A stretch of 64,000 nt of DNA, from positions 3,450-67,449 of the forward strand of contig JBBSCJ010000017.1 in assembly GCA_038250435.1 (NCBI GenBank), given 5' to 3'. Shown one piece after another: positions 1 to 64,000 of the stretch. The translations under genes were made by a program, and so were the position numbers. This DNA is from Gemmatimonadales bacterium. Lineage in GTDB: Bacteria > Gemmatimonadota > Gemmatimonadetes > Gemmatimonadales > Gemmatimonadaceae. The notes beneath the pieces were generated by a model. The model made no database searches, had not been told where the DNA came from, and saw only the letters and a list, made by a program, of their open reading frames with translations. The first letter of the stretch is position 1; every line of letters begins with the position of its first letter.

Positions 1-1518
1 AACATCGTGACGGGCGCCATGAAAAAGGGCTGGGAGCCCATTGTCGAAGAGCTCGAGCGCCGCGTCTCCGATCGCGAGCTTGCGTCGTTGCGCGCCTCGA
101 CGCTCAATGCGCACTACACGTCCGGCGAGATCATTGAAGCCGTGTGGGGCGCACTGGCCGCCGCGGTAGAGCGGAGCGGCATCAACCCCGCCTCGCTGCG
201 CGTGCTCGAGCCGGGCGCCGGCGTGGGGCACTTCATTGGACTGCGCCCGCCAAGTGTTCGCGCCTCGAAGGTGACGGCCGTCGAGCTGGACACGATCACC
301 GGCGGCATAGCGCAAGCGCTGTATCCGCATCAGGACGTGCGCATTGAATCGTTCGGCGCCACCCGTCTCGCGCCAGGCTCAGTCGATCTTGTGGTCGGCA
401 ACCCGCCGTTTGGAAACTTCAAGCTCGGGGATCCCCAGTACGATACGAGCGCGCCGCAGATCCACGACGCGATCTTCTTGAAGGCGCTCGATGCGCTGCG
501 CGGCGGTGGGCTCTTCGCGCTCGTGACCAGCAACGGCGCGCTCGACAAGCGCAACGCGGAGCCGCGTATCGAGATGGCGATGCGCGCGGAGTTTGTGGGC
601 GCCGTGCGCTTGCCCAACACCGCGTTCAAGCAGAACGCCGGCACGGAAGTGGTGACGGACGTGATCGTGCTGCGGAAGCGCGAGACGCCGATCTCCAAAG
701 CCGCCGCAGCCAAAGAGCCGTGGACGCAATCAATCCTGATGGGGGTGGGCGATTCGTCCACGTTCCCCGTCAATCAGTATTTCCACGACAACCCGAGCAT
801 GGTGCTCGGCACGCACGCCGCGTCTGGCTCGATGTACCGCGCCGATTCGTACACGGTCGAAGGCTCGGCCGAAGGGCTCGGCGCGCGACTGGCTGCGGCG
901 CTGCCGTCGCTCACACTGGCGCCGCGCGAAGCGGCGGCGCCCGACACGACGCGCACGGACACCGCGAAGCCGGAGAAGCCGCTCCCGCCCGGGCTGCCGG
1001 TCAGGGTGCCGTCGCTCGATGGCAGCATGATCGAGCACAACGGCGAGTTGTTCGTGGCCGAGAAGGGGCGGTGGACCGAGGCGCCGTTTCCGAAGGACCA
1101 TCGCTCGCGCCTCCTCGCGTTGCACAAGATCCGGCAGGCCGTCGATCGCGTGCTCGAGTCGCAGGTTAAGGGCGAGCCCGATGAAGCGGTGCAGAAGGCG
1201 CTGAAAGCCGGCCAGTCCGCGTACGCCAACTATCGCAAGGCGCACGGCCCGATCGGCATGGCGAAGATGAGCAACCACACCCCGCCGCGGAAAACGCTGC
1301 CCAACCGCCATCATTATCAAGCACACGGCGTTCGGCGCCATCCCGGTGTCGCCAGAGCGCGAAATGCTCGGTATCGAGGAGCAGCGGTCGTTCCTGCTCC
1401 AGTCGATGCAGGCACACTCAACGGGCCAGACCTCACGACCTTCTACCCCTCGGGCGAGCAGGGATACACGGATTATCCGGTGCTGGTCGCGTCAGTCGCG
1501 CGTGTGTCACTGTCGTAA
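1..1518 (+). pseudogene. N6-adenine DNA methyltransferase domain remnant (5' end runs off the window, 3' part frame-disrupted)
   Basis: Frame 1 is open from nt 1. Motif I-like LEPGAGVGHFIG and motif IV VVGNPPFG are present. After about aa 430 the frame-1 translation turns Arg/His-rich, while protein-like sequence appears in frame 2 (IIKHTAFGAIPVSPEREMLGIEEQRSFLLQ from about nt 1310) and then again in frame 1. Relatives of this family are, as far as I recall, much larger multidomain proteins. Confidence 0.5.
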
Positions 1519-1700
1519 CTGACCGGCGGAGCGCGGAGACGATGGATCCGCCGGTGAGTGTGCCCGGATGACTGCTCGCCTTCGCCGCAAGCAAGAACGG
1601 ACTTCGGGCACCCCCTCGGCGGAGTCATGCTCGAACTCGGTACGCAACTTGCTTTGCACCAAACTACGACCCGGGTTTCCCCTTTTCTGGACGTAGCATC

Positions 1701-2837
1701 GTGCTTACAGGCTCCGCAGCGGAAGCCGATCTCCGCGTGGAGAGCGGTGTGGCAACGATCGTGCTCAGTGGCGACTGGACGCTCGAACAGCCGCTGCCTC
1801 GAGCCGATGAACTCCTGGACGCGCGAAAAGCGGATCCGGGCGTCCTTCGCACCGTCGCATTTGACAGCAGTGCACTCGAAGAGTGGGACAGCAGCCTGTT
1901 GATCTTTCTCACCCAGTGTGAGGCATACGGCGAGGAGCACCAGCTCACCGTCGAAACCGCCGGGCTCCCCGAACAGCTCCCTCGACTGCTGGCACTCGCG
2001 CGCGCCGTCCCTGAACGCACCACACCGGACGCCCCCGAACGCGCGCGGTTCCTGGCACGCATGGGCCTGTCGGTTGTCACCGGATATGCCAGCGCGCGCG
2101 CGTCGATCACCTTTACCGGTGAAGTCGCCATCGCAGCGGGCAACTTGGTGCGTCGCCGCGTAGGCATGCGATGGCGCGATTTCTGGGTGGTCGTGCAATC
2201 CAACAGCTCCGGCGCGCTCCCGATCGTCACGCTCATCGCGCTACTCGTGGGCATCATCATCGCGTTCCTGGGCGTCGTCGTGCTCAAGCGATTCGGCGCC
2301 GGCTATTACGTGTCGTATCTGGTAGGCTTCGGTATGCTGCGCGAGATGGGGGCGCTCATGACCGGTATTATCATGGCCGGCCGCACGGGCGCCGCCTTTG
2401 CCGCCGAACTTGGCAGCATGAAGATCACCGAGGAGATCGACGCGTACACGACACTCGGTATCTCTCCCGTCGAGCATCTCGTGCTGCCGCGTATGCTCGG
2501 TCTGTTTGTCATGATGCCGTTGCTCACGATCTACGCGGACTTCGTGGGCATCGTGGGTGGCATGCTGGTCTCGATGTGGATGCTCGATCTCTCTGCCACG
2601 CAATTCTTTGGCGGTCTTCTCGACGCCGTAACGCTCTCCGACGCGCTCCTCGGTGTGATAAAGGGTGTCATTTTCGGCGCGATCATCGGTATCGCGGGAT
2701 GCCTGAAGGGACTGCAAACCGGATCGGACGCCGGTGCCGTAGGGCGTGCGACGACCTCCGCCGTAGTGGTCGGTATCACGCTCATCATCCTCGCCAACGC
2801 GGTGATGGATTGGCTGGCGGCACTCCTCGAAGTATGA
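1701..2837 (+). CDS. mlaE: MlaE-family ABC transporter permease with N-terminal STAS/MlaB-like extension
   Basis: GTG start at 1701. Multi-TM C-terminal part with the typical MlaE signature MREMGALMTGIIMAGRTGAAFAAELGSMKITEEIDAYTTLGISP. About 120 aa soluble N-terminal extension. Stop overlaps the next start (ATGA). Confidence 0.85.
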   Translation: MLTGSAAEADLRVESGVATIVLSGDWTLEQPLPRADELLDARKADPGVLRTVAFDSSALEEWDSSLLIFLTQCEAYGEEHQLTVETAGLPEQLPRLLALARAVPERTTPDAPERARFLARMGLSVVTGYASARASITFTGEVAIAAGNLVRRRVGMRWRDFWVVVQSNSSGALPIVTLIALLVGIIIAFLGVVVLKRFGAGYYVSYLVGFGMLREMGALMTGIIMAGRTGAAFAAELGSMKITEEIDAYTTLGISPVEHLVLPRMLGLFVMMPLLTIYADFVGIVGGMLVSMWMLDLSATQFFGGLLDAVTLSDALLGVIKGVIFGAIIGIAGCLKGLQTGSDAGAVGRATTSAVVVGITLIILANAVMDWLAALLEV

Positions 2838-3649
2838 CACCCGCCGTCACCGCACCTGCCGTCATCGCACCCGTCATCAGCACACCCACTACCGGTACGC
2901 CTGCGATCGAAGTGCGCGGGCTGACCATGCAGTACGGCGATCTGGTGATCATGAACAACCTCAACTTCAGCGTGAGAACCGGTGAAGTGTTCGTGCTGAT
3001 GGGCGGCAGTGGCAGCGGCAAGAGCACGCTGCTCAAGCATCTCATCGGGCTCAAGGCGCCCGCGCACGGCACGATTCTGTTCGAGGGCGAGGCGTTTGAC
3101 CTCGAGAATGATGCGACGCGCAAGCGCGTGCTGCGCCGAATGGGTGTGCTCTACCAGAACGGCGCGCTGTGGAGTGGGCTCACGCTCGCCGAGAACGTCG
3201 CCCTGCCGCTGGAGGAATTCACGGAGCTCGGCGCGGAGGCGATCGCCGAGGTGGTCGCACTCAAGCTGTCGCTGGTGGGCCTTCGCGGATTCGGCGCATT
3301 CTATCCATCGGCCATCAGCGGCGGTATGCGCAAGCGCGCCGCGCTCGCGCGGGCAATCGCCCTGGATCCCGACGTGTTGTTCTTTGACGAGCCGTCATCC
3401 GGCCTCGATCCGATCAGCGCAAGCCGGTTGGATGATCTCATCCTCGAGCTCAAGGCGAGCTTCGGCACCACGATCGTGGTGGTCACGCACGATCTGGCGA
3501 GCATTTTCCGCATCGCCGACCGCGCACTGTTTCTGGATATCGACAAGAAGACCATGACGGCGCTGGGTCCGCCCGCCGAGCTCCGCGACAATCCGCCCAG
3601 TGATGAAGTGCATCGATTTCTCACCCGCAGCAGTGAAGGTCTGTCATGA
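2834..3649 (+). CDS. mlaF: ABC transporter ATP-binding protein (MlaF-like)
   Basis: ATG at 2834 in the frame of track ORF 2171..3649. Walker A GGSGSGKST, ABC signature ISGGMRKR, Walker B LFFDEPSSGLD. The upstream part of the track ORF overlaps mlaE and is not coding. Confidence 0.9.
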   Translation: MTPAVTAPAVIAPVISTPTTGTPAIEVRGLTMQYGDLVIMNNLNFSVRTGEVFVLMGGSGSGKSTLLKHLIGLKAPAHGTILFEGEAFDLENDATRKRVLRRMGVLYQNGALWSGLTLAENVALPLEEFTELGAEAIAEVVALKLSLVGLRGFGAFYPSAISGGMRKRAALARAIALDPDVLFFDEPSSGLDPISASRLDDLILELKASFGTTIVVVTHDLASIFRIADRALFLDIDKKTMTALGPPAELRDNPPSDEVHRFLTRSSEGLS

Positions 3650-4632
3650 GTACGCGCGCGAACCCAACGGCGATCGGACTGTTCCTGATCGGGGCCGTGG
3701 CGATAGCGATCGCCGGCACCGCTGCGCTGGCCTCAGCCACGTGGTTTGAGCGGCGCGCGAAATTCATCAGCTTCTTTCCCGAGTCGGTAAACGGACTCGT
3801 GAATGGCGCACCGGTGAAGTTTCAGGGTGTGCCGGTTGGTTCGATCACCGACATCAACATTCAGATCGATCAACGCGATGAGTCCTTCCAGGTGCCGGTC
3901 GTGTATGAGATCGACCTGCCGCGCCTCACGACGCCCGAGGGCACGTACGTGAATCTGGCCGACACGCTGGTGCTGCGACAGCAGATCGCCAAGGGACTGC
4001 GCGCGCAGCTGCAGATGGAAAGCTTTGTCACGGGCGTGCTCTATCTCGAGTTGAGCTATCGCACCGACTCCACGCCGCCGCAACTCGAAGCCCGGGCGAC
4101 GAAATGGCCCGAAGTGCCGACGTCTCCGTCGTTGATGGCGGCGATCGGTGGTGGGGCCGGCAGCCTGCTGTCGCAGATGATCAAGATCCTCAACCGCGTA
4201 AACGGGATGCTCGCCGACGTGAACATTCCCGAGATCAATACGGCAGTCGTGCGGTCGGCGAATGCGGTTGAGAAGCTGATGAACGCGCCGGAGATCCGGG
4301 CCACACTGCGGCAGATGCCGGGAGCGACCGCGCAGCTCACCGCCACGATGGCGGAAGTGGAAAGGCTGGCATCACGCGCCGGCGGGGCGATCGATCCGAT
4401 GCAGACGCAGCTTACCGGCGTGTCCACCGAGGCAATCGCCACGCTGCAGTCGTTGCGCAAGACGCTTGATGAAACACAGGGTCTGCTGTCGGCAGATACC
4501 GGCCCGGGGTACGCGCTCACCGGCGCGCTCACCAGTTTGCGCGAAGCAGCCGAGGCGCTTCGTCTGCTCATCACGTCGCTCGAGCAGAACCCTGATATGT
4601 TGATTCGCGGCAAGAAGCCACCGGAGAACTGA
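3646..4632 (+). CDS. mlaD: MCE/MlaD-family substrate-binding protein
   Basis: N-terminal TM helix followed by an MCE-like segment (FFPESVNGLVNGAPVKFQGVPVGSITDI). ATGA overlap with mlaF. Confidence 0.8.
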   Translation: MSTRANPTAIGLFLIGAVAIAIAGTAALASATWFERRAKFISFFPESVNGLVNGAPVKFQGVPVGSITDINIQIDQRDESFQVPVVYEIDLPRLTTPEGTYVNLADTLVLRQQIAKGLRAQLQMESFVTGVLYLELSYRTDSTPPQLEARATKWPEVPTSPSLMAAIGGGAGSLLSQMIKILNRVNGMLADVNIPEINTAVVRSANAVEKLMNAPEIRATLRQMPGATAQLTATMAEVERLASRAGGAIDPMQTQLTGVSTEAIATLQSLRKTLDETQGLLSADTGPGYALTGALTSLREAAEALRLLITSLEQNPDMLIRGKKPPEN

Positions 4633-4634
4633 CG

Positions 4635-5363
4635 ATGCCACGCTATCCTGACGCACGAGCAATGGTCACCCTGGCAGCAGCGCTGCTGCTCACCGGCTGT
4701 TTCCGGCTGTCTCGCGAATCGCCGACGCTGCAGCGGTTTGTGCTGAGTGGCGGGGCGGCTGCCGGGGGTACGGCGCCCGCGCTGTCCGCAGCAGCAGCCA
4801 CGGGGAGCGGCGTGGCGGCGGCGGCCCGGCGCAGCGATCTTACGCTCGGCTTGCGCCGCATGGATCTCGCGACGTATCTCGCGACGCCGGACATCGTGGT
4901 GCGTCAGGGGGTCAACCGCCTTATCACCTCGCAGTTTCATCGCTGGGGCGAAGACCTCGGCAGGGCGATCAACCGCGTGGTGGCCACGCACCTTGACGAC
5001 ATGCCGGCAGTCAGGGCCGTGGAGGTCGCGCCGTGGCAGGCACGCGCGCAGCACGATTACCTCGTGCAGCTGCATGTGATGCGCTTCGAAGGGGTCGTGG
5101 ACTCAGGCGCCGCTGATGGTCGCGTGCACGTGCAGGCCGGATGGGACATCATCAGACCGCTCGATGGGCGCGTCCTGATTCGCGGGAGCACCGACGAACG
5201 CGGTGGACCGTGGCGCGCCGGCGATTACGGAGGCCTGGTGTCGCAACTCGATGCGGCGTTGGTCCGCGTCGCTCGGGACATCAGCAGTTGCCTGGGACGT
5301 TTCAGCAACGACTCCACGCCGCCGCAATCGTGTACGGCCGAAGTGGCCGGCGCGCGCAATTGA
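4635..5363 (+). CDS. ABC-transport auxiliary lipoprotein (PqiC/DUF330-like)
   Basis: Lipobox LLLTGC. Lies immediately downstream of the MCE gene (2-nt gap). Size and position are typical of PqiC-like lipoproteins. Confidence 0.65.
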   Translation: MPRYPDARAMVTLAAALLLTGCFRLSRESPTLQRFVLSGGAAAGGTAPALSAAAATGSGVAAAARRSDLTLGLRRMDLATYLATPDIVVRQGVNRLITSQFHRWGEDLGRAINRVVATHLDDMPAVRAVEVAPWQARAQHDYLVQLHVMRFEGVVDSGAADGRVHVQAGWDIIRPLDGRVLIRGSTDERGGPWRAGDYGGLVSQLDAALVRVARDISSCLGRFSNDSTPPQSCTAEVAGARN

Positions 5364-5436
5364 GGTGCCTGCTGCGCGACGTCGCCGCCCTGTGGCGCGC
5401 GGCGCGCCGGTTGTCGGCGCGGTGAAGGTATCGCGT

Positions 5437-6282
5437 TCAGCGATCAACCATCCGCACCTGTCGCAGCAGGATCTCGTCGTTCACCAACGTCTCGATCTGC
5501 AGGAGGCGCCCCGACGTTTTTCCGATCCACACCACCGACTCTTTTCCCGGCGCCACGGAGAAGACCACCACCAGCGCCTCTTCACCGACCAGCGCGGTAC
5601 TGCCGGTCACGTGTATCGCATACTCGCGCAGGCCACTGTCGGTGTCATAGACCACGAACCTGGCGCGATAGCCGATGACAAGTGGCAGCGATCGCACCAC
5701 CAGGTCCCAGTTCCCTGAATCGAAGGGCAGTACCGGGAACGTGGTGTCGATCGGCACCGACGGAATCGCGTATGGGCCGAGTGCGCCCTTTACGCGTCTG
5801 CCGGTGAACTCGATGAGTACGCGTCTGGTGGGATGCCATGCATGATGGCTTCGCGGCGCGAGGGTGCGCGCATCGCTCACGGTGGAGTCGACGAGGGTCG
5901 TGGCATCGCTCACGATGGTGCGTACGCGCCGCAGCTGCATTCCCGACGTGCCGTCGCCCGGCCCGAGGGTGATGACGTCGGTGATGATGCCAAGTGGCTG
6001 CGCGGACGTACCGCGAAAGGCCGTGAGCTGGTAGCGCACACTATCGGTCAGGATGCGCGTACTGTTGATGGCGCGGTCGCCGGGAAGGAGCGGCCCCACG
6101 CGCCCGGGCGAATCGGCCGACTGCGCCTCGGTCACGTGCGCTGAGAGCGCGAGCGTCGCGGCACCCACCAGCAGCCGGACGCGCCGGAGCGACAGGCGGC
6201 ATCGGGGAACGCCATCTCGGGACGGGCGGGCGCGGAAGTCCGCAGATCGATCCGAATCGATCCGCAAATCTTCCGCGCGCAT
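5437..6282 (-). CDS. hypothetical exported protein
   Basis: Long ORF with a signal-peptide-like segment LLVGAATLALSAHVTEAQ. No recognisable catalytic motif. Exact start uncertain. Confidence 0.5.
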   Translation of the reverse strand: MRAEDLRIDSDRSADFRARPSRDGVPRCRLSLRRVRLLVGAATLALSAHVTEAQSADSPGRVGPLLPGDRAINSTRILTDSVRYQLTAFRGTSAQPLGIITDVITLGPGDGTSGMQLRRVRTIVSDATTLVDSTVSDARTLAPRSHHAWHPTRRVLIEFTGRRVKGALGPYAIPSVPIDTTFPVLPFDSGNWDLVVRSLPLVIGYRARFVVYDTDSGLREYAIHVTGSTALVGEEALVVVFSVAPGKESVVWIGKTSGRLLQIETLVNDEILLRQVRMVDR

Positions 6283-6312
6283 CGGCGGTGCGCCCTTGCT
6301 TCTGCGGCGCGT

Positions 6313-7803
6313 CTAGTAGCGGTAGTGATCCGACTTGAACGGTCCCATCGGATCGACGCCGAGATACGACGCCTGCTCGGTGTTGAGCGTGGTGAGCTTC
6401 ACGCCCAGCTTGTCGAGATGCAGGCGCGCCACCTTTTCGTCGAGGTGTTTGGGCAGCGTGAACACCTTCTTCCCGTACTTCCCGGCGTTTGCATGCAGTT
6501 CGAGCTGCGCCAGCACCTGGTTGGTGAAGCTCGCACTCATCACAAAGCTCGGGTGGCCGGTGGCGCAGCCGAGGTTCATGAGGCGCCCTTCGGCGAGGAT
6601 GAGGATGGAGCGGCCATTCGGCAACACGAACTCGTCGTACTGCGGCTTGATGTTGATCCGCTTCATCCCTTCGACCTTCTTGAGACCGGCCATGTCGATC
6701 TCGTTGTCGAAGTGCCCGATGTTGGCGACGATCGCCTTGTCCTTCATGCGGCCCATGTGCTCGACGGTAATGACGTTCTTGTTGCCCGTGGCGGAAATGA
6801 AGATGTCGGCCGTGTCCACCACGTCGTCGAGCGTCGTCACCTGATAGCCTTCGAGCGCGGCCTGCAGCGCGCAGATCGGATCGATCTCGGTAACGATCAC
6901 GCGGGCGCCCTGTCCCCTGAGCGCCTGCGCGCATCCCTTGCCCACGTCACCGTAGCCCATGACGACGGCGATCTTGCCGGCGAGCATGACATCGGTGGCG
7001 CGATTGAGTCCGTCGATGATGCTGTGTCGGCAGCCATACAGGTTGTCGAACTTCGACTTGGTCACGGCATCGTTCACGTTGATGGCGGGGAAGCCAAGCG
7101 TGCCGGCGCGCTCCATTTCGTAGAGGCGATGCACGCCGGTGGTGGTTTCTTCGCTCACACCGCGGATGCCGGCGAGCACCGCGGTCCAGCGGCCGGGATT
7201 CTTCCGCTGTTCGGCGCGCAACAGTTCGAGAATCACGCCCCACTCTTCGGGTTCGTTATCGCTGTCGAAGCCGGGGATCACACCGCGCTGTTCGTACTCG
7301 GCACCCCTGTGCACGAGCAGCGTGGCGTCGCCACCGTCGTCGAGCAGCAGGTTCGGCCCCGTCCCGTCGCTCCACATGAGCGCCTGCTCGGTGCACCACC
7401 AGTACTCTTCAAGCGTCTCTCCTTTCCAGGCAAATACCGGCGTGCCCTTCGGATGGTCTACCGTGCCCGTGGGGCCGACGGCCACGGCCGCTGCGGCGTG
7501 ATCCTGGGTGGAAAAAATGTTACAGGACACCCAGCGCACGTCGGCGCCGAGCGCGACGAGCGTCTCGATGAGCACGGCCGTCTGCACCGTCATGTGCAGC
7601 GAGCCCATGATCTTTGCGCCGGTGAGCGGCGACTTGCCCGCGTACTCCATGCGCAGCGCCATCAGCCCCGGCATTTCCTGCTCGGCGAGACGAATTTCCT
7701 TGCGGCCCCACTCGGCGAGCGACAGGTCGCGTACGGCGAATGCGGGACGGTCGAGCGCCGCCAGGGCGGAGACGCCATGTTCAGTCATGACTGCAGTGGT
7801 CAT
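6313..7803 (-). CDS. ahcY: adenosylhomocysteinase
   Basis: Full-length match in my memory to SAH hydrolases: [23 protein letters not shown]-binding [34 protein letters not shown]-terminal DHYRY. ATGA overlap with the upstream regulator gene. Confidence 0.97.
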
Positions 7804-8774
7804 TTCGGGGTCCGGTGGGTGAAGGCAGGTGAAGACGTCGCCGTGAACAGCGCAGGTCCTGTGGCATCAGGATCGACGGGAAGCGGGACGTAGCGCAGGC
7901 CGGTGAATCCGGCTTGGTGCAGCCATGTCGAGAGCTCCGGCGCATCGAAGCCGAGCCAGACATGTCCCATCTGTTCGCGATAATGCTCGCGCGCGTGCGC
8001 CCGCATGTCGGCGATCAGCAACCGGCCATCAGGGCGCAGCACCCGTCGCACCTCCAACAGCGCACGTAACGGATCCGCCACGTGATGGAGTACGAACATC
8101 AGCATCGCGATGTCGAGCGATGCATCGGCAAGCGGAAGCGCTTCGAGTGGCCCTTCGGCCACGCTCACGTTGCCGTGAGACGACAGGCGCGCCGACGCGG
8201 TGGCGAGCATCGCGGGTGACGCATCGATCGCATGCACATGCGCCACGTGCGGCGCGAGAGAGGCGGCGAGGAGCCCGGTGCCGCAGCCCAGGTCACCCAC
8301 CACGGCCTCCGGATCGAGAAGCGCCAGCGCGGAGGTGAGATCGATCCGGGTCCCGAAAAGCTGTGTACGGAGCGCGTCCCAATCGTTACTCGCGGTGGCG
8401 AAGAACGCCTGCGTGGCGGTGCGGCGCGCGGCGACCACCGCCGTGATGCGGGCAGCGTCCTGCAGAGCGGCAGCGTTCCCGCTGAGCGAGGCGCGCACGA
8501 GCTCCCAGAGCGCCGCCATGTCCTGATCGAGCACGGCGCTGCGCCGGTACCATCGGCTCGCCCCCTCCGCGCGCAAGGTCACCCACGATTCGTCGGCGAG
8601 AATGCGCAAGTGGCGGCTCACGGTGCTTTGCGGAAGCTGCAGCGCGGTGGCCAACTCGCCCACAGCCAGCTCCTGGCGCTCCAACGCCAGCATCAGCCGA
8701 CAGCGGGTGGCGTCGGCGAGTTCGACCAAGCGGTCGTGGATGGCGAGTCGGGGAGAGGTCATAAGGGGATACAT
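7800..8774 (-). CDS. sahR: ArsR-type HTH fused to SAM-methyltransferase-like domain (SahR-like regulator of the methyl cycle)
   Basis: N-terminal ArsR wHTH ([36 protein letters not shown]). C-terminal class I MTase fold with motif [10 protein letters not shown]. Translationally coupled to ahcY, the classical SahR arrangement. Confidence 0.7.
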
Positions 8775-8778
8775 CTAT

Positions 8779-8798
8779 ATATCCGGATGGAAGGATAT
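8779..8798. promoter_or_regulatory. 20-bp palindrome ATATCC-N8-GGATAT just upstream of the sahR-like start (candidate operator)
   Basis: Perfect 6-bp inverted arms at 8779-8784 and 8793-8798, inside the only AT-rich patch of the region. A third GGATA copy lies at 8767-8771. Confidence 0.4.
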
Positions 8799-8863
8799 TC
8801 TACTCCCGCCTCGCTGTAAAGGGCTCCACTGCTCTCCCGGCAGCCGGGCGGCAGAGGGAAGCG

Positions 8864-10252
8864 CTACAGCGCCCAGCGCAGCGCGCGCGCCGTACGGTCA
8901 AGCAGCCGGTGTCCGATCCCGCGTGTGCGCCAAGCGGCGGCGGTGATCTCCACGCTGTGCTGCAAGTCGTTTCGAAAGCTGCGTTCGAGTGTGGCACCGC
9001 ACTCGTCGTCGAACAGCAACACGTTGCATTCCGCGTTCAGCCAGAACGAGCGGAAGTCGAGATTGGACGAGCCGACCATGCTCACCGACCCGTCGACCAC
9101 CAGCGTTTTTGCATGCAGCGTGGCACGCTGATATTCGTAGATCCGCACGCCCTGTTTCAGCAGCGGGGCATACGCCCCATGAGCCGCATGGCGCACAATC
9201 GGCATGTCGGTCTGCTCGCCCGGCAACAACAAGCGCACATCCACACCGCGGCGGGCGGCGGACAGCAGCAGCGTGAGCGCCCGCGACGGCGGGGCGAAGT
9301 ACGGCGTGGTAATCCACAGCCGCTCCCGCGCACCGCCGATGAGCGCCGACAGGACGCTCAGCATTTCGTTCTGCCCGCGTCCGGGGCGCGGGTCGAGCAC
9401 CAGCACGGCACGATCCGTCGGTGGCTCGACCTCCGGGCGAACCACATGGCGGCCCCCACGTTTATCCCGACGACGCGCCCACTGCTTGCGCACACGCGCC
9501 GTGAGCGCGCGCGGTGCATAGGCCGTGCTGGACGTCCACGGCGGCACCACGATCCCCTCCGACCAGCTGACGTACTCCAGCGCCGGTAGCGGCTCACCGC
9601 GCGCGCGGTCCCACCCCTCCGCGAACACGGCCGCCAGCTCCAACGCCACCGATCCCCCCACGCGAATGAAGGTGTCTCGCCAGGCCGTCGCGCCGCGCGT
9701 GACCACCGACGAGCCGTACTCCTCCCCGATGTTCATGCCGCCCGTAAACGCGATCTCGCGATCGACCACGAGCAGTTTTCGATGATCACGTCGCAACGCT
9801 TCCAGCGGGTGATGCCAGAGCCGTTGAAACAGCCGCACCGTGACGCCGTGACGCTCGAGGTGATCCCAGAATGCGTTACCCGTGCCCAGCGAGCCCACGG
9901 CATCCGCCAGCACACAAACGCGCACCCCGCGCGCCGCCGCGCGCAGCAGCGCTTCCTGCACGGCCTGACCGAGGCGGTCGTCTCGCATGATGTACGTCTC
10001 GAGCAACACCTCGTCCTGCGCCGCGTCCATCGCGAGCATCATCGTTCGGAACGCGTCATCGCCGTCGATGAGCAGTTCCACCGGCGGACAATCGTGCAAC
10101 GGCCCGCGATCGATGCGCTGTACCAGTTCACGGAAAGCGGGGGCACGCACGCCCCCCGGTATGCGCCGCGCCGCAGCCCAGGCACGATAGCGCCGGTACT
10201 TGCGCGGGATCGTTGCCAGTCTCCGGGAGATCGACGACGCGTCGGTGGTCAC
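8864..10252 (-). CDS. phospholipase D-family protein, cardiolipin synthase (ClsB)-like, two HKD motifs
   Basis: HKD motifs HRKLLVVDREIAFTGGMNIG and LHAKTLVVDGSVSMVGSSNLD. GTG start overlaps the stop of the upstream WYL gene (GTGA). Confidence 0.8.
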   Translation of the reverse strand: MTTDASSISRRLATIPRKYRRYRAWAAARRIPGGVRAPAFRELVQRIDRGPLHDCPPVELLIDGDDAFRTMMLAMDAAQDEVLLETYIMRDDRLGQAVQEALLRAAARGVRVCVLADAVGSLGTGNAFWDHLERHGVTVRLFQRLWHHPLEALRRDHRKLLVVDREIAFTGGMNIGEEYGSSVVTRGATAWRDTFIRVGGSVALELAAVFAEGWDRARGEPLPALEYVSWSEGIVVPPWTSSTAYAPRALTARVRKQWARRRDKRGGRHVVRPEVEPPTDRAVLVLDPRPGRGQNEMLSVLSALIGGARERLWITTPYFAPPSRALTLLLSAARRGVDVRLLLPGEQTDMPIVRHAAHGAYAPLLKQGVRIYEYQRATLHAKTLVVDGSVSMVGSSNLDFRSFWLNAECNVLLFDDECGATLERSFRNDLQHSVEITAAAWRTRGIGHRLLDRTARALRWAL

Positions 10253-11247
10253 TCGAGCATGCGTTGCAGTGCCCGTTTCACGGCGGCGCGTACCGATGCC
10301 GGCGACAGGATCACGGCGTCAGGGCCGTAGTGCAGGACATGCCGAACGGCCCAGTCGGCATCTGCCAGTGGATACTCCACGAGCACGGCGCCGTCGGGCT
10401 GCACCGTGGCCGGCTCACGCTCGGCGATCCATCGCGCCACGGCGGCGCTGTACCGCACCGCCAGCATCTCACTGTGCGCCGCACTCCCGGAAAACACATG
10501 TCCCTGCTGCAGGACTGATTCCACCGAGAAGTTGGCCGGTACCTCGCACGGTTCGTCGGTGGTCACGGTGTGCACTACGCGGTCGAGACGAAACATGCGC
10601 AACGCGTGCGCCTGCTCGCAGAAACCCACCAGATACAGATTGGCGGCGGCGCGGACCATCGCGTACGGACGCACGCGTCGTGCGCCCGCCTCCGTGCCAT
10701 CGGCGCGCTGGTATGTCAGCTCCACGATACACGAGCGCTCGAGCGCCTGTTGCAGCCCGACAAACGATGCGAACGTGGCGTCCGGTGCGGCTTCCACCGC
10801 AAGTTCCGGGCTGTGCGCCGGCTGCGTATCGCCCGCTCCAGCGGTCTCGCGGCGACGTCGATCCACCACCGTTGCTGCGGTGGGCGCGGCCACGTCCTGC
10901 ATCTTGCGCCGCAGCGCGTATACGGGGGTACGCTCGTCGGCGGCCATCTCCTGCGAGAGCAGTCCGAGACCGAGATCGAGCGCTGCCATCTCCGGGCGAA
11001 TGAGCCGGATCGGCCGCTTGAAGTGCGCCGAACGCATGGAGACGTCGTTCGCGCCGATGTGCACGGCCACGGCGTCCACCCATCCGGCAGGTACGTCGTC
11101 GCGATCGAGTGCGGCAAAATCGCGCAGCAAGGTGCTCGTGTCGGTGTTCAGACGTTCAGCAAGCGCGTCGAGCGTGAGTTGCGGCTCGTCCGCCATCAGC
11201 GGAAATGCCTGCAGCAATCGCATCAACTGATCATCGGCGCGCGTCAT
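10249..11247 (-). CDS. HTH + WYL domain transcriptional regulator (PafC-like)
   Basis: Start moved to ATG 11247 (MTRADDQLMRLLQAF...), giving an ATGA overlap with the upstream paralogue. Central WYL-like region VELTYQRADGTEAGARRVRPYAMVRAAANLYLVGFC. Confidence 0.7.
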   Translation of the reverse strand: MTRADDQLMRLLQAFPLMADEPQLTLDALAERLNTDTSTLLRDFAALDRDDVPAGWVDAVAVHIGANDVSMRSAHFKRPIRLIRPEMAALDLGLGLLSQEMAADERTPVYALRRKMQDVAAPTAATVVDRRRRETAGAGDTQPAHSPELAVEAAPDATFASFVGLQQALERSCIVELTYQRADGTEAGARRVRPYAMVRAAANLYLVGFCEQAHALRMFRLDRVVHTVTTDEPCEVPANFSVESVLQQGHVFSGSAAHSEMLAVRYSAAVARWIAEREPATVQPDGAVLVEYPLADADWAVRHVLHYGPDAVILSPASVRAAVKRALQRMLE

Positions 11248-12353
11248 TCGTCCGTCGCAGCGGCGGAGGCGTCGGCGATGTGCTGCGCCCGCATCGTCGC
11301 GAGCACCAGCGTGCGCCACTCCTCGACCAACGGCGGTGGCGCTACCGGGCGCGCGTCGCCGGCGAAGGTGAGCAGCCACCGCAGAAACGGCTCACGCCGT
11401 CGCACGGCGAAGGTGCGATGCTCCGCATGATCCGGTGCGGACTCTCCGAGCCTGATTCCTTGCAGCACGTGCCCGGATTCACCGCGAAAGTGCACGGTGG
11501 CTCTGGTCACGTCGCCGTCCCCCAGCTCCCACGCCTGACGCGAGGCGGCATGGCGCTGCAGATCGAAATCCGCCGGGATCGCATAGTCGGCCTGCTGGCG
11601 TGCCGGCTGGGTGATCCTGACCGACCGGACGCGGCTCACGCGGAACTGCCGCAGGGCGTTGGCGTCCACGTCGCGGGCCACGAGGTACCAATGCCCCGTA
11701 ACAAACGCGAGCCCGTATGGCTCCACCGTACGCGGGCGTGTTTCATCGCGCTGCATGCTGCGGTACGTGAAGCCGACGCGCTTCCGTGCCGTCAGTGCCG
11801 CGCGCAGTAGCTCGAAGACTGCCGCATCAATGGCGGATTTCGTGGCAACGGCCGGTTCGGTGGCGGGAAACGGCCCGATATCGAATTCGAGCTTGCGCAG
11901 CGCCGACTGCGCGTCGGCGTCGAGCGCCGGATTCCCGAGGGCACGCGTTCGGCTTGCCGCACGTGTAAGGAGAAGACGTTCATCGGGGGTAATCGCGAGC
12001 ACCGGCAGGGCACCGTAACCAAGTCCCGTGGGCCGCGCGATCGCGCGCAACTCCACCGTCGTGGCGTACGCATGCTGGCTGAGCACGAGATACGGCAGAT
12101 AGAACGCGTCGGGCTTGAGCCGGTACAGCGCGTCGTCGCTGGTCTCGCCACTGATCGTGTCGATAGCGATGCCGAGGGCGCGCAGCTCCTGCTTGTCGCG
12201 CTCGAAGGCGCGCATGACGCTGGCCGGATTGGCTTCGCAGTCACGGTAGTCCGGTACGTCGCCGGCCAGCTCGGTGAAGGAGGCCGGAGAGCGGCGACGA
12301 AGGAGTGCGGCGATCAGATCGAGCCAGCGGGTGAGCTTCGCACGGGGAGCCAT
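11244..12353 (-). CDS. HTH + WYL domain transcriptional regulator (PafB-like)
   Basis: Start ATG 12353 (MAPRAKLTRWLDLIAALLRR...). WYL-like region VGFTYRSMQRDETRPRTVEPYGLAFVTGHWYLVARD. Paired with a second WYL gene, as in PafBC. Confidence 0.7.
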   Translation of the reverse strand: MAPRAKLTRWLDLIAALLRRRSPASFTELAGDVPDYRDCEANPASVMRAFERDKQELRALGIAIDTISGETSDDALYRLKPDAFYLPYLVLSQHAYATTVELRAIARPTGLGYGALPVLAITPDERLLLTRAASRTRALGNPALDADAQSALRKLEFDIGPFPATEPAVATKSAIDAAVFELLRAALTARKRVGFTYRSMQRDETRPRTVEPYGLAFVTGHWYLVARDVDANALRQFRVSRVRSVRITQPARQQADYAIPADFDLQRHAASRQAWELGDGDVTRATVHFRGESGHVLQGIRLGESAPDHAEHRTFAVRRREPFLRWLLTFAGDARPVAPPPLVEEWRTLVLATMRAQHIADASAAATDE

Positions 12354-12552
12354 GGCAATAAGGTAGCCGTCGGGGCTGACAGCGCTTGCCACGAGTCCGC
12401 GCGGGCGCACGTTCAGGCTGGGGCACCCCCGAGCAGAGCAACTCTCCATGATGCGTGCAGCGGGCTGCACCGATGCAGCGGTGGCGAGCTCCTCGATATC
12501 TCAGCACTGGCCGCGGCAGCGGCATATCGGCGCGGAGCCGACCGTATGTTCC

Positions 12553-12987
12553 TTAGTGCAGGGAATCCTGCAGGATGCCGAGCGCCGTCCCGTAGCGGGC
12601 AACGGGTGGGGTGACGGTCGCCTTCGCGCGCCGGCGCGGTGCCGGTAGCGTCGCGTGCAATGCCGATAGCACGGGCTCGGAGAACCCTTCGCGCCGCAGA
12701 TCCTCGATGGTGCAGTCGGACTCCACCAGCACGTTCTCGAGCAAGGCGATCAACCGGGATTCGGTATCTGGGAGCGAAAAGATCGCGGGATCGTCGCTCG
12801 GAAGCAGTTCGCGGCCGAATGAATTGCGGCGCGTGGCATGTGCCAGAGTCGCCAGTGCCAGTGCGTGCTCGAGCCCACCGGCATAGACTCCGAAATGGTG
12901 ACGCAGTGGAAGTTGCATGGCGGAAGCCCGGCTGAGGTGAACGGTGATCTGCCCGCGTTCCATTGCATCTTCGATGCCGTCGCCCAT
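12553..12987 (-). CDS. hypothetical protein
   Basis: 144-aa ORF on the same strand, between the upstream small ORF and the WYL pair. No motif recognised. Confidence 0.4.
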   Translation of the reverse strand: MGDGIEDAMERGQITVHLSRASAMQLPLRHHFGVYAGGLEHALALATLAHATRRNSFGRELLPSDDPAIFSLPDTESRLIALLENVLVESDCTIEDLRREGFSEPVLSALHATLPAPRRRAKATVTPPVARYGTALGILQDSLH

Positions 12988-13005
12988 CCGTTTCCCGGCG
13001 CGCGT

Positions 13006-13494
13006 TTACGTGAGTCCCAGCTCACCTGCCACGGCGCGCACGCCGGCCAGCTGAAGTCCGTCTTCCTCGAACACGATAACGCCCACCAGCGCCTGTGCGA
13101 CGTCGTCCGGCAACCGGTCCGCGCGAAAGACCTGAATGACCGGCCCGTCGGCCATCGCGTCGCCGAGTCGCGGCTGCGACCAGGCGGGATCGAGGGTAGG
13201 TTCGCTGTCAAAGCCGTGGGCAAGCACCTCTGGCAGCCGTGTCGCCGCCACGCCGCGATAGCGTACCGCCGGCGCGCCGGGCCCCATGCTTCGCTCGAAG
13301 AGCACCTGCCACGCCATTGGCCGCGCCCCCTGCACACGGGTGCCGCTTGCCACCACAATTCGTGGGTCGCGTGCAATGAGGTGCATCCGGGTGACCGCAT
13401 CCTGGAGATCGTCCAGAATGCGCGATTCCCGCGTCGATGGGGGCACACCCGCAGGGGCGGACCCGGACCCTGAATTTCCTGAAGCGTCGGCCAT
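13006..13494 (-). CDS. hypothetical protein
   Basis: ORF with ATG at 13494 preceded by GGAAAG. 18-nt gap to the next ORF. No motif recognised. The longer track ORF (to 13683) would overlap the divergent MFS gene. Confidence 0.4.
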   Translation of the reverse strand: MADASGNSGSGSAPAGVPPSTRESRILDDLQDAVTRMHLIARDPRIVVASGTRVQGARPMAWQVLFERSMGPGAPAVRYRGVAATRLPEVLAHGFDSEPTLDPAWSQPRLGDAMADGPVIQVFRADRLPDDVAQALVGVIVFEEDGLQLAGVRAVAGELGLT

Positions 13495-13542
13495 CCTGCA
13501 ATCTTTCCCCATGCCCGTCCTGCAGCCACCCTCCGCGCTCAC

Positions 13543-14742
13543 GTGATCACGCTCTTTCTTGTGGTATTTCTGGACCTGATCGGCTTCGGGATGATCATCC
13601 CGGTGTTTCCGTTCTATGCCGAAAAAGTGGGCGTGGCGCCGTCGTCGGTGATCTTCTTTCTGGGGTTGTACTCGCTCGGGCAATTGGTGGGCGCACCGTT
13701 GTGGGGTAGCCTCTCCGACCGCATCGGACGACGCCCGGTACTGCTGATGACACTGCTCGCGAACGCGGGCGCCTCGTTCATGCTCGCCTTCAGCACCACC
13801 GGAACATTGCTGGCGGTCTCGCGCATCGTGGCGGGGCTCGCCGCCGGCAACATCTCCACGGCGTACGCGTACAGCACCGACATCACCGACGACCGGACGC
13901 GGCCGCGCGCCCTCGGCCTGCTCGGCTCCGCGTTCGGCCTCGGTTTCGTGCTTGGACCGGCACTCGGCGGACTGCTCGCCGGCACGAACGAAGACGACGG
14001 CTCGGCGTTCGCGCGCGTCGCCTACGGTGCCGCCGTGCTATCGCTCGTGGCATTCGTGCTGACGTATTTCCGGCTCCCCGAATCGCTCCCCCCCGACCAG
14101 CGCGCTTCGCGAGCCACGAAGCGCGCGGGGCTGGGCACGTACTTCACGCGCCCGGTCCTTTGCGGCCTGCTGCTGGCCACGATCATCGTGATCGCGGCCG
14201 TGGCGTTGCTGCAAAGCACGCTCGCCCTGTGGGCCGCCGAACGACTGGGGGTCGGTCCGCGCACGCTGGGGTGGATCTACGGATTTGTAGGAGTGATTTC
14301 CGTCGCCGTGCAGGTGGGAATCATCGGAAAGCTCACCGCGCGCTTCGGAGCGCAACGCCTCACCAGCGCCGGTGCCGTGTGTATCGGTGTCGGCATGGCA
14401 TTCATTCCACCCACCAACTCGATTCCGTGGCTGCTCGCGGCCCTCGCCGTTTTCGGCATCGGCACGGCGCTGTTCAATCCGAGCATGAGTGGACTGGTAG
14501 CGGGCGTAGCCGCTCCGCATGAGCGCGGCGCGGTACTCGGCGCGTATCAGAGTGCGGCGTCGCTGGGCCGTGTGCTCGGCCCTTTCGCGGCCAGCGGCAT
14601 CGCGCGCATGACGTCGCTGTCGTGGCCCTTCGTGGCCGGCGCGGTGGTGTCCGTGATTGGCGTGGTGCTCATTCACACGCGTCCGCGTGGGCAGGCGCCG
14701 GCCGGTGACGCTCTCGAGAAAAACCCCACCTCCGACGCGTAG
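13543..14742 (+). CDS. MFS transporter (drug/H+ antiporter, Tet-like)
   Basis: About 12 hydrophobic segments. MFS motif A-like GSLSDRIGRRPVLL. Confidence 0.85.
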   Translation: MITLFLVVFLDLIGFGMIIPVFPFYAEKVGVAPSSVIFFLGLYSLGQLVGAPLWGSLSDRIGRRPVLLMTLLANAGASFMLAFSTTGTLLAVSRIVAGLAAGNISTAYAYSTDITDDRTRPRALGLLGSAFGLGFVLGPALGGLLAGTNEDDGSAFARVAYGAAVLSLVAFVLTYFRLPESLPPDQRASRATKRAGLGTYFTRPVLCGLLLATIIVIAAVALLQSTLALWAAERLGVGPRTLGWIYGFVGVISVAVQVGIIGKLTARFGAQRLTSAGAVCIGVGMAFIPPTNSIPWLLAALAVFGIGTALFNPSMSGLVAGVAAPHERGAVLGAYQSAASLGRVLGPFAASGIARMTSLSWPFVAGAVVSVIGVVLIHTRPRGQAPAGDALEKNPTSDA

Positions 14743-14747
14743 CCGCA

Positions 14748-14788
14748 GCGCGAGCGATGCGAACGACGCCCGCCCGCATCGCTCGCGC
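14748..14788 (+). terminator. perfect 14-bp stem / 13-nt loop hairpin 6 nt after the MFS stop
   Basis: GCGCGAGCGATGCG (14748-14761) pairs with CGCATCGCTCGCGC (14775-14788). Lies between convergent genes. No obvious U-tract. Confidence 0.5.
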
Positions 14789-14946
14789 ACGGGCAGGCAC
14801 GCGTGGCGACGCCTGCGCGACGAAAGCCCGAAGCGCTGAAAAGGTTGGCGGCTGGGAAGTGGCATCCCCCGCACTTCCGCGCCCGCTATGTGGGCGGCCG
14901 AACACTCGCTCGCCGTGAGCAGAACCCGAAGCGGCCGTCCAGCCGG

Positions 14947-16392
14947 CTAACGCTCAAGGCCGCCCACCACTCGCTTCACCAGCGCACCGCGCGGCAACGA
15001 CGTTTCCGCGCTCATGGCGTTGATGACGTACACCTGCTCGGCGGGGATGCTGCTGGGATACCGCTGCACAAACTGCTGTCCCGACATCGCGGCGGGGAGT
15101 GTGACCGTTTCCACTCGCGCCGGTTGCACAGTGAGGGCGGCCGCTTCGGTGAGCGGACGGAACGAGCGAATGCTCCGCTCCACTTCCGCGCTCCGCTGCG
15201 CTGCCACCTGTGGTACCATGATTCCCACCAACAGGTACGTGGTGTTCCGATACGACAGCGATGCCGCCAGTCCACTCAGCGTGCCCTGTTCCGCCTGCGC
15301 CTGGAAGGTGGCGATCACTGCCGGGATGCCGTTGATGCTGGTCTGGCCGCTCTGCCCCGCCGTGATCCCTTGCTGGCCCAGAAACCCCTGGAGCGCCTGC
15401 GACGCCGTTCCCTGACCAGGAAGCAGCTGCAGCTGTGCACCGTTGTCCGGACTCGCCGCGACGACCGCGTCGGGCATGTTCTGCGCCTTCCACCCGATTG
15501 GAAAGTCAAACTGAAAGCGCAAGTCGGGATGCAGGAAGCTCGTACCGCGAAAGAACCCCAGACGCGGATTCTCCCCGAATACCAAGCCGTCGAGCATCCG
15601 CAGATAACTTTCACGGTTTACGCGCGTTTCGGCGAGCGCTCCGCGCGGCAGCTGCGCCACGCGCTGCTCTGCGAGCTGCACACGGTTGCCCGGATCAGGG
15701 TGTGTGCTCTGCCACTCCGGAAGGCGCCCGGCGTCGCCGGCGAGACGACCGAGCGTCTGAAAGACCTTGGGAGCCTCCCGCACGTCGTAGCCCTGCGCGA
15801 GCGAATACTGAAAGCCCAGCGCGTCTGCCTGCAGCTCGTCTTCGCGCCCGAACTTGAGGAAGAGGAGCGAGGCGCCGGCGCCAAGCACGTCGCCGTAGCG
15901 CGCGACCGTGGGCGAAAAGATGCTCGCGCCCACAAGCCCGATCTGCGTCACCTGCTGCTTGCTGATCGCCGCCACCGTGTGCTTCGCCGTCACATGGCCG
16001 ATCTCGTGGCCGATGACTTCCGCGAGTTCCGCTTCGCTGTTCAGATGCGTCATCAATCCGCGCGTCACGAAAATGAAGCCGCCGGGATACGCAAACGCAT
16101 TGACAGCCGCGTCGTCGAGCGCGTGAAACTCCCACGGCAACCCTGGACGCTCCGACTTGGCCGCCATTTGCGCGCCGATGCGACGCACGAGCGCCTGCGC
16201 TTCGGGATTCTGCAGCGCACCTACGCGCTGCAGATCGCCCTGCGACGCCTGGCGTCCCATCTGGATCTCCTGCGCTTCGGAGACGAGCGACAGCTCGCGT
16301 CGCCCCGTCACCGGGTTGGTGGCGCATGCGACCATCGACGCCAGCATGCCGCCAAGCAGCGCGCCGCGTCGCATTCCCTGTATACCTGTCAT
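14947..16392 (-). CDS. M48-family zinc metalloprotease lipoprotein
   Basis: HEXXH as IGHEIGHVTAKH. Lipobox-like MLASMVAC. ATG 16392 preceded by AGGAAA. Confidence 0.85.
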   Translation of the reverse strand: MTGIQGMRRGALLGGMLASMVACATNPVTGRRELSLVSEAQEIQMGRQASQGDLQRVGALQNPEAQALVRRIGAQMAAKSERPGLPWEFHALDDAAVNAFAYPGGFIFVTRGLMTHLNSEAELAEVIGHEIGHVTAKHTVAAISKQQVTQIGLVGASIFSPTVARYGDVLGAGASLLFLKFGREDELQADALGFQYSLAQGYDVREAPKVFQTLGRLAGDAGRLPEWQSTHPDPGNRVQLAEQRVAQLPRGALAETRVNRESYLRMLDGLVFGENPRLGFFRGTSFLHPDLRFQFDFPIGWKAQNMPDAVVAASPDNGAQLQLLPGQGTASQALQGFLGQQGITAGQSGQTSINGIPAVIATFQAQAEQGTLSGLAASLSYRNTTYLLVGIMVPQVAAQRSAEVERSIRSFRPLTEAAALTVQPARVETVTLPAAMSGQQFVQRYPSSIPAEQVYVINAMSAETSLPRGALVKRVVGGLER

Positions 16393-16532
16393 CGCTTTTC
16401 CTGGAGAACGTGAGAGCGGTTCCCGCCAGCAACGATTCACAGGCGCAATCCACGTGCCCTGACGTTACGCATGAGCGAGTCCGCTTTAAGCTTCGTGAAG
16501 CGGCCTCTTCCCTTTCCGTCGCTCCCGCTACG

Positions 16533-17198
16533 TCACGCTCTGCTTGATGTCGCAACAAGCGTTGTCAGCATCGTGCGCACGACGTCGATCTCGTCGTCAT
16601 TCACCAGATGCCCCATCCCCGGATATAGCCGCAGCGTGACGTCGCCGCCGAGCGCGCGCAGCACGTCGGCACTTTCGCGCACGCGTGGAGCCGGGATGTG
16701 CCCGTCGATGTCGCTGCACCCGAGAAATGCCGGCATACCATCCAGCGACCCGGCATACGCGCGCGGCGTTCCCTCCGGGCCGATCAGTCCACCACTCAGG
16801 CACGCCAGGCCACCGTACCGGCGCGCGTGCCGCGCGACGAACTCGGTAACCAGGCAGGCTCCCTGTGAAAAACCGAGCAACAGCACACGCTCGGCCGGCA
16901 TGCCAGCCGCAGCAACGTCGTCGAGCAGACGCGCGACAGCCTGCATCGCGGAACTGACCCCCGGTTCGTTCTGGGCGATCGGGGCCATGAATCCATAAGG
17001 ATACCACTGGCCGTTGTCGGCCTGCGGCGCGAGGTATGCCACATCCGGCACGTCGAGCGCCGGCGCCAGCGTAAGAATGGACTGCGCCGATGCACCGCGT
17101 CCGTGCACCATGATCATTACCGCGTGCGCTCGATCGAGTGCGACGCCCGCACGCACGACCGGCTGATCGCCGTGCGGGTCACCCGACGTGTTTCGCAT
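16533..17198 (-). CDS. alpha/beta hydrolase (phospholipase/carboxylesterase family)
   Basis: Nucleophile elbow GFSQGA, plus VMIMVHGRGAS and a C-terminal GMGH motif. Start ATG 17198 avoids overlap with the upstream lipoprotein gene. Confidence 0.75.
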   Translation of the reverse strand: MRNTSGDPHGDQPVVRAGVALDRAHAVMIMVHGRGASAQSILTLAPALDVPDVAYLAPQADNGQWYPYGFMAPIAQNEPGVSSAMQAVARLLDDVAAAGMPAERVLLLGFSQGACLVTEFVARHARRYGGLACLSGGLIGPEGTPRAYAGSLDGMPAFLGCSDIDGHIPAPRVRESADVLRALGGDVTLRLYPGMGHLVNDDEIDVVRTMLTTLVATSSRA

Positions 17199-17218
17199 CC
17201 GACTGTTACCGGCGTCGC

Positions 17219-17836
17219 TCAGGCAGGGTTCGCCACGTTGAAACCGAAGGTCAGGTCGATGTCCGTCTCTGCGGTGCACGACGTGAACGAGGCAAGCTTC
17301 GGCACGTTGTCATAGTGACACAGCACCACCCGCAGCGTGCCGGCACCCACCGTGGCGCTCCCCGAGACGGCCTGCGAAAAGAGCGTGCCGAGCGGCCGAT
17401 TTTGAGGATCCACGTCGGTGGTGGTCACCGTGACGCCATTGCTGCTCGCCGTGAAAAAGACCCGATGCTCGTTGGCCTCGGCGCGGACTTCTGCGGTAAT
17501 GTCTTCGATCGGCGTACGGAGTCGGTTTTCAAACGCGACGCTACCTGTATAGGTTACGCCGCGCAGCAACGAAAGCGTGCCGACCTGCGCGGACGGCGCC
17601 TGCGGGCCGTTGCCATCCGGATCGTCGATGAAGGTCGTAAGGGGCGTTCCACCGCCGACTGGCGTGAGGGTAAGCGTCACACGCGACACCAGCTCCAATT
17701 CACCGCCGGGAGCCACGGTCGAATCGCCGCACGCGGCGAGCATGGACAGAACGGCCGCGCCCAGCAGCGTCGCACCCCGCGTGCGCGTGGTGGCCGAACG
17801 GGCTGAGGGGATGCGGGTTGTGGCTATCAAAGACAT
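17219..17836 (-). CDS. hypothetical lipoprotein downstream of a TonB-dependent receptor
   Basis: Lipobox MLAACG. ATG 17836 preceded by GGAG. Confidence 0.55.
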   Translation of the reverse strand: MSLIATTRIPSARSATTRTRGATLLGAAVLSMLAACGDSTVAPGGELELVSRVTLTLTPVGGGTPLTTFIDDPDGNGPQAPSAQVGTLSLLRGVTYTGSVAFENRLRTPIEDITAEVRAEANEHRVFFTASSNGVTVTTTDVDPQNRPLGTLFSQAVSGSATVGAGTLRVVLCHYDNVPKLASFTSCTAETDIDLTFGFNVANPA

Positions 17837-17941
17837 CAGGAACTCCATGGGTTTGGGGGGAAGGGTGAGGCACGTGGCATCCCCTGGTTGCGCCACGTGA
17901 CCGGACTGCGCAAAGCAGTGGCCTGCTGCCGTTCTGTTGCG

Positions 17942-20383
17942 TTAAAAGGGCGCGGTGAACCGCAGCACGACGTCGCGGCCGACATCGTCCACAAACAGCC
18001 GATAGCGGCTCAGGTAATCGCGATAGCGCGTATTGAGCACGTTGTTCACCGACAGCGAGATGTCGAGGGTCCGACCCGCCAGACGAAACGCGCGAGTGCC
18101 GGCATCGAGATTCAGCAGCGCATATCCCGCCGTGGGGAGGGTGAAGATGGTGCCATCCGGGACGCCGTCCTGCTTCCGTACGAGCGTCGTGCCGATCCCC
18201 GCAAACCATGAACCGAGGATTTCGCGTGAGCCGGTGGTACGCACGGACAGCAGGGCGCGATCAGCGGGCATGTCGAAGAGCGCGTCCGCGCGCACGAGAT
18301 CGGTGCCCCGCACGGCGGTGCCGCTGGCCTGGATTTCCACGCGCTGATGCGGAGTCCACACTGACGATAGCTCGACACCGCGCAGACGCGCGCGCGTTTG
18401 CGCATAGCGAAACCCCGGAAACGCACCGCGAATCGTTTGTACGGGTGCCGTCGGCTCGAGAAAGATGAAGTTCGACAGCCGATTGTCGTACGCCGCCGCT
18501 TCAAGCGTGAATCGCGTACGCCGGTAGCGCAGCGACGTCTCGAATCCCTGCGAGCGCTCCTCATCCAGTCTCGCGTCACCGAGTTCGAACTGAGCACTGC
18601 CGGCATGCACACCCTGCGCAAATCGCTCGTTTACCGTTGGCGGACGCCAGGCGCGCGCAAAACGCACTGAAACATCGAGCCCGTCGGCGAGCAGATACGC
18701 CACCCCCAGCGATCCGCTCATGTCGCGCCAGGCGCGGGTGCCGGCTTCGCTGCGGATTCCCTGATCGTCGAAGGCGATCGTGGTTTGCGAAATCAGGTCA
18801 CCGCGCGCCCCTGCGGTGATCGACCAACGCCCGGCCGACAGCTCCTCCTGCGCATACACCGCCCCCTGCCACAGGTCATAGCCCGGAATCAGGAAGGCCT
18901 TCCCCAGCGTCTGATTCCCCTGGGCAATCCCACTGATGCCCACGGTGCCGCGCAGGTTGTTCCAACGCGCGTGCGTGTAACGCACATCCAGGGAGTTGGT
19001 GAACAGCTTGAGGTTGAACGCCGCCTCGTCTCGAAAGCGCAACGGCCCGTTGTTGTCGAATTCACGGCGATGATTGAACTGGAGTCCGTACACGACTTCG
19101 AGTTCACCGTCGCGCGGCAGGTCCAGCAGCGTGCGTACGCGAAGCGTCGTGTGCTCCACGCGCTGACTCGGCCTCCCGATGCCAAACGTGAACCCCGAGT
19201 CACGCGGGGCCGATGTCATCGCGCGCTCGAGATCTTCGACGTTCCCGACGTGCGCCTGCTGCAACACGCCGAGCTCAGCGGCGAAACGACTCAGCAACAG
19301 CTCCGTGCTCCCCCATCCTCGCGACGTCCCCAGAGCAAGACTGCCATTGAGCTCACGAAAGCCCGTGTTGTCCAGGAAGTAGTCGGGGGCCGCCGCATTG
19401 CCGGCTACGCGGGTAGTGAGGCGGAGGCGGTAGCCCGTCTTGCCTAGGAGTGGCAGCGGTAGCGCCGAGCCCTGCACGCCGATCGACAGGGCACCCTGCC
19501 GGCTGTTGCTGAATGTGTTGAGGGCGAGATCGCCGTGGACGCCGCCCGTGTCGGGCACCGCCTCGCGATCCACGCGCACCACCCCACCCAGCGCGTCTGC
19601 GCCGTACAATACCGTACCGGCGCCACGCACCACCGTCACGGAGCTCGCGTCGAAGCTGTCGATGTTGGGGGCGTGCTCCGTCCCCCATTGCTGGGATTCC
19701 TGCTTCACGCCCGCATTCAGCACCAGCACACGCTGCGAATTGAGCCCGCGAATCACCGGCTTGGCGATGCTGGGACCGAACTGCACCACCGTCACGCCGG
19801 GGAGATTCTTGATCGTCTCGCCGAGTGTCTGGCCGCGCGTGCTGGCCAGCGCCGCCCGGTCGAGCGTGTTCGTCGCCACGACGCGACCCAGCCGCTCAGC
19901 GAGCGTATCGGCGCGGATCGTCAGCTCCTCGAGGACCGTCGTGGCGGTCATGAGGTGCAGGGTGATGAGCCGGTCGCCGGCCGTCAGGTCGATCAGGCGT
20001 TCGATCGGCATGTATCCCAAGGCGCGCGCGCGCAGTCGGATCACGCCAGCCGGCAGATCGCGGAAATCAAACCGGCCATTCCGGTCACTCCGCAGACGAA
20101 CCGGCGCACTCGACAACTTTCCGCTCGCTCCGATCGGCGAGACCGGCTGCACCGTGATCTCCGCCCCGTTCAGCGGCTGTCCGGTAACGGAGTCCTCAAC
20201 GACCCCGTGCACGTGACGCACGTTGCCGTGCGACGTCTCAGGGCCGCTCTGTGCCTCGAGCGCCCGCGTGGCCGGCACGACCGCACCCGCCGCGAGGAGC
20301 AGAAGAGTTAAGTACCAGGCAAAAGCAGCTCGTTGTTGAGTGGGCGATATCATTACCAGTAACGCTAACAGTGCCACCTGCAA
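17942..20383 (-). CDS. TonB-dependent receptor with carboxypeptidase-regulatory-like N-domain
   Basis: N-terminal CarbopepD_reg-like segment (VEDSVTGQPLNGAEITV), plug region (TLGETIKNLPGVTVV), long beta-barrel, C-terminal ...VLRFTAPF. Confidence 0.9.
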   Translation of the reverse strand: MQVALLALLVMISPTQQRAAFAWYLTLLLLAAGAVVPATRALEAQSGPETSHGNVRHVHGVVEDSVTGQPLNGAEITVQPVSPIGASGKLSSAPVRLRSDRNGRFDFRDLPAGVIRLRARALGYMPIERLIDLTAGDRLITLHLMTATTVLEELTIRADTLAERLGRVVATNTLDRAALASTRGQTLGETIKNLPGVTVVQFGPSIAKPVIRGLNSQRVLVLNAGVKQESQQWGTEHAPNIDSFDASSVTVVRGAGTVLYGADALGGVVRVDREAVPDTGGVHGDLALNTFSNSRQGALSIGVQGSALPLPLLGKTGYRLRLTTRVAGNAAAPDYFLDNTGFRELNGSLALGTSRGWGSTELLLSRFAAELGVLQQAHVGNVEDLERAMTSAPRDSGFTFGIGRPSQRVEHTTLRVRTLLDLPRDGELEVVYGLQFNHRREFDNNGPLRFRDEAAFNLKLFTNSLDVRYTHARWNNLRGTVGISGIAQGNQTLGKAFLIPGYDLWQGAVYAQEELSAGRWSITAGARGDLISQTTIAFDDQGIRSEAGTRAWRDMSGSLGVAYLLADGLDVSVRFARAWRPPTVNERFAQGVHAGSAQFELGDARLDEERSQGFETSLRYRRTRFTLEAAAYDNRLSNFIFLEPTAPVQTIRGAFPGFRYAQTRARLRGVELSSVWTPHQRVEIQASGTAVRGTDLVRADALFDMPADRALLSVRTTGSREILGSWFAGIGTTLVRKQDGVPDGTIFTLPTAGYALLNLDAGTRAFRLAGRTLDISLSVNNVLNTRYRDYLSRYRLFVDDVGRDVVLRFTAPF

Positions 20384-20419
20384 GGGAAAAGCCCCGTCCG
20401 GCGCTTTCTTTCCCCGACC

Positions 20420-21538
20420 TCACTCCGTCAGAAAGATCGGCGCATCCTGAACGCGCAGCCGGACGCTGAAGAAGTCATACAGCACCCGGCAGACCGCGAG
20501 AGCTGGTACCGCAAACACGATCCCCATGATCCCTGCCAGCTCGCCACCGGCAATTACCGCGAGGAACACGAGTATGGGGTGCACCCGCACCGCTTCACTC
20601 TGCAGCCGCGGGGTGAGGACATTCCCCTCGAGTTGCTGAATCAGCAGAAAGAGCACGGCGGTCAGCAGCGCCCGCGTCGGCGAGACGGTGAGGGCGAGCA
20701 AGAGTGCGGGAATCGCTCCCAGCCACGCCCCAAGGAAGGGCACGAGCGCCGTGATCGCTACCCACACACCCAGCAGCAGCGCATAGGGGACTCCGAGCAC
20801 CGCAAGGGCGATCGCCGACAGCGCGCCCTGGACCGCCAGTGAAATGCCGAGTCCCACGAGGTAGCGCGACAACGTGTCACTGAACGCGACAATCAGCGCC
20901 TGGACATCGTGGCGGTAGTTCCCGGGGGAAAGCTGCAGCACCCGCGCCTGCATGGACCGTGCATCGGCCAGCAGGTACGCCGCCACGAACGCCATGCCGA
21001 ACAGCGCCACGACTGTGTTCAATGCTCCCGAAACCAGCCCGCCGAGACTGCCGAGGAGTCGACGCGCAGTCCCCTGGATGCCGGAAAGCAGGTTCTCCTT
21101 GAGGGTATTCACGAACTCCTCGGGCGAGCCGGGAAGCAGGCCGCGCCGCGACAGCGCATCCAGCAGCGAGGGCACGCGTTCATCGAGTTGCTGCGCAATA
21201 CCCGGGGCCGCATCGATGAGCGCCCCCAACTGCTCGACGAGTACCGGTACCAGCCCCGCCATCAGCAGCGCCAGCAGCGCTATCGCGCCCAGGAAAGAGA
21301 GCGTGATCGCGAATGATCGGCGCATGACATTGGTGAGCAGTCGCACGGGAAACGACAGCACCAACGCGAGCGCGAGACCCCCCAGCAACACCGACAACAC
21401 ACTCGGCGCCTGCCAGAGCAGCAGCAACAACAGTACGGCGGCGGCGAGCCCGAGCCACAACCGCATGCGGCGCGAGATCGGAATCGGCGTAGGCGTCCGG
21501 TTGAGCGCGCTATCGTCGGCGCGAGGGAGTGCGTTCAT
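20420..21538 (-). CDS. AI-2E family transporter (PerM/UPF0118)
   Basis: Polytopic membrane protein with the characteristic C-terminal LGAWLGAIPALLLAL ... IQQLEGNVLTP segment. Start ATG 21538. Confidence 0.8.
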   Translation of the reverse strand: MNALPRADDSALNRTPTPIPISRRMRLWLGLAAAVLLLLLLWQAPSVLSVLLGGLALALVLSFPVRLLTNVMRRSFAITLSFLGAIALLALLMAGLVPVLVEQLGALIDAAPGIAQQLDERVPSLLDALSRRGLLPGSPEEFVNTLKENLLSGIQGTARRLLGSLGGLVSGALNTVVALFGMAFVAAYLLADARSMQARVLQLSPGNYRHDVQALIVAFSDTLSRYLVGLGISLAVQGALSAIALAVLGVPYALLLGVWVAITALVPFLGAWLGAIPALLLALTVSPTRALLTAVLFLLIQQLEGNVLTPRLQSEAVRVHPILVFLAVIAGGELAGIMGIVFAVPALAVCRVLYDFFSVRLRVQDAPIFLTE

Positions 21539-21766
21539 GGTATGGGCAACGAGTGAACAGGCGAACAGGCGGGCACCCCGTCGGAAGCCAGCCGGGGGTG
21601 CGTAGAGACATCGGTACGTTCGGTAATTGCGGCCGCGCAATAAGGCGTTTGATTAGTCAGGATTGCAAGGCCCGCTCCGGCGCGGGGGCCAGGGCCGCAC
21701 CCTCTTTTGGGGGTGAGTCCGACGAGGTCGGGGCGCCAGGCACTCCCCCCTCGTTCCGGAGGTCCG

Positions 21767-22234
21767 GTGGACGCTGCATCGATTACCCTGGCGGTGAATG
21801 GTGAAGCTCAAACCTTCAGCGGCGATGCCGACCTGCCGCTGCTCTGGTTTCTGCGCGACGAACTCGCGCTCACCGGCACCAAGTACGGGTGCGGCATCTC
21901 TCAATGTGGCGTCTGCACCGTGCACGTGAACGGCACCGCGGTGCGCGCCTGCCAGCGGCGCATGGCAACGTTGAACGGCGCCACCGTCACCACGATCGAA
22001 GGGCTGCACCCTACCGGCGAGCATGCGCTGCAACAGGCATGGCGCGCGATCGACGTGCCGCAGTGCGGCTTCTGCCAAAGCGGACAGATCATGCAGGCGG
22101 CCACGTTGCTCGCGCGTACCACAACGCCCTCCGATGCGGACATCGATGCCGCGATGAACGGCCACATCTGCCGTTGCGGGACATATCCACGCATTCGCGC
22201 CGCCATCAAGAGCGCTGCGGAGCAGAGTCGATGA
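21767..22234 (+). CDS. (2Fe-2S)-binding small subunit of a molybdenum hydroxylase (IorA-like)
   Basis: GTG 21767 preceded by GGAGG. Cys clusters [12 protein letters not shown] and [10 protein letters not shown] ... CRCGTY. Confidence 0.85.
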
Positions 22235-23483
22235 GCGCGCGTGCACGACTCCCGTGGATGTCGGCCAACATCGAGCCCGGCAGCACCGATCGCCGGGAAT
22301 TCGTCATGCGGCTCGGCATGGGTGGCATCCTCCTCGCCGCCGGTGCTTTCGGTGTGCGCCGTCTGAACCCCGCCGACAGGACCGGCCACATCTCTCCCGT
22401 CACCTCGGCCGATCCGTGGGAGCCGCATGTCTACGTGCGCATCGGCGAAGACGGCATCGTGACGATCCTCTGTCATCGCTCCGAGATGGGACAGGGGATT
22501 CGCACCACGATGCCCATGATCATCGCCGACGAGATGGAAGCCGACTGGACGATGTGCCGTGTCGAGCAGGCGCCGGGTGAAGAAAAATACGGCAGCCAGC
22601 ACACCGATGGCTCCACCCGTGTGCGCGATTTTCTCGTGCGCTACCGCGAAGCCGGCGCCACGGCGCGCGCGTTGCTGGAAGACGCCGCCGCAAAGGAATG
22701 GGGCGTGACGGTAAGCGCGCTGGCCGCGCACAACGGCTCGGTCGTGCACCGCGCAAGCGGTCGCCGCAAAACGTTCGGGGCACTCGTCGCTACCGCCCGC
22801 GGTATCCCGATGCCAACGAAAGAGCGCGTGCGCGTCAAGCGACCGGACGAACGCCGCTACGAAGGCAAGGTGATGACCTCCATCGACCTGGTGCCGATGA
22901 CCACGGGAACCGCCAAGTACGGCGCCGACGTCACGCTTCCGGGCATGAAAGTGGCCGTGATCGCACGTCCGCCAGTGTGGGGCGGCAGGGTGCTTCCCGT
23001 GAACGACGCCGAGGCGCTCAAGATCGCCGGAGTCGACCGGATCGTGCCAATTCCCGCGTCACCGATGCCCGGAGCGTTTCTCCCATTGGGTGGTGTCGCG
23101 GTAATCGCGGCCAACACGTGGGCCGCGATAAAAGGGCGCGACGCACTGCGCATTACGTGGGACAATGGTGCCAACGCCAGCTACGACAGCAGCGCGTACA
23201 AAAGGGCGCTGCAGAATTCCGTACGCGCGCCCGGTAAGGCGGGGCGTACCAGCGGCAACGTGAGCCGCGGGCTTGCCGAAGCCGCGAAGCAAGTCAGCGC
23301 CGAGTACTATATGCCTCATCTGTCGCACGCGCAGATGGAGCCGCTGGTCGCGCTGGCGCATGTGCACGATGGAACGGTGGAGATCTGGGCACCCACGCAA
23401 TCGCCGATGGACGCGCGTAATGCAGTGGCGCAATACCTCGAAGTTGACGTGAAGCACGTCACCGTGAACGTCACGCTGCTGGG
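22231..23483 (+). pseudogene. molybdopterin-binding large subunit (IorB-like), 3'-truncated
   Basis: ATGA-coupled to iorA. Tat-like signal DRREFVMRLGMGGILLAAGA. Family-like sequence runs to ...KHVTVNVTLLG, where relatives continue GGGFGRK. Here it becomes an Arg-rich translation antisense to the next gene. Confidence 0.6.
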
Positions 23484-23580
23484 CGCCAGTTCGCAGAGTG
23501 GCCGGCGGGCACACGCACTGGCTGGCGCTCGCTTTTCTGCGGCATCTCCAGCGTCGGCCTGCGTCCGACGACATCACACG

Positions 23581-24234
23581 TCAGCGACGACGAAAGCCGA
23601 CGGTCGCACCGATCGAGAACAAGGTACCCGATCCGTCAAAGCCGACGGGGATTATGATGCTCGGCGTGAGCGCAAAAATGTCGTTGAAGCGCAAGCTGGC
23701 GCCGAAGCCGAGCTGTCCGCCGGTCTCCGTCGCCGACTCCGACTCACCTTCGCCGGAGACTTCAACACGAGCACGCACCGAAAGCAGTCCTGCACGCACG
23801 AACGGCACGGTCGGCGTGACCGGAACGGACATCCCGAACGCGGCACTCAGTCCGGCGGCGAGTGCAGACGCCCTAAACGGACCGATATTCGGGCCGTTCT
23901 GATAGTCAAGCGTCACGATCGGGCAGACGTGCACACGACGGGTCGTTCCGACATGACGCTCGAGGCCAAGATCGCCACCGAAGGTCGTCGCACTGGCGTC
24001 GTCGGCACCATCGGCCGGGATGTAGCCAACCGACAGACCGCCGAACACGCTGTTGCTGTTAACGCCCACGCGACCGACGTACGAGTTCGTATTGTTCGCG
24101 AATTGCGCATTCGCGCCAAGGTTCGCGCGCGTTACGGTGAGGTCAGGGAGTCCGACGCACGTTTGAGCGACGGCGACGGAGGAGGCGCAAGCAGTGAAAG
24201 CAGTGACAGCTGCAAACATACGAATGCGGGTCAT
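23581..24234 (-). CDS. outer-membrane beta-barrel protein (OmpW/OmpA-beta-barrel-like)
   Basis: Signal peptide MTRIRMFAAVTAFTACASSVAVAQ and alternating beta-strand pattern through to the C-terminus. Start ATG 24234. Confidence 0.6.
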   Translation of the reverse strand: MTRIRMFAAVTAFTACASSVAVAQTCVGLPDLTVTRANLGANAQFANNTNSYVGRVGVNSNSVFGGLSVGYIPADGADDASATTFGGDLGLERHVGTTRRVHVCPIVTLDYQNGPNIGPFRASALAAGLSAAFGMSVPVTPTVPFVRAGLLSVRARVEVSGEGESESATETGGQLGFGASLRFNDIFALTPSIIIPVGFDGSGTLFSIGATVGFRRR

Positions 24235-25012
24235 AGCGCTCCAGAACGGTTGGTGATGCACGGCGGGCAGTAGGCGCCCCACCTTGCCGGACGTCGTGGT
24301 CACCTGCAACTTCCTCGCCGAAACGTCGCGTTCGCTGATGATGACCTGCGGAACAGGGCGGCGCGTCTTCATCTTCGCCTGCGCGCAATCTGCGCAAGCG
24401 CAGTGGGCGTCCGTTTTCGAGACTCCGTGCCTCGAGTCGCTTCCGGCGCGCGCGGTTTATCGCCTACCGTTTGATTGGGACAACACGGCATGGGGTGCGG
24501 TAGACTCGTTCGGAATGGCACGGGTTGGTGAGGCGACGTCAGGTGCCGCCGCCATGCTGCGTCGACGCGAAGGCGCGCTAGCGTGACAAACCTTACGAAG
24601 CGGATGCGCGGGCGGCGCTTCGCACCAGCTGTGATTGCCGGCTGTCGCTCGGCGCAACTCAAGCAGCGGCGCATCACGTTTCGGCTCGCGTGATCTGATT
24701 CGCGCGTTTCCGCCGAAACCCGAGACCGCTGCGAACGCCGAGCCCGCCACGATCACCCCTGAGCATCACGAAGGGCCCCGCCGACGTCGACGTCGTGACA
24801 AGCGTTGTCACCCTGGTGTCGCGAACCGGTCACTTCCTCTTGACGCTCGACAGGGGTCGCTGAACTCCCGGTAAATTCTCAAGGTCAAAGGCCCAGCAGC
24901 GGACTCACCATGAGTGGTGAGGCTTTCCTCCTGACCGGTAACGTATGCAGTCGCATGTGATCCAGACGCGAAGCGTTCTCCGCACGATATCTGAGCTGAA
25001 ACGGACGTCGTC

Positions 25013-26839
25013 ATGAGCCCTGAACGTTGGTCTCAGCGTGCGTCGAGTCATGGGGTAGCGCGCGTGTCGGATCGCCCGGTGCGTCGGTATGCGCAGCGAC
25101 CGTTGCTGGCCTGCGCGGCCGCCACCCTCTGCAGCGCCTTCCTCGGCGCCTGCGCCGACCGCGCTGCCGGCCCCTCTCTTTCCCAGCCAACCGGCTGCAA
25201 CTCGGCGCGCTCCCTCCAGGTCGGACAAGTGCAACTGATTTCGGGGGGAGCGAGCCTCGAGTGCATCGTGCTGGCCGGGACCGCCGAGGTGAGCGAGTAT
25301 GCGATCATTACGGCGAATGCCGCCTCACGGCAGGATGAACTGCAGAGCTATCGGGTGACCGGCGAGCCGGGGGCCGGCGCAGCCACTGTTGCGATAAGTT
25401 CGGCGGCGAACAATGTGAGTACATCGCAACCGATCGATGAATCCGCAGCGCTCGCCGCATCCGCCCGTCTTGAGGCCGGGTTGCGCGCCAGGTCACGCCT
25501 GCCCTTGGCTGGTCATGACCTTACCCGTGTCGCGGCGGCTGCGAGGCTCCCTTTTCTGCGCGGAAATCAGGAGGGTCCGGTTCCGGCCCACAGCGGCAGC
25601 CGGGCGGCGATGGCGGTCGGCGACACCGTCAGCTATCGGGTCGGTGACGCGCGGACGACCACCATGTGCACCACATTCTCGAACGTCCGGGCGGTGGTGC
25701 GGGCCGTCGGGACGCGGGCGATGGTGGTGCAGGACGTGACGGCGCCGATGAGCGGTTTCACCGCCGCAGACTTCGCGGCGATTGCCAGTGAGTACGACGC
25801 GATCGTGCACCCCACCGAGGTGCAGTGGTTCGGTGAACCGACCGATATCAACGGCGATAGGCGCGTAACGCTGTTGTTCACGCCCGCAGTCAACCGACTG
25901 ACGCCCACGGGATCGTTGGGCTTTGTCGGAGGATATTTCTGGGCGGCCGATCTACTGCCGCGCAGCGTGCCGAGTCAGAACTACACGTGTCCCGCCAGCA
26001 ACGAACAGGAGATCATGTATCTCCTGACGCCGGACCCCGACGGCCAGGTCAACGGCAATCGGTTCACCGTGACAACGGTCCGGCGTGCGATGCGCGGCAC
26101 CGTGGCTCATGAGCTGCAGCATCTGATCAATCAGGGCGTCCGTCAGGGGCTGGGCGCGCCCCCGGAGGTGGACTGGTTGAATGAAGGCTTGTCCCACTTC
26201 GCGGAGGAGCTGGTGGGTCGCGCCGTCCGCGGTTTCCCGAGCACGCGTCGACTGGATTACGATGATGTGCTGGTCGACCTCGACGACTTCGATTCGTTCT
26301 TCCGGCAGAACCTCATTCGTCTGCGCTCGTGGATGGCCCGTCCCGACCTCGCCTCCCCGATCAGCAGCAAGGCCCTGAGCGAGTTGGCTCCCCGCGGCGC
26401 GTCGTGGGCGTTGTTGCGCTACTCGCTGGATCAATACGCGGGCGCATCGCCGGCAACGTTCACCCGCGCGCTGGTGATCGGTCCGCAGGTGGACGTCGCG
26501 AACCTCGAAGCGCGGGCTCGGGTGCCGTTTTCGGAGATTCAGCCGGGATTTCTGATGGCGGCGCTGGGTGACACCCTCGTCACTGGGCTGCTTCCGCGGT
26601 TCCGCTTCACGTCGTGGGCCATCCGTGATGCCATGTCCGGCATCAACGGTGGTTTCTTCCCGCTACGACTGACGGCGCTTCCGGTCGAAACCATCACGCA
26701 GTCGCTGTCCGGATCGGGCAATTACTTCCTGCTCTCGCGCCCCGCTGGCTCCGGTCCGTTCACCTTCCGCATGCGCGCCGAGAACGGGGGCCTGGTCGGA
26801 TTTCCCGACGCACGTGTGTATCTGCTCCGTTTGCGCTGA
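25013..26839 (+). CDS. gluzincin-like (HEXXH...E) metallopeptidase lipoprotein
   Basis: Lipobox FLGAC. HELQH followed 20 aa later by WLNEGLSHFAEE, the M1-like third zinc ligand motif WLNEG. Confidence 0.65.
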   Translation: MSPERWSQRASSHGVARVSDRPVRRYAQRPLLACAAATLCSAFLGACADRAAGPSLSQPTGCNSARSLQVGQVQLISGGASLECIVLAGTAEVSEYAIITANAASRQDELQSYRVTGEPGAGAATVAISSAANNVSTSQPIDESAALAASARLEAGLRARSRLPLAGHDLTRVAAAARLPFLRGNQEGPVPAHSGSRAAMAVGDTVSYRVGDARTTTMCTTFSNVRAVVRAVGTRAMVVQDVTAPMSGFTAADFAAIASEYDAIVHPTEVQWFGEPTDINGDRRVTLLFTPAVNRLTPTGSLGFVGGYFWAADLLPRSVPSQNYTCPASNEQEIMYLLTPDPDGQVNGNRFTVTTVRRAMRGTVAHELQHLINQGVRQGLGAPPEVDWLNEGLSHFAEELVGRAVRGFPSTRRLDYDDVLVDLDDFDSFFRQNLIRLRSWMARPDLASPISSKALSELAPRGASWALLRYSLDQYAGASPATFTRALVIGPQVDVANLEARARVPFSEIQPGFLMAALGDTLVTGLLPRFRFTSWAIRDAMSGINGGFFPLRLTALPVETITQSLSGSGNYFLLSRPAGSGPFTFRMRAENGGLVGFPDARVYLLRLR

Positions 26840-26904
26840 GCCGACGCGCCAGTTCGCCGACAGGCCGATCGCGATCCGCCGTTATGTCGTCAGATGTCGC
26901 GTCG

Positions 26905-28245
26905 TCAGATGTCGAGCTGGAGATCCTCGACGCGGGTGAGGTTGCCCGCGCGGTCTACAGCGTATACGATGACGCCGAAATAGTCGTTGAAGTTGCCGAA
27001 GCCGATATTCACGAGGAATTCGGGAATGGTCGTGCCGAGTGTGCCGGCTGGCTGCAGGACAACGCGGTCGGGCTGGCCGTTGGCCGTGGTGAGTACGCCA
27101 TCGCGCAGCAGGTACACCACGAAGAGTCCCACAAAATCGGCGTTGGGATCTGATACGCTGACATCCACCAGAATGCTCCTGGTGCCATTGCGCCGCCCGT
27201 TTAACGGATTCACCACCGGCCGTTGCGCTGCGTTGGATGGCCGGATCGGCATCTCGACGTATGCCGAGGTGTTCCCGCGACTGTCAGCGACCCAGGCTCC
27301 GAGACAGCGGTTGGCCAGTAAGGAGTCGGGAATGGCGATGTCGTAAGCCCCGACAATGACGGCGGTATCGCGTCCGGAAACGTTGGGCTGGCCGCTGAAG
27401 GGGCTGCGTCGTTGGCCGCCTCCGGGGAGCACCGTGCGCTGGTTGCAATCGGTGATGTCCACAAAGGTTTGCTCAATATCCCTGTCCGGATCCACCGCGC
27501 GAATCACGTAGCCGAACGACCCTCCGCTATAGCTGCCGGCGAGCAACGCGATGCGCGGGCGCTGGGCCGGGGAGGCGCACACGACGCGAAACGGCACGAA
27601 GGCGCCTCCGGCCGGCCGAATGAATACGGGCACCGTGGCGCCGCCATCGCTGGTGATGGTGCAGTTGTCGGAGACGTGACGGAGGATCACGTCGTAGCGG
27701 CCGGGCGCCAGGCCGTCGAGCCTGATGGTATCGTTGGCCGGAAGGATGGCGGCCGTTTCTCTGCCGACCGAGTCCCGCACCGTCACGACAAAGTCGGAAT
27801 CCGCGCGAAACCCGTCCACGAAGGCCGCAACAACCAGTGATGGTGCGCAGGTGAGGGAGAAGCGGATGACCGAGGTATTGGTGTTGGGCGGTACGACGAT
27901 CGCCTGAGCCGACCCATCGCGTATGCCGCACGTTGGCGGCACGTCGGAGATATCCACGCGGTAGGTTGCCGCCGCGACGGGGATGATGACCGTGTCGCGC
28001 GCGCTGGCTCGAAACGTCGTGTCGAAGCCCAGGGTGCCGGATAGCTCCCGCACCCGGAAGGCATACGGACCGCCGGTAGCCACGCCGGCCACGGCGTCCA
28101 CTCGCAGGAGAATGGCGAGGAAGGGAGGCTGCTGCGAGGGCCCGGTTACCCGGTCGGAGACGCAGCTTCCCAGCGTAAGCAGGGGAAGGCAGAGCGAGAC
28201 AAGGCGGCGTTGCAGCGGCCGCGGGCCGGAACCGGGAAATGACAT
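26905..28245 (-). CDS. hypothetical lipoprotein (beta-rich), last gene of the large surface-protein operon
   Basis: Lipobox LTLGSC. ATG 28245. No catalytic motif. Confidence 0.55.
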   Translation of the reverse strand: MSFPGSGPRPLQRRLVSLCLPLLTLGSCVSDRVTGPSQQPPFLAILLRVDAVAGVATGGPYAFRVRELSGTLGFDTTFRASARDTVIIPVAAATYRVDISDVPPTCGIRDGSAQAIVVPPNTNTSVIRFSLTCAPSLVVAAFVDGFRADSDFVVTVRDSVGRETAAILPANDTIRLDGLAPGRYDVILRHVSDNCTITSDGGATVPVFIRPAGGAFVPFRVVCASPAQRPRIALLAGSYSGGSFGYVIRAVDPDRDIEQTFVDITDCNQRTVLPGGGQRRSPFSGQPNVSGRDTAVIVGAYDIAIPDSLLANRCLGAWVADSRGNTSAYVEMPIRPSNAAQRPVVNPLNGRRNGTRSILVDVSVSDPNADFVGLFVVYLLRDGVLTTANGQPDRVVLQPAGTLGTTIPEFLVNIGFGNFNDYFGVIVYAVDRAGNLTRVEDLQLDI

Positions 28246-28369
28246 GGAGCCCAGCGGGGAGACGCGAGGCGGGGAAGCGCCGAGAGGCACCTCCCCGAAA
28301 ACACTCGGGATTCATTGAACAATACGGGGACGCCGCATCGGCGTCCCCGCATGCTGTGCATCGATCAGG

Positions 28370-30718
28370 TCACGGCGTGACGGCCGACGCCCAACCGTGG
28401 GTCCATCCCGAGTACCACGGAACGTTGTTGCGCGACGGGCTCGCCGGCGAAACGGCACCGCTGTAGGTAGCCGTCACGTCAAGGAAGCCAGCCGGTGCAC
28501 CGAGCGGGTTGGCCGGCGGGGCAAAGGTGCCGCCCGCCGTGCCGAACGTCGGACGGAAGTCGGGTACAATCACGTTCAGCGGGCTGAGCAGCGGGCTCGT
28601 TGCCGGAAACAGGTTGGTTCCGGCGGCTTGGAGCGCGTTCACTTCCGTGCCGCCGACGCCTGCGCAGCCAACTGGATCGCTGCCATCAGGCTCGTCCAAA
28701 CGCCCAACTTGCGTGAAGATCGAATGGGCGATTTCCATACCGGCTGCCGTGTTGAAGCCCGTGCACGTCGCATCGTTGTCGATGTCCAACGCGAAGGGGA
28801 AGTTCTGCACGATGAAGTTGAACATCTTCGGTTGGGCGCCTACGCGGACGTGCAGGCCCCGGATCGAGTTGTTACCGACAGTGCCGCCGGTGCTCGCCAG
28901 ATCCTTACCGACCACGGTGAAGTTGTAGAGTTTGGGCGCGGAGCGCGGCAGCGCGTTGTTATCCGGGCCGTTGTTATCCATCTCGAGGCCGCTGTCCGAG
29001 TCGCGCGGATCGTGCTGCACGATCACGAACTGCACGTTGCCGGTAAACGACTCGGTGAAGTCGAAGGAGTCGTCCGAGTTGGCGGTGAGGTAAAGGTATC
29101 GCGCGTTCACCGTGCCACCGAAGAACTCGATGCCGTCGTCCAGCCCGGCGTGCACCTGGATATGGTCGATTGTGGTGCCTCGACCCACGCCGTAGAGGGC
29201 GAGGCCATTCAGCTCGTTGGTAGCAGTGAAACGGAAGCCGGCGTAGTCGATGATGTTGTACTGCATGATGCCGCTGTTGTCGTCATCATTGCAGCCACCA
29301 TAAAGCCGGGCCGTGCGTCCTTCAGCCACGGTCTGCACGCAGCCGCCCACGGTGGCACGGCCGGTAACGATCGGGCTGTCTGACGTGCCGCGGTTGTTCG
29401 AGGCGTTGCCCAAGATAGAGATGCCACCCCAGCAACCCTTCGACCGGGCGCTTTCCCCAGCAAGCTGGGTGCAGGTCCACACGATGGGCTGGAGCGGCGT
29501 ACCGACCGCGTTGATCCGGCCGTCCCGGGCAACGTAGAATGCCGAGCCGTCCGTCGAGGCGAACTGGGTCGTCGGCTGGCCGGCGGGGCACTGGGGCGTG
29601 AAGGGCAGCGGACCGCAGATCTGTTGGCCGACACCACCACGGATGCCCTCGATTCGCGTGCCCGCCTCGATCGTGAGGGTGGCGCCACCCGTCACGACCA
29701 CCTCGTCGCGGAGCTCGTAGATGTTGCCATTCGTCCACGTGGTGTTCGTGGTGATGTTGCCGATCACGACCACGCGGTTCGAAGCCGGGCTCAACGGCCG
29801 ACCCGGAATGATTTCGCCGACAACCGGCTGATCGTTGCCGACGAACTCGTTGACGATGGCAAGGGCGTCATCCAGCCCGATCTCGCGAGAAACACCGTCC
29901 GTTTCGATGCCGGGGGCGAGAGGATCGCCGGCGGCACCGACACCCGGCTGGTTGAATGGCTGCACGTTGGCGGCCACGACGCCGTCGACGTCACCATTCG
30001 GTCCGGTGCCATCGGTGCCGATAATCAGCTCCGCGTTGCCGACGACCACATTGATGACGAACAGGGCATCGTCGAGCTGCAGGAGACCGTTGAGGTTGAC
30101 GTCACCGAACCTGAGCCCCGGGCGGATTTCACCGGGATCTTGCGACACCTGCCCGCCAAGCGCCGCGAGCCATTCGTCCAACGACAGCGTTGAGGCCGCA
30201 CCCGTCGTGACCAGCGCCCTGTTTTCGCGAACGCCGCCACGCACAAGCGCCGCGACACGCGCGACGGGCGACCCGTTCAGCATGGCGTCGGTCACGTCGA
30301 AGTCGAGACCGGCGGCGTAGCCTGCACCCGCAACCTCGAAAAGGATAGGCTGGCTGTGCTGGATGCCGGTGCCATCGGCTACGACGAGCGTCAGTGCGCC
30401 TCGGCTGGCCTCGCGGTCGTTCACCATGAGGATCTCATCGCTGCTGCCGTCACGCAGCTGTCCGACATAGCGGAGCTGCGACGGGTTGAAGCGCAACGTA
30501 CCCTGCACGCCGCCAAGGTTTGCCGACGTCTCGTTTGACAGAGACACCGCGATGCGTGCGCCAGCCACCGCGTTGATGTCGGACACCTCGAGCGCGAGCG
30601 TGGCGCTCGAGGAAGCCCGGGCCGCCGGAGCGGTCAGGGTCTCGCTGCGCTCGCAGGCGGCAAGGAGTCCGAGCGAAGCCATCCCGAACACGGCGCCGCG
30701 GAGAGTGAAACCTTTCAT
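28370..30718 (-). CDS. secreted lipoprotein with cohesin-like, dockerin-like and beta-helix-type modules
   Basis: ATG 30718 preceded by AGGAG. Lipobox LLAAC. Dockerin/EF-hand-like GDVNLNGLLQLDDALFVINVVVG and IGLDDALAIVNEFVG. The C-terminal 443 aa are paralogous to the N-terminal half of the 42227..45010 product and end in NNVPWYSGWT. Confidence 0.6.
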   Translation of the reverse strand: MKGFTLRGAVFGMASLGLLAACERSETLTAPAARASSSATLALEVSDINAVAGARIAVSLSNETSANLGGVQGTLRFNPSQLRYVGQLRDGSSDEILMVNDREASRGALTLVVADGTGIQHSQPILFEVAGAGYAAGLDFDVTDAMLNGSPVARVAALVRGGVRENRALVTTGAASTLSLDEWLAALGGQVSQDPGEIRPGLRFGDVNLNGLLQLDDALFVINVVVGNAELIIGTDGTGPNGDVDGVVAANVQPFNQPGVGAAGDPLAPGIETDGVSREIGLDDALAIVNEFVGNDQPVVGEIIPGRPLSPASNRVVVIGNITTNTTWTNGNIYELRDEVVVTGGATLTIEAGTRIEGIRGGVGQQICGPLPFTPQCPAGQPTTQFASTDGSAFYVARDGRINAVGTPLQPIVWTCTQLAGESARSKGCWGGISILGNASNNRGTSDSPIVTGRATVGGCVQTVAEGRTARLYGGCNDDDNSGIMQYNIIDYAGFRFTATNELNGLALYGVGRGTTIDHIQVHAGLDDGIEFFGGTVNARYLYLTANSDDSFDFTESFTGNVQFVIVQHDPRDSDSGLEMDNNGPDNNALPRSAPKLYNFTVVGKDLASTGGTVGNNSIRGLHVRVGAQPKMFNFIVQNFPFALDIDNDATCTGFNTAAGMEIAHSIFTQVGRLDEPDGSDPVGCAGVGGTEVNALQAAGTNLFPATSPLLSPLNVIVPDFRPTFGTAGGTFAPPANPLGAPAGFLDVTATYSGAVSPASPSRNNVPWYSGWTHGWASAVTP

Positions 30719-30802
30719 CGATGGATCTCCTGAAAGTAGTTGTTCATGACCTGGACCGACTCGCGATGGCGAGCCAGTCCCGATCACGATTCGAAGGCAG
30801 AG

Positions 30803-32611
30803 TTACGGAACGATCAGGGCCGGGATAGTGACCACGACGCTCGAGGTGATGTTGCTCAGGCCTTGGACGCCGGCCAGCGCCTGGTTGACGGTCATTGTGG
30901 GCGTTACCGTGCCGCTGAAGCCGGTCGCGATGCTATACCGCAAGCGCATCAGCTGGAGGTTGCCTGGCAGCGTGAGTCCGGCAACACTGGTCAGGGCGAT
31001 TGTTTGGATGGTGTTCGCCGTGCCCGGGTTCGCGAAGCCGTTGACGAACAAGTCGAACGTTGGACCGCCATTCGCATCGGGCGGCGAGAGCAGGGTGCGG
31101 CCGACGCTGACGAGCTGCGTACCGTTGTAGCCCACGGCGATCACGATGCCGGCGAACTCGTCGGCGTTGGTGCCGTTGATCAGCGGATTGCCGGGCGCGC
31201 TCCCCATGTTGATCGCCACCGTGAGCTGTGCTTCACGGCCGGTGGTGCCGGTGTTGACGATCGCCCACGTGCCGGTGAGCGGGTACGTCACGGGCGGCGG
31301 CGGGCAATCGACGACGATGTTGCGCGTCGTGCCAGCCGTCGTGTGTCCCGTGTAGCTGTACGGGCTCTCGTTCACGCAGCCGGCCGGAAGGCCGGAGAGC
31401 GTGATGCCACCCATCGCCGGAATCGTCGGCACGCCCGTGCGGATGAAGCTGCCGTTGGCCGCCGTCGTAACCGTCGCGAGCGCCGCGCCGCCGGTCGGCG
31501 TGACCACCACGCTCACGTTGGCGAGCGCCAAGCCGCCCTGCTGCGCCGTGATCGTGCCGATCACGTTGCCGGTCGGGACGAGACACGTCACGACGAAATT
31601 GATCGCCAGCGAGGCCGCCGCCGGAACGGTCTGGTTCGCAAACGACGCCTGGTTGGCTGTGCAGCCAGAGGGCAGGTTGGAGATGGACACCGTGCGGTTC
31701 GCGCCCGAAGCCACGCCGCTGATCGAGTACGCGCCTGCCGGGTTGGAGCTACCCGAGAAACCGCCCGAGACGCTGATCAACGCGCCTGCGATCGGGCCGA
31801 TGTTTGACGTGACGGTGCCCGCCACCGTACCCGGGGCCGCCGTGACAGTCGGTACGAGATCGGCGGCGACGAGGATCCGCACGCGGAAGTCACCCACCGT
31901 CGGGTCGATGCTGAAGCCGACGCGCTGGTTTGCCGATGTGTTGAGCGGGGCGATCGGCGCGAACGGTTCGTAACGGAAGCAATCGTTCGCTGTGGCCGTG
32001 CAGCCGACGTCGTTGAAGAAGTTGTGGAAGTTGCCGTCGCCGATCGGCAGGTTGCCCCAGTCGCTGCTCGGCACCACGGCGCCGAAACGCGGCGAGACCA
32101 CGACGATTTCGTTGCCATTCGAGGTCACGCCACCCGACGTCGTCGTCACGCTGATCTCGAAGGGAAACGCCTGCACACCCGTGACGCCTGAGGGCGGCGT
32201 TGGAAACGTCGGAGTGCTGAGCTGCAGTCCGTCAAGCTTGTTCAGGATCTGCATGTCGAACGTGATGTTGACCTTCCCTGGCTCCACGGCGCCGACGGCG
32301 CTCGCCTGGAAGTTCGACGTCAGAATTTCGACGGCGTCGCCGCCGAGCAACGAGTACTGCACGTCGCCGCTGAGAAGGTTGGCGTTGACGGGACTGTTGA
32401 TGCTCGCGGACGGCGCGGTAACTCTGACCGTCTTCCTGGTGGCACTCACATCCATGATGAACGCGGCGCCGCGGAACTGCGACGGGATCGCCGGGTTGCC
32501 GGGCAGAATTGGTGCAACGAGGCTCGGGGTGCTGTCGCTCGCACACGCGCCGAGGAGGATAACGGAGGCCATCGCGGCGACGCGACGACCGAGGGCAGCA
32601 GAAAACCGCAT
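30803..32611 (-). CDS. secreted lipoprotein with CarbopepD_reg-like repeats and C-terminal cohesin-like domain
   Basis: ATG 32611. Lipobox LLGAC. The N-domain is paralogous to the 46129..46884 product. The C-terminal roughly 165 aa are paralogous to the C-terminus of the 33003..36053 product. Confidence 0.6.
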   Translation of the reverse strand: MRFSAALGRRVAAMASVILLGACASDSTPSLVAPILPGNPAIPSQFRGAAFIMDVSATRKTVRVTAPSASINSPVNANLLSGDVQYSLLGGDAVEILTSNFQASAVGAVEPGKVNITFDMQILNKLDGLQLSTPTFPTPPSGVTGVQAFPFEISVTTTSGGVTSNGNEIVVVSPRFGAVVPSSDWGNLPIGDGNFHNFFNDVGCTATANDCFRYEPFAPIAPLNTSANQRVGFSIDPTVGDFRVRILVAADLVPTVTAAPGTVAGTVTSNIGPIAGALISVSGGFSGSSNPAGAYSISGVASGANRTVSISNLPSGCTANQASFANQTVPAAASLAINFVVTCLVPTGNVIGTITAQQGGLALANVSVVVTPTGGAALATVTTAANGSFIRTGVPTIPAMGGITLSGLPAGCVNESPYSYTGHTTAGTTRNIVVDCPPPPVTYPLTGTWAIVNTGTTGREAQLTVAINMGSAPGNPLINGTNADEFAGIVIAVGYNGTQLVSVGRTLLSPPDANGGPTFDLFVNGFANPGTANTIQTIALTSVAGLTLPGNLQLMRLRYSIATGFSGTVTPTMTVNQALAGVQGLSNITSSVVVTIPALIVP

Positions 32612-33002
32612 GTTCAGAAACCTCTTCCGGAGGGGGAAGGCAAGAGGTCTGTTCCTGCTCGATCGTTCGGTAACCCGACCAGCATGGCGCAATGGAGGGA
32701 TGCCCTCCCTGACGGAGTCGAATCGAAAAACACCAAGGCGTCCGAAACGTGTACTCGTCAAAGTCGCGCGGTAGCTTCGTGGTTTTGCGTCACTGGCTTT
32801 CGCCGGTTTTGCTCTTGTCGTAGGCTCGCGCGGAAAGACCGTAGCGTGGTCCAGCGCGAGCATTATCGGGTCCTCGTGTCACGACTCAACCGACCGTGAT
32901 GTATCAATGGCCTGGGGCGGGGAGTTGTTACAGGTTCGGCCCCGCACGATTCTGCATTGCTCCGCCGGTGCGCCGTCGCGCCTTGCCGCATATCGGCTCA
33001 CA

Positions 33003-36000
33003 TCACGGCGGAATCACCAGAGGCGGCAGCGGTTGAACGACGACGCTCGAGGTCACGTCGATCGCCGGCGACGTGCCAGCGAGCGCTTGGGCGATCGTCA
33101 CCGACATCGGCACGGAGCCCGTCACTCCCGCTCTGATATTGAACGTGAGACGTACCAGCGAGAACGCGCCGCCCTTCAGTTGTGCCGACGTGCTTGCTAC
33201 CGCGACCGTCGTAATTCTCGTGACGCCCGTACCGTTCACGGTGCCCTGAACGCCAAGGTCGAATTCGTCAGGGGAGAGCAGCGTGCGGGATTGAAACACC
33301 AGCCTCGTGGAGTCGTACTCGAATCGAATGGCGATGGCAGCGAGCAGATCGGCGTCCGCTCCGGTAACATCGAGCCTCCCGGGCGCGCCGCCCATATCAA
33401 TTGCTACGGTGAGTGTGACCTGACGGCCGGTGGGACCGGTGCTGGTAATAGCCCCGAATGTGGAAGTCAGCGGATATGTTTGCGCTGCGGCCACGCAATT
33501 CAGCGCCACGTCACGAGTGATCGTACCGCCAGCGGTGATTCCAGCGTACGATAAATTCGACGGCGCGGTACACCCGTTCGGGAGATTGCCAAGGGTAAGC
33601 GACCCGCCACCAGCGGGGACGTTCGCAACGGAATAGACGCCGGTGCTGATCGTGCTCACCGCCGGAAGCGCGGTGCCGCCGCTCGGTATGACCGTTACGC
33701 CGACCCCGGCCGCATCACCGCCGGTGCTTCGTGTGATCCGCCCGGTCAGTGTGCCCGTGGTCGACGCCGCACACGTCACCGAGATGTTCACCAGGAGCGA
33801 GGCGTTCGCGGAAAGACCGATGTAGGGCTGTGGCGCAGGAGTGGCGCAGCCAGCCGGCAGGTCGGTCACGGTCAGAGTGCCCGTGCCGGCGTTTCCGCCC
33901 GATCCCACCGGCACGCTTGCGATCGCATACCCACCATCGGTCGTCGTTTGAACCGGTGCCACGGCAACCCCTCCACTCGGCAGCGCGGTGACCCGCACGA
34001 AACCGATGCCGGAGCCGTCGCCGGCCCGTGTTACGCGCCCCTGCAACGAGCCGTTACCACTGCCGTTACCGTTCGTACAGGTGACGATGAAGTTCGCGGT
34101 TGTCGTGGCGCCCGCCGATACGGTGACCGTTTGCGCAGCCGGCACGGTGCAGCCCGCCGGAACACCGCTGACCGTCAGCGTCCGCACGCCAGCGGGCACA
34201 TTGGTGAGGGTGTAATTGCCACCGCCGCCAGTCGTCGCAGCGGCACCACCCGTGAGGCTCACCGTGGTGCCGGAAATCCCACCACCGAGTGACGACGTAA
34301 CGCTGCCGGTGACACTTCCCGCAGTCGGTGCTGGCACCGTGATCACTACCTGTTGGTCTCGGCTCGCGGTAGCGCCTTGGTTATCCGTCACGGTCAACCG
34401 CACGATGAACGTTCCGGCTGCGCTGTACGAGTTCGCAACCGTTGCACCCGCGCGGGTCTGGCCGTCGCCGAAGTTCCACGCGTACGAGGCGATGGAGCCG
34501 TCGGGGTCGGTCGATTGGGCTCCGGAGAACGCGAGCGATGTCCCCACCACTCCCGTGGTCGGCCCGGTTATCACCGCCGTGGGAGGCTGATTTGCACCGC
34601 CACCGTTTGCGTTGATGGTGAGGGTGCCCTCCACCACGCGTGTCTGCGCGGTGAGGCGTTGCTGCGAATCGGAGAGCAGGTCGGTTACGGTCGTCGCGGT
34701 GCTTACCAGCGCTCCCGCCGCGCCTACCACCGTGAACCAACTGCGAATCACCGCGATATCGCCGCCGAGCGGGTCGCTATCCACCTGTATCGCTGCCACG
34801 ATCAGAATTCCCGGCTGCGGTTGATTGTTGGCGGTGATGTCGAACGCGCGGGTCGTCCGTGCGCTGTCGAAGCGAACCACGCGGTTATCGAAGAACGTGG
34901 TCGCACTGACACCTGACACGAGAACCGCTGGCCTGGCTCGCAGGTCAACCGATGTCAGCAGCGAAACCCTGTCTCCCGGACGCGCCGACGACGCTGACCA
35001 TGTCTGTCGCACGACGAAGGGGCGAGCCGCCGTATCCACTGGCACTGCCGGCCGCCGACAGGTGAGCGTGAACGGCACGGTATCCACGGCCAGCGCCCGC
35101 GGCTGCAACATGCGCCGGCGCTCGCCCTCGAGAACGCACGGCGCCTCGATATCACTGATGACTACCTCATAATCGCCCGGCCTGAGGTCATCGAAGCGCG
35201 TCGCGGCTTCGGCGCCCAACAACGTTCTGGATTGAAAGAACACGCGCTCGTTCGCCGGGGTGCCGGCCTCCCGGATGATACCGGACACAGTGATCACGAC
35301 TCCGTCTGCGTCGAGCGTATCCCCCGACGTGCGCACGGTCGCTACGATGCTCGCCTTCTGCGGATCCCGACAGCTGATGCTGAACGTCACGTTGCCGACG
35401 GTATTGAGCCCTTCGTCCGTCACCTGCGCCGTCTTCATCGTATCGCCGAGCGTGGTGGGGTTGCAGTTGATCGCGAGGCCGCGTAACACCACGGAATAAC
35501 TTCCTCTCGGCAAGGGCGAGACGAGCCGTTGCCCATTGATCGGCACGTTGAACGACGTGGTATCGCGCGGACCGCGCACGGAAACCACGAACCCGTCCGC
35601 ATCGGCCGACGACGGCGTGACAAAAGTGGTCGTCGTGCGAACGAGCACGCCCGGCTCGGCCGCCGTTCTGGCACCAGCGACATTGGAGAGGGCGGAACGC
35701 GCGCCGAATCGGTCCAGCGCCCGCACGCGATAGCCGTAAAAATGATCGGGTTCGACGCTGCTGTCGAAATAAGTCACCAACGCCGCGCCGTCACTGCGTA
35801 CCGCATCGGACAACGTCTCGAACGGGCCAACGAAGTCGCGCCGGCGCTGGATCTCGTACGAGGTGACATCCCCGTCGTCTGGCGGCGCCCAGGTGACACG
35901 CACCGCAGTGCGGCCGAGCGCCGTAGCGACCACTCGCGTAGGCGCGGCGATGCCGCTTGGTTCGCTTGCATTCGTGCAGCCGGACGCCAGTAGCAGCAGC

Positions 36001-36053
36001 ATGCCGTAGCGCAGCCCGCATCGTAGCGTAGGGAGGCGAAGATCAGCGCGCAA
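33003..36053 (-). CDS. large secreted lipoprotein with FN3-like, PKD and CarbopepD_reg-like repeats and C-terminal cohesin-like domain
   Basis: Lipobox LLASGC. PKD signature SLAFSGAQSTDPDGSIASYAWNFGDGQT...YSAAGTFIVRLTVTDNQGA. Start overlaps the TBDR stop by 11 nt (alternative ATG at 36002). Confidence 0.7.
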   Translation of the reverse strand: MRADLRLPTLRCGLRYGMLLLLASGCTNASEPSGIAAPTRVVATALGRTAVRVTWAPPDDGDVTSYEIQRRRDFVGPFETLSDAVRSDGAALVTYFDSSVEPDHFYGYRVRALDRFGARSALSNVAGARTAAEPGVLVRTTTTFVTPSSADADGFVVSVRGPRDTTSFNVPINGQRLVSPLPRGSYSVVLRGLAINCNPTTLGDTMKTAQVTDEGLNTVGNVTFSISCRDPQKASIVATVRTSGDTLDADGVVITVSGIIREAGTPANERVFFQSRTLLGAEAATRFDDLRPGDYEVVISDIEAPCVLEGERRRMLQPRALAVDTVPFTLTCRRPAVPVDTAARPFVVRQTWSASSARPGDRVSLLTSVDLRARPAVLVSGVSATTFFDNRVVRFDSARTTRAFDITANNQPQPGILIVAAIQVDSDPLGGDIAVIRSWFTVVGAAGALVSTATTVTDLLSDSQQRLTAQTRVVEGTLTINANGGGANQPPTAVITGPTTGVVGTSLAFSGAQSTDPDGSIASYAWNFGDGQTRAGATVANSYSAAGTFIVRLTVTDNQGATASRDQQVVITVPAPTAGSVTGSVTSSLGGGISGTTVSLTGGAAATTGGGGNYTLTNVPAGVRTLTVSGVPAGCTVPAAQTVTVSAGATTTANFIVTCTNGNGSGNGSLQGRVTRAGDGSGIGFVRVTALPSGGVAVAPVQTTTDGGYAIASVPVGSGGNAGTGTLTVTDLPAGCATPAPQPYIGLSANASLLVNISVTCAASTTGTLTGRITRSTGGDAAGVGVTVIPSGGTALPAVSTISTGVYSVANVPAGGGSLTLGNLPNGCTAPSNLSYAGITAGGTITRDVALNCVAAAQTYPLTSTFGAITSTGPTGRQVTLTVAIDMGGAPGRLDVTGADADLLAAIAIRFEYDSTRLVFQSRTLLSPDEFDLGVQGTVNGTGVTRITTVAVASTSAQLKGGAFSLVRLTFNIRAGVTGSVPMSVTIAQALAGTSPAIDVTSSVVVQPLPPLVIPP

Positions 36054-38934
36054 AGCTCACCCCCACCGAATACGTCGTTCCCGGAATCGCCCGCCCGGTG
36101 AGGTCGTTGCCGATGTCCACCGACTGTTGAAACTGAATACTGGCGTTGGTCAGATTTCGTGCGGACAGCGACAGCGTGGTGCCGCGTCCGATGGTGAACT
36201 GCCCCTTGGCATCGAGCGTGCCTCGGCCGCGCTCGACGATGTTCGGACCCTGGTCGGAGCCTCCGGAGGCAAAACCGTATCGCACGACGCGGTCGGCGAA
36301 GCGATTGTACAGCACGGACGAATTCACACGACCGTTTTTCGAACGCCAGGAGAGGTTGCCATTCACGAGGTAGGGCGACTGCCCCTCGAGGTCGAGACCC
36401 GGCTCGAATCGTCCGAACGCCGCCGGGATGATAACGCTCGAGCGCACGACCGTGAGGTTCGTGCTCACCGACAGACGCTCGAGGAGCCCCGGGAGGAAGG
36501 TGAGATCCTTCCGCACTTCCAGTTCACCGCCGAAGTTCGTGGCCGACTCGCCGTTGAGGTATCCGAAGGTGCACCCGTTACGTCCACTCACCGCGCGCAG
36601 GATCGGATCTTCGAAGTATTTGTAGAAGCCGCTCACGGAGAACACCTCCCCGGGACGTGGATACCATTCAAGCCGCGAATCACCGTTGTAAATCACGCCG
36701 CGCTGCAAATCCGGGTTGCCGATCGTGCCGCAGGAACCGGCAACCTCGGTGTACTCGTCACGAGAGAGCTCACGGGTGTCGGGCCGCGAAACACTTTTGA
36801 ACGCCGCCAATCGCAGGTTGATGCGCTCTGTCAGCGCGACGGTGAGATTCGCTGAGGGGAGGAGGTCGTTGACCCGACGTATCGTGGGCGGACGCGAGGT
36901 GTCCTGAGCGGCGAGCGCGCGACCACCGTCGAACAGGTCGATCGACCAGTTCTCCATCCGCGCACCAACCACCAATCGGATGCGCGACGCCACCGTCAGG
37001 TCGACCAGGCCATAAGCGGCCGAGACATCATCGCTGGCGTCGTAAGGCTGCGCGCTGCCGCCCGGGAAGCCCACACGCACCCACGTGCCGAGGTTCTCCG
37101 GCGTAAACAGCAGCTGCGGTGGCAGGAATTGCAGGTCGGCGGGCGGCTCTGAAAGGTTGTCGATATTGAAGGAGCCAAGAAAGGCCGAGAACACGCGCCG
37201 CTTCTGGCGCACCGCCCCACCGAACTTGAAGGTGGCCGGTATCGACAGCAGCCGAGTGGGCAACTGCCAATCCGCCTGCAGGCTGCGCTGCCGGTCATTG
37301 AGCACGCGAAACCAGAAGTCGGTGTTGAAGTTCAGCCCGAAGCGTCCATCGCCTGCCGCCTGGACGTACTCGGCCTGACGGTTATCCGGCTCATTACGAG
37401 CGGATTGGCTCAGTGTGGCCCGCCATTCCAACCTGGAGTTCGCCAGCCACCCCAGCAAATGCTCGCCACTCAACTGGGACTGCTGCAGCGATCGCTCAAC
37501 GTACGATGCCTGGAAATTGCGCAGATTGCCGTTGCGGTCTTCGTTGAATCCCTCATTCGTGCTGAACAGCTCTTCGGCGTTGCGCGTGTACAGGTTCTTC
37601 AGGCTGAGCTTGTTGGACGCTCCCAGGCGCAAGGAGACGTTGGCCACACCGCCCCAGTCCACGGTATTCCGATGGTCTTGATAAACGAAGTCGCGCTGCG
37701 CGTTTTCGGTGTTGAGGTAATACCGAAAGAGGCGATCCTGCGAAAAATCCTGCCCCGACGAGTACGTCAGCGAGAGCACGTAACCGAGGGCAAATCGTTC
37801 AGACGGTCGTTGATTGCCCAACGTGAAACCAAGGCCGAGATTCGGCAGCGCCCGCGCCGGTGTCGGATTCCAGGCGCTGCGCACACCCTCGGCGAAACGC
37901 TCCTGCGAAGACGGATCTCCCGTGAGTGTGCTACGGGACGGCGGCGCGCGATAGCCGCGGTCGAAGCCCAGGAAGTCCACCGCTCGCCGCTCTGGAAAGG
38001 GCAGCGTGCGGCCGGTCGTCTGACTGTTGAATCCTTGCGAGAAGCTGAACTGCCGAATGGCGTTGTCGGGAAATTCTTTCGTCTTGATTTCCACGGCGCC
38101 ACCGGAAAAATCGCCGGGCTTGTCGGGGGTCGCAGACTTGGTCACCACGATCGATTCGAGCAGACTCGCGGGAAACACGTCAAGCGGCACGAGTTTCTTG
38201 GAAGGCTCGGGGCTTGGCACTTCGGCCCCGTTCAGCAACGTCGTGCTGTAGCGCTCAGAGAGCCCGCGCGCGACGAGGAATTTGCCATCGACGATGGACA
38301 CACCACTCACGCGCGTTGCCGCTTCTCCGGCGTTGGAGTCGGGGGTCTTCTTGATCTGCTCAGCGCTGATGCCGTCCGACGCGGCGGCGGCCTTCTGTTG
38401 CGCCGAAAGCAGACTGGCCTCACTCGCGCTCCGATCGCTCGCCTCGGCGCGAATCACCACCGACTGTAGTCCGACAGCCGCCGTACCGATGCTGAAGTTC
38501 ACGATGGTGGCGTCCGAGCCGCTCACCGCTACGCGGTCGAACTGCTTGGGTTGATAGCCCAAACGACGGGCCTGAATCGCATAGGTACCAAGCGGCACGT
38601 TCAGAATGTTGTATCGACCATCCAGATCGGTGCGCGCGCCAAGTGTCGTTCCGGTGACCGTCACCTGGACATCGGCGAGCCCCAGCCCGCTGGCGGCGTC
38701 GACGACCCGACCGGTGATGCGGCTGCGACGAGCGGCGGGTTGGGTGGTCGGCTGGGTCGAGGGTGTCGGTGCCGGCGGCGACGCCGGCGAAGGAGCGGGC
38801 GGCCGTCGCACCGGGAGGGTCTGGCCGAGCAGCGGTGAGGCGTACAGAGAACCGAGCATGCCGAGCGCCATGACCCACGCACGCCCTGATGACGCGACCG
38901 TGCGCAAGTGACGGCTTGAAACCCTGGCGTTCAT
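36043..38934 (-). CDS. TonB-dependent receptor (CarbopepD_reg + plug + barrel) embedded in the surface-protein operon
   Basis: GRVVDAASGLGLADVQVTVTGT N-domain, plug (AGEAATRVSGVSIVDGKFLVARGLSERY), long barrel. ATGA overlap with the upstream gene. Confidence 0.85.
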   Translation of the reverse strand: MNARVSSRHLRTVASSGRAWVMALGMLGSLYASPLLGQTLPVRRPPAPSPASPPAPTPSTQPTTQPAARRSRITGRVVDAASGLGLADVQVTVTGTTLGARTDLDGRYNILNVPLGTYAIQARRLGYQPKQFDRVAVSGSDATIVNFSIGTAAVGLQSVVIRAEASDRSASEASLLSAQQKAAAASDGISAEQIKKTPDSNAGEAATRVSGVSIVDGKFLVARGLSERYSTTLLNGAEVPSPEPSKKLVPLDVFPASLLESIVVTKSATPDKPGDFSGGAVEIKTKEFPDNAIRQFSFSQGFNSQTTGRTLPFPERRAVDFLGFDRGYRAPPSRSTLTGDPSSQERFAEGVRSAWNPTPARALPNLGLGFTLGNQRPSERFALGYVLSLTYSSGQDFSQDRLFRYYLNTENAQRDFVYQDHRNTVDWGGVANVSLRLGASNKLSLKNLYTRNAEELFSTNEGFNEDRNGNLRNFQASYVERSLQQSQLSGEHLLGWLANSRLEWRATLSQSARNEPDNRQAEYVQAAGDGRFGLNFNTDFWFRVLNDRQRSLQADWQLPTRLLSIPATFKFGGAVRQKRRVFSAFLGSFNIDNLSEPPADLQFLPPQLLFTPENLGTWVRVGFPGGSAQPYDASDDVSAAYGLVDLTVASRIRLVVGARMENWSIDLFDGGRALAAQDTSRPPTIRRVNDLLPSANLTVALTERINLRLAAFKSVSRPDTRELSRDEYTEVAGSCGTIGNPDLQRGVIYNGDSRLEWYPRPGEVFSVSGFYKYFEDPILRAVSGRNGCTFGYLNGESATNFGGELEVRKDLTFLPGLLERLSVSTNLTVVRSSVIIPAAFGRFEPGLDLEGQSPYLVNGNLSWRSKNGRVNSSVLYNRFADRVVRYGFASGGSDQGPNIVERGRGTLDAKGQFTIGRGTTLSLSARNLTNASIQFQQSVDIGNDLTGRAIPGTTYSVGVSFAR

Positions 38935-41900
38935 GGTGTCACCACGCGCGTGACCAAGCCGTCGCCCGCCGCGTTAACGCCGATGGCTACAAAGCTTCCA
39001 CTCCCCAGCCCGCCGAAATCCCAGGTCCACACTCGGCGCAACCCGTTGTCGACGCCCACTGGCGCGTTCACTTCGCCAATAACCCGCCACGCTTGCGTGT
39101 TGACGATGAGCGCGGTGTTCTCCAGTCGCGCAATGATTACGCGGGAGAACGGCGGGGCGATCTGCGCCGACGGACCCATGGCTTCGAATCGCAGGCCGCT
39201 GGTGCCGGCGCGCCTCCATGTCTGCACTTCGAGCGGCGTGCCCGCATTGCCAGCGTACACCGGGAAGCTCGACGCCGATTGGACCGAACCAGGCACGATG
39301 GTGATGTTCGCCGGCAGTGTCGACGGTGCGCCCCCGAACGCGAAGTCGGTGACCCAGGCGTTGGCCGCGTTGGGCTTTACCGTAACCAGCGCACCCGTCG
39401 GCGGACGATCGAGCGAATCGACCAATTCCGTTGAGCGAATGAAGCGCGCGATCGTGAAGGCGCTATGCGTGCCCGCGATGGGCGACGTCAACAGCGTATC
39501 GAAGGCGACGCCAATCGTCGTGGCCCCGCCAAACGGCGTGCCGTAAGCGAGCATCTGGCTGGCGCCGGGGAGGTTGGGGTACTGCACCAGCAACCCGCCG
39601 GTTCGCAGTTCGATGTTGTCGGTCGCGAGAGCCACGAACGCGGCCGGCTCATTCCCTCTGAAGACGCCGCTCACGCCGAGTCCCGTCATCGCCGGTGCCG
39701 ACGCGTCGGTGCCAAGGTCGATCAGCGCCTTCCGGGTGCGCGGGACACTCACGTTGCCGGCCCGGTCCTGCGCGGTCGCCGCAAAGAGGTAGTAGCCTTC
39801 CACGCCCGTGCCGTCGTCGACCAGCACAGAGGTGCGGCGAAAGTCGTCCGGTAGCACCGTATCGAAATCGCGGAAGACCGGAGTGCACGCCGCACCCGTG
39901 CCGATGACACATGTGAACGTGCCGGTGAAGCTGTTGGCGGGGCTGGGCTGCGCAAATCGGCGCAAGGTGACACCCACACGTCCGGACGGTAGCCCGGAGC
40001 GGTCATCGATCGCTTCGACGGCGAAGGCGCGATGGCCGGCACCACCGGAAAACGAGTTGAAGATCGAATCCGCGTTGGTTGTGATCAACGTGCGGCCGTT
40101 GAGCGTCCCCGTTGAGAATCGCAGCGTCGGCAATTGCAGATCGACGCCAAAGCGCGTGCCGCGGTGCTCTCCGGCGCCGGTCAGCGTTATCACCCGCTCA
40201 TTACCCAGTCGATCGGCGTAGCTGGCAAAGAGCTGATACGACAGGTTGGAGTTCGAGGAAGTGAGACTGGCGCCGGTCGTGACCTCCGTCGTGTCTGGCA
40301 GGCCGTTGCCGATGGCGCGGAAGGACACGCCGGCCGACTGGGCAGACATCGGTACGGGACCATTCAGGCCCACGCCGAGATCCTGCGTGAGGTTCTGAAG
40401 CCCGGACGCAAACGGATAGCTCCCGTTGATCCAGTTGTTGGAGTTGCCGCGGTCGCTCGTGAGCACCAGCGTGGCGGGCGGCGGGGGCGCGTTGTCCACC
40501 CGGATCCCCTCGAGGCGACCACCGGTTGTGAACGAGGGCTGAACATTCATGATGCCCCCACCCGAGCCGCTGGCAAGCGCGGGCACCAACGGCATCAGGT
40601 TGCCCGCAGCGTCGGACGCCTGCATCGCGGGGAGCTCGCCATTGACATAGCCCTCGCCGGCGATGGGACTCACGTAATTGGGCGGCAGCCGAAGAGTATC
40701 GATGGACACGCCGGTGACGGTCGACGTCACCGCGGCGATGGGCGCGGTGCCGGGGAATGAAATCGTCCGGGCGCCGAGCACGCGGTTCGAGTACAGCACG
40801 GGAGTGGTGGTGAACACCAGCCCGCGACCCGCTTGCACCCAACGGCGACCAGCCGGATCGAGCGCGCTGGACGTGATGGTATTCGCGAGTGGCCGCACCT
40901 GCATCACGAACCCGTTCACATTATTCAAATTTCCGATCACGGCGCTCGACGCCGATTGCTGCGTGGTACCGGCGGGGGTGATGTCCACCGCGACCGCCCT
41001 GATCGTAGTCGCGCCGTTGCGAAAGAACACCGTGCCAAGGCCAGCGTCGAAGGCATCGGTCCGGAAGCTCTGCACGACAACCGCCGCACTGACGGAACCA
41101 TTGACGCCGGTCGCGAAAGCCAGCGCCGCCTGGGCCGGGGTGAAGGTTTGCGATGCGACAACGGTGTCGCGCCCGTTGTTCGTCACCACGAGATCCAGTC
41201 GGGAAAGCGTGGCCTCGCCGGGCTCGAGGTTGACGAGCACGTCGAGCTGCCCATGCACGTTGTTGAGATCCACCGGCAAGTTGGTGCTACGACTCGTGAC
41301 CGCCTGAATGCTTACGCGCGCGCCGGTGGGCGCTCGCACCGAGATCGGCACGCTGGTTTGCACACTGGTGTCGACAACGCTTCGCACCGTCAACCGTGCC
41401 GAGCCGAGGGCCACTCCCGTGAGCAGACCGTCGGCCGATACCGTCGCCACCGCAGCATTGTCCACGCTGTAGCGCACCGCGCGGCTGATGCCGGGATCGG
41501 CGGTGATCGTGGCCGTTACGGGCTGCCGCTGTCCAGGCAGAAGCGCGACCACCGCCGGCGATGCCGAGATGGCGCTGACGCCGTTGTACGGGGGCAGGAC
41601 CATCACCGGAATGACGCTGGAGAACTCGGGATCGGCGTCGCTCTGCACGATAATGACCGCCGGACCCACTGAGACGCCGCGGACGATGCCTGAAGGCGTC
41701 ACGGAAACGCGACGCGGGTCGGACGATTGCCAGGTAAGGGCCCGGTTGGCGCCGGAGTCGGCAGACATCCTGGCCACCATCACGAGGTCCTCGTCCACGC
41801 GCACCGTCGCAGGATTCGGGAACACCTCGAGCAGGCGAATGCGCGGCTGTTCGGGAGCGACAACCTTGTCGTCGCAAGCCTGTAGCAGCACGGTACCTCC

Positions 41901-41945
41901 GAGCGCGATGGCGGCGCGGGTCAACAGGCGAAAGAGCGTGGTCAC
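38931..41945 (-). CDS. large lipoprotein with bacterial Ig-like (Big_2) domains
   Basis: GTG 41945 preceded by GGAG. Lipobox LLQAC. Big_2-like repeats (e.g. LTWQSSDPRRVSVTPSGIVRGVSVGPAVIIV; AVRYSVDNAAVATVSADGLLTGVALGSARLTV). Confidence 0.65.
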   Translation of the reverse strand: MTTLFRLLTRAAIALGGTVLLQACDDKVVAPEQPRIRLLEVFPNPATVRVDEDLVMVARMSADSGANRALTWQSSDPRRVSVTPSGIVRGVSVGPAVIIVQSDADPEFSSVIPVMVLPPYNGVSAISASPAVVALLPGQRQPVTATITADPGISRAVRYSVDNAAVATVSADGLLTGVALGSARLTVRSVVDTSVQTSVPISVRAPTGARVSIQAVTSRSTNLPVDLNNVHGQLDVLVNLEPGEATLSRLDLVVTNNGRDTVVASQTFTPAQAALAFATGVNGSVSAAVVVQSFRTDAFDAGLGTVFFRNGATTIRAVAVDITPAGTTQQSASSAVIGNLNNVNGFVMQVRPLANTITSSALDPAGRRWVQAGRGLVFTTTPVLYSNRVLGARTISFPGTAPIAAVTSTVTGVSIDTLRLPPNYVSPIAGEGYVNGELPAMQASDAAGNLMPLVPALASGSGGGIMNVQPSFTTGGRLEGIRVDNAPPPPATLVLTSDRGNSNNWINGSYPFASGLQNLTQDLGVGLNGPVPMSAQSAGVSFRAIGNGLPDTTEVTTGASLTSSNSNLSYQLFASYADRLGNERVITLTGAGEHRGTRFGVDLQLPTLRFSTGTLNGRTLITTNADSIFNSFSGGAGHRAFAVEAIDDRSGLPSGRVGVTLRRFAQPSPANSFTGTFTCVIGTGAACTPVFRDFDTVLPDDFRRTSVLVDDGTGVEGYYLFAATAQDRAGNVSVPRTRKALIDLGTDASAPAMTGLGVSGVFRGNEPAAFVALATDNIELRTGGLLVQYPNLPGASQMLAYGTPFGGATTIGVAFDTLLTSPIAGTHSAFTIARFIRSTELVDSLDRPPTGALVTVKPNAANAWVTDFAFGGAPSTLPANITIVPGSVQSASSFPVYAGNAGTPLEVQTWRRAGTSGLRFEAMGPSAQIAPPFSRVIIARLENTALIVNTQAWRVIGEVNAPVGVDNGLRRVWTWDFGGLGSGSFVAIGVNAAGDGLVTRVVTP

Positions 41946-42226
41946 GGCTGATAGCTCCAAAGGATGGCACGCCACGCGAGATGGAAGGCGGCGTCTGCCG
42001 CGCAACTCCTGGTCGCGGGCTGCGAATGCGCAAGCGAGTCGAATGTGCTCGCGCATCGGGAGCCCTGCCAAGACGCCGCGAAGCCGGTCCGTCGATTGTT
42101 GCGCTATCGAGACCGCGCGTTGACGTAACCAGACCCGGCGCTCCTCGAAACACACGGCATGCTTCGGTACCGAACCAAGCGAGTCGTTCGGAAGGACAAC
42201 CACGCGGACCGCCGTGTCGTGCACGC

Positions 42227-45010
42227 TCAGAGCGACCCGCGCACCAGCACCTGCACGGGAGCGGTGGACGAGATGGTCGTGCCGTTACCGAGTTGGCCGG
42301 CCGTTCCGGCTCCCCAGCAGAACACGGCATCGCTTCTCGTGACGGCGCACACCGTGGTGCCTTCCGGCGCGGCGAGGTTGACCGCCACGCGGCGAACATC
42401 GAGCGCGGGGTTCACCGCAACCGGGGTGGCCTGTACCGGCGAATCGGAGCCGTTGCCGAGGGCGCCGGAAGCGCCTGCCCCCCAGCAGAGCACGCGGTGG
42501 GTGACGGTCACGCCACACGTGGTAAAGCCACCGGCGGCAATCTGCGTGAACTTTTCGGTGGTATGTACGGCAACCGGCGCGCCCGAAACGCCGCCCGTGC
42601 TGCCGTCACCCAGCTGGCCGAATTCGCGCGAGCCCCAGCAATACGCCGATCCATCGGCGGTCAGGGCGCAGCTGTGCAGCGTGCCGGCATCGATCGTGGT
42701 GAAGGCCAGCGACGTCGATACGGGCACTGGTACGAGGCTCTTCACGTTCGCGCCCGCCGTGTCGCGCCCCGACTCGCTGCGGGCGTTACCACCCCAACAC
42801 CACGCCGCGCCTTCCGCCGTCAGTCCACAGGAGTGCGATTCACCGAGCGCCAGTGAGGTGAAGCGGGTGGTACCGGCGGCAACGGCGGTCGGTACTGCCA
42901 GCGAGAACAGGGGGGAGTTCGCACCGACCTGGCCTTCAGCGTTCCAACCCCAGCACCATGCCTCACCGCCGTTGGTCAGCGCGCAGCTGTGGAAGCCCCC
43001 ATTCGATACCTTCAGGAAAGTCGGCGTGGCGGTCGTCCCGACGGAGATCGGAGTGGTCGAGAAGAATCCGGTGGTACCGAGACCGAGCGCGCCGAAGAAG
43101 TTGAGCCCCCAGCAGAACACGGAGCTCGTGCGCGTGGCGCACGTGTGCGTAATGCCGGCGCTTAGCGAAAAAGCATCGTACGGCAGGTTTTCTGCGGCCC
43201 ACACCGGAAGCAGGCGCGGCGAGGTGTTCGTGCAGTCGCCCACCATGCCGAAGTCATTTTGCCCCCAGCACTGCAGGCGACGATCGCGGGCCATGAGGCA
43301 GGCGTGCAGCGACCCGACAACCACGTCGTCCGCGAGCGTACACGCAACAGCGATGTCGACCATGACGGCCCCTCCCGCCGGCGAGTTCACCGAGACCGGC
43401 GTGGCGCTGCATCCGACCGGCAGTCCGGAGAGGCTCAGAACATGCTGGCCGGCGGGGAGGAGCAGGCTGAACGCGCCGTTGGCGTCGGTCGTGTCGCGTA
43501 TGCCGAGCGTCGCGCTGATCACGACGTTTGCGAGAGCGACACCTTGCGGCGGGCTCACGATACCCGATACGGTTCCCGGTGCCGGCGGCTCCGGCGCGGC
43601 CACCGTCCAGCCGGAGTACCACGGCACGTTGTTCCGCGAGGCGTTCGCGGGCGTTACGGCGCCGACATAGTTCGCCGTGACGTCGAAAAATCCGTCGATG
43701 GGTGGCGTGGCAGCCGGACTCGTGGACGCCGATCCATTGGCGTTCGGGCGGAAGTCCGGCACGATCAGGTTCGTCGGATTGCGCAGCAGCGCAGCGATCG
43801 CCACTGGATCCGTCACCACGACCGTCGCGGTTAGGCCGTCGCTCAGCAGCTGCGCCTCGACCGTCGGCGACGCATACGGCGCACATCCAGAGGGATCGAC
43901 GTCCGGGCTGCCGAGAGTCACGTTCGCAGCCAGGACCAGGTGGCGGATGGATACGCCGTCAGCATTACCGGAAAAGTTGCAGGTCGCTTCGTTATCCAGG
44001 TCCAGCACCAACGCCGAGCTGTGCACAAGGATGTTGCGAAAGATCCCCCCGGTCCCCTCCCGAAAATGGAGCGCGGGTCGCTCTGCGGTCGGCGCCGCCG
44101 CCGAGGGCGCAATCACCGTTATGTTGTAGAGCGTCGGCTCGGATCGAGGGAGGTTGGCAGATCCGCCGCCTGTACCACCCGCATTGCTGCCGCTGATCCC
44201 GCCGGCCAGGCCATTGGCGTCCTGCTGCACCACGAGGAACTGTCCGCGTCCGCGCCAGCCGGCGCGCCAGGAGAGCCCGTAGCCGCCATTGGCGGTCAGG
44301 AACACTTGCCGGAGGTCCACGGCTCCGCCCACGATCGCCAGTCCGTCGCCCAGACTACGATTTACCTGCACCCCCTGCAGGCGCGTTCTGGAGCCGACGC
44401 CAAGCAGACGCAGGCCTTCGAACGCGTACTCGATGCGGAGGTACCGCAGCGCGCCGCTCGAGTCGGTATCCGCGCAGCCGCCGTACGCAGACGTGCCGTT
44501 GATCGCCTGCAAACATCCAGCGCCGCCTCCCTGGGGGTCGGCGGGACTGTCGGCGGTGCCAAAATTGAGACGGGCGAAGCCATGAACGCGCAGGCCCCTC
44601 CAGCACCCGGCGTAGCGCGGAACACTCGTACATGTCATGATGATCGGCTCGAGCAACGTGCCATTCGCGATCAACGCGCCGTCGCGCTGAATCGTGAGCG
44701 AAACACCCGGCCGCGCTTCGATCCGCGCTCCGGCTTCGATCACGAGTTCGCCGCCGGCTTCGACTGACAGCGGCCCGGCCAACTCGTGCACCTCGCCGCG
44801 GGATAGTACAATCCGCTCGCGGACATGTGTGACCGACGCTGCCGTGCCGATCACGTGACGCCGACTCTCAGCGGTGACGGGACCGGCAGACGTCGATCGA
44901 ATCAGGCGATCGGTGCGAGCCGCAGGCGTCGAGGTCGGGGCCACCAGCCAGGGCATCGTGATCGACGCCACAAGCCCACACAGCTGACGGGTCATACGGG
45001 GAAGGCGCAT
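42227..45010 (-). CDS. secreted protein: beta-helix-type module + CarbopepD_reg-like domain + RCC1 repeats
   Basis: Repeated RCC1-type units (HSCALTNGGEAWCWGWNAEGQVG, SHSCGLTAEGAAWCWGGN, LHSCALTADGSAYCWGSREFGQLG, TVCAVTRSDAVFCWGAGTAGQLG). The N-terminal half is paralogous to the 28370..30718 product. Confidence 0.75.
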   Translation of the reverse strand: MRLPRMTRQLCGLVASITMPWLVAPTSTPAARTDRLIRSTSAGPVTAESRRHVIGTAASVTHVRERIVLSRGEVHELAGPLSVEAGGELVIEAGARIEARPGVSLTIQRDGALIANGTLLEPIIMTCTSVPRYAGCWRGLRVHGFARLNFGTADSPADPQGGGAGCLQAINGTSAYGGCADTDSSGALRYLRIEYAFEGLRLLGVGSRTRLQGVQVNRSLGDGLAIVGGAVDLRQVFLTANGGYGLSWRAGWRGRGQFLVVQQDANGLAGGISGSNAGGTGGGSANLPRSEPTLYNITVIAPSAAAPTAERPALHFREGTGGIFRNILVHSSALVLDLDNEATCNFSGNADGVSIRHLVLAANVTLGSPDVDPSGCAPYASPTVEAQLLSDGLTATVVVTDPVAIAALLRNPTNLIVPDFRPNANGSASTSPAATPPIDGFFDVTANYVGAVTPANASRNNVPWYSGWTVAAPEPPAPGTVSGIVSPPQGVALANVVISATLGIRDTTDANGAFSLLLPAGQHVLSLSGLPVGCSATPVSVNSPAGGAVMVDIAVACTLADDVVVGSLHACLMARDRRLQCWGQNDFGMVGDCTNTSPRLLPVWAAENLPYDAFSLSAGITHTCATRTSSVFCWGLNFFGALGLGTTGFFSTTPISVGTTATPTFLKVSNGGFHSCALTNGGEAWCWGWNAEGQVGANSPLFSLAVPTAVAAGTTRFTSLALGESHSCGLTAEGAAWCWGGNARSESGRDTAGANVKSLVPVPVSTSLAFTTIDAGTLHSCALTADGSAYCWGSREFGQLGDGSTGGVSGAPVAVHTTEKFTQIAAGGFTTCGVTVTHRVLCWGAGASGALGNGSDSPVQATPVAVNPALDVRRVAVNLAAPEGTTVCAVTRSDAVFCWGAGTAGQLGNGTTISSTAPVQVLVRGSL

Positions 45011-45251
45011 TGGCGTGGGCGGTTTGGCGGCGCGTGCCGGCGGTGAAACGGACGATGAAGACGACGATGCTCCATCGTGCATCCGCGCGTGCCTGAGGGC
45101 ACGCTCCGACGTGCACCAATGCGGTCAAGGTGTGGTCACGGCCCATCACTTCGCCTCCAAACGCATGCACCATTCCAACCGCGCCTGGTGGCTCATCCGG
45201 CCCCCCCTGCTCGTGCCTTGCATGCGCTCCCAACATCACATCGAAGGCACC

Positions 45252-45995
45252 ATGCGTTCAAACCGTTTTTGTACCCGGCTGTTGTCCATCGCCCTCCTCG
45301 CGGCGTGCCGCGGCGACGCTGACCGTGCGTCAGCGAAACCGAGCGCCAAGGCGGTGCTCAATGACAGCTTCGTCGTTGATAGCATGACGAAGCGGGTACG
45401 CTACAGCGTGCGGCCGGCGCGTCCGCCCTTCGTGGCCTCTGCCGCGCTGCTCATTCCGAACACGGTCGCACTCGAATCGCCGGCGCCGGATTCCTTTCAT
45501 ATCGAGTTCGAAACCAGTCAGGGCACGATCAATGTCGCGGTAGTGCGGGCCTGGGCTCCCCTCGGCGTGGATCGCTTGCACTATCTGGCGCGCCACGGGT
45601 TCTTCACGGGCATGAAGTTTTACAAGGTGCAACGCGATTTCATCGCGCAGTTCGGCTATACCGGCAATCCCCAGGTGAGCGCGGTGTGGGACACCATGCA
45701 AATCGCCGACGAGCCGTCCGTGCAACCGCACGCGCCAGGGACGCTCGCCTTTGCCTCAAAAGGGCCGAATACCCGGTCGACCCTGCTGTTCTTCAATATG
45801 CGCAACAACCAGGGTCTGGAAGCCAGTGGGCTCGCGGTGGTCGGTCGCGTGGTGAAGGGGCTCGAGGTGCTGCCGCGCATTTATGACGTATACGGCCAGG
45901 GGTTGGGCGACGAGCGGATAATCAGGGAGGGCGACCGCTACCTCGAGGAGTTTGTCGACATGGACTACATCCTGCGCGCCACAGTGAAGCCGTAA
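45252..45995 (+). CDS. cyclophilin-type peptidyl-prolyl cis-trans isomerase lipoprotein
   Basis: ATG 45252. Lipobox LLAAC. Cyclophilin core FHIEFETSQGTINVAVVRAWAPLGVDRLHYLARHGFFTGMKFYKV...GTLAFASKGPNTRSTLLFFN. Confidence 0.85.
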   Translation: MRSNRFCTRLLSIALLAACRGDADRASAKPSAKAVLNDSFVVDSMTKRVRYSVRPARPPFVASAALLIPNTVALESPAPDSFHIEFETSQGTINVAVVRAWAPLGVDRLHYLARHGFFTGMKFYKVQRDFIAQFGYTGNPQVSAVWDTMQIADEPSVQPHAPGTLAFASKGPNTRSTLLFFNMRNNQGLEASGLAVVGRVVKGLEVLPRIYDVYGQGLGDERIIREGDRYLEEFVDMDYILRATVKP

Positions 45996-46128
45996 CGCGC
46001 CGGCGGGCCGCGTACGTGACGAAACATTCCCGATTCCCGACAGTTCGGTGACGGTGTCCTGCGTCGGTCGTTGGAGATGAACTGGTGCGCGTCGGCGCCC
46101 CCTTGTTCATGCCAGACGCGACCGGTTC

Positions 46129-46884
46129 ATGCAACGTTCTCAGATTGGTTGGTGTGCGTTGTTCACTTGCCTCGCGTCTGCCGCGTGCACCAGTGCCCTG
46201 CCGACCGAGTCCGCGCTGCCGCGCACGGACGGCAACAGCGCCCTGTCGCCGTTTCGCAGTTCCGCCTTCGCGGTGGAGATCTCCACCACCCGGCGCCAAG
46301 TGCGTGTTTCGGCGCCATCGGCGGCGAGCGCCGCCAGCCTCTTCAGCGCCGCCGGCGCGCCAGAGCCCGGCACAGGCCTGCATGCGTCGCTACTCTCATC
46401 AGATGCGGTCGAGATCCTCGCCTCCAACTACTCGGCTGGGGCCATTGGGGGCACGGTCCCCGGAAAGATTCTGATCACCTTTGACCTGACCATCGTGAAC
46501 CGGCTGCGAGAGGTGCGGTTGATCACCCCGACTTTCCCCTATCCGCCAGCGAACGTGACGGGGATTCAGGCGTTTCCGCTGGAAGTGGTTGCCCTCACGA
46601 CAGCGGGCGGTGTCACGGCGACGTCCGGTGTGATCACCGTGGCATCCCCCCGCGCCGGGACGGCCGTGCCGAGCGCGGACTGGGACGGCGCTCCGCACAG
46701 CTTTTTCAACGATGCAGGCTGCGGAGCCACTGCAAGCGATTGCTTCCGCTACGAGCCGTTTGGCGCGCTCGAAGCGCAAGCCGCATCAGCGCCGCGGCGT
46801 GTCGGCTTCCTTGTCGATCCCACGGTAGGCGATGTGCGCATTCGCATCATCGTCGCCGCCGACCTGCAGTCAAGGACGCGGTGA
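46129..46884 (+). CDS. hypothetical lipoprotein, stand-alone copy of the N-domain of the 30803..32611 product
   Basis: Lipobox-like LASAAC. Colinear similarity is visible by eye (VTGIQAFPLEV / VTGVQAFPFEI; FFNDAGCGATASDCFRYEPF / FFNDVGCTATANDCFRYEPF; VRIRIIVAADL / FRVRILVAADL). Confidence 0.6.
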   Translation: MQRSQIGWCALFTCLASAACTSALPTESALPRTDGNSALSPFRSSAFAVEISTTRRQVRVSAPSAASAASLFSAAGAPEPGTGLHASLLSSDAVEILASNYSAGAIGGTVPGKILITFDLTIVNRLREVRLITPTFPYPPANVTGIQAFPLEVVALTTAGGVTATSGVITVASPRAGTAVPSADWDGAPHSFFNDAGCGATASDCFRYEPFGALEAQAASAPRRVGFLVDPTVGDVRIRIIVAADLQSRTR

Positions 46885-46894
46885 GGGAGCGGGC

Positions 46895-47225
46895 TCAGGG
46901 CGCGCAGGGCACGCCGCCGTTGGCCTCGACCTGAATCTGGATGCCTTGAAAGGACAGCCGCACGGTGCCGGTGATGCCGGCTTCGAAGAAGCTCTCGCTG
47001 ACCGCGTCGTCGGGATTGCGGACCCGGAAGCGATTCCGGCAGATGGAGGACAGCACGACTCCCGCCGTGACGATCGTCGGTGTTGAACAGGTCACGGTCA
47101 CGTTGACGGTACCGACGCTGCGCGCACCCTGACCCGTCGATCCCTCGCGCCGGGGGGGGGGTGGTCGAGCCGCCGTTGAGAGGCGCATTGCCGGCGATGA
47201 TCACGCCTTCCCAGCAGCCGCGCAT
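46895..47225 (-). pseudogene. small ORF split by a frameshift at a C10 (G10 on + strand) homopolymer
   Basis: High-GC3 coding signal in one frame from ATG 47225 (MRGCWEGVIIAGNAPLNGGSTTPPP). It switches frame exactly at the homopolymer and continues to the stop at 46895 (…GTVNVTVTCSTPTIVTAGVV…QVEANGGVPCAP). The N-terminus resembles the GCWGG/GCWRG segment of the beta-helix modules. Confidence 0.45.
47152..47161. repeat. G10 homopolymer
   Basis: Ten consecutive G residues read directly from the sequence. Confidence 0.95.
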
Positions 47226-47245
47226 CGCGCAGGCATCGCCGTTTC

Positions 47246-49534
47246 CTACTCGATGCGCACAATCGCCATGCGCACATCCGCCGGCAGCGCGCTGTTGCGG
47301 CCGCCTTGGACCGACAACAGCTGCGGAACGGCGAAGGTCCCCGAAAGTTCAAAGAACGCATGGGCGCCACCGCGGATCAACGCGCCGTGTGTGCCGAACC
47401 CACCAAACGCGAGCGGCGTCGCGACGAGCGGAAACGCCGTTGGAAATCGATCTCGCCAGGCGGGCGCATTATTCAGGCCCGCATAGATGTCACGTAAATT
47501 CCACGAGGAGATCTCCAGCGCCGGCGACGGCGTGGCGAGGACGGGGTTGTCATCCAGCAGCAACGCCAGTCCCCAGCTGCCGATCAAGTAATCGGCTGTT
47601 GTGCCGGATACGCTGGTCAGATTGGTCATCCCGGTGGCGGTCGCGCTCGTCAGGGCACGGAAAAACGCCGGCTCGGAAACGGCGAATCGATCGGCGGCGT
47701 AGCGTACCAACGACCATGCAGGGCTGTAGAACGTAAAGCCGGATTGACCAAAAGCGTCCCCAAAGGGCGACCTGTTGGCGGGCTCAAGCAGTTTGTTGCG
47801 CAGCTCGCTGAAGTGGCGCCGCATCCCCGAATTTGGCCGACGTAGCGCGTCGCCATCGGCGCAGGAGGCATCCGAAAGATGGAAATCGCAGAACAGTCCC
47901 GATATCGCTGCGCTTCCGAAGCCGATATTGCCCTTCCACGGTTGGCGATACAGCGATTCGCGCGCCCATACCTCTTCGGCGTGTCGCGCCGTACTCTCTT
48001 CGAGCCACACCTGCTCAAAGTTTGCCGCGCCCGCTGCGACGCGCGCGGAGTTGGAGGCAAGGTGCTTTGCTTCGTGCACCACGCTACGCGAGATGAACGC
48101 GAACCATCCGTCGGGCGATTCGGTACTTTCAACGTTCAACAGGGGGGTCACCGGCACCGCTCCGTACATCAGCTGGCCAAAATTACTTCCGGGCGCCGTC
48201 GTGCGCGGAAACTGATCGCACGTCGTCACGTACGCCGCAGCACCGGTAGCGTTGAGCCGCTGCGAGAACACCATATGCACTTTGCCGTCATTGTCGGTTT
48301 CGGCGTCGCGCAACAGCGGATCACCAAAAGTACGCGCCACCGACGCGTACTGCTCTTCATCGAAGATCTGACCGATGCGTGCGTAGTAGCCGGCGAGCCG
48401 CGCATCCGCGTTCGACTGCAGCGTGTTCGTCGTATCCTCCCAGATGATCGAACGCGTGCCCACGCGAATCGCTCGTGTGCGCATGACGCGTGAACGGTCA
48501 TTGCAGCTCGCGCCGAAGGTAAAGAAAAAGTCCCGTAACTCGCCGGTCGTAACGGCCATCGCTGCAGCGCGTTGACCCGGCAGTCGTTCGCGCAACGATG
48601 AGGGCGCGGCAGACATCAACCGCTCAGCCTCGCGGCGATCGCGCTCCAGATGTTCGCCGTGAATCGCCTCGGGCGTCGGTACCCGGGGCTGCTCGCTGCC
48701 GAGCACTTCGGCGCGCACCGGCACCGCCGGCACCGCCGACAGCGCCGTCTGCGGTGCATTGCCTGACAGCACGATATCCGCGACGGCATTCGCCGACACG
48801 GCCACATTGAACAGCGCAAGCAGATAACGGTCCGAACCGCCGATTGGTACCAACTCGTTGCACGTCGATGCGCTGGCGTTGGGCGTGATCAACAGTTGCC
48901 CGACAAGCAATGAGATCGGCGTCACGTCGACCGACAAGGAGCGCCGTATGGGTGGGGCATCGGCGACAGTCAGCACCAGTTCTGCGGGTCCGCTTTCCAT
49001 ACACGGCACATCGATGTCCAGACTCCTGCCTGTGGTGGCGACGATGGTCGCGCGTTGACCACGCACGGTCACGAAAACGCCCAAGGATGACGCCGCAAAC
49101 CCATCCCCATCGATGCGGGCTCTCGCCCCGGCTCGCAGTACCGATGGGGTACTAGCCGCAATCGACGGCAGGGGCGTAACGGTGAGACTCAGCGACCCTT
49201 GTCGCATCTCGCTGGTCGCGGTGACGAGCACGGTGCCCGCGCGCAAGGAGGTCAGCAGACCGGCGTCATCGATCGCGGCGATCGTCGGATCGCTGGTGCT
49301 CCACGTGACGGCACGTCCGGTCAACCCGGATCCGGCGGCGTCGCGCGGCACGGCGGCAAACCGCTGGGTGGAGCCCACGACCACTATCGTAGAAGGCGCT
49401 GCGACGGAGACGGTGGCTACCTGCGTTGCGACCGTGGGTGGTGATGTCGAGCCGTCCCGGCATGCGCCAAACACCAACATGGCGCTCAGCCCTGCAGCAA
49501 TGACAGCGGTCGATCGAGATGGAAACGACGGCAC
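47246..49534 (-). CDS. gluzincin-like metallopeptidase lipoprotein with Big_2 domain
   Basis: GTG 49534 preceded by GGGAGAG. Lipobox LVFGAC. Big_2-like AVTWSTSDPTIAAIDDAGLLTSLRAGTVLVTA. HEAKH followed by VWLEESTARHAEE. Paralogue of the 25013..26839 product. Confidence 0.65.
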   Translation of the reverse strand: MPSFPSRSTAVIAAGLSAMLVFGACRDGSTSPPTVATQVATVSVAAPSTIVVVGSTQRFAAVPRDAAGSGLTGRAVTWSTSDPTIAAIDDAGLLTSLRAGTVLVTATSEMRQGSLSLTVTPLPSIAASTPSVLRAGARARIDGDGFAASSLGVFVTVRGQRATIVATTGRSLDIDVPCMESGPAELVLTVADAPPIRRSLSVDVTPISLLVGQLLITPNASASTCNELVPIGGSDRYLLALFNVAVSANAVADIVLSGNAPQTALSAVPAVPVRAEVLGSEQPRVPTPEAIHGEHLERDRREAERLMSAAPSSLRERLPGQRAAAMAVTTGELRDFFFTFGASCNDRSRVMRTRAIRVGTRSIIWEDTTNTLQSNADARLAGYYARIGQIFDEEQYASVARTFGDPLLRDAETDNDGKVHMVFSQRLNATGAAAYVTTCDQFPRTTAPGSNFGQLMYGAVPVTPLLNVESTESPDGWFAFISRSVVHEAKHLASNSARVAAGAANFEQVWLEESTARHAEEVWARESLYRQPWKGNIGFGSAAISGLFCDFHLSDASCADGDALRRPNSGMRRHFSELRNKLLEPANRSPFGDAFGQSGFTFYSPAWSLVRYAADRFAVSEPAFFRALTSATATGMTNLTSVSGTTADYLIGSWGLALLLDDNPVLATPSPALEISSWNLRDIYAGLNNAPAWRDRFPTAFPLVATPLAFGGFGTHGALIRGGAHAFFELSGTFAVPQLLSVQGGRNSALPADVRMAIVRIE

Positions 49535-49925
49535 TGGTCGCTCTCCCGTACAAGGGTACCGTCGTGTCGCTGTCGGCCACTGGCTGAAGCGGTAGGCGTG
49601 GGAAAAGCTAGCGAAACCGTGCCGACGCGCCGGATGCGAATCGCATTTGTTGAGGAGTTGTGACGTACAGCCGCGATGCTCTGTGCGCGTCGTCACCTCG
49701 GCCGTGTGGTCGGCGGTGCTGCGCGGACATGTCACGTTTCTGTGGCGCTTCGGGCTTTCGCGTGAGGCCGGGCTGACGCGCGCACTGAATAGCTGAATCT
49801 GCGCTCAAGTCTGGGCACCCGGCGCCGATAGTTGCTGATGGAGGGACGCGCCGCGGCGTCTGGCCACCCGCAACTCGTCGAGAACAATCGGTGAGCACGC
49901 ATTAACGCCTATTCAGAGGTGCCGC

Positions 49926-50477
49926 TTGGCACTGGACATTCGACATGCGCTCTCCGCGAGCGCGCCGGAATCGCTATCCGAGCTCCGGGAGATGTTAGGG
50001 AGCCTCGAAGCACAGTTGGTCACGCTGTACGAGGAGAAGGAAGAGTGGAGCGCCAGCTCCGCTGCACCGGACGAGACACTCACGGCGCTGTATGAAGACA
50101 AGCAGCGGCTGAGCGCCCGTACCATCGCTGATCTCCGGGCCAGCGTGGACAGCTTTTCGGCGCAACTCGCCGAATTTTATGAGGGACGCGAGCACGAGGG
50201 CGCGGCAGTCGGCGCTGGCAGTTCCGCTGAGCTGCTCGTATCGCTCCAGTCGTTCGAGGCGCAGCTGCACGCGCTTTATGACGAGCGTTCGCTTCAGCCC
50301 TTCGGACATGGTGAGGCGGTGGAAATGGTGCATAGCCTTGAAGCGCAGCTGGTCGCGCTGCTCGATGAACGCAACGAGCTCGCCGAGCAACTCGCCCGCG
50401 CCGCGCAGGACGTGAACACCGCCAAACGGCGTGCCCGTGAGCTCGTGAACGCCGTGGTCGATCAAACATTCGCCTGA
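49926..50477 (+). CDS. coiled-coil protein with internal S-[LF]-[ES]-AQL-x-x-[LF]-Y-[DE]-E repeats, first gene of the pyp operon
   Basis: TTG 49926 preceded by GAGG. Repeats LGSLEAQLVTLYEEKEEW, LTALYEDKQRL, VDSFSAQLAEFYEGREHE, LQSFEAQLHALYDERSL, VHSLEAQLVALLDERNEL. Confidence 0.55.
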   Translation: MALDIRHALSASAPESLSELREMLGSLEAQLVTLYEEKEEWSASSAAPDETLTALYEDKQRLSARTIADLRASVDSFSAQLAEFYEGREHEGAAVGAGSSAELLVSLQSFEAQLHALYDERSLQPFGHGEAVEMVHSLEAQLVALLDERNELAEQLARAAQDVNTAKRRARELVNAVVDQTFA

Positions 50478-50527
50478 GCGCTATCGCGCTCGACTACCCA
50501 ACACTCGTGCCAGTTCTGGAGGTTTCT

Positions 50528-50902
50528 GTGTCGTTTGTTCCTTCGCAGTTCATGTCGCAAATCCCGTCGGTTGACCGCAGCCATGCTGATGATCAGTCTT
50601 TTGGTGTCGTGCAGGTTGACGACGCCGGTGTGATCAAGCTGTACAACCGGTTCGAGTCCGAGATGGCCGGCGTGGCCGTGAGTGCAGCCGAAGGCCGGAA
50701 CTTCTTCACGCACGTCGCGCCGTGTACCAACAATCGGCTCATGTTCGGCAAGTTCAAGGATGGCGTGGCCAAGGGTGAGCTCGACACCGAGTTCAACTAC
50801 ACGTTCACCTACAAGATGAAGCCGACGAACGTGCAGATCCGTTTGTATCGCCACGCCCCGTCCGCGACCAACTGGGTGCTTGTCGGCCTGCGCGCCGCGT
50901 AA
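50528..50902 (+). CDS. pyp: photoactive yellow protein (PYP, PAS-fold 4-hydroxycinnamyl photoreceptor)
   Basis: 124-aa product from GTG 50528, 5 nt after GGAGG (50518-50522). Colinear with Halorhodospira PYP as I recall it: [24 protein letters not shown] vs [71 protein letters not shown] vs [47 protein letters not shown]. Chromophore Cys codon TGT at 50723-50725. Confidence 0.9.
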   Translation: [124 protein letters not shown]

Positions 50903-50924
50903 TCATTTCTCGGCTGGAACTCGT

Positions 50925-50970
50925 GGGGCAGCACACCCGTTGCTGCCCCTGCGTGCTCGCTTTCTCTTTC
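50925..50970 (+). terminator. hairpin + T-rich tract immediately after pyp (intrinsic terminator/attenuator)
   Basis: GGGGCAGCA (50925-50933), loop CACCCGT, TGCTGCCCC (50941-50949), then ...GCTTTCTCTTTC (to 50970). Confidence 0.5.
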
Positions 50971-50971
50971 G

Positions 50972-51445
50972 ATGGCTCCCGGACAACCCATGCGCTCGCT
51001 CGCCCAACAACTGTTAGAGGTCGCCGACCCGTCGATCGTCGTCCCGACCTGCCGCAACATCGCTGAGTCTGTCGACCTGAACGCCCGGGAGAAGGAAGAC
51101 CTGGCGGCGGAAGCAGAAAGCCTGTCGGCGCAGATCACGTCACTCGCGTCGTCGCTGCAGCATCCCGACGACGAACCGGACCTGTACCGTAGCCTCGCCG
51201 CCTTGTGGCTGGAATTGCGCTTCGCCTGGCAACGGCACAACATGGTGGCGAACTACGACACCATTGGTACCGGCTCGTGCGCGCCGATCGTTCTTGCGCG
51301 CGCCTCGACGGCTTCGTTCTTTCTCCAGCGCATCGAGGCGTTGCTCGCCCGCGAGCACCTCGATAAACTCGGCGACACGGCCGTCGAACTGCTCGACAGC
51401 GTGCGAACGGACGTGGATAGCGGCAATCTTGGCGTGGCCGCGTAA
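50972..51445 (+). CDS. hypothetical protein sharing a novel domain with the N-terminus of the CheA-like protein
   Basis: 157 aa. LAALWLELRFAWQRHNMVANYDTIGTGSCAPIVLARASTASFFLQRIEALL aligns by eye with LPSIWLELRFEWMRYNMQMQYQTVLRGTADPLLMARGASLSSILDAVEFHL in the 52555..54033 product. Confidence 0.55.
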   Translation: MAPGQPMRSLAQQLLEVADPSIVVPTCRNIAESVDLNAREKEDLAAEAESLSAQITSLASSLQHPDDEPDLYRSLAALWLELRFAWQRHNMVANYDTIGTGSCAPIVLARASTASFFLQRIEALLAREHLDKLGDTAVELLDSVRTDVDSGNLGVAA

Positions 51446-51446
51446 C

Positions 51447-52547
51447 GTGTTCACGACGCTTCTGAAACGCCTGCTTCGCGCAGCCACCGCGCGCTTACCA
51501 TGGCGTTCGCGACCGCCCCTCCTCAGCGAGTCGGCAGCGCCGTCCACCGTCGCCGTGGTCTCGATCGAGATCGCGGCACCGGCACCCGCTCCAACAGCAG
51601 CCGCGGCGCCAGTAGCGGAAGCGCGGACGGTCGTGTCGCCCGCCGAACCGACGGTGGCGTACGCGCCATCCGAGGCGTGGACGGAGCGGCTGGCTGCCGC
51701 CTACGCGTTGCAGAGCGATCATGCCACTGAATCGACAAACCCTGACGCGACGGCGCTGTTGCAGCTGCTCGCGGAAGGCCCTGACACGGTGATTCGCCAG
51801 ATGCCGGCGGCGGCTCGTGAGGCGCTCGCCATCTGCGACGACAATAGCCTGTCGCGTCGCGCACTTGCGCAGCGCCTGGAACGCGATCCTGCGCTGATGC
51901 AGGGGCTGTTGCGGACCGCCAACAGCGCCGCGATCGGCGGTGGACGCGCGCCCGCTGTGGGACTCGACGCCGTACTCGATCGCATCGGCGTGGCGGGGGC
52001 GCGCGGAGTCGTGCTCGCCAACTGTGTCGATGGACTGCTGAGTCATCCGGGCGGCGAGTTCAACCGCCTCGCCAGCGAGACGTGGGCGCACATGGTGCGC
52101 AGTGCGCCGATTGCCCGCGCGGCGGCACCGGCGTTTGCGGCCGACGCCGATGAAGCGTTTACCGTCGCCTTGCTCCACGACGTAGGGAAACTTGTGGTGT
52201 TCGATCGCCTCTCCGTTTTGCGCGCGAAACGTCGACGCGCCGTGACCCTCGCGCCCGACTTCGTGCATCAGCTGCTCCAACTGCTCCATGAGCCGCTCGG
52301 CGCCCTCGCCGCGCTCCAATGGGGTATGGGTGACCGGGCCGCCACCGCGATCGGCACCCACCATCGGGTCGCGGCCGCGCGGGGACGTCATCCACTCGCC
52401 GAAGCCATCTTCTTTGCCGAACGCGCGGACCATGCCGAACGACGTCAGGAACCTTTCGATGTTGATCTCGCGTGGACCGAAGGCAAGCTGACCGGCTCCG
52501 TGAATCGCGCCGTTGCGGCGCTGCAATCGCTTCCAACCGCCGCGTGA
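51447..52547 (+). CDS. HDOD domain protein
   Basis: GTG 51447 one nt after the upstream stop (start uncertain). Ala/Pro-rich N-terminal region. HDOD signatures RDPALMQGLLRTANSAAIG and ALLHDVGKLVVFD. Confidence 0.7.
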   Translation: MFTTLLKRLLRAATARLPWRSRPPLLSESAAPSTVAVVSIEIAAPAPAPTAAAAPVAEARTVVSPAEPTVAYAPSEAWTERLAAAYALQSDHATESTNPDATALLQLLAEGPDTVIRQMPAAAREALAICDDNSLSRRALAQRLERDPALMQGLLRTANSAAIGGGRAPAVGLDAVLDRIGVAGARGVVLANCVDGLLSHPGGEFNRLASETWAHMVRSAPIARAAAPAFAADADEAFTVALLHDVGKLVVFDRLSVLRAKRRRAVTLAPDFVHQLLQLLHEPLGALAALQWGMGDRAATAIGTHHRVAAARGRHPLAEAIFFAERADHAERRQEPFDVDLAWTEGKLTGSVNRAVAALQSLPTAA

Positions 52548-52554
52548 TCGTCAC

Positions 52555-54033
52555 ATGAGCGACCGTCTGTTCGACCTGTTGACGCTTCTGGAGAGCACAC
52601 AAGTCCGGGAACGTATCCGCCAGATGATCGATGAGCTCGGGAGCATCGGCGACGACGATGCCCGAGCGCTGGAGGCGGCGATGAACGCGCGCCTCTGCGG
52701 TATTGCGGAGTCGCTCCGTGATGTCTGCATCGACGACGACACCACGGAAGCACTCGCCATGCTCCCCTCGATCTGGCTCGAGCTGCGCTTCGAGTGGATG
52801 CGCTACAACATGCAGATGCAGTACCAGACCGTCCTGCGTGGCACAGCCGACCCGTTGCTCATGGCCCGGGGCGCGTCGCTGTCTTCCATCCTTGACGCCG
52901 TCGAATTCCATCTGGATGCGGAGGCGGCGTTCATTGTCAACAAGATCGCGGCTGACCCGTCGGGGGCTGCACGCGGCGCTATCGACAAGACTGACCGACT
53001 CTTCAGCATCCTGTTCACCGCCAGCGCCGGCGGCCGCGCTGCCGTGGAAGCGCTGCTCCTCGTTCAACATCAGATCGCCAAGCATACGGATTCAATTCCC
53101 GTGCGCAACGAGATGCGAAAAGCGATCAGCACGGTCATGGAACGCATCGGCGGCGCGCTGCTCGTGACGGTCGATGACTTCATCAGTGCGCTCCAGGGTA
53201 CCCTCCTGCGCAAACTGGGCGACGCGATGGTCCGGGTGGTGCTGTATGACGCGAGTCCGAATCCCTCCCTCTGCGTGCCGAGCGCTGTCGCCAACGGCCT
53301 GCTGTCGGCCGCCGGCGACTGGATGACTGCCCTGCGCGACAGCTCCATGTCGCTCGGAGCGCGTGAACGTCTCGCAGCCGGACGGCCATCGTACGTCACC
53401 CTGACGGCGACGTTGAACCAGATCGGCGATCGCGTCGAGCTCACGCTTGCCGACGACGCTGATGGCGCCGTGTTGTACACGCCCGACTGGAACGCGTGGC
53501 CTATCAGCGATTTCACCCTGCATCTGCAGCAGGAAGCGAACGTCGGCAGCGCGCTCGTCATCAGCTGCAATGTCACCAGCATCCGGGAATACGTCATGCT
53601 GCGCGTCGGTGCCGGGGACGATGACGCGTTCATCGGCATCCCGATGCACATGATCAATCACATCGAGAGACGTGACCAGAGCGCGCTCGCGCTGCAAGGG
53701 ATGCGACTCATCGAGCGAGTGACCGGCGGAACCGTACCGCTCATCGATCTCGGCGACGCGCTCTTCGGCGCCGCGATCCCCACCATCGACGGGACATATG
53801 TGCACATACGCCTGGAAGACACAGACGTATCGCCGGGTGGCATCATCGCGGTGCGGGTACGAGGGGTGGAAGGTATCTGCCGCGGCAGCGTGCGGTCGGC
53901 CCATCAGATGCTTTCTGCAAGCCCGCTCCGCGGCTTCCTGCAGACGGACAGCCGTATCGTAGCCGTCCTGGATTTTGACCGACTCCTGGGGCACCGCGTG
54001 CGCACCCATGGGGAAGCCTTGCGGGCGGCCTGA
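52555..54033 (+). CDS. CheA-like protein: novel N-domain + degenerate HATPase (P4-like) + CheW-like (P5) domain, no Hpt
   Basis: ERLAAGRPSYVTLTATLNQIGDRVELTLADDADG resembles CheA EKRLAAGK..G.L.LSA.H.GG...IEV.DDG.G. The C-terminal FIGIPMHMINHIER...VPLIDLGDALFG...IIAVRVRGVEGI...GFLQTDSRIVAVLDFDRLLG matches the CheW/P5 pattern. N-box, G1/G2 boxes and the phosphorylatable His domain were not found. Confidence 0.55.
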   Translation: MSDRLFDLLTLLESTQVRERIRQMIDELGSIGDDDARALEAAMNARLCGIAESLRDVCIDDDTTEALAMLPSIWLELRFEWMRYNMQMQYQTVLRGTADPLLMARGASLSSILDAVEFHLDAEAAFIVNKIAADPSGAARGAIDKTDRLFSILFTASAGGRAAVEALLLVQHQIAKHTDSIPVRNEMRKAISTVMERIGGALLVTVDDFISALQGTLLRKLGDAMVRVVLYDASPNPSLCVPSAVANGLLSAAGDWMTALRDSSMSLGARERLAAGRPSYVTLTATLNQIGDRVELTLADDADGAVLYTPDWNAWPISDFTLHLQQEANVGSALVISCNVTSIREYVMLRVGAGDDDAFIGIPMHMINHIERRDQSALALQGMRLIERVTGGTVPLIDLGDALFGAAIPTIDGTYVHIRLEDTDVSPGGIIAVRVRGVEGICRGSVRSAHQMLSASPLRGFLQTDSRIVAVLDFDRLLGHRVRTHGEALRAA

Positions 54034-54035
54034 CC

Positions 54036-55673
54036 ATGTCCGAACGAACTCCTGCCTCGATCGACGTCGGCGCGGTCGTGACAACGCGGCACGTCTTCGA
54101 TATCGCACACGGGTACCGCACGGCGGCGCTCGGGAGTGCGGCGCGGGCGCGCATGCAGGCCTCACACACGACATTGGCGCGGATGGTTGCCGAGCGTCGA
54201 CGGATTTATGGCGTGACCACGGGTTACGGTCCCCTTGCCTCGCATCCAATCTCGCCCGAGCACGCCGCGACGCTGCAGCGGAACCTCGTGTACCACCTCT
54301 GCAGCGGTGTCGGCAAGCCGCTGTCGCGTCTCCACACCCGCGCGATGATGGTCGCGCGGGCCGCGAGTCTCGCTCGCGGTTATTCCGGCGTGAGTGAGAC
54401 GCTGTTCCGCACGCTGCTCGACTGCCTGGAACGCGACCTGGTACCCGTGGTCCCCGAGATGGGGACGGTGGGTGCCAGCGGTGATCTCACGCCACTCGCC
54501 CACGTTGCGCTGGCCATGCTCGGCGAGGGCGAAATGTGGTATCGCGGCGAACGCTTGCCGGCGGCGCAAGCGCTGCGCGCGGCTGGCCTGGCACCAATCA
54601 CGCTCGGCCACAAGGAGGGAATCGCCCTTGTGAATGGCACCTCGTGCATGACAGGCATCGCCGCCGTCAATGCCGAGCGTGCGCGCCGGGCCGCTGACCT
54701 CGCGCTCCGCCTGTCGGTGCTCTTTGCGGAGTGCCTGAACGGACGTCTCGAGGCCTGGGACCCCCGCTTCGCGGTCGCCCGCCCGCATGCCGGGCAGGTG
54801 GTCGCCCACGCCGCGCTCGCGCGGTGGAGTGCCGGTAGCTCACGCCTCCGCGCCACCATACAGCCCCCTGAGCGACTCGACGAGTCCGAGTCCCGCGAGG
54901 GCTGGTTGCCCGAAGGCGAGCTGCCGCAGGATCCGTACACGATCCGCTGCGTCCCGCAGCTCATCGGCGCTGTGCTGGACGTCCTCGCGTTCCACGACAA
55001 CATCGTTGCAACCGAGCTGCAGAGCGCCACCGACAATCCGCTCGTTTTCGCCGACGACGAGGCGATCCTGCACGGTGGCAATTTCTATGGACAGCATGTC
55101 GCGTTTGCCTCGGACACGCTGTTGCTTGGCGTAGCGAAGCTGGCCATTCATGCCGAACGATGCGTCGCACGCATCACCGATCGCGCGCAGAACCAGGGAC
55201 TCCCCGCGTTTCTGCACGGCGGACCCGATGGCGTGAATTCCGGATTCATGGGCGCACAGGTCACCGCCAGCGCCCTCATCGCAGAGCTGCGCACCCGCGC
55301 GGTGCCGGCGTCGATCCAGTCCGTTCCCACGAACGCCAATAATCAGGACGTCGTCACCATGGGCACGATCGCCGCGCGCAAAACAGCCGACGTGCTGGAC
55401 CTCGTTTATCTGGTGCTCAGCATCCAAGCCTTGGCGCTTGCCCAGGCGGCCGAAATGCGGGGGGGTTCGGAGCTGTCCGGCTTCGCGCCCGCCAGCTGTG
55501 CCATGGTACGATGGATTCGCGAGACAGCCTCCCCGCTCGTCGCCGACCGGCCGTTGGCCCCGGACATCGAATGCCTGGCCGCGCGACTCGAAATGGTCGA
55601 CTGGGGAAGCGAACACTGCGAGGATGCCGCGCAGACGCCGAACGACGCGGACGAACTCGCACTCGTGTTTTGA
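54036..55673 (+). CDS. tal: aromatic amino acid ammonia-lyase, predicted tyrosine ammonia-lyase (p-coumarate synthesis)
   Basis: MIO-forming GASGDLTPLAH (ASG codons 54474-54482). His-Leu (54294-54299) in NLVYHLCSGVG, at what I recall as the Tyr-selectivity switch. Same operon as pyp. No hutU/hutI nearby. Confidence 0.8.
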   Translation: MSERTPASIDVGAVVTTRHVFDIAHGYRTAALGSAARARMQASHTTLARMVAERRRIYGVTTGYGPLASHPISPEHAATLQRNLVYHLCSGVGKPLSRLHTRAMMVARAASLARGYSGVSETLFRTLLDCLERDLVPVVPEMGTVGASGDLTPLAHVALAMLGEGEMWYRGERLPAAQALRAAGLAPITLGHKEGIALVNGTSCMTGIAAVNAERARRAADLALRLSVLFAECLNGRLEAWDPRFAVARPHAGQVVAHAALARWSAGSSRLRATIQPPERLDESESREGWLPEGELPQDPYTIRCVPQLIGAVLDVLAFHDNIVATELQSATDNPLVFADDEAILHGGNFYGQHVAFASDTLLLGVAKLAIHAERCVARITDRAQNQGLPAFLHGGPDGVNSGFMGAQVTASALIAELRTRAVPASIQSVPTNANNQDVVTMGTIAARKTADVLDLVYLVLSIQALALAQAAEMRGGSELSGFAPASCAMVRWIRETASPLVADRPLAPDIECLAARLEMVDWGSEHCEDAAQTPNDADELALVF

Positions 55674-55781
55674 TCCTGACGCTTCCCGATACGCCGACTG
55701 TCTACTCGGCCGAGCTGTTCCCGGCGCGTTGAAGTGACCACGCTGAGCGCGCCGAGGGAGCGGACACCGGGGGAGCAGTCA

Positions 55782-56945
55782 TCAAAAAATTACCGCAGTG
55801 CCGTTTCCTTGTTCGTGTGGCGTGGTATGCGTCGCGCGCCTGACAAAACGGTAGCAGCCGTCGTCGATCGCTTCGACGATATCGCCGGTGCGTTGCCACG
55901 CCGCACTGTCGCTTCGCTGTAGACCATCGCGCGTCCAGCGCCCGACGCAGGCATTCGCCCCGCGAAAGGCGAGCACGCCGTCGGAGTCGATGCGCACCTC
56001 ACACCCAATCGCACGGCCGAGTAATCGCGCGGACCACACGCCGGCCCCGCCCAGCGCGATACCCGCCGACGCTTCAGTCTGTCCGTACCCGGCACGCAAG
56101 CGTGTCGATTGCAGCTGCGTCGCGAGATTTGCGGAGATTGGTGCGCCTCCGACCACCCCGCCGGTCAACCGGCGAAGCAAGGAGGCTCCCCGTCCTTGGG
56201 CGAACAGACGCGCGGCAAGCGCCGGTCGCAGCTCCACGTGGGTTATCGGATGGGCGTCCGCCAGATCGAGCAGCGACGGGATATCCTGGCCGCCATCGGG
56301 ATCCCGTACGATTTCGTGCGCATGGAGCAGCGCCATCAGCAACCCTGTCACCAAGCCGGAGGCCTGATGCCAAGGCAGCACGCTCAGCATGCAGCCGCCG
56401 GTCGGTGCGACGAACGGCGCATGGCTGTCGAGTACGGCGAGCACGCTCGCGTCGGAGAGCGCAACCCATGTCGGTTCCCCCCTGGTACCCGATGTCCGCA
56501 GCAACACACACACGTCGGGAGTCACGGCACCATCGGCGATTCGTAGCGACGGCAAGGACCGGTCCGGCCAGCCCGCGTCACCTGGCTCGAAGCAATACGA
56601 CGCAGGCGCCACTCCTGCAGCAAATGAATCACGGACAATCAGTCGCGCATCCAGCATTGCCAGGAGCGCCTCCAGCCGATCTCCTTCGACATCGCGCGGC
56701 GCGACCGGTGCCAACGTCACGCCGTCCCACAGCGACGCGATCAGCAGTTGCACGAAGGCCGCACCGGGCGGCAGCGCGCAGACCACACGATCGCCGCGCC
56801 TGATGCCGGCCTCGCGCAGCGCGCGCACCCACTGGCGCGAGCCCGCCCACAGCGATGCCGCCGTCCAGATGTGATCGGGAAGCACCAGCAAGGGCGTGGC
56901 CTGTCCCGCAAAGCGCGCGTACAGCCGATCGCGCCATCCGTTCAT
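55782..56945 (-). CDS. pcl: 4-coumarate-CoA ligase-like adenylating enzyme (pCL), short form
   Basis: AMP-binding motifs [13 protein letters not shown] (A3), GYGQTEAS (A5), WQRTGDIV (A8). The ORF stops about 35 aa after TGD, so the usual C-terminal subdomain appears absent. Confidence 0.7.
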   Translation of the reverse strand: MNGWRDRLYARFAGQATPLLVLPDHIWTAASLWAGSRQWVRALREAGIRRGDRVVCALPPGAAFVQLLIASLWDGVTLAPVAPRDVEGDRLEALLAMLDARLIVRDSFAAGVAPASYCFEPGDAGWPDRSLPSLRIADGAVTPDVCVLLRTSGTRGEPTWVALSDASVLAVLDSHAPFVAPTGGCMLSVLPWHQASGLVTGLLMALLHAHEIVRDPDGGQDIPSLLDLADAHPITHVELRPALAARLFAQGRGASLLRRLTGGVVGGAPISANLATQLQSTRLRAGYGQTEASAGIALGGAGVWSARLLGRAIGCEVRIDSDGVLAFRGANACVGRWTRDGLQRSDSAAWQRTGDIVEAIDDGCYRFVRRATHTTPHEQGNGTAVIF

Positions 56946-56957
56946 GCGCTACGCTCC

Positions 56958-58145
56958 CTACGCCGCTGGCAGCCGTCTCACCGCCAACAACGTCACGTCA
57001 TCTGCTGGTGGCGCGCCCGCTGCATGCCCGTGAACCGCGTCGAGCACTCGGTCGAGCAGGACATCGGCGGAACCGCTCGGCGACGCAAGCAGTGCATCGG
57101 TCGCGTCATCGCCGAACAGCAACCCGTTTGGCGCACGGGACTCGGTGATCCCATCAGTAATTACCAGCAGCGTTTCGCCGGGTGCCAGCACGATCGTGCC
57201 CACCGCAAACGGAATCTCCGGCAGCATACCCACGGCCGGTCCGGTTGGCGGCAGCATCGTGCGCACGCTCCCGTTGGCGCGCACCACGCGCGGCGGCTCG
57301 TGCCCGCCGTTGACGTATGCGATCGTTCCGGTAGACGGATCGAGCGCTCCCACGAACAGCGTTGCGAACATATTTGCCCGCCCATGCGTGTTGGCGATGT
57401 AATCGTTCGTAACGGTGACCGCGTACAGCACGCGGGACTCCAACATGTCCACGGTGTGCGACCCGACCTGCGAGGCAGATACGGCGCGAATGAGCGAGCG
57501 AAACAGCGCCATGAACAGCGCGGCACCGACGCCCTTGTCGCACACATCACCGAGCACGAGAGCCACCGCGCCATCGGGCAGGCGGAACGCATCATAGAAA
57601 TCACCACCAACTTCCCGCGCCGGTTCGAAGCGCGCGGCGAGTTCATAGCCCGTCACTGCGGGCAGGCTCTCCGGCAGAAAATCGCGCTGGATGCGGGCGC
57701 CGACCTCGAGATCTTTCTGCATGCGTTGCGCGCGCGCCTGCTCGCGGTCACGCAGTCGCTTTTTCTCGAGCGACGCACCTACGCGGGCGCGCAGCAGCAC
57801 CGGATCGAACGGCTTCGGGAGATAGTCTTCCGCCCCCAGTTCGATGCACTTCACGACCGTCTCGAGCTCGGTGTTGGCCGAGATCATGATTACCGGAATG
57901 TGCTGCGTACGGTCATTCGCCTTGAGCGCAGTCAACGCCCCCAGGCCATCGAGCACGGGCATCATCACGTCGAGCATGATCAGATCCCACGACGGATCGC
58001 TCGTGAGATCGAGCGCTTCCTGTCCGTCACTGGCGGTCGTCACCACATGCCCCATCTTCTGCAGACGACGCGACAGCAGATCGCGGTTCACCTCGACATC
58101 ATCGACCACCATGATCCGTGCCGGGGCCGACCGGTCTTCAGTCAT
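56958..58145 (-). CDS. response regulator receiver + PP2C/SpoIIE serine phosphatase (RsbU/HsbR-type)
   Basis: REC domain IMVVDDVEVNRDLL...DLIMLDVMMPVLDG...KPF. PP2C region REVGGDFYDAF...VLGDVCDKGVGAALFM...GGHEPP...LLVITDGITE. ATG 58145 gives an ATGA overlap with the upstream patatin gene. Confidence 0.85.
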   Translation of the reverse strand: MTEDRSAPARIMVVDDVEVNRDLLSRRLQKMGHVVTTASDGQEALDLTSDPSWDLIMLDVMMPVLDGLGALTALKANDRTQHIPVIMISANTELETVVKCIELGAEDYLPKPFDPVLLRARVGASLEKKRLRDREQARAQRMQKDLEVGARIQRDFLPESLPAVTGYELAARFEPAREVGGDFYDAFRLPDGAVALVLGDVCDKGVGAALFMALFRSLIRAVSASQVGSHTVDMLESRVLYAVTVTNDYIANTHGRANMFATLFVGALDPSTGTIAYVNGGHEPPRVVRANGSVRTMLPPTGPAVGMLPEIPFAVGTIVLAPGETLLVITDGITESRAPNGLLFGDDATDALLASPSGSADVLLDRVLDAVHGHAAGAPPADDVTLLAVRRLPAA

Positions 58146-59074
58146 CGAACTGGCCACAGGCCTGGTGTCGGAAGCGGGCCAATCATCGATGCCTGCAGCA
58201 GGCGTCGCAAGTACGGCATCTGTTCTTCGGCGGCGCGCTCGCCTTGTTCGATGAGATACGGAATGTGCTGCGTCTCGGTGAGACCGATGTGGCGATCGAG
58301 CAAAGGCATGATCGGCAGCACTTCGGCGTGGTGCGCGACGCTGTAAAAGGCGAAGGTCGCGCGAAGCAGGTGATTGGTCACGATCGTGGACGTCCGCCCC
58401 AACGCATTCACCAGCGAGCGGACCTCGGCGTTCATCTGACTTTCAAAGCCCATCGCGAGAATGATGTCGCAGCCTTCGCGGATTGCGACATCGATCGGCA
58501 GCGGGTTTGACGCGCCGCCGTCCACCAGCATGCGACCATCGACTTCCCAGGCGCGCAGCAGCATCGGGATCGCAATGCTGGCCCGCGTGGCGTCGGTGAT
58601 GCGTCCCGAATCGAGCACAACTTTGTCGCCCGTGCGAAAATCGGTGGCCGACTGCAGCAGCGGGATTCTGGTGTCGGCAAAGGTGCGCTCGCCGAACAGC
58701 GATTCGAGCACCTTCCACACCTGACGATCGTCCACCATCCCCACCCGCTCGTGATAGCCCATGAACATCGGGGCGATCGCGCGCAAGAGGGATCGGTAAT
58801 GCAGCTTGTTGAAAAGGTCTTTCCAAAGCACCAGCGTTTGCCGCTCGATTTCGGTCGCGCTGTCGCCGAGGACGTAGAGCGCGCTGTAGATCGCGCCGCC
58901 ACTGCACCCCACCACGACGTCTACGGGGATGTTTTCGCGCTCGAGCACCTTGAGCAGTCCCACCGCAGCCGTGCACTTGATGCCGCCTGACCCGATCACC
59001 AAACCGATGCGCGCGCGGCGTTCGCCGAAGTCGCCGAGCGAACGTTCACCGGTAGCGCCGAGTCGGAGGGACAT
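58142..59074 (-). CDS. patatin-like phospholipase (copy 1)
   Basis: Oxyanion GSGGIKC, nucleophile elbow GCSGG, catalytic Asp motif VDGGASNPLP. Confidence 0.85.
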   Translation of the reverse strand: MSLRLGATGERSLGDFGERRARIGLVIGSGGIKCTAAVGLLKVLERENIPVDVVVGCSGGAIYSALYVLGDSATEIERQTLVLWKDLFNKLHYRSLLRAIAPMFMGYHERVGMVDDRQVWKVLESLFGERTFADTRIPLLQSATDFRTGDKVVLDSGRITDATRASIAIPMLLRAWEVDGRMLVDGGASNPLPIDVAIREGCDIILAMGFESQMNAEVRSLVNALGRTSTIVTNHLLRATFAFYSVAHHAEVLPIMPLLDRHIGLTETQHIPYLIEQGERAAEEQMPYLRRLLQASMIGPLPTPGLWPVR

Positions 59075-59084
59075 CAGCGCGTGT

Positions 59085-59939
59085 TCATTCAGGCACCGCG
59101 GCCAGGAGCCGGCGCAGGTACGGAAGCTGCTCCCGCATGGCGGCGTCTCCCTCGTCGATCAGCAACGGAATCTTTCCGGTATCGAACAGCCGGATACGCT
59201 GCGAGAACTGCGGGATCACGGCGATCACTTCGCTGTGGTGAGCAAGGCCGTGAAACGCGAACGACGCCTTGAGCAGGTTGTTCGTCATGATGCTGCTGAG
59301 TTGAAACGCGAAGCGTCCCCCCGACGTCACCCGGTCCTGATACGGGCTTTCGAAACCCATCGCGATAATGACGTGTGCCCCTTCGCGGATCGCCACTCCT
59401 ACCGGCAGCGGATCGGAGAGGAAGCCGTCGATGCACAGTCGGCCATTCACTTCCCACGGCGCGAACGCAAACGGAATCGCGATGCTGGCCCGCACGGCAT
59501 CAGCGAGGCGCCCTTCGCTGATCGTGACCTGCTCGCCGGTGCGGAAATCGGTGGCGGTGATGAACAGTGGGATCTTGCAGTCGGCAAAGGTGAGATCACC
59601 GAAGGCCGTGGTCAGACGCTCCCACACCACGTGATCCTTCTTGAGGCCGAACCGCTCGGTGAAGCCGAGCAGCCTGGGAAACAGCATGCGCATCAGCGCG
59701 GCGCGATCGGGCTGCGCGGTCACGTCGCGGGTCCACAACGTGGTGCTCATCGCCGCCGCTTCCTCGGCGTTCTTCCCGAGGGCGATCGCGGCAGCGTAGA
59801 TCGATCCGCCACTGCAGCCGACCACCAGGTCGATGTTGATCGACTCCCGCGCGAGGCATCGCTGCAGTCCGATGGCGGCGGCGCACTTCACGCCGCCGGA
59901 GCCGATCACCAGCGCAATGCCGCTCCCGTCACGTCTCAC
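59085..59939 (-). CDS. patatin-like phospholipase (copy 2)
   Basis: GTG 59939 overlaps the STAS stop (GTGA). GSGGVKC, GCSGG, IDGFLSDPLP. The track ORF extension to 60299 is antisense-frame overlap with the STAS gene. Confidence 0.8.
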   Translation of the reverse strand: MRRDGSGIALVIGSGGVKCAAAIGLQRCLARESINIDLVVGCSGGSIYAAAIALGKNAEEAAAMSTTLWTRDVTAQPDRAALMRMLFPRLLGFTERFGLKKDHVVWERLTTAFGDLTFADCKIPLFITATDFRTGEQVTISEGRLADAVRASIAIPFAFAPWEVNGRLCIDGFLSDPLPVGVAIREGAHVIIAMGFESPYQDRVTSGGRFAFQLSSIMTNNLLKASFAFHGLAHHSEVIAVIPQFSQRIRLFDTGKIPLLIDEGDAAMREQLPYLRRLLAAVPE

Positions 59940-60289
59940 CTGGCGCCGCCCACGTTGGCGAAGCTGGCAACGGCGCCGTCGACATCCGCAAAGCATTTGA
60001 GAATGCTGGTGAAGCCGCTCAACTCCAACACCTGGCGCACATTCGGACGGATGTCGGAGATCCGCAGATCGCCGCCGCGTTGACGCGCCTCCTTGAGCGT
60101 GGACAACAACACCCGCAGCCCGGCGCTGCTGGTATACTCGACGCCGCCGAAATGCGCGACGATGCGCGTCCGTCCGGCGGTCACTTCGTCGAGCAAAGCC
60201 GTGACGAGCGTGTCGGCGGTAAGGGTATCGATGCTGCCGGTCACGGCCACGATCGTGACGTGTTCCTGCTGCGTGATCGATATCTGCAT
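59936..60289 (-). CDS. STAS-domain anti-sigma-factor antagonist (RsbV/SpoIIAA-like)
   Basis: 117 aa. VTIVAVTGSIDTLTADTL...VEYTSSAGLRVLL (phosphorylatable Ser context)...VLELSGFTSIL. Confidence 0.85.
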   Translation of the reverse strand: MQISITQQEHVTIVAVTGSIDTLTADTLVTALLDEVTAGRTRIVAHFGGVEYTSSAGLRVLLSTLKEARQRGGDLRISDIRPNVRQVLELSGFTSILKCFADVDGAVASFANVGGAR

Positions 60290-60291
60290 GA

Positions 60292-60765
60292 CTAGGCACG
60301 TCCTGAAGGGGAAGCGCTGGCGGCGCCGCGCTTGATAAGCGTTAATCGGTTCAACATGCCCTGCGCCGTTGACACGGAGTCGTACTGCAGCTCGTCCACC
60401 ATCTGCCTTACGAGAAACCAGCCGAGTCCGCCGATCGGGCGGTCGATCCAGTCGGACACGAGGTCGGGCGTCGGGGCGTTGGCGGGATCGAACGGCTCCC
60501 CCCGGTCCTCCACGACAATGATGGCATCATCTCCGCTCCGCCGCACGGAAACGCGCGTCGGTCCCGGGGCGAGGCCGTCGGTCCCGTGTTCGACGAGGTT
60601 GGCGCAGACTTCATCCACGGACAGTACGAGCGCATCGGTCGCGCCGGCGCAGCCCAGTTCGGCGAGCGTCACCCGGAGGAATTGCCGGATGTCGCCGAGT
60701 CGATCGAGGGTGAAGGGAGACAGGGCGAGGATGCGCTCGGCGTCGGACGCCAGGGGTTCAGCCAT
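60292..60765 (-). CDS. anti-sigma regulatory factor-type Ser/Thr kinase (RsbW/SpoIIAB-like HATPase)
   Basis: ATG 60765. N-box-like EVCANLVEHG, VEDRGEPFD, GGLGWFLV. Confidence 0.75.
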   Translation of the reverse strand: MAEPLASDAERILALSPFTLDRLGDIRQFLRVTLAELGCAGATDALVLSVDEVCANLVEHGTDGLAPGPTRVSVRRSGDDAIIVVEDRGEPFDPANAPTPDLVSDWIDRPIGGLGWFLVRQMVDELQYDSVSTAQGMLNRLTLIKRGAASASPSGRA

Positions 60766-61852
60766 GCAGACTCTTCCCCGTGGCGAGCGGGATCCGGAAC
60801 ATGCGCGTCTGAAAGGAGATCGGTTCGGCGTCGTCCACTTCATCGCCCGCCGCAGACTCGATGGAGTCGGGCGCCGGCCCCTTCGCAGGAAGCATCACGG
60901 TGAACGTGGAGCCGCTCCCCGCCTTCGATTCCACCTCGATGTCACCGCCCATCATCAGGGTGAAACGGCGGCAGAGCGCAAGGCCGAGTCCCGTGCCGCC
61001 ATGATCGCGCTGCGTGGTGGCGTCGGCCTGCGCGAACGCCTGAAAGAGACGGCCAAACTGTTCTCGGGTGAGTCCGACGCCGGTGTCCTCTACGCTCAGC
61101 GCCAGAAAATCCTCGCCATGCCGTTCGGTGCGCAGGGCGCGCAAGGTCACCGTACCGTTGGTGGTGAACTTGCCGGCGTTGGACAGGAGATTGAGCAGCA
61201 CCTGACGCACCTTGCCGGGATCGGCGGTCATGCTGCCGACGTCGGCGTCGCTGTGCACCACGAACGCATTCCCCTGCTTCTTCACCACCGGCGCGACAGT
61301 GCCTTCCACCTCGCGCAGGAGCGTGGCCACGTCGACCCTCTCGAGATTGAGCTCCATGCGCCCGGCTTCGATCTTCGAGAAGTCGAGCACATCATTGATC
61401 AACCCCAAAAGGTGTTTGCCGGCGCCAGTGATTCGCTTGAGGTCGGCAGCGATCTCGACAGCGGTCATATCAGCCGCATCTTCCTGCAGCATTTCGCTGT
61501 AGCCGATAATGGCGTTGAGCGGCGTACGCAGCTCATGGCTCATGTTTGCCAAAAACATGCTCTTGGCTCGGCTTGCCGCTTCCGCCTTTTGTCGTGCCTC
61601 CGTGGCCGCATCGCGCGCCGCCCCAAGCGCACCAATCGTGGTATCGAGTTCTTGCCGCTGGCGTGCGGCATCGTGCTGCAGCTTCCTCTCGCGCCCACGG
61701 AAGTACGCGAGGAGCGCGGCAACGGAAAGCGTGAGGATGACACTGGCCAGCAGGAGCGAAGCTGGGGACACGACAGCTACCGATTCAGGTTGTACGCGCG
61801 CGGTCGCTCTCGGGACGCCGATGAGAACAGCCCTGCCAGCGGGCTCGCCCAA
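60758..61852 (-). CDS. membrane-anchored histidine kinase without recognisable sensor domain
   Basis: One TM (SLLLASVILTLSVAALLAYF), coiled coil, H-box FLANMSHELRTPLNAIIGYSEML, N/G boxes (LLNLLSNAGKFT, DTGVGL, GGTGLGL). Start uncertain: TTG 61852 after GGGAGG, or GTG 61771. Confidence 0.8.
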   Translation of the reverse strand: MGEPAGRAVLIGVPRATARVQPESVAVVSPASLLLASVILTLSVAALLAYFRGRERKLQHDAARQRQELDTTIGALGAARDAATEARQKAEAASRAKSMFLANMSHELRTPLNAIIGYSEMLQEDAADMTAVEIAADLKRITGAGKHLLGLINDVLDFSKIEAGRMELNLERVDVATLLREVEGTVAPVVKKQGNAFVVHSDADVGSMTADPGKVRQVLLNLLSNAGKFTTNGTVTLRALRTERHGEDFLALSVEDTGVGLTREQFGRLFQAFAQADATTQRDHGGTGLGLALCRRFTLMMGGDIEVESKAGSGSTFTVMLPAKGPAPDSIESAAGDEVDDAEPISFQTRMFRIPLATGKSLHG

Positions 61853-62081
61853 GTTGACGCAGGCCTCCCGAAATGGACGCGCGGAAATATGCCGCGATCT
61901 CGTACGGCTTGGTAACCCGTATCCCCCGCATCTTTGCGAGCGGCGTTGACCATCGTTCCCAACCCCCCGCGACGTGAACAGATCACGAACAATCCGGGAT
62001 CGTCCTGAACTTGCATGGGAGACGCGGATGTTCACCGCGCACACCGCGCACTCAGGCAGGCACGACTTCTGGAGGGACTTC

Positions 62082-62429
62082 ATGGCTCGCGGCGCTGATA
62101 CCACAGTCACCAAAATCGATTCATCGACCTCACCGGTCGGGGCTGACGGCGAGGTCTACCTTGCCTCGGGAAAGTCGCTGTCCATGCGCATGTGGCGCGA
62201 CGAGCCGCCGGCCGACTCCAAACCGGCGAGTCGCCGGGAGTACGAAACCGTAGGCTACGTCCTCGACGGGCGGGCGGAATTGCACATCGAAGGACAGATG
62301 GTGTTGCTCGAACCGGGAGATTCCTGGGTGGTGCCTCTCGGTGCAGAGCACAGCTACAAGATTCTCGAAACCTTCAGCGCCATCGAAGTCACGCATCCGC
62401 CCTATCAGGTGCACGGACGCGCGGAGTGA
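62082..62429 (+). CDS. cupin domain protein
   Basis: ATG 62082 preceded by GGAGGG. Cupin motifs GYVLDGRAELHIEGQMVLLEPGDSWVVPLGAEHSY. Confidence 0.7.
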   Translation: MARGADTTVTKIDSSTSPVGADGEVYLASGKSLSMRMWRDEPPADSKPASRREYETVGYVLDGRAELHIEGQMVLLEPGDSWVVPLGAEHSYKILETFSAIEVTHPPYQVHGRAE

Positions 62430-62744
62430 CGCGCCGGCGGCCGGGGGCGTTAAGTCCCCGGTGAGCCTCGCGGGTGGTCGACTATCGGCGCCAGAGCCGT
62501 TCACGAGTTCGCCGTTCCAGAAGGGAGGCGGGACACGCGGGGATTGCTGACCGAGCACGCGAAGTGCCGGGAGCATGAGCGTGTGAACGTCGGGAACCGG
62601 CATTGAGTCGTTATGGAAGCGAACGAGCGAGCGATCCGTTGGCGTCGGTTAAGTATCGCGCGTCGATATTGTGCAGCCGCCTCCGGTAGTCACGTCACAT
62701 TCCCGCAGTTGTGGTTGCGGAAGCATCCGTCGCGCCTGTCGCGA

Positions 62745-63081
62745 TTAGCCAAGCAGTCGACGACGTGTTTCGGCGGCAGTCGCCTCCACGACGAGACCGA
62801 TTGAGGTCAGAACGTCGTGATGCCCTGCAACGTGTGCGGCGGCGTGGAGCGCATGGTCGCGATTGGCATCAAGACGGTCGCAGACATCTGCGACACGTTC
62901 CTTCGCCAGCGCCGGCGTGACGCCGAACGAGCGCGCTGCTTTTCTGAGTGCGGCCGGTGTCAGCTGGGCCAGGTGCAACGCTCCGGCGAACAGCAGCGGC
63001 AACGAGGTATTCAGATCGTTGTGCGACGACGTCGCGGATGTCCTTCAACGCGGTATGTTTGCGTCGCACTTGGTGGCGCAT
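62745..63081 (-). pseudogene. possible frameshifted gene remnant (HipA-C-terminal-like?)
   Basis: Two adjacent short ORFs in different frames (62869..63081 and 62745..63002). The tail ...LTPAALRKAARSFGVTPALAKERVADVCDRL... is vaguely like HipA-family C-termini. Weak evidence. Confidence 0.2.
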
Positions 63082-63232
63082 TCTTTACGGAGCTTTTTCC
63101 TCTTCAGTCGGCAACCTCCCGATTTGAGTCGCCCTGCCTCCCTCTTCAGACCCGTCTGAATCGCATAACGCAGAACGGCGCCCCAGCCAAAGCGGGGCGC
63201 CGTGCGCGGAAGTCGTTGATTTATAAAGCCAG

Positions 63233-63274
63233 TGGCTAGGGAGGGAATCGAACCCCCGACACGCGGATTTTCAG
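63233..63274 (-). other. tRNA-Phe(GAA) 3'-half fragment (anticodon loop to discriminator), candidate att site
   Basis: The reverse complement reads CTGAAAA-TCCGC-GTGTC-GGGGG-TTCGATT-CCCTC-CCTAGCC-A. These are the anticodon loop with GAA, the 3' anticodon stem, the variable loop, the T-arm and the 3' acceptor strand. The upstream sequence lacks the matching 5' acceptor strand (GGCTAGG), D-arm and 5' anticodon stem (GCGGA). Confidence 0.65.
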
Positions 63275-63337
63275 TTCCCATGCCACTCGGCCGTTCTCGG
63301 TCGTGCTTCACAGGGCAAAGTCGTGCATGGCGGTGCA

Positions 63338-63376
63338 GGGTCCCTCAGTTTGGGGCTCTTGGGTCCCTCAGTCTGG
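63338..63376. repeat. two 16-bp direct repeats GGGTCCCTCAGT(T/C)TGG spaced 23 bp apart
   Basis: Copies at 63338-63353 and 63361-63376 differ at one position. Confidence 0.9.
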
Positions 63377-63813
63377 CGCTGATGATACTCTCGTGTTGAG
63401 GATCGGTGCGTCCCATACGTCCCGCACTTTGGTTAGCCTCTTGTTCTTCGCTCGGACCCGTGTGGTTTGCACTCGTGGCAATCATCCCGATAACGGATCG
63501 ACCAGCTACGCTCAAGCTCTCAGGCGGGTACATCAACGTCCGCGTCGATGCGGCAACCGCTCCAGTTACCCAATCCTACCGCTTGTGAGCCACGAAGTCG
63601 CACAGTCTAACCTGTTAAGACTGCATAGCGTTCCGAGTAAAAGCTGTTGCGCGCCGCCGCAGTGGGGAGCCGATGCGCCAGGTCTTCAGCTGAAACGCTC
63701 TGCGATTAGGGACGAAGCGTGGGGGCGATAGGAATAATTTGGACGCCTCAGTTCAATTGAGTCTCACAATGACAGCAACGCGTCAACCGTGATGGCCGGG
63801 CGGCGCCGCTCTC

Positions 63814-63999
63814 CTACTTGGAAGCTTCCAGGTCTTCGTCGTTCTCATCGCCATCCGCCTCAGCGGAGAGCCGGGGCCACACGATCTCAAATGATCTCAG
63901 ATACTCAGCCTGCCGAAGGCTGATCTGCGCGCGCCCCACGATTTCGACATGGTCGACAAATATGCCATCGCATTGCATCAGCAAATTGTTCAATTCATC
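63814..63999 (-). CDS. 3' end of an unknown CDS entering from beyond the window
   Basis: Open frame from the window edge to TAG (63814-63816): ...DELNNLLMQCDGIFVDHVEIVGRAQISLRQAEYLRSFEIVWPRLSAEADGDENDEDLEASK. It is not in the ORF track because its start lies outside the window. Confidence 0.4.
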   Translation of the reverse strand, partial: DELNNLLMQCDGIFVDHVEIVGRAQISLRQAEYLRSFEIVWPRLSAEADGDENDEDLEASK

Positions 64000-64000
64000 C

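Follow-up and report, generated by a model that had tools for sequence, protein, structure and literature searches.

The biochemistry of the Halorhodospira halophila pyp-pcl-tal operon, which encodes a single-domain photoactive yellow protein (PYP) together with its own tyrosine ammonia-lyase (TAL) and pCL-type ligase, is established (PMC12826048). On the signalling side, clade-B PYPs are reported to adjoin sensor-less chemoreceptors (PMC9664959), and in Leptospira, in which the clade-B PYP gene lies beside those of chemotaxis-type proteins with one unannotated gene ('None') in between, PYP has been proposed as the missing sensor of such a chemoreceptor in a CetA/CetB-like model (Xing et al. 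2022, PMC9664959). Ppr binds CheW (PMC2993699), and in R. capsulatus the 142-aa PBP (RCAP_rcc01067), encoded next to pyp, binds light-activated Rc-PYP in vitro (bioRxiv 10.1101/2021.06.01.446672), which is a precedent for a pyp neighbour as PYP partner. PYP from Gemmatimonadota is already in the literature, and the supplementary tables of both PYP surveys contain, without interpretation, an operon of G. phototrophica AP64 (WP_026849937.1 / GEMMAAP_05245) that is orthologous to the one described here (PMC9664959, PMC12826048). The neighbours listed there are a 185-aa hypothetical protein, PYP (124 aa), a 151-aa hypothetical protein, an HDOD protein or pseudogene, a 491-aa hypothetical protein ('51% identity with CheW') and an aromatic amino acid lyase, with the hypothetical proteins left uninterpreted.

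Here, we describe a genuine PYP (blue-light sensor) operon of a Gemmatimonas-like bacterium, located in a 64-kb stretch of DNA that was analyzed as a whole (the window). Six plus-strand genes, in the order ORF1, pyp, a stand-alone domX gene (ORF3), an HDOD gene, a domX-CheA-like gene (ORF5) and tal, are separated by gaps of 50, 87, 187, 7 and 2 nt. All six are under purifying selection in comparison with the closest relative, L003 (dN/dS 0.05-0.21), to which the window aligns by blastn in two blocks (49847-55673 and 55830-56940). The PYP is approximately 89% identical (by eye) to that of AP64, which is another species with different flanking genes; in the window a convergent, truncated ligase gene stands beside a partner-switching cluster. 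The kind of locus is not new: the orthologous operon had been catalogued earlier in a cultured relative, and close environmental homologues number in the hundreds, so the rarity for which the initial annotation had found the locus notable is not supported. More can be learned from the conserved accessory genes that lie between pyp and tal, and the unannotated operon genes are good candidates for the long-sought signalling partners of PYP. We hold it to be probable, if well short of certain, that a clade-B PYP, a chromophore enzyme and most likely signalling partners are united in one operon with a Che-type output.

The pyp gene (50528..50902, + strand) has a GTG start, 6 nt upstream of which lies a GGAGG, and encodes a 124-aa PYP of the clade B type. 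A phmmer search against the PDB matched 33 sequences, all of them PYP or Ppr chains (best E 6.8e-24), with a colinear match over residues 10-119. In an alignment of the window protein, H. halophila PYP and nine relatives, Tyr42, Glu46, Cys69, Phe62, Ala67, Pro68, Phe96, Tyr98, Met100 and Trp119 are invariant, the chromophore cysteine being residue 66 of the window protein, and the p-coumarate pocket is complete. The window protein and H. halophila PYP are 37% identical; the former has Ala for Thr50 and Val for Arg52, as well as a different N-terminal cap ('MSFVP...'). That the small protein is instead a generic PAS domain, and the lyase a histidase, so that no PYP system exists here, is very unlikely. 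The TIGR02373 match (E 8e-32, 109.9 bits) does fall under the 143-bit cut-off of that model, and Pfam PAS models gave no match at E 0.01. However, all clade-B PYPs that the published table shows, the L. biflexa entries among them, are marked 'photo_yellow (< cutoff)', and the proteins of L. biflexa and S. ruber have been characterized spectroscopically. The initial identification of the 124-aa product as a PYP colinear with that of H. halophila, with the Tyr42, Glu46 and Cys69 equivalents, is confirmed. Against L003, pyp has a dN/dS of 0.05.

The lyase gene tal (54036..55673, + strand) starts 2 nt past the preceding gene and hence closes the operon. Its 545-aa product matches PF00221 (521 bits) and, as best PDB match, R. 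sphaeroides TAL (2o6y, E 1.6e-130); the Ala-Ser-Gly of the MIO group lies within 'GTVGASGDLTPLAH', and the selectivity position reads His-Leu ('LVYHLCSGVG') instead of the histidase residues. Although its top NCBIfam names are histidine ammonia-lyase, the protein stays under both HutH cut-offs (466 vs 539 bits and 476 vs 524 bits) and scores 440 bits to R. sphaeroides TAL vs 264 bits to P. putida HAL. We therefore retain the earlier assignment of an operon-closing MIO lyase with a His-Leu motif, which by sequence comparison is of the TAL type.

Converging on tal is a gene for a pCL-like acyl-CoA ligase (55782..56945, - strand) whose product matches PF00501 (92.6 bits); the initial annotation was right about a convergent pCL-type gene. 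The 387-aa protein consists of the N-terminal ANL domain only, and its reading frame ends directly past the 'TGD...YRF' hinge motif. Over residues 8-386 of the 479-aa L003 orthologue it is 78% identical, and its identity to the 470-aa orthologue in L001 is 49%. The missing part is a C-terminal subdomain of approximately 93 aa, including the TAKGEVDR lysine motif, which is present in the L003 orthologue and was not found in any frame of the window. In its place stands a junction of 156 nt (55674..55829) with no blastn similarity to L003, in which 274 nt code for the subdomain. The truncation is real, given that two independent Logan assemblies (L006 and L007) carry the same form and are 99.98-100% identical across it. 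By sequence comparison, the neighbouring ligase is the pyp-linked pCL orthologue minus the C-terminal subdomain that the orthologues keep, and neither a complete locus nor the claimed set of the three genes known to suffice for holo-PYP is supported. In comparison with the H. halophila operon, it has four extra interleaved genes and a ligase that is on the opposite strand and without this subdomain.

With the ligase truncated, holo-PYP formation in this strain can only be presumed, a point against the preferred reading given below. One alternative is that the system is decaying here: PYP would be an apoprotein, or depend on p-coumarate that is scavenged or activated in some other way, and the operon would be heading for loss. 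The loss of the ANL C-terminal subdomain fits this, as do the ligases of relatives, which have been degraded repeatedly and independently: that of L009 has 294 aa and a destroyed P-loop ('TSYASD'), L016 and L017 hold fragments of about 130 aa, and those of L022, L023 (an ORF of 326 aa) and L024 align to the orthologue only within its first 243-290 residues. L018 retains domX alone, without pyp, between adenylosuccinate synthase and dihydrodipicolinate synthase genes, the same flanking gene types as are listed around the G. phototrophica cluster. Compared with the same partners, the window ligase also has a slightly higher dN/dS (0.29, 0.23 and 0.24) than the L003 ligase (0.26, 0.19 and 0.18). 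However, the ligase frame remains open over 387 codons, the dN/dS of its N-domain (0.25) is inside the range among full-length orthologue pairs (0.18-0.27), and none of pyp, tal, ORF3 and ORF5 is disrupted (dN/dS 0.05-0.21). Moreover, a pCL gene is present in only 32% of predicted pyp operons (PMC12826048), so that a linked ligase is no general requirement. Overall, we judge decay of the system to be decidedly unlikely.

Four genes within the region that the initial annotation described had been passed over (49926-50477, 50990-51445, 51633-52547 and 52555-54033). The second of these, ORF3 (50990..51445, + strand, with an alternative ATG at 50972), encodes a 151-aa protein with the motif ELYxxLAxxWLELRFxWQRHNxVxNY and no match in Pfam or NCBIfam. 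It is all-helical by its AlphaFold2 model (six helices, pLDDT 95.9, pTM 0.88), for which Foldseek found no match in the PDB (best E 0.43). The N-terminus of ORF5 is 32% identical to it (E 9e-14), and the two share a novel, uncharacterized helical domain, domX. Among 1.84 billion representative proteins, the domX family forms only 85 clusters, in which the domain stands alone, in tandem copies or fused to an ORF5-type core; it is N-terminal to MCPsignal in P0178, and fused to HATPase_c plus CheW in P0238 and P0196. A pyp gene adjoins domX in 23 of the 26 loci anchored on domX, which span several phyla: it lies directly upstream in 16 of the 19 loci from GTDB species genomes with the motif WLELRF[EA]W, and likewise in all seven further loci reached through members of the domX family (L008, L028, L029, L030, L031, L032 and L033). 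Gene order and GC content (39-68%) vary among the domX-pyp loci; L030 is from Sericytochromatia and L031 from Phycisphaerales. The rarity of domX, its adjacency to pyp and its fusions to MCP-signalling and CheA-like cores make it a concrete candidate for the PYP docking partner. R. capsulatus PBP is predicted to contain beta-sheet, unlike the all-helical model of domX.

ORF5 (52555..54033, + strand, 492 aa) consists of domX, long helices, a degenerate HATPase-like domain and a CheW-like domain (PF01584, 28.5 bits; cut-off 23.5). Its family profile has no sequence match in the PDB, and the top Foldseek matches of its AlphaFold2 model (pLDDT 80) are CheA in core signalling units (6s1k_A, E 3.8e-17) and CheA-289 (1b3q). 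Only approximately 25 residues separate the G1-like 'DDADG' from 'GS', whereas P0238 and P0196, which match HATPase_c, have a full lid. On its predicted structure and a weak Pfam CheW match, which are what indicate kinship with CheA, ORF5 is a CheA-like P3-P4-P5 core without Hpt/P1, with a lost or shortened ATP-lid region, and probably a pseudokinase. The split CheA proteins of R. sphaeroides, CheA3 and CheA4, likewise do without part of the canonical P1-P5 set, and one of the two has a degenerate, non-functional kinase domain and still works in an array (PMC10782961). In contrast to these, ORF5 has no Hpt domain whatsoever and an unrelated N-terminal domain, and the window encodes no complementing Hpt-bearing partner. 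The arrangement also differs from that in Leptospira: the putative partner is soluble and CheA-like (P3-P4-P5), with a short MCPsignal protein in this role in sister genomes, and it carries domX instead of being a transmembrane MCP. L001, L025 and L008 have an MCPsignal protein where ORF5 would stand.

The first operon gene, ORF1 (49926..50477, + strand, TTG start), encodes 183 aa with no Pfam family over cut-off. It contains 4-5 copies of 'S-[LF]-E-A-Q-L-x-x-L-Y-[ED]-E-[KR]', an LEAQLxxLYEEK-type repeat (residues 24, 52, 74, 107 and 135), in a region that is likely a coiled-coil. It is 86% identical to its L003 counterpart (dN/dS 0.10), and proteins with the motif adjoin pyp in L001, L027, L028, L029, L031 and L032. 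The HDOD gene (51633..52547, + strand, 304 aa, GTG start) was delimited by the gene call in the identical contigs L006 and L007, the mechanical ORF starting at 51264; its product matches PF08668 HDOD (83 bits) and PF01966 HD (27 bits), and its dN/dS is 0.08.

Linkage to pyp would fit a maturation or chaperone role of ORF1 or domX equally well. PYP could be functional with accessory genes that are not receivers: domX and ORF1 would aid chromophore loading or folding, or output would pass through HDOD or the adjacent RR-PP2C/STAS/anti-sigma-kinase module rather than a Che-like array. The HDOD gene is indeed within the operon, HDOD proteins are also listed near the PYP genes of Thiorhodospira and Cupriavidus, a partner-switching cluster (RR-SpoIIE, STAS, HATPase_c_2) abuts the window ligase, and domX has no detectable similarity to known signalling domains. 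Yet that cluster is not syntenic in L003, and the HDOD gene, which most pyp loci of Gemmatimonadota have, is missing in L004, in L015 and in every locus outside that phylum, whereas domX is retained in these. The domX fusions, furthermore, fit an input domain and not a maturation factor. We regard this alternative as unlikely and prefer domX as receiver with a Che-type output.

In the preferred reading, TAL would convert tyrosine to p-coumarate, which would be activated by a CoA ligase, either the truncated enzyme acting poorly or with aid, or one that is encoded elsewhere in the genome. The thioester would then be moved onto Cys66 of apo-PYP, and blue light would isomerize the chromophore. 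The resulting signalling state may alter binding to domX, both as free ORF3 and as carried by ORF5, which could insert into a chemoreceptor-type array via its P5/CheW-like domain as a non-catalytic CheA-like scaffold and so modulate a chemosensory pathway that governs motility or has some other Che-type output. Among the sampled ORFs of the window, none was identified as a chemotaxis or flagellar gene. In L028 the cluster continues directly into CheA (Hpt+HATPase+CheW), MCP and CheW genes, and in L004 MotAB lies less than 10 kb away. The PYP-domX pair of L033 is inside a gas-vesicle cluster, and the output is therefore not necessarily flagellar motility.

The plus-strand stretch 49926-55673 holds six closely spaced ORFs on which one minus-strand ORF converges, and the top homologues of every gene are found in Gemmatimonadales, Gemmatimonadaceae or Gemmatimonas MAGs. 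Comparison with the closest relative, L003 (GCA_038210005.1), gives dN/dS values of 0.05-0.21 for the six operon genes, indicating purifying selection on all of them; a promoter and terminator consensus scan of 49500-57200 returned nothing above shuffled background. The second gene, pyp (50528-50902, plus strand), has a GTG start with GGAGG 6 nt upstream and encodes 124 aa. Among all PDB sequences, 33 distinct entries match its product (best E 6.8e-24, colinear across residues 10-119), and every one is a photoactive yellow protein (PYP) or the PYP domain of Ppr. Cys66 in ‘HVAPCTNN’ aligns to the chromophore-binding Cys69 in its ‘VAPC’ context and is invariant in 11/11 aligned sequences, and Tyr39 and Glu43 in ‘LYNRFESE’ align to Tyr42 and Glu46, the pair that hydrogen-bonds the phenolate. 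In an alignment of the window PYP, nine relatives and the Halorhodospira halophila PYP, the sequence of which agrees with the PDB chains matched, Tyr42, Glu46, Cys69, Phe62, Ala67, Pro68, Phe96, Tyr98, Met100 and Trp119 are invariant. Relative to H. halophila, Thr50 is replaced by Ala and Arg52 by Val, and the N-terminal cap is a conserved ‘MSFVP..F’ instead. Five of the six published pocket positions (Ile31, Phe62, Val66, Ala67, Pro68 and Phe96; PMC12826048) are identical, with Val at Ile31. The NCBIfam PYP model TIGR02373 scores 109.9 bits (E 8e-32), below its trusted cut-off of 143.05 bits, but the PYPs of clade B in the published table, L. biflexa entries included, are all flagged ‘< cutoff’ for the PYP model (PMC9664959), so the model is narrow and a score below its cut-off does not exclude membership. 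The initial annotation had called this product a PYP and proposed a homology check on it; the top matches are PYP and Ppr with Cys69, Tyr42 and Glu46 aligned, not generic PAS domains, which puts the call far beyond chance. Judged by its sequence, the protein is almost certainly a PYP.

The last gene of the operon, tal (54036-55673, plus strand), starts 2 nt after the preceding gene and matches PF00221 at 521 bits. Its product carries the Ala-Ser-Gly triad of the MIO cofactor in ‘GTVGASGDLTPLAH’, aligned with the MIO position of 2o6y. The residue at the His89 position of the R. sphaeroides tyrosine ammonia-lyase (RsTAL) sets tyrosine versus phenylalanine selectivity, and at this switch the window lyase reads His-Leu (‘LVYHLCSGVG’ versus ‘LVHHLASGVG’ with His89-Leu90 in RsTAL), unlike a second PDB sequence, 2o78, which reads ‘LVHFLASGVG’. 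The lyase is far nearer to the RsTAL structure 2o6y (E 1.6e-130, 440 bits) than to the P. putida histidase (264 bits), and both histidase models score below their cut-offs (TIGR01225, 466 versus 539 bits; NF006871, 476 versus 524 bits). The earlier assignment of a tyrosine ammonia-lyase (TAL) closing the operon is borne out by the sequence, and the identity of the product is near certain. A generic PAS domain accompanied by a histidase would be a very improbable description of these two genes, being contradicted by the PYP- and Ppr-only PDB matches, the conserved pocket and the histidase scores.

Candidate signalling genes, which the initial annotation passed over, lie between pyp and tal. ORF3 (50990-51445, plus strand; 151 aa) is a stand-alone copy of a helical domain that we name domX. 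It has no match in Pfam or NCBIfam, and its AlphaFold2 model is a six-helix bundle (pLDDT 95.9, pTM 0.88) for which a Foldseek search of the PDB finds generic helical bundles only, none of them significant (best E 0.43). The domain is rare, with 85 clusters in 1.84 billion representative proteins in an exhaustive HMMER search. Modules of 135-160 aa occur alone, as tandem pairs or triplets, or at the N-terminus ahead of other modules, and fusions to MCP-signalling and CheA-like cores are found. In domX proteins of ~300-350 aa (for example, P0183), the C-terminal half has no match in ORF5, in MCP proteins or in Pfam. A degenerate Hpt/P1 domain was considered as an identity for domX and rejected, given that no Hpt structure is among the listed fold matches and that histidine occupies no invariant or near-invariant column in a 47-sequence alignment.

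ORF5 (52555-54033, plus strand; 492 aa) joins an N-terminal domX to a CheA-like core and a C-terminal CheW-like domain. Its N-terminus is a paralogue of ORF3 (32% identical, E 9e-14), with ‘WLELRF.W.R.NM’ common to both, and the CheW-like (P5) domain, residues 362-494 in the 506-aa ORF, scores 28.5 bits with PF01584, for which the cut-off is 23.5. In Foldseek, the AlphaFold2 model (pLDDT 80) is nearest to CheA of chemotaxis core signalling units and to CheA-289, with matches to 6s1k_A (E 3.8e-17), 8c5v_A, 3ja6_C, 2ch4 and 1b3q; the predicted fold is that of the CheA P3 dimerisation, P4 kinase and P5 regulatory domains. A profile of the ORF5 family found no match among PDB sequences at E up to 1, which leaves the predicted fold and the Pfam match to CheW as the basis for kinship with CheA. 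Hpt/P1 is a core CheA domain (PMC10782961), but ORF5 has no Hpt match and its N-terminus is domX, which has no invariant or near-invariant histidine that could stand for the phospho-accepting one of P1/Hpt. There is also no HATPase_c Pfam match; ‘DDADG’ stands where family members read ‘DDGxG’, and the lid from this G1-like motif to the final ‘GS’ spans ~25 residues, whereas the more distant members P0238 and P0196 keep a full lid and match HATPase_c. With the Hpt domain missing, the lid shortened and the model CheA-like, ORF5 looks like a CheA-derived pseudokinase scaffold.

The association between domX and pyp extends beyond this genome. Scanning one genome per GTDB species with the single pattern WLELRF[EA]W, derived from a 12-sequence alignment and biased towards Gemmatimonadota, gave 19 loci, 18 of them in Gemmatimonadota and one in a Planctomycetia MAG. 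The gene immediately upstream of domX is pyp in 16 of these; the remaining three, without pyp, are two contigs of ~2 kb and L018, a locus in a Gemmatimonas MAG. At L018 (5645-9426) domX stands alone, flanked by genes for adenylosuccinate synthase and dihydrodipicolinate synthase, and pyp is missing within 8 kb. The pyp cluster of G. phototrophica is likewise listed with these two gene types around it (published table, PMC9664959); the lone domX appears to be what is left of a deleted cluster. The recurring arrangement is ORF1 - pyp - domX - (HDOD) - [domX-CheA-like or MCPsignal] - tal; the ligase gene is close by, on one side or the other. The first of these genes, ORF1 in the window (49926-50477, plus strand), encodes four to five ‘S[LF]EAQLxxLY[ED]E[KR]’ repeats.

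Seven further loci were reached through diverse domX family members, and all seven have pyp within ~1.5 kb, so that domX-anchored loci carrying pyp number 23 of 26 in total. Their arrangements vary. L008 reads pyp, a domX-MCPsignal fusion and tal, and L028 (39% GC) reads pyp, an ORF1-like gene, a domX-CheA-like gene, tal and pcl, followed by canonical CheA, MCP and CheW genes. In L030 (Sericytochromatia) pyp and a domX-CheA-like gene precede a pcl fragment and tal, and in L031 (Phycisphaerales) tal and a gene for a 1215-aa CheA-like protein diverge from the order domX, ORF1-like, pyp. L029 has pyp followed by a domX-HATPase-CheW fusion and a 972-aa fusion of p-coumarate-CoA ligase (pCL) and TAL; this one gene (8748-11666) joins an AMP-binding ligase to an aromatic ammonia-lyase. 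L033 (1711-8056) places pyp and a 351-aa domX protein, of which the C-terminal ~200 aa are without any match, in a gas-vesicle cluster (GvpL/F, GvpG, GvpA, GvpK) adjoining an Hpt and HATPase_c protein. L032 (1866-8751) has a pair of pyp paralogues with domX and an ORF1-like gene between them, and a full-length pcl comes next. Just upstream of them are a homologue of HpaB-type 4-hydroxyphenylacetate 3-monooxygenase and a radical-SAM gene, so that the chromophore might be a modified (hydroxylated) one. Across the 30 related loci compared, domX, the LEAQL-repeat protein and the putative domX-CheA-like pseudokinase are three unannotated families that travel with pyp across phyla.

The convergent ligase gene (55782-56945, minus strand; 387 aa) is the part of the locus that departs from its orthologues. 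The product has an N-terminal AMP-binding domain (PF00501 at 92.6 bits) with the motifs ‘TSGTRGEP’ (P-loop), ‘AGYGQTEAS’ and ‘RTGDIV’ in the translation, and it is 46-62% identical to the pyp-adjoining ligases of seven comparison loci (L001, L004, L012, L013, L015, L020 and L025). The orthologue is 479 aa long in L003 and 470 aa in L001, and only residues 8-386 of the L003 ligase have an aligned counterpart in the window protein (78% identity). It stops 17 residues past ‘YRFVRR’, where orthologues run on for ~93 aa with ‘TAKGEVDR’ or ‘TPKGETDR’. Nucleotide alignment with L003 covers 49847-55673 and 55830-56940 of the window; between these blocks, 156 nt of unrelated sequence stand where L003 has the 274 nt coding for the C-terminal subdomain. 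Neither this subdomain nor its ‘TAKGEVDR’ lysine motif is encoded in any downstream frame, and tblastn finds no such segment in the whole 64-kb window. The window sequence is reproduced across the junction in two Logan assemblies of separate sequencing runs (99.98% and 100% identity), so the truncation does not stem from one faulty assembly. The C-terminal lysine (A10 motif) is needed for the adenylation half-reaction of the ANL superfamily. The initial annotation was right that a gene of the pCL type converges on the operon, but the encoded enzyme lacks the C-terminal subdomain with the catalytic lysine, and the description of a complete locus with the three genes that suffice for holo-PYP is therefore unsupported.

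The remaining N-domain is nevertheless an intact ORF with a dN/dS of 0.25, compared with 0.18-0.27 among full-length orthologue pairs in a relaxed-selection test, and hence cannot be called a dead pseudogene. Ligase loss recurs in relatives that keep pyp and tal intact: L009 (5236-6120) has a 294-aa ligase with its P-loop changed to ‘TSYASD’, in L016 (3566-4078) and L017 (8572-8940) remnants of ~130 aa are left, flanked by the CheA-like gene and by tal, and the ligases of L022, L023 and L024 match only the first 243-290 orthologue residues (326-aa ORF in L023). Shortening or fragmentation of the linked ligase is thus recurrent and independent across several related genomes, which makes a neighbouring pCL gene an unreliable marker of a self-sufficient PYP system. 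Together with the remnant at L018, this recurrence would fit a PYP system that is decaying in this strain, its ligase already truncated. We consider such decay improbable, given that all other operon genes are strongly constrained and that a linked pCL is absent from most predicted pyp operons anyway (PMC12826048).

Between ORF3 and ORF5 lies a gene for an HDOD protein (51633-52547, plus strand; PF08668 at 83 bits versus a gathering cut-off of 22.9). Directly upstream of the truncated ligase is a partner-switching module (56958-62113, minus strand) that is not syntenic with the L003 pyp locus and comprises, in transcription order, a 451-aa ORF, an anti-sigma-kinase-like HATPase_c_2 protein, a STAS protein, two patatin-like phospholipases and a response-regulator-SpoIIE/PP2C phosphatase. 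The 451-aa ORF is histidine kinase-like by sequence appearance, and its mechanical start overlaps the next ORF. PYP could in principle signal through HDOD or through the adjacent response-regulator-PP2C, STAS and anti-sigma-kinase cluster, with the accessory genes being maturation factors or unrelated neighbours. This is unlikely, although less so than decay of the system: the cluster lacks synteny in L003, HDOD is dispensable in many loci where domX is not, and domX is fused to signalling cores.

We favour, with somewhat better than even confidence, a picture in which the PYP/TAL operon feeds a Che-type pathway through domX and ORF5. TAL would supply p-coumarate, and a CoA ligase would activate it; the truncated enzyme may do so inefficiently or fail to do so, and another genomic ligase would then be needed. 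Apo-PYP would then be acylated at Cys66, and the blue-light signalling state would shift the interaction of PYP with domX, both on ORF3 and on ORF5. ORF5 would join a chemoreceptor array via its P5-like domain and modulate the pathway. The docking of PYP to domX is the less secure step, with a chance approaching even. Somewhat less likely than not is the general proposal that domX is the dedicated docking domain for light-activated PYP, and that clade-B PYPs, perhaps others, pass blue-light information to chemosensory arrays via domX adaptors that include a CheA-like pseudokinase. Precedents exist for several elements: clade-B PYPs have been proposed as the sensor for neighbouring sensor-less chemoreceptors (PMC9664959), Ppr binds CheW (PMC2993699), R. 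sphaeroides has a split CheA with a dead kinase domain (PMC10782961), and Rc-PYP binds the product of a neighbouring gene (bioRxiv 10.1101/2021.06.01.446672). If the proposal is true, PYP signal transduction would gain its long-missing first step in domX docking, and the outputs of domX adaptors would span flagellar motility to gas-vesicle buoyancy.

PYP is among the best-studied photoreceptors in biophysics, and both PYP surveys call its downstream partner still unknown (PMC12826048, PMC9664959). The locus itself is less unusual than was first supposed. PYPs of Gemmatimonadota are already in the literature: the G. phototrophica protein WP_026849937.1, the printed sequence of which is ~89% identical to the window PYP (counted by eye), served Xing et al. 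2022 as a query and was placed by them in clade B (PMC9664959). The same G. phototrophica operon is already in the survey supplements, with Dohmen et al. 2025 listing a 491-aa hypothetical protein (‘51% identity with CheW’), a pseudogene, a 151-aa hypothetical protein, PYP (124 aa) and a 185-aa hypothetical protein. A gas-vesicle pyp operon with a 630-aa ‘CheW’ protein is also listed there, and the published Leptospira PYP neighbourhoods include genes labelled ‘None’. The main texts of both surveys (PMC12826048, PMC9664959) make no mention of HDOD, CheW or these hypothetical proteins, and our literature search found no paper joining PYP with HDOD. The window locus is hence a further example of a catalogued, uninterpreted operon type and is ordinary as a PYP/TAL/pCL cluster; the observation of a PYP with a TAL-type lyase was largely right, whereas its interpretation overstated completeness and rarity. 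Its value lies in the unannotated operon genes, a specific cross-phylum candidate for the downstream partner of PYP. These candidates reduce the partner question to a short list of binding experiments, feasible in the cultured relative G. phototrophica AP64.

Elsewhere in the window, the 5' end of the mechanical ORF 30803-32863 contains a c-di-GMP-I riboswitch aptamer (32666-32823, minus strand; RF01051, E 7.6e-10, 62.5 bits with the gathering score at 35). The ORF matches CarboxypepD_reg weakly, and the true start of this gene is probably downstream of the aptamer. Two very large minus-strand ORFs, 47246-49735 (829 aa) and 38931-42224 (1097 aa), have a Big_2 Ig-like domain as their sole Pfam match, and the former lies on the strand opposite to the pyp operon, ending 190 nt upstream of it.

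Follow-up and report, generated by a model that had tools for sequence, protein, structure and literature searches.

The window, that is, the whole stretch of 64,000 nucleotides analysed here, contains a gene for photoactive yellow protein (pyp) and, in the same cassette, a gene encoding a 492-aa protein which we identify as a CheA-derived pseudokinase. The loss of its catalytic elements and the conserved linkage of its family to pyp are both shown, albeit by computation only. On balance, we favour the interpretation that the protein is an adaptor dedicated to clade-B PYP, in which PYP binding, array docking and an output in motility are inferred. The original prediction, made from the sequence alone, that a CheA-derived pseudokinase or scaffold is hard-wired to pyp and represents a candidate signalling partner of PYP, is supported by every computational test applied and is strengthened by comparative data that were not available to it; no physical interaction has been shown.

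A CheA-derived pseudokinase encoded in the pyp cassette

The 492-aa open reading frame is a real, conserved gene. It carries a coding signal (GC3 0.79 vs. GC2 0.46), and public data hold one identical sequence as well as 33 homologues of full length (488-507 aa, 50-81% identity), whose starts line up with the ATG at 52555. The cassette in which it resides begins on the forward strand with a gene for a 183-aa coiled-coil protein (49926-50477) that contains about five repeats of the motif S[LF]EAQLxxLY[ED]E[RK] and for which a Pfam search returned no family at threshold. As judged with a custom HMM, this protein directly precedes PYP in most metagenome loci, and shorter proteins bearing its repeat flank PYP in L087, L089 and L005. 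The pyp gene follows (50528-50902, forward; 124 aa). Its product matches TIGR02373 with 110 bits, keeps residues Y42, E46 and C69 (alignment A2) and is 89% identical to WP_026849937.1 of Gemmatimonas phototrophica, which has been assigned to clade B (PMC9664959). We place its start at GTG 50528, which is preceded by GGAGG and agrees with homologues beginning MSFVP; the listed open reading frame starts at 50507. Further along the same strand are a standalone 157-aa paralogue of the N-terminus of the 492-aa protein (50972-51445) and a 366-aa HDOD/HD-domain protein (51447-52547; PF08668, 83 bits; PF01966, 27 bits), whose GTG start at 51447 was set by homologue alignment and lies 1 nt past the stop of the 157-aa gene. 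The gene of the 492-aa protein (52555-54033, forward) runs from 7 nt after the HDOD stop (52547) to 2 nt before the ATG (54036) of the gene for tyrosine (aromatic amino-acid) ammonia-lyase (TAL; 54036-55673, forward; PF00221, 522 bits), the enzyme that makes the p-coumarate chromophore; in homologues the two genes overlap by 4 nt. An AMP-binding enzyme, probably p-coumarate:CoA ligase (pCL; 55782-56945, reverse; PF00501, 93 bits), is encoded convergently with TAL and is conserved across cassettes. We infer that the cassette is an operon because its intergenic gaps are only 1-69 nt; a scan for promoters and terminators across 49.5-57.1 kb gave no signal exceeding shuffled expectation.

By computation only, the architecture of the 492-aa protein is shown to comprise an N-terminal domain (N-domain), a P3-like hairpin, a degenerate P4 domain and a P5/CheW-like domain. 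The AF2 model of the protein (pLDDT 81) was compared with the PDB by Foldseek, and the top eight matches (E 5.5e-17 to 1.5e-12) were all structures of CheA P3P4P5, of P4P5 or of core signalling units, with alignments of approximately 390 columns to CheA P3P4P5 and 260 to P3P4. The N-domain spans residues 1-134 (52555-52956) and has the core motif LPxIWLELRFEWMRYNxQMQYQ. It is followed by the P3-like helical hairpin, a putative dimerisation domain (residues 135-201; 52957-53157), with helices at residues 135-174 and 180-201 of the AF2 model; the hairpin is covered by the CheA P3P4P5 and P3P4 alignments. No Pfam match to H-kinase_dim (P3) was found in the 492-aa protein itself, and a relative, P0103, contains H-kinase_dim at 32 bits (cutoff 23) together with CheW. 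The stretch of best conservation, residues 61-180, covers the core of the N-domain and the first P3-like helix. The degenerate P4 (HATPase_c-like) domain occupies residues 203-340 (53161-53574) and the P5/CheW-like domain residues 344-480 (53584-53994). The latter matches PF01584 over residues 348-480 (28.5 bits vs. a gathering cutoff of 23.5, E 1.3e-6) and superimposes in Foldseek on 4jpb_A, a chain of 131 residues from the ternary complex of CheA P4-P5, CheW and receptor (TMt 0.80, rmsd 2.4), as well as on the short chains 6s1k_C and 8c5v_E of E. coli core signalling units (TMt 0.68-0.73). Since the CheW score is barely above its cutoff and the precomputed CheW match is missing in four close homologues, the array-docking surfaces of P5 are possibly degenerate.

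Neither Pfam (PF01627) nor NCBIfam detected an Hpt domain in the 492-aa protein, and the N-domain alignment contains no invariant His. Likewise, there was no match to HATPase_c (PF02518) in Pfam or in NCBIfam, and a phmmer search of the PDB with the protein returned nothing relevant. When the PDB was searched with the family profile, E271-G304 was the sole matching segment and CheA P4 (1i58, 6mi6) its sole target, at an E-value (about 0.8) that is not significant alone. Comparison by hhalign with a single canonical CheA gave E 0.08, and with the relative P0085, which carries HATPase_c at 32.2 bits (Pfam threshold 26.4) and CheW also above threshold, a probability of 97.5%. As direct HATPase_c sequence evidence is missing or weak, the P4 assignment is based on the Foldseek result together with intermediate relatives. 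What remains of the ATP site is the Asn of the N-box (N247) and DDADG (300-304), a vestige of G1; the CheA-specific motif that links N-box and G1, ERxAxGxP..T(L/I).(A/L)..........(L/V)...DD(A/G).G, is also retained. The spacing from G1 to G3 is 30 residues vs. 79 in the canonical CheA of locus L087, corresponding to a deletion of about 49 residues that includes the ATP lid, the F box and the G2 box, and a GxGxG motif is found neither in the 492-aa protein nor in its relatives with an N-terminal fusion. Because it lacks Hpt and has lost the ATP lid, F box and G2 box, we conclude that the protein is a pseudokinase; the loss of ATP binding and phosphotransfer is inferred from sequence and fold. 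It should be noted that DDADGTVxYxPxWxxWPIRD, within the dead ATP site, is strongly conserved, for which the adaptor model offers no explanation.

Set against these results, the original prediction held in most respects: the clear CheW-like C-terminus was confirmed by its significant Pfam match, the AF2 model and Foldseek returned CheA P3P4P5, the resemblance of E271-G304 to the CheA ATP-binding domain was borne out by Foldseek, P0085 and P0103 (and not by the segment's own PDB matches), and the absence of Hpt and G2, the spacing to the HDOD and TAL genes and the existence of a 157-aa paralogue all stood. The claim that no intact N-box and no G1 box could be found failed in part, as N247 and the DDADG remnant survive, and the description of the protein as P4-P5 only failed, given the P3-like hairpin and the additional N-terminal domain.

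The N-domain family and its linkage to pyp

The N-domain, a helical domain of about 140 aa without a Pfam, NCBIfam or PDB match, is to our knowledge previously undescribed. We define the family here as helical, of approximately 130-150 aa, with the core W-x-E-x-[RK]-x-x-W-x-x-x-N-x-x-x-[NQ]-[YF]. The N-domain HMM scores 180 bits against residues 1-148 of the 492-aa protein and 145 bits against the 157-aa protein, and the latter aligns by BLASTP with residues 27-121 of the former (8e-14, 32% identity over 100 aa). Across 37 diverse members W81, N85 and E117 are invariant or near-invariant, and matches to the domain include about 90 standalone proteins, 130-165 aa in length. The 157-aa protein has no Pfam or NCBIfam match; its AF2 model (pLDDT 92, pTM 0.82) consists of six helices, and a fold search of the PDB with this model yielded no match with E <0.35. 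We also considered the N-domain as a degenerate Hpt (P1) domain, an assignment that is unsupported by this confident model, with its lack of PDB matches at that threshold and no Hpt among the matches listed. A word-index profile search with the N-domain alignment A3 retrieved only four proteins; the metagenome scan employed a narrower alignment, A4, A3 being too divergent.

The linkage of the N-domain and of the CheA-like fusion to pyp is conserved, as shown by computation only. Among 47 metagenome loci fetched by the N-domain motif alone, PYP was encoded in 40, and the remaining seven were cut off at a contig end, so that the N-domain gene lies near pyp in 40/40 loci where context could be checked, which supports the original prediction. 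PYP was likewise present in 21 of the 24 loci bearing the fusion protein. These counts do not extend to the genomic context of about 90 other representative standalone N-domain proteins. The usual order is coiled-coil protein, PYP, one to three N-domain proteins, an optional HDOD protein, the N-domain/CheA-like fusion, TAL and pCL, with HDOD present in most cassettes and missing in eight (L117, L120, L123, L126, L130, L132, L134 and L137). Gene order is identical in L001, L003 and L004, while in L002 the fusion gene adjoins pyp in divergent orientation and L005 and L006 have it immediately behind pyp, without an intervening HDOD gene; the fusion gene thus stays with pyp in relatives down to 50% identity despite rearranged order. 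The same cassette is found in G. phototrophica (GCF_000695095.2), whose orthologue of the 492-aa protein appears only as 'None' in a published neighbourhood table (PMC9664959, Data Set S3).

Beyond these close relatives, the N-domain gene is likewise within a few kb of pyp in L087, L088 and L089, and contigs of 46-50% GC encode standalone N-domain proteins, 25-26% identical to the N-domain of the 492-aa protein, beside PYP, pCL and TAL, the PYPs themselves being only 46-59% identical. A genome scan ranked by similarity to Halorhodospira PYP gave 80 loci, a set without Gemmatimonadota, Leptospira and R. capsulatus that serves as a negative control. None of these Halorhodospira-type pyp loci encoded an N-domain, coiled-coil or fusion protein, while pCL was present in 75/80 and TAL in 47/80. 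An N-domain pathway can therefore not be universal for PYP.

The N-domain is also repeatedly associated with, or fused to, CheA-type proteins, which is again shown by computation only. In two unrelated lineages of lower GC, both with the N-domain gene beside pyp, a standalone N-domain gene lies in one operon with the gene of a canonical CheA possessing Hpt, N, G1, G2 and P5 (L087) or is located about 4 kb from a degenerate CheA-like protein of 1119 aa with H-kinase_dim and CheW (L089). Two canonical, Hpt-bearing CheAs (P0124 and P0145) carry a C-terminal N-domain, and P0168 has the N-domain together with H-kinase_dim and CheW. In Roseivivax, the pyp cassette includes a PAS-MCP and a multi-CheW protein.

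Possible output of the pathway and alternative explanations

The reading that we find best is that the N-domain module couples clade-B PYP to CheA-type signalling, for which there are no binding data. In such a mechanism, PYP activated by blue light would engage an N-domain module, which might be the 157-aa paralogue or the fused copy or the two together, and the coiled-coil protein may join this engagement. The fused body of P3, degenerate P4 and P5 would then relay the event to a chemosensory-type signalling complex, through docking of P5 and/or pairing of P3 with a genuine CheA, CheW or receptor array, and would alter kinase output without kinase activity of its own. The presumed array partner remains unseen in this genome, because the 64-kb window was searched for MCP, CheA, CheW, CheY and flagellar genes and contains none. 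The HDOD protein, encoded between pyp and the 492-aa gene in most cassettes, could be the true output.

A bolder reading, advanced only tentatively and in our judgement slightly more apt to fail than to hold, is that the N-domain directly receives the signalling state of PYP and constitutes, for clade-B PYPs, a hitherto unrecognised input from a soluble photoreceptor to CheA that bypasses transmembrane chemoreceptors. The module would occur in three forms, namely in trans, C-terminally on active CheAs and N-terminally on CheA-derived pseudokinases as in the window. If true, a single-domain PYP would for the first time have a conserved downstream pathway assigned to it, and the lineage concerned includes the named species G. 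phototrophica.

It is possible that the protein is instead a PYP-linked scaffold whose output is not a chemotaxis array, with P5 and P3 serving as generic interaction modules and the target being the HDOD/HD protein (e.g. in nucleotide second-messenger or motor control) or another effector such as a REC-PP2C/STAS partner-switching system. In favour of this view are the HDOD gene 7 nt upstream and its presence in most cassettes, the lack of che genes in the window, the REC-SpoIIE (REC-PP2C) and STAS genes 3-6 kb downstream, the HDOD, SpoIIE and MCP genes beside pyp of Thiorhodospira sibirica (PMC9664959, Data Set S3), and an HDOD-EAL gene and MotAB in the vicinity of the L005 cassette. However, at least eight cassettes keep the fusion protein without HDOD, which is also not adjacent in L005 and L006, and the REC-PP2C/SpoIIE, STAS and patatin genes showed no conservation beside the cassette in other loci. 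Furthermore, Hpt-bearing CheAs with intact catalytic elements occur fused to the N-domain or in one operon with it, and a CheA-type phosphorelay is therefore suggested as the ancestral output. An accident of gene order specific to Gemmatimonadota, with no functional meaning, is very unlikely and already disfavoured: most of the full-length close homologues apparently stem from one lineage, Gemmatimonas sp. being the sole source name, but the linkage persists through inversion and rearrangement (L002 and L005) and recurs in the 46-50% GC contigs with their divergent PYPs.

We consider it unlikely that the protein, as an unorthodox kinase that is still active or as a regulator that binds ATP, phosphorylates a distinct Hpt protein in trans, like the split CheA4/CheA3 pair of R. 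sphaeroides. Asn247 and the G1 Asp are kept within a strongly conserved motif, and split CheA has precedent (PMC6829392), but the missing G2 box, F box and ATP lid, the shortened G1-G3 interval, the absence of a HATPase_c match and of GxGxG in the N-terminal fusion relatives, and a cassette without an Hpt-only gene all speak against it. Very unlikely, too, is a role as accessory factor for PYP maturation, i.e. in chromophore synthesis or attachment, with the presence of TAL and pCL accounting for its place in the operon. The 2-nt distance to TAL, and the overlap in homologues, would fit such a role; on the other hand, the predicted fold of the protein matches CheA P3-P4-P5, relatives of its N-domain are fused to signalling kinases, and the Halorhodospira-type loci frequently encode pCL and TAL and never a member of the N-domain or fusion family. 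Holo-PYP has moreover been produced in heterologous hosts with no more than TAL and pCL, which also counts against this alternative.

PYP has long been studied as a model photoreceptor, and papers up to 2026 still lack a signalling partner for its single-domain form (PMC9664959; PMC13250908). The N-domain proteins and the fusion are a specific family accompanying clade-B pyp wherever context could be checked, and the 492-aa protein offers a concrete candidate, open to testing, for what connects PYP to cell behaviour, with binding being inferred. The CheA ties of the N-domain fit the phototaxis role proposed for PYP (PMC13250908) as well as the MCP adjacency in Leptospira (PMC9664959), and the cassette of G. 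phototrophica offers a practical experimental route. The chemosensory repertoire gains an unmatched helical domain and a new architecture of CheA-derived pseudokinase, and a light-switchable pair of PYP and N-domain, should the inferred binding occur, could serve as an optogenetic tool.

Relation to known signalling systems

Compared with CheA (T. maritima CheA-289, 1B3Q; E. coli core signalling unit, 6S1K), the 492-aa protein has a P3-like hairpin, P4 alpha/beta sandwich and P5 in the same order, but lacks P1 (Hpt) and P2, carries an unrelated 140-aa helical domain at its N-terminus, has Ala in place of the first G1 glycine and, as inferred from the lost elements, is not a kinase; its gene belongs to a pyp/TAL cassette and not to a che operon. 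The split CheA of R. sphaeroides, in which CheA4 is P3-P4-P5 and CheA3 is P1 plus P5 (PMC6829392), provides a precedent for CheA homologues without P1 and P2 that act only with another CheA-type protein of the array. CheA4, however, is described as the kinase half of that pair, whereas the ATP site of the 492-aa protein is gutted and the pyp cassette encodes no P1-carrying partner. ParP of Vibrio (PMC5706961) and CheV likewise add function to chemosensory core units via a CheW-like domain, with an extra domain that binds ParC for polar tethering in ParP and is a receiver in CheV, in place of the dead kinase core and helical N-domain seen here. DivL (4Q20), which was among the Foldseek matches, has kept the histidine-kinase fold as a scaffold or allosteric relay without phosphotransfer of its own; it is of the DHp-CA type, acts in a cell-cycle pathway and, unlike the 492-aa protein, has no CheW-like domain. 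CheW itself is a single domain of approximately 150-170 aa, and only the last 140 residues of the 492-aa protein are CheW-like. The RefSeq label of the homologue WP_373064361.1 is 'chemotaxis protein CheW', a single-domain definition that is not met.

The original prediction also stated that no transducer of PYP is known in any organism, which is partly outdated in view of PBP, of Ppr and CheW, and of the Leptospira MCPs; the in vivo partner of single-domain PYP is still described as unidentified (PMC13250908; PMC9664959). In Rhodobacter capsulatus, Rc-PYP binds PBP, the product of an adjacent gene, in vitro (RCAP_rcc01067, 142 aa; bioRxiv 10.1101/2021.06.01.446672), making PBP the sole partner of a single-domain PYP with in vitro binding data. 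Like the N-domain proteins, PBP is small, encoded beside pyp and a proposed downstream partner, but an alpha-plus-beta fold is predicted for it, in contrast to the all-alpha N-domain. Homology between the two was rejected, the 142-aa pyp neighbour of R. sphaeroides scoring 0.4 bits (E 0.51) on the N-domain HMM; this comparison used the 142-aa gene that immediately precedes pyp in both R. sphaeroides and Roseivivax, its orthology to PBP being presumed from length and position. The PYP-phytochrome Ppr interacts with CheW through its kinase domain (PMC2993699), and clade-B PYPs of Leptospira adjoin sensor-less MCPs (PMC9664959), so that in both cases, as here, PYP-family photoreceptors are tied physically or genomically to components of chemosensory arrays. 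The PYPs of Leptospira and of the window both belong to clade B, and where the former adjoin an MCP, the candidate partner in the window is a CheA-like pseudokinase with an N-domain.

The gene and its pyp cassette

The gene of interest (52555-54033, +) encodes a 492-aa protein and has a codon-position composition (GC3 0.79, GC2 0.46) that is coding-like for a 65% GC genome. Besides an identical protein, public assemblies contain 33 full-length homologues (488-507 aa, 50-81% identity), one annotated 'chemotaxis protein CheW [Gemmatimonas sp.]', and in the alignment the start methionine is common to the homologues. The neighbouring plus-strand genes are closely spaced and encode, in order, a coiled-coil protein (49926-50477), photoactive yellow protein (PYP; 50528-50902), a 157-aa protein (50972-51445), an HDOD protein (51447-52547), the 492-aa protein and an aromatic amino-acid ammonia-lyase (tyrosine ammonia-lyase, TAL; 54036-55673), with an AMP-binding ligase (p-coumarate:CoA ligase, pCL; 55782-56945) convergent with them. 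The gaps of 7 nt after the HDOD gene and 2 nt before the TAL gene given in the original prediction are correct; consensus promoter and terminator scans of the cassette region gave nothing informative.

The coiled-coil protein (49926-50477, +) is unannotated, directly adjoins pyp and carries repeats close to S[LF]EAQLxxLY[ED]E[RK]. The same repeats lie beside pyp in the comparison loci L087 (6987-7505, -), L089 (8437-8802, +) and L005 (7277-7504, +), and the adjacency extends over Gemmatimonadota-type cassettes and two distant lower-GC lineages; the protein is probably a further component of the PYP system. Two genes just past pCL, one for a REC-SpoIIE (PP2C) response regulator (56958-58157, -) and one of the STAS anti-sigma-antagonist type (59936-60289, -), are not conserved beside the cassette in the other loci scanned; a published table lists SpoIIE, HDOD and MCP genes as pyp neighbours in Thiorhodospira sibirica (PMC9664959). 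An adjacent pair of patatin-like phospholipase genes (58142-59074 and 59085-60299, both -) includes an over-extended 404-aa ORF (59085-60299), whose patatin domain starts at residue 130 and whose opening ~120 codons share their DNA with the STAS gene, read in a different frame. Upstream of the cassette, 28373-49735 (-) is taken up by a long series of genes for large proteins predicted to lie at the surface or in the outer membrane, with PKD, fn3, Big_2, RCC1-repeat and CarboxypepD_reg/Plug TonB-type domains.

Relationship to CheA

Pfam gave a sole match for the 492-aa protein, to the CheW-like family (28.5 bits, cutoff 23.5, over residues 348-480), and an NCBIfam scan gave none. When its AlphaFold2 model (30-sequence alignment, mean pLDDT 81) was compared with the PDB by Foldseek, the best eight matches (E 5.5e-17 to 1.5e-12, ~390 columns aligned) were all CheA P3-P4-P5, P4-P5 or chemotaxis core signalling units, among them 6s1k, 8c5v, 3ja6, 1b3q, 2ch4 and 3ur1; below these came P3P4 (4xiv), P4 on its own, short chains taken from core-unit or P4-P5/CheW/receptor complexes, and histidine kinases of the ordinary type. 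Against PDB sequences the family profile found CheA P4 only, at an E of ~0.8 that alone is not significant, exactly at the segment that the original prediction had quoted as CheA-like. Distant family members bridge the protein to CheA: P0085 matches the family profile with 97.5% hhalign probability and is above threshold on HATPase_c (32.2 vs 26.4 bits) and on CheW, and P0103 joins the same N-terminal domain to H-kinase_dim (32 bits, cutoff 23) and CheW (87 bits). Because of the fold matches and these bridging members, we assign the body of the protein to the CheA P3-P4-P5 core.

The original prediction had found no Hpt domain, intact N-box, G1 or G2 box. Hpt is indeed absent, and the P4 region has no GxGxG (G2) motif; it does keep N247, the Asn of the N-box, and D300-D-A-D-G304, a remnant of G1. 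G1 and the 'G3' strand are 30 residues apart, versus 79 in the canonical CheA of L087 (motifs DDGKG, GRGVGMD and GQGT), and the missing block is directly visible in the hhalign alignment to P0085. The G2 box was absent from 100% of the N-terminally fused relatives examined. Despite these losses the remaining ATP-site motif, DDADGTVxYxPxWxxWPIRD (residues 300-320; 53452-53514), is well conserved, which suggests that the dead P4 pocket has gained another conserved role; the conservation itself is unexplained. We are thus highly confident, without regarding it as proven, that this is a CheA-derived P3-P4*-P5 pseudokinase (P4* being a degenerate P4) with a helical N-domain of no known relatives.

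The N-domain and its linkage to pyp

We consider this unannotated N-domain, rather than the CheW-like tail, to be the key element of the locus. It spans residues 1-140 and is helical, and the most conserved stretch of the protein, residues 61-180, comprises its core and the first P3-like helix. It is paralogous to the upstream 157-aa protein (BLASTP 8e-14). Its profile, searched exhaustively against 1.8 billion representative proteins, returned 144 matches at E <= 0.001, ~90 of them standalone proteins of 130-165 aa matching the N-domain only, with the common core W-L-E-L-R-F-E-W-x-R-x-N-x-x-x-N-Y-Q. The model of the 157-aa protein, a domain of six helices, is very confident (pLDDT 92, pTM 0.82); no PDB structural neighbour was better than E 0.35, and neither Pfam nor NCBIfam gave a match. 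The model does not resemble Hpt, and that identity is without support. In some cassettes, three tandem N-domains in one ~470 aa protein (HMM 270-285 bits) replace the separate small genes (L126:966-2351, L133:7932-9368, L134:1412-2848, L137:7041-8456; protein P0063).

Three loci with full-length homologues (L001, L003 and L004) share the gene order of the window. The homologue in L002 (50% identity) is inverted but remains adjacent to a coiled-coil/PYP/N-domain/N-domain/HDOD block, and TAL and pCL are close by. In L005 and L006 (52% identity) the homologue comes straight after pyp and before TAL, without an intervening HDOD gene; MotAB and an HDOD-EAL gene are found within a few kb. The 124-aa neighbours in homologue loci are true PYPs, with Y42, E46 and C69 present. 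Metagenome loci fetched by the N-domain motif WLEL[RK][FM][EA]W alone (n=47) were scanned with custom HMMs: PYP was present in 40, and in the other seven the contig boundary lay just upstream of the N-domain gene or the locus stopped at the contig end. The N-domain/P3-P5 fusion occurred in 24 of the 47, with PYP visible in 21 of these. The negative control comprised 80 pyp loci of the Halorhodospira type, all from reference genomes: pCL was present in 75 and TAL in 47, and none contained N-domain, coiled-coil or fusion genes. The window PYP shares 89% identity with Gemmatimonas phototrophica WP_026849937.1, which Xing and co-workers placed in clade B with Leptospira PYPs (PMC9664959); the orthologue of the 492-aa protein, entered only as 'None', and the N-domain protein are present but unrecognised in the pyp neighbourhood published there. 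We regard it as well supported, on computational evidence alone, that the 492-aa protein and its N-domain paralogues are functional partners of clade-B PYP.

Two standalone N-domain proteins (25-26% identity to the N-domain) are encoded in contigs of 46% and 50% GC, beside PYPs 46-59% identical to that of the window. In L087 the N-domain gene opens an operon whose next genes encode a 211-aa protein without a family match (8417-9052, +), overlapping both neighbours by a few bases, and a canonical CheA (Hpt HTIKGS, N, G1, G2, P5); the operon is divergent from PYP, coiled-coil protein, pCL and TAL. In L089 the N-domain gene is followed by those for the coiled-coil protein, PYP, pCL and TAL and then, in convergent orientation, by one for a 1119-aa protein that carries H-kinase_dim and CheW. 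This CheA-like protein (12749-16108, -) has no HATPase_c match and no G2 box, so more than one lineage may have degenerate CheA cores alongside PYP. In two canonical CheAs, P0124 and P0145 (29-32% identical to the L087 CheA), the N-domain is fused at the C-terminus; in P0168 it precedes H-kinase_dim and CheW. The N-domain is thus linked with CheA-type proteins in three ways, in trans and by fusion at either end, a fusion/fission pattern that usually signals functional partnership.

Putative signalling route and known PYP systems

We propose, by inference, that light-activated PYP would bind the N-domain module and that the dead CheA core would pass the signal to a real CheA/CheW/MCP complex via P5 docking or P3 pairing. 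Our confidence in this mechanism as a whole is moderate. The main rival is an HDOD-centred or other output outside a chemosensory array, which remains possible because no chemotaxis genes were found among the ORFs of the 64-kb window scanned with Pfam and because HDOD is a frequent neighbour; HDOD is missing from at least eight cassettes that keep the N-domain/P3-P5 fusion.

Other explanations are disfavoured. Residual kinase activity appears unlikely, with the G2 box missing and the stretch between G1 and G3 shortened; a role in chromophore maturation is also doubtful, the control loci having pCL and often TAL without the N-domain; and an accidental linkage to pyp is improbable in view of its survival through rearrangement and its recurrence in the 46-50% GC contigs. 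Signalling from PYP through the N-domain and dead core remains our preferred reading. The original prediction, a degenerate CheA-like candidate partner of PYP, was real and essentially rightly interpreted, and comparison with other loci has strengthened it and made it more specific than proposed.

For single-domain PYPs only one binding partner has been reported, the PYP-binding protein (PBP) of R. capsulatus, 142 aa, encoded by the adjacent gene (bioRxiv 10.1101/2021.06.01.446672). R. sphaeroides and Roseivivax have a 142-aa gene in the corresponding place, the presumed PBP orthologue, without an N-domain HMM match (0.4 bits); on this evidence the Rhodobacter PBP and the N-domain are unrelated. 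In Roseivivax halodurans (L139, JALZ01000003.1, 8542-16064) a Rhodobacter-type cassette of 142-aa PBP-like gene, PYP, two small genes and pCL is followed further along by a 934-aa multi-PAS soluble chemoreceptor (PAS-MCP), a 485-aa multi-CheW protein and then gas-vesicle genes, an independent link between pyp and array proteins. A full-text literature search found no paper pairing PYP with HDOD, and none of the PYP and CheW papers seems to concern this family, judging by titles and abstract starts. The value of the finding is that it opens a long-standing question to experiment. Clade-B PYPs of Leptospira adjoin sensor-less chemoreceptors (PMC9664959), and the kinase domain of the PYP-phytochrome Ppr binds CheW (PMC2993699). 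Photoreceptor input to a chemosensory-type pathway and CheA-family pseudokinases are both known kinds, and the protein described here is a variant of both.

What the first reader, a model, noticed from the sequence alone, without database searches (positions are those of the whole stretch)
55782..61852. Sigma-factor-less partner-switching operon enclosing two patatin phospholipases and ending in pCL
- Seven tightly packed or overlapping minus-strand genes: HK, RsbW-like kinase, STAS (RsbV-like), patatin, patatin, REC-PP2C (RsbU/HsbR-like), pCL.
- All parts of a partner-switching cascade are present, but no sigma factor gene occurs in the operon or anywhere in the window.
- The slot normally occupied by the regulated sigma factor holds two patatin-like lipases. 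The first has a GTGA overlap with the STAS gene, and the second has an ATGA overlap with the PP2C gene.
- The last gene is the PYP chromophore ligase, which ties the module transcriptionally to the photoreceptor locus it converges on.
- This suggests a light-linked, phosphorylation-controlled lipase or membrane-remodelling output.
- Non-sigma outputs of partner switching exist (Bordetella BtrUVW, Pseudomonas HsbR/HsbA, Vibrio SypE/SypA). I know of no described case with patatins or PYP.
Basis: inference. Interest (0 to 1): 0.85.

Follow-up and report, generated by a model that had tools for sequence, protein, structure and literature searches.

The report
Phospho-switch cassette built around two lipases
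Six genes here form a signalling cassette, conserved in at least six bacterial phyla, in which a complete partner-switching phosphorylation switch is wrapped around two patatin lipases and no sigma factor, while its link to the neighbouring light-sensor (PYP) genes is a local accident of gene order.

Summary
Domains, the GTGA and ATGA overlaps and the lack of a sigma factor in the window are all confirmed.

Comparative genomics splits the finding in two.

(1) HK, RsbW-like kinase, STAS, patatin-1, patatin-2 and REC-PP2C (window 61771-56958) form a discrete conserved cassette.
- A patatin-profile scan of 185,579 species genomes gave 292 relatives. About 75 of the best 80 loci carry RsbW-STAS-patatin(-patatin)-PP2C in the same order.
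- The taxa are Gemmatimonadota, Bacteroidota/Rhodothermales, Xanthomonadales, Burkholderiales, Acidobacteriota and Chloroflexota.
- Catalytic motifs of every component are conserved. No sigma factor lies inside any cassette.
- I found no paper linking patatins to partner switching.

(2) The PYP/pCL link is not conserved.
- None of the 80 loci has pCL, TAL or PYP.
- The nearest Gemmatimonas MAGs match the window only from 61790 to 56980.
- Related PYP clusters have other genes upstream of pCL.
- One MAG carries the cassette and the PYP cluster on separate contigs.
- The window's pCL lacks the C-terminal subdomain present in all other homologues listed.

Most likely mechanism (inferred, untested): a His-Asp input drives a Ser-phospho switch on STAS, and the output is lipase activity. 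This is a new variant of sigma-less partner switching.

The parts
60758..61771 (-). Sensor histidine kinase: one N-terminal transmembrane helix, coiled-coil linker, HisKA (MSHELRTPLN) and HATPase_c. No recognisable sensor domain. First gene of the cassette.
   Evidence: Pfam HisKA 1.9e-20 and HATPase_c 4.6e-26. The GTG start at 61771 is inferred from the 341-346 aa orthologous ORFs in L011 and L008. An HK precedes the cassette in 64 of 80 loci.
60292..60765 (-). RsbW-like serine kinase / anti-sigma-type HATPase_c_2 protein (157 aa). Its ATG overlaps the HK stop by 8 nt.
   Evidence: Pfam HATPase_c_2 6.4e-21. Weak matches to RsbA and RsbW models and to the RsbW structure 6m36. N-box and G2 box (GGLGW) are conserved across loci, while the G1 box varies.
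59936..60289 (-). Single-domain STAS protein (anti-sigma-factor-antagonist type, 117 aa). It carries the phosphorylatable serine in the motif YTSSAGLR.
   Evidence: Pfam STAS 9.6e-21. TIGR00377 78 bits, above its cutoff of 53. Matches SpoIIAA and RsbV structures. The YTSSAGLR motif is almost invariant in 81 loci.
59085..59939 (-). Patatin-1 (284 aa). Its GTG start overlaps the STAS stop (GTGA). Motifs GSGGVK, GCSGG and DG are intact.
   Evidence: Pfam Patatin 4.6e-30. 50% identical to patatin-2. The orthologous 'first patatin' group appears in L004 and L005. The catalytic Ser is kept in 82 of 83 loci.
58142..59074 (-). Patatin-2 (310 aa). Motifs GSGGIK, GCSGG and DGG are intact. Predicted cytoplasmic: no signal peptide or transmembrane helix is visible by eye, and no predictor was run.
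   Evidence: Pfam Patatin 8.8e-28. AlphaFold2 model pLDDT 86, pTM 0.85. Best structural match is PlpD 5fya (TM 0.70/0.85), followed by CapV and CapE. The catalytic Ser is kept in 83 of 83 loci.
56958..58145 (-). Response regulator with a PP2C (SpoIIE-family) phosphatase output (395 aa). Its ATG overlaps the patatin-2 stop (ATGA). Last gene of the conserved cassette.
   Evidence: Pfam Response_reg 4e-28 and SpoIIE 3.1e-44. Full-length match to P. aeruginosa PA2798 (RssB) structures 3eq2/3f7a, E 5.5e-29. Best NCBIfam hit is RR_RssB_Pseudo at 119 bits, far below its cutoff of 700. REC motifs (DD, D, K) and PP2C motifs (GDFYD, DVCDKGVGAA, TDG, DD) are conserved.
55782..56945 (-). pCL-like adenylate-forming enzyme (387 aa), 12 nt downstream of the PP2C gene. 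It is a neighbour of the cassette, not a conserved part of it. It belongs to the PYP-TAL / pCL unit and is C-terminally truncated here.
   Evidence: Pfam AMP-binding 2.9e-26, with no AMP-binding_C. 77-78% identical to the 473-480 aa pCL of the PYP clusters in L087, L088 and L094, which carry GRATDSFKLSNG and the AKGE lysine that the window lacks; no remnant is found in other frames. Apart from a few shorter entries, mostly on short contigs, the other homologues listed are about 410-540 aa. Absent from all 80 cassette loci.
61772..61973 (.). Intergenic region between the HK gene and a divergent cupin gene (61974-62429). Presumed promoter region of the operon. Homology with other Gemmatimonas cassettes begins at 61790.
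   Evidence: Boundary from blastn. Cupin_2 3.5e-11. No sigma-70 consensus promoter was found. The promoter role is inferred only.

Best explanation
Window 61771-56958 encodes one conserved signalling-plus-effector cassette, which is horizontally mobile or at least modular.

Proposed path:
- A membrane-anchored histidine kinase phosphorylates the receiver domain of a PP2C phosphatase.
- The PP2C and an RsbW-like serine kinase set the phosphorylation state of a single-domain STAS protein.
- The output of this switch is not a sigma factor. It is the activity, or membrane access, of a pair of paralogous cytoplasmic patatin lipases encoded between STAS and PP2C. They probably act as a heterodimer.

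Shown here:
- Gene content, gene order and tight coupling.
- Conservation across six phyla.
- Intact catalytic motifs in every component.
- Absence of a sigma factor.
- Restriction of this patatin clade to this context.

Inferred:
- That control is post-translational.
- Which protein touches the lipases. I favour STAS (about 0.35) over the RsbW-like kinase (about 0.2). One variant (L090) keeps STAS-patatin-patatin but replaces RsbW and PP2C with a Hanks-type Ser/Thr kinase and FHA domains.
- That the physiological role is membrane-lipid remodelling or turnover in response to an envelope or stress signal.

The pCL gene that follows in this genome belongs to the adjacent PYP-TAL-pCL unit. It was brought next to the cassette by a lineage-specific rearrangement. 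It is probably read through, but it is not functionally part of the switch.
For: - Domains and overlaps.
- Same six-gene order with Pfam-annotated genes in L001-L005, including Lysobacter sp. A286.
- Genome scan: 292 relatives. Of the best 80 loci, 76 have STAS, 75 RsbW, 76 REC-PP2C and 64 an HK. Most misses are contig ends..
- Median gaps between matched segments along RsbW-STAS-PAT-PAT-PP2C are 34-47 nt.
- Motif conservation (STAS YTSSAGLR, kinase N and G2 boxes, PP2C aspartates, both GCSGG serines).
- Sigma factors: none in the window. Only 4 of 89 loci have an ECF sigma factor, at scattered positions outside the cassette.
- Clade specificity: patatins scoring 150-250 bits against the profile lie in unrelated contexts.
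- Variants that keep STAS next to patatin while the phospho-machinery changes:
  - L090: STAS-PAT-PAT fused to FHA-FHA-ABC transporter, plus a Pkinase gene.
  - L030: RsbW fused to STAS, then a patatin.
  - L059: CHASE2-GAF-PP2C in place of REC-PP2C.
- Patatin-patatin fusion proteins P0171 and P0204.
- Patatin fold confirmed.
- pCL is not part of the cassette.
Against: - There is no direct evidence of any protein-protein contact between a patatin and STAS or RsbW.
- No STAS-patatin or RsbW-patatin fusion was found among the long family members examined.
- The L090 variant is a single example.
- The distance-matrix (mirror-tree) comparison was uninformative. It gave the known RsbW-STAS pair one of the lowest partial correlations.
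- Co-transcription alone does not prove regulation. A distal target, such as a sigma factor elsewhere in the genome, cannot be excluded from a 64-kb window.
- Only 80 of the 292 loci were inspected.
Confidence: 0.6

Rival explanations
1. Passenger model. The partner switch controls a target encoded elsewhere, such as a group-3 or ECF sigma factor or another protein. The patatins are merely co-transcribed members of the same stress operon and are not controlled post-translationally by the switch.
For: - Orphan RsbV/RsbW/PP2C modules with distal targets are common (general knowledge).
- No fusion links a patatin to STAS or to the kinase.
- Only 64 kb of this genome is visible.
Against: - The patatins sit inside the switch, between STAS and PP2C, in six phyla with overlapping or near-abutting genes.
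- This patatin clade is not found outside the cassette in the loci sampled.
- L090 keeps STAS-PAT-PAT while the kinase and phosphatase are replaced.
- Sigma factor genes are absent from the cassette, and almost always from 10-kb flanks.
Confidence: 0.2
2. The module is a light-linked output of the PYP photoreceptor, tied to it through co-transcription of the chromophore ligase pCL, and gives blue-light-controlled lipase activity.
For: - In this genome pCL starts 12 nt after the PP2C stop, and the arrangement is seen in three independent assemblies.
- The PYP-TAL unit converges on it.
Against: - No pCL, TAL or PYP occurs in any of 80 cassette loci.
- Homology with the nearest relatives stops at the PP2C stop.
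- Three related PYP clusters have other genes upstream of pCL, and one MAG has the cassette and the PYP cluster on different contigs.
- The window's pCL lacks the C-terminal subdomain and the A8 and A10 motifs, so it may be inactive.
- The HK has no PAS or other light-sensing domain.
Confidence: 0.06
3. Defence or suicide module. The patatins are membrane-destroying effectors, like CapV and CapE in CBASS, held in check by the phospho-switch and released on phage infection or severe damage.
For: - Structural similarity to CapV and CapE ranks second after PlpD.
- There are weak PADLOC hits to phospholipase effectors (31-34 bits).
- Distribution is patchy and multi-phylum, and the cassette moves as a unit.
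Against: - The PADLOC hits are weak, and no other component matches a defence model.
- In most Gemmatimonadaceae the cassette lies in a stable syntenic housekeeping neighbourhood (aminotransferase, alcohol dehydrogenase, acyl-CoA synthetase), not a defence island.
- Input is by ordinary two-component, CHASE2 or MASE2 sensors.
Confidence: 0.08

Closest known systems
Bacillus subtilis RsbU/RsbV/RsbW-SigB-RsbX partner switch (own knowledge; structures 6m36 and 1th8 matched)
   Same: STAS antagonist with a phosphorylatable serine, an HATPase_c_2 serine kinase and a PP2C phosphatase. The gene order places the 'output' between the V/W pair and a PP2C gene.
   Different: No sigma factor: two patatin lipases occupy that position. 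The phosphatase is driven by a receiver domain and a histidine kinase, not by RsbT or an energy sensor. The kinase and STAS genes are in W-V rather than V-W order.
Pseudomonas aeruginosa HptB-HsbR-HsbA, Shewanella CrsR-CrsA and Vibrio fischeri SypE-SypA (own knowledge)
   Same: A His-Asp phosphorelay feeds a REC-PP2C. The STAS protein itself carries the output to non-sigma or indirect targets (FlgM, the diguanylate cyclase HsbD, or biofilm functions). This is the best functional analogy for a STAS-to-enzyme output.
   Different: There REC, PP2C and kinase are fused in one protein, whereas here they are separate genes. In some relatives REC is fused to the kinase instead (L004). No lipase is involved in any of those systems.
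Pseudomonas RssB (PA2798)-RssC, and the E. coli rssA-rssB operon
   Same: The REC-PP2C is the only full-length solved-structure match (3eq2/3f7a) and the best NCBIfam hit. Pseudomonas RssB is paired with a STAS protein (own knowledge). E. coli rssB is preceded by rssA, a patatin of unknown function, which is also the best NCBIfam hit for both patatins.
   Different: Scores are far below the family cutoffs (119 against 700, and 79 and 74 against 272). Identity to E. coli RssA is only 28-30% over the catalytic core, and PlpD matches at least as well. E. coli RssB aligns only in its REC domain. RssB acts on RpoS, and no kinase or STAS gene lies in the E. coli operon. The relationship is an analogy or distant kinship, not membership.
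Bordetella BtrU/BtrV/BtrW and the Chlamydia Rsb system (own knowledge)
   Same: Complete partner-switching sets that lack a cognate sigma factor in the operon.
   Different: Their outputs are type III secretion or metabolism/transcription. No lipase genes are embedded, and the phosphatase has no receiver domain.
Regulated patatin phospholipases: CBASS CapV/CapE (cyclic-nucleotide activated) and cNMP-binding-patatin fusions
   Same: A cytoplasmic bacterial patatin kept under tight allosteric control by a dedicated signalling module.
   Different: Control here would be by protein phosphorylation and partner exchange, not by a nucleotide ligand. The patatins have no ligand-binding extension.

Membership tests
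Partner-switching system (RsbV/RsbW/PP2C type) | Single-domain STAS antagonist with a conserved phosphorylatable Ser | tested here: met
   TIGR00377 78 bits, above its cutoff of 53. The serine in YTSSAGLR aligns with SpoIIAA DSSGLG (alignment by eye). The motif is nearly invariant in 81 loci.
Partner-switching system (RsbV/RsbW/PP2C type) | HATPase_c_2 serine kinase with ATP-binding boxes | tested here: met
   Pfam HATPase_c_2 6.4e-21. The N-box E..N..H, DRGEPF and GGLGW are present. The G1 glycine is lost in some lineages.
Partner-switching system (RsbV/RsbW/PP2C type) | PP2C/SpoIIE phosphatase with metal-binding aspartates | tested here: met
   Pfam SpoIIE 3.1e-44. GDFYD, DVCDKG, TDG and DD are conserved in about 80 loci.
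Partner-switching system (RsbV/RsbW/PP2C type) | Cognate sigma factor as the sequestered target, encoded with the module | tested here: not met
   No sigma-70-family ORF in the window. None inside any of 80 cassettes, and only 4 of 89 loci have an ECF sigma factor in the flanks. None in the Pfam-annotated loci L001-L005.
Partner-switching system (RsbV/RsbW/PP2C type) | Mutually exclusive binding of the kinase to STAS or to a target | not testable with these tools
   Needs biochemistry or multimer structure prediction with paired alignments.
Patatin-like phospholipase (PF01734) | G-x-G-x-x-G/K oxyanion motif, G-x-S-x-G nucleophile and D-G catalytic Asp | tested here: met
   GSGG(V/I)K, GCSGG and DG(F/G) are in both paralogues. 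Conserved in 82-83 of 83 loci.
Patatin-like phospholipase (PF01734) | Patatin alpha/beta fold | tested here: met
   AlphaFold2 pLDDT 86. Foldseek to PlpD gives E 2.7e-20 and TM 0.70/0.85, and also matches patatin 1oxw, CapV and iPLA2-beta.
Patatin-like phospholipase (PF01734) | Lipid acyl-hydrolase activity | not testable with these tools
   Needs an enzyme assay. The substrate is unknown.
PYP chromophore ligase pCL (4-coumarate-CoA ligase of PYP loci) | Adenylate-forming N-terminal domain encoded next to pyp and a tyrosine ammonia-lyase | tested here: met
   Pfam AMP-binding. The PYP-TAL / pCL unit is conserved in L087, L088 and L094.
PYP chromophore ligase pCL (4-coumarate-CoA ligase of PYP loci) | Complete ANL enzyme: A8 hinge and C-terminal subdomain with the A10 lysine | tested here: not met
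   The window protein stops at 387 aa. The GRATDSFKLSNG and AKGE motifs of the 473-480 aa orthologues are missing, with no remnant in other frames. Almost all homologues listed are about 410-540 aa; a few shorter entries are mostly on short contigs. The ANL motif LPWYHAFG also reads LPWHQASG here.
RssA / RssB (NCBIfam NF007623, NF045505, NF007969) | Score above the curated equivalog cutoff | tested here: not met
   Patatins 79 and 74 bits against 272. REC-PP2C 119 bits against 700 (Pseudomonas type) and 74 bits against 329 (E. coli type).
HsbR/CrsR-type regulators | REC, PP2C and HATPase_c_2 fused in one polypeptide | tested here: not met
   REC-PP2C and HATPase_c_2 are separate genes here. 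In L004 REC is fused to the kinase, not to a PP2C-kinase protein.
Known anti-phage defence systems (PADLOC) | Components match defence-system models | tested here: not met
   Only weak hits to generic phospholipase effectors (16-34 bits) and REC-only hits. The kinase, STAS and HK have none.

The most novel reading that the evidence does not exclude
This would be the first partner-switching system whose direct output is a lipid hydrolase. A phospho-STAS switch, or its kinase, would bind and gate a heterodimeric cytoplasmic patatin lipase, giving bacteria in at least six phyla a post-translational, two-component-driven way to remodel or degrade their own membrane lipids. It would also suggest that the unexplained patatin-plus-REC-PP2C pairing of the enterobacterial rssA-rssB operon is a reduced relic of the same design.
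Probability: 0.45. Interest if true: 0.75.

Novelty: new variant of a known kind. Interest (0 to 1): 0.6.

Why it matters
Many bacteria carry RsbV/RsbW/PP2C modules with no sigma factor and no known output. Here the candidate output is encoded inside the module and conserved with it, so the question becomes directly testable in culturable hosts such as Luteimonas, Lysobacter, Variovorax soli, Ottowia thiooxydans and Gemmatimonas.

Regulation of a bacterial cytoplasmic patatin by protein phosphorylation has, to my knowledge, not been described. It would parallel phospho-control of the eukaryotic lipases cPLA2, ATGL and PNPLA, and it would add an enzyme class to the outputs of STAS signalling.

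The result also corrects the more eye-catching claim. The PYP link is a local gene-order accident, so the cassette says nothing about PYP signalling.

Tried and rejected
- **Literature.** Full-text searches for patatin with 'photoactive yellow protein', 'partner-switching', 'partner switching', 'anti-sigma factor antagonist' or 'STAS domain' returned no papers. 'Partner-switching' with 'phospholipase' returned nine unrelated papers. The library lacks most subscription journals, so absence is not proof.
- **RssA/RssB kinship.** BLASTP and NCBIfam show only generic similarity, and PlpD is at least as close. I kept this as an analogy, not membership.
- **Fusion proteins.** Ten long family members were scanned with Pfam. 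I found patatin-patatin, patatin-FHA-ABC, patatin-Omp85/POTRA, cNMP-patatin and a GNAT remnant, but no STAS or kinase fusion.
- **Mirror-tree partial correlations of distance matrices (51 loci).** The highest were PAT1-PAT2 (0.44) and STAS-PAT2 (0.42), but the known RsbW-STAS pair scored only 0.12. I judged the method uninformative here.
- **Recurrent lipid-metabolism neighbours.** An acyl-CoA synthetase near the cassette is confined to one Gemmatimonadaceae syntenic block plus three isolated loci, L019, L030 and L064. It is not a cross-phylum signal.
- **Promoter and terminator scan of the operon.** Nothing informative.
- **PDB entry 9qih 'SenB'.** It has REC plus HATPase_c_2, like the kinase of L004. 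I could not trace it in the literature.
- **Patatin-2 exact look-up.** An exact-sequence look-up of patatin-2 found nothing. The source organism was reached only through the pCL protein.
- **Multimer structure prediction.** Not possible with the tools, which accept single chains and only window or P-id sequences.

Full report
**1. What is in the sequence**

ORF listing and Pfam confirm seven co-directional minus-strand genes between 55782 and about 61800:
- a histidine kinase (HisKA + HATPase_c);
- an RsbW-like HATPase_c_2 protein;
- a single-domain STAS protein;
- two patatins;
- a REC-SpoIIE (PP2C) response regulator;
- an AMP-binding enzyme.

The reverse-strand sequence shows these junctions:
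- HK stop and kinase start overlap by 8 nt (ATGGCTGA).
- STAS follows the kinase after 2 nt.
- Patatin-1 starts at a GTG that overlaps the STAS stop (GTGA).
- Patatin-2 follows patatin-1 after 10 nt.
- The REC-PP2C ATG overlaps the patatin-2 stop (ATGA).
- The AMP-binding gene starts 12 nt after the PP2C stop.

Gene calls on three independent Logan assemblies of the same organism give identical products and the same junctions. GC content is 62-68% across the window with no compositional break at the cassette. Names attached to homologues identify the organism as a Gemmatimonadaceae bacterium.

**2. The plus-strand neighbours**

These genes converge on the operon:
- a PYP (50507-50902, FFTHVAPCT; TIGR02373 110 bits, below the cutoff of 143);
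- a 151-157 aa ORF;
- an HDOD protein;
- a roughly 500-aa protein with a C-terminal CheW-like domain;
- an aromatic ammonia-lyase (54036-55673).

**3. No sigma factor**

The same procedure detected four ECF sigma factors among the fetched loci, so it works. Sigma-54 was not tested.

**4. The cassette is conserved far beyond this genome**

The best homologues of patatin-2 are Gemmatimonadota proteins, followed by proteins at 55-60% identity, one of them labelled Lysobacter. Pfam-annotated contexts of three of them show the same order: HK, (REC), HATPase_c_2, STAS, patatin, patatin, REC-SpoIIE. This includes a 1.4-Mb metagenomic contig and Lysobacter sp. A286.

A patatin-profile scan of one genome per species (185,579 species) found 292 relatives. 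I searched the best 80 loci with all window proteins by tblastn:
- 76 have STAS, 75 the kinase, 76 the REC-PP2C and 64 an upstream HK.
- Nearly all misses are contig ends.
- Median gaps between matched segments along kinase-STAS-patatin-patatin-PP2C are 34-47 nt.

The taxa are Gemmatimonadota (19), Acidobacteriota (23, mostly with one patatin), Xanthomonadales (11), Bacteroidota/Rhodothermales (10), Burkholderiales (7) and Chloroflexota (7).

The two patatins are 50% identical and fall into two orthologous groups that predate the spread of the cassette.

Motifs are under selection everywhere:
- The STAS YTSSAGLR serine motif is nearly invariant.
- The kinase N and G2 boxes, the REC DD/D/K residues and the PP2C aspartate motifs are conserved.
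- Both patatins keep GCSGG and DG in 82-83 of 83 loci.

The patatin-2 model is confident (pLDDT 86, pTM 0.85). Its best structural match is the PlpD patatin domain, followed by CapV and CapE.

More distant patatins, scoring 150-250 bits against the family profile, lie in unrelated contexts. The association is therefore a property of one clade.

**5. Informative variants**

- L090 keeps STAS-patatin-patatin. Its second patatin is fused to two FHA domains and an ABC-2 transporter, and the next gene is a Hanks-type Ser/Thr kinase. There is no RsbW-like kinase and no PP2C.
- L030 fuses the RsbW-like kinase to STAS, directly upstream of the patatin.
- L059 replaces the receiver domain of the phosphatase with CHASE2-GAF.
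- In L004 and its relatives the kinase carries its own receiver domain.
- In Xanthomonadales a MASE2 hybrid kinase and a stand-alone receiver precede the kinase.
- Two family members are patatin-patatin fusions.

Inputs and even the phosphorylation chemistry vary, while STAS plus patatin(s) is the constant core.

**6. The PYP/pCL link is local**

- None of the 80 cassette loci has a pCL, TAL, PYP, HDOD or CheW-like homologue. The only hit was a partial TAL-like match far from the cassette in L058.
- Six Gemmatimonas MAGs at 84-87% nucleotide identity align to the window only from 61790 to 56980 (56954 in one). That is exactly HK to the PP2C stop, and neither flank aligns.
- Most of those MAGs share their flanks with each other, so the window's genome is the rearranged one.
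- Searching with pCL found the PYP-ORFx-HDOD-CheW-like-TAL / pCL unit intact in L087, L088 and L094. The genes upstream of pCL there are a DapA-like gene, a deaminase-like gene and a DUF2490 gene respectively.
- L094 and L010 come from the same assembly (GCA_038210005.1 / JBBQXC01). There the PYP cluster and the cassette lie on different contigs.

The window's pCL is 387 aa. Its 77-78% identical orthologues are 473-480 aa, and almost all other homologues listed are about 410-540 aa (a few shorter entries are mostly on short contigs). The missing part includes the A8 motif and the A10 lysine, and no remnant is detectable in other frames. The same truncated protein occurs in three assemblies, so the truncation is real and the ligase may be impaired.

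**7. Mechanism**

Shown: a complete, catalytically intact STAS/kinase/PP2C cycle with a His-Asp input, two intact cytoplasmic lipases embedded in it, no sigma factor, and obligate co-occurrence.

Inferred: the switch controls the lipases post-translationally. I favour STAS as the direct partner because L090 retains it while the kinase and phosphatase are exchanged. STAS proteins are also the output carriers in HsbA- and SypA-type systems (own knowledge). The classical alternative, in which the kinase sequesters the lipases in place of a sigma factor, is not excluded.

The sensor-less, membrane-anchored HK of this genome, and the MASE2 or CHASE2 sensors elsewhere, fit an envelope or membrane-state signal and a lipid-remodelling output. 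That part is speculation.

Rivals considered:
- The patatins are passengers and the target is distal.
- The cassette is a defence or suicide module. PADLOC support is weak and the chromosomal context is stable.

**8. Comparison with known systems**

The parts meet the defining features of a partner-switching module except the cognate sigma factor.
- The REC-PP2C resembles Pseudomonas RssB (PA2798) over its full length.
- RssA is the best NCBIfam hit for the patatins.
- E. coli has a patatin gene (rssA) immediately upstream of rssB.

All of these scores are far below the family cutoffs, and identity to RssA is only 28-30%. This is an analogy or distant kinship, not membership.

No paper in the searchable library connects patatins with partner switching, STAS or anti-sigma antagonists.

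**9. Verdict**

The patatin-containing, sigma-less partner switch is real, ancient and apparently undescribed. It is a new variant of a known kind, with interest about 0.6. The PYP/pCL tie that made the finding look exceptional is a lineage-specific juxtaposition and should be dropped.

Noticed in passing
window 49926-55673 (+); also L087, L088, L094: These genes form a conserved unit in at least four Gemmatimonadota contigs: a coiled-coil ORF, PYP, a 151-157 aa ORF, an HDOD protein, a roughly 500-aa protein with a C-terminal CheW-like domain whose N-terminal part resembles the small ORF, a tyrosine/histidine ammonia-lyase, and the convergent pCL (PYP 88% identical, TAL 85-88%, CheW-like 59-70%). 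A PYP genetically tied to CheW-like and HDOD proteins may bear on the unknown signalling partner of PYP.
   Followed up: partly
window 55782-56945 (-): The pCL of this genome is 387 aa and lacks the C-terminal subdomain (A8 hinge and A10 lysine) present in its 473-480 aa orthologues and in almost all other homologues listed. LPWYHAFG also reads LPWHQASG. The same truncated protein is seen in three independent assemblies. It may be an inactivated chromophore ligase.
   Followed up: yes
window 56954-56980 and 61790: These are sharp homology breakpoints. Related Gemmatimonas genomes match the window only across the six-gene cassette. Most of them share both flanks with each other but not with the window. 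The cassette appears to have been relocated as a unit in this lineage. No repeats or mobile-element genes were looked for at the breakpoints.
   Followed up: partly
L090 8710-14986: A cassette variant: STAS, patatin, a patatin fused to two FHA domains and an ABC-2 transporter (1159 aa), then a Hanks-type Ser/Thr kinase. It has no RsbW-like kinase and no PP2C. This suggests Thr-phospho/FHA signalling can replace the partner-switch enzymes and links the lipases to a membrane transporter.
   Followed up: partly
L030 6655-10837; L059 1-7971: In L030 an alpha/beta-hydrolase fused to an acyl-CoA-synthetase-type enzyme (832 aa) precedes a RsbW-STAS fusion protein and the patatin. In L059 an MFS transporter with a cNMP-binding domain and a FecR-domain protein are interleaved, and the phosphatase is CHASE2-GAF-PP2C.
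   Followed up: no
PDB 9qih chain A ('SenB', 304 aa): A solved structure with a receiver domain plus an HATPase_c_2 domain matches both the REC of the PP2C protein and the RsbW-like kinase. The same architecture is seen in the kinase of L004. I could not find the paper.
   Followed up: partly
window 42227-45082 (-) and 47246-49735 (-): Two large predicted secreted or surface proteins lie upstream of the PYP cluster. The first carries a C-terminal series of RCC1-like CWG.N..GQLG repeats, visible in the translation. They were not analysed.
   Followed up: no
window 61974-62429 (+): A cupin-domain protein (Cupin_2 3.5e-11) is transcribed divergently from the cassette's histidine kinase. It is not conserved next to the cassette in other genomes.
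   Followed up: no
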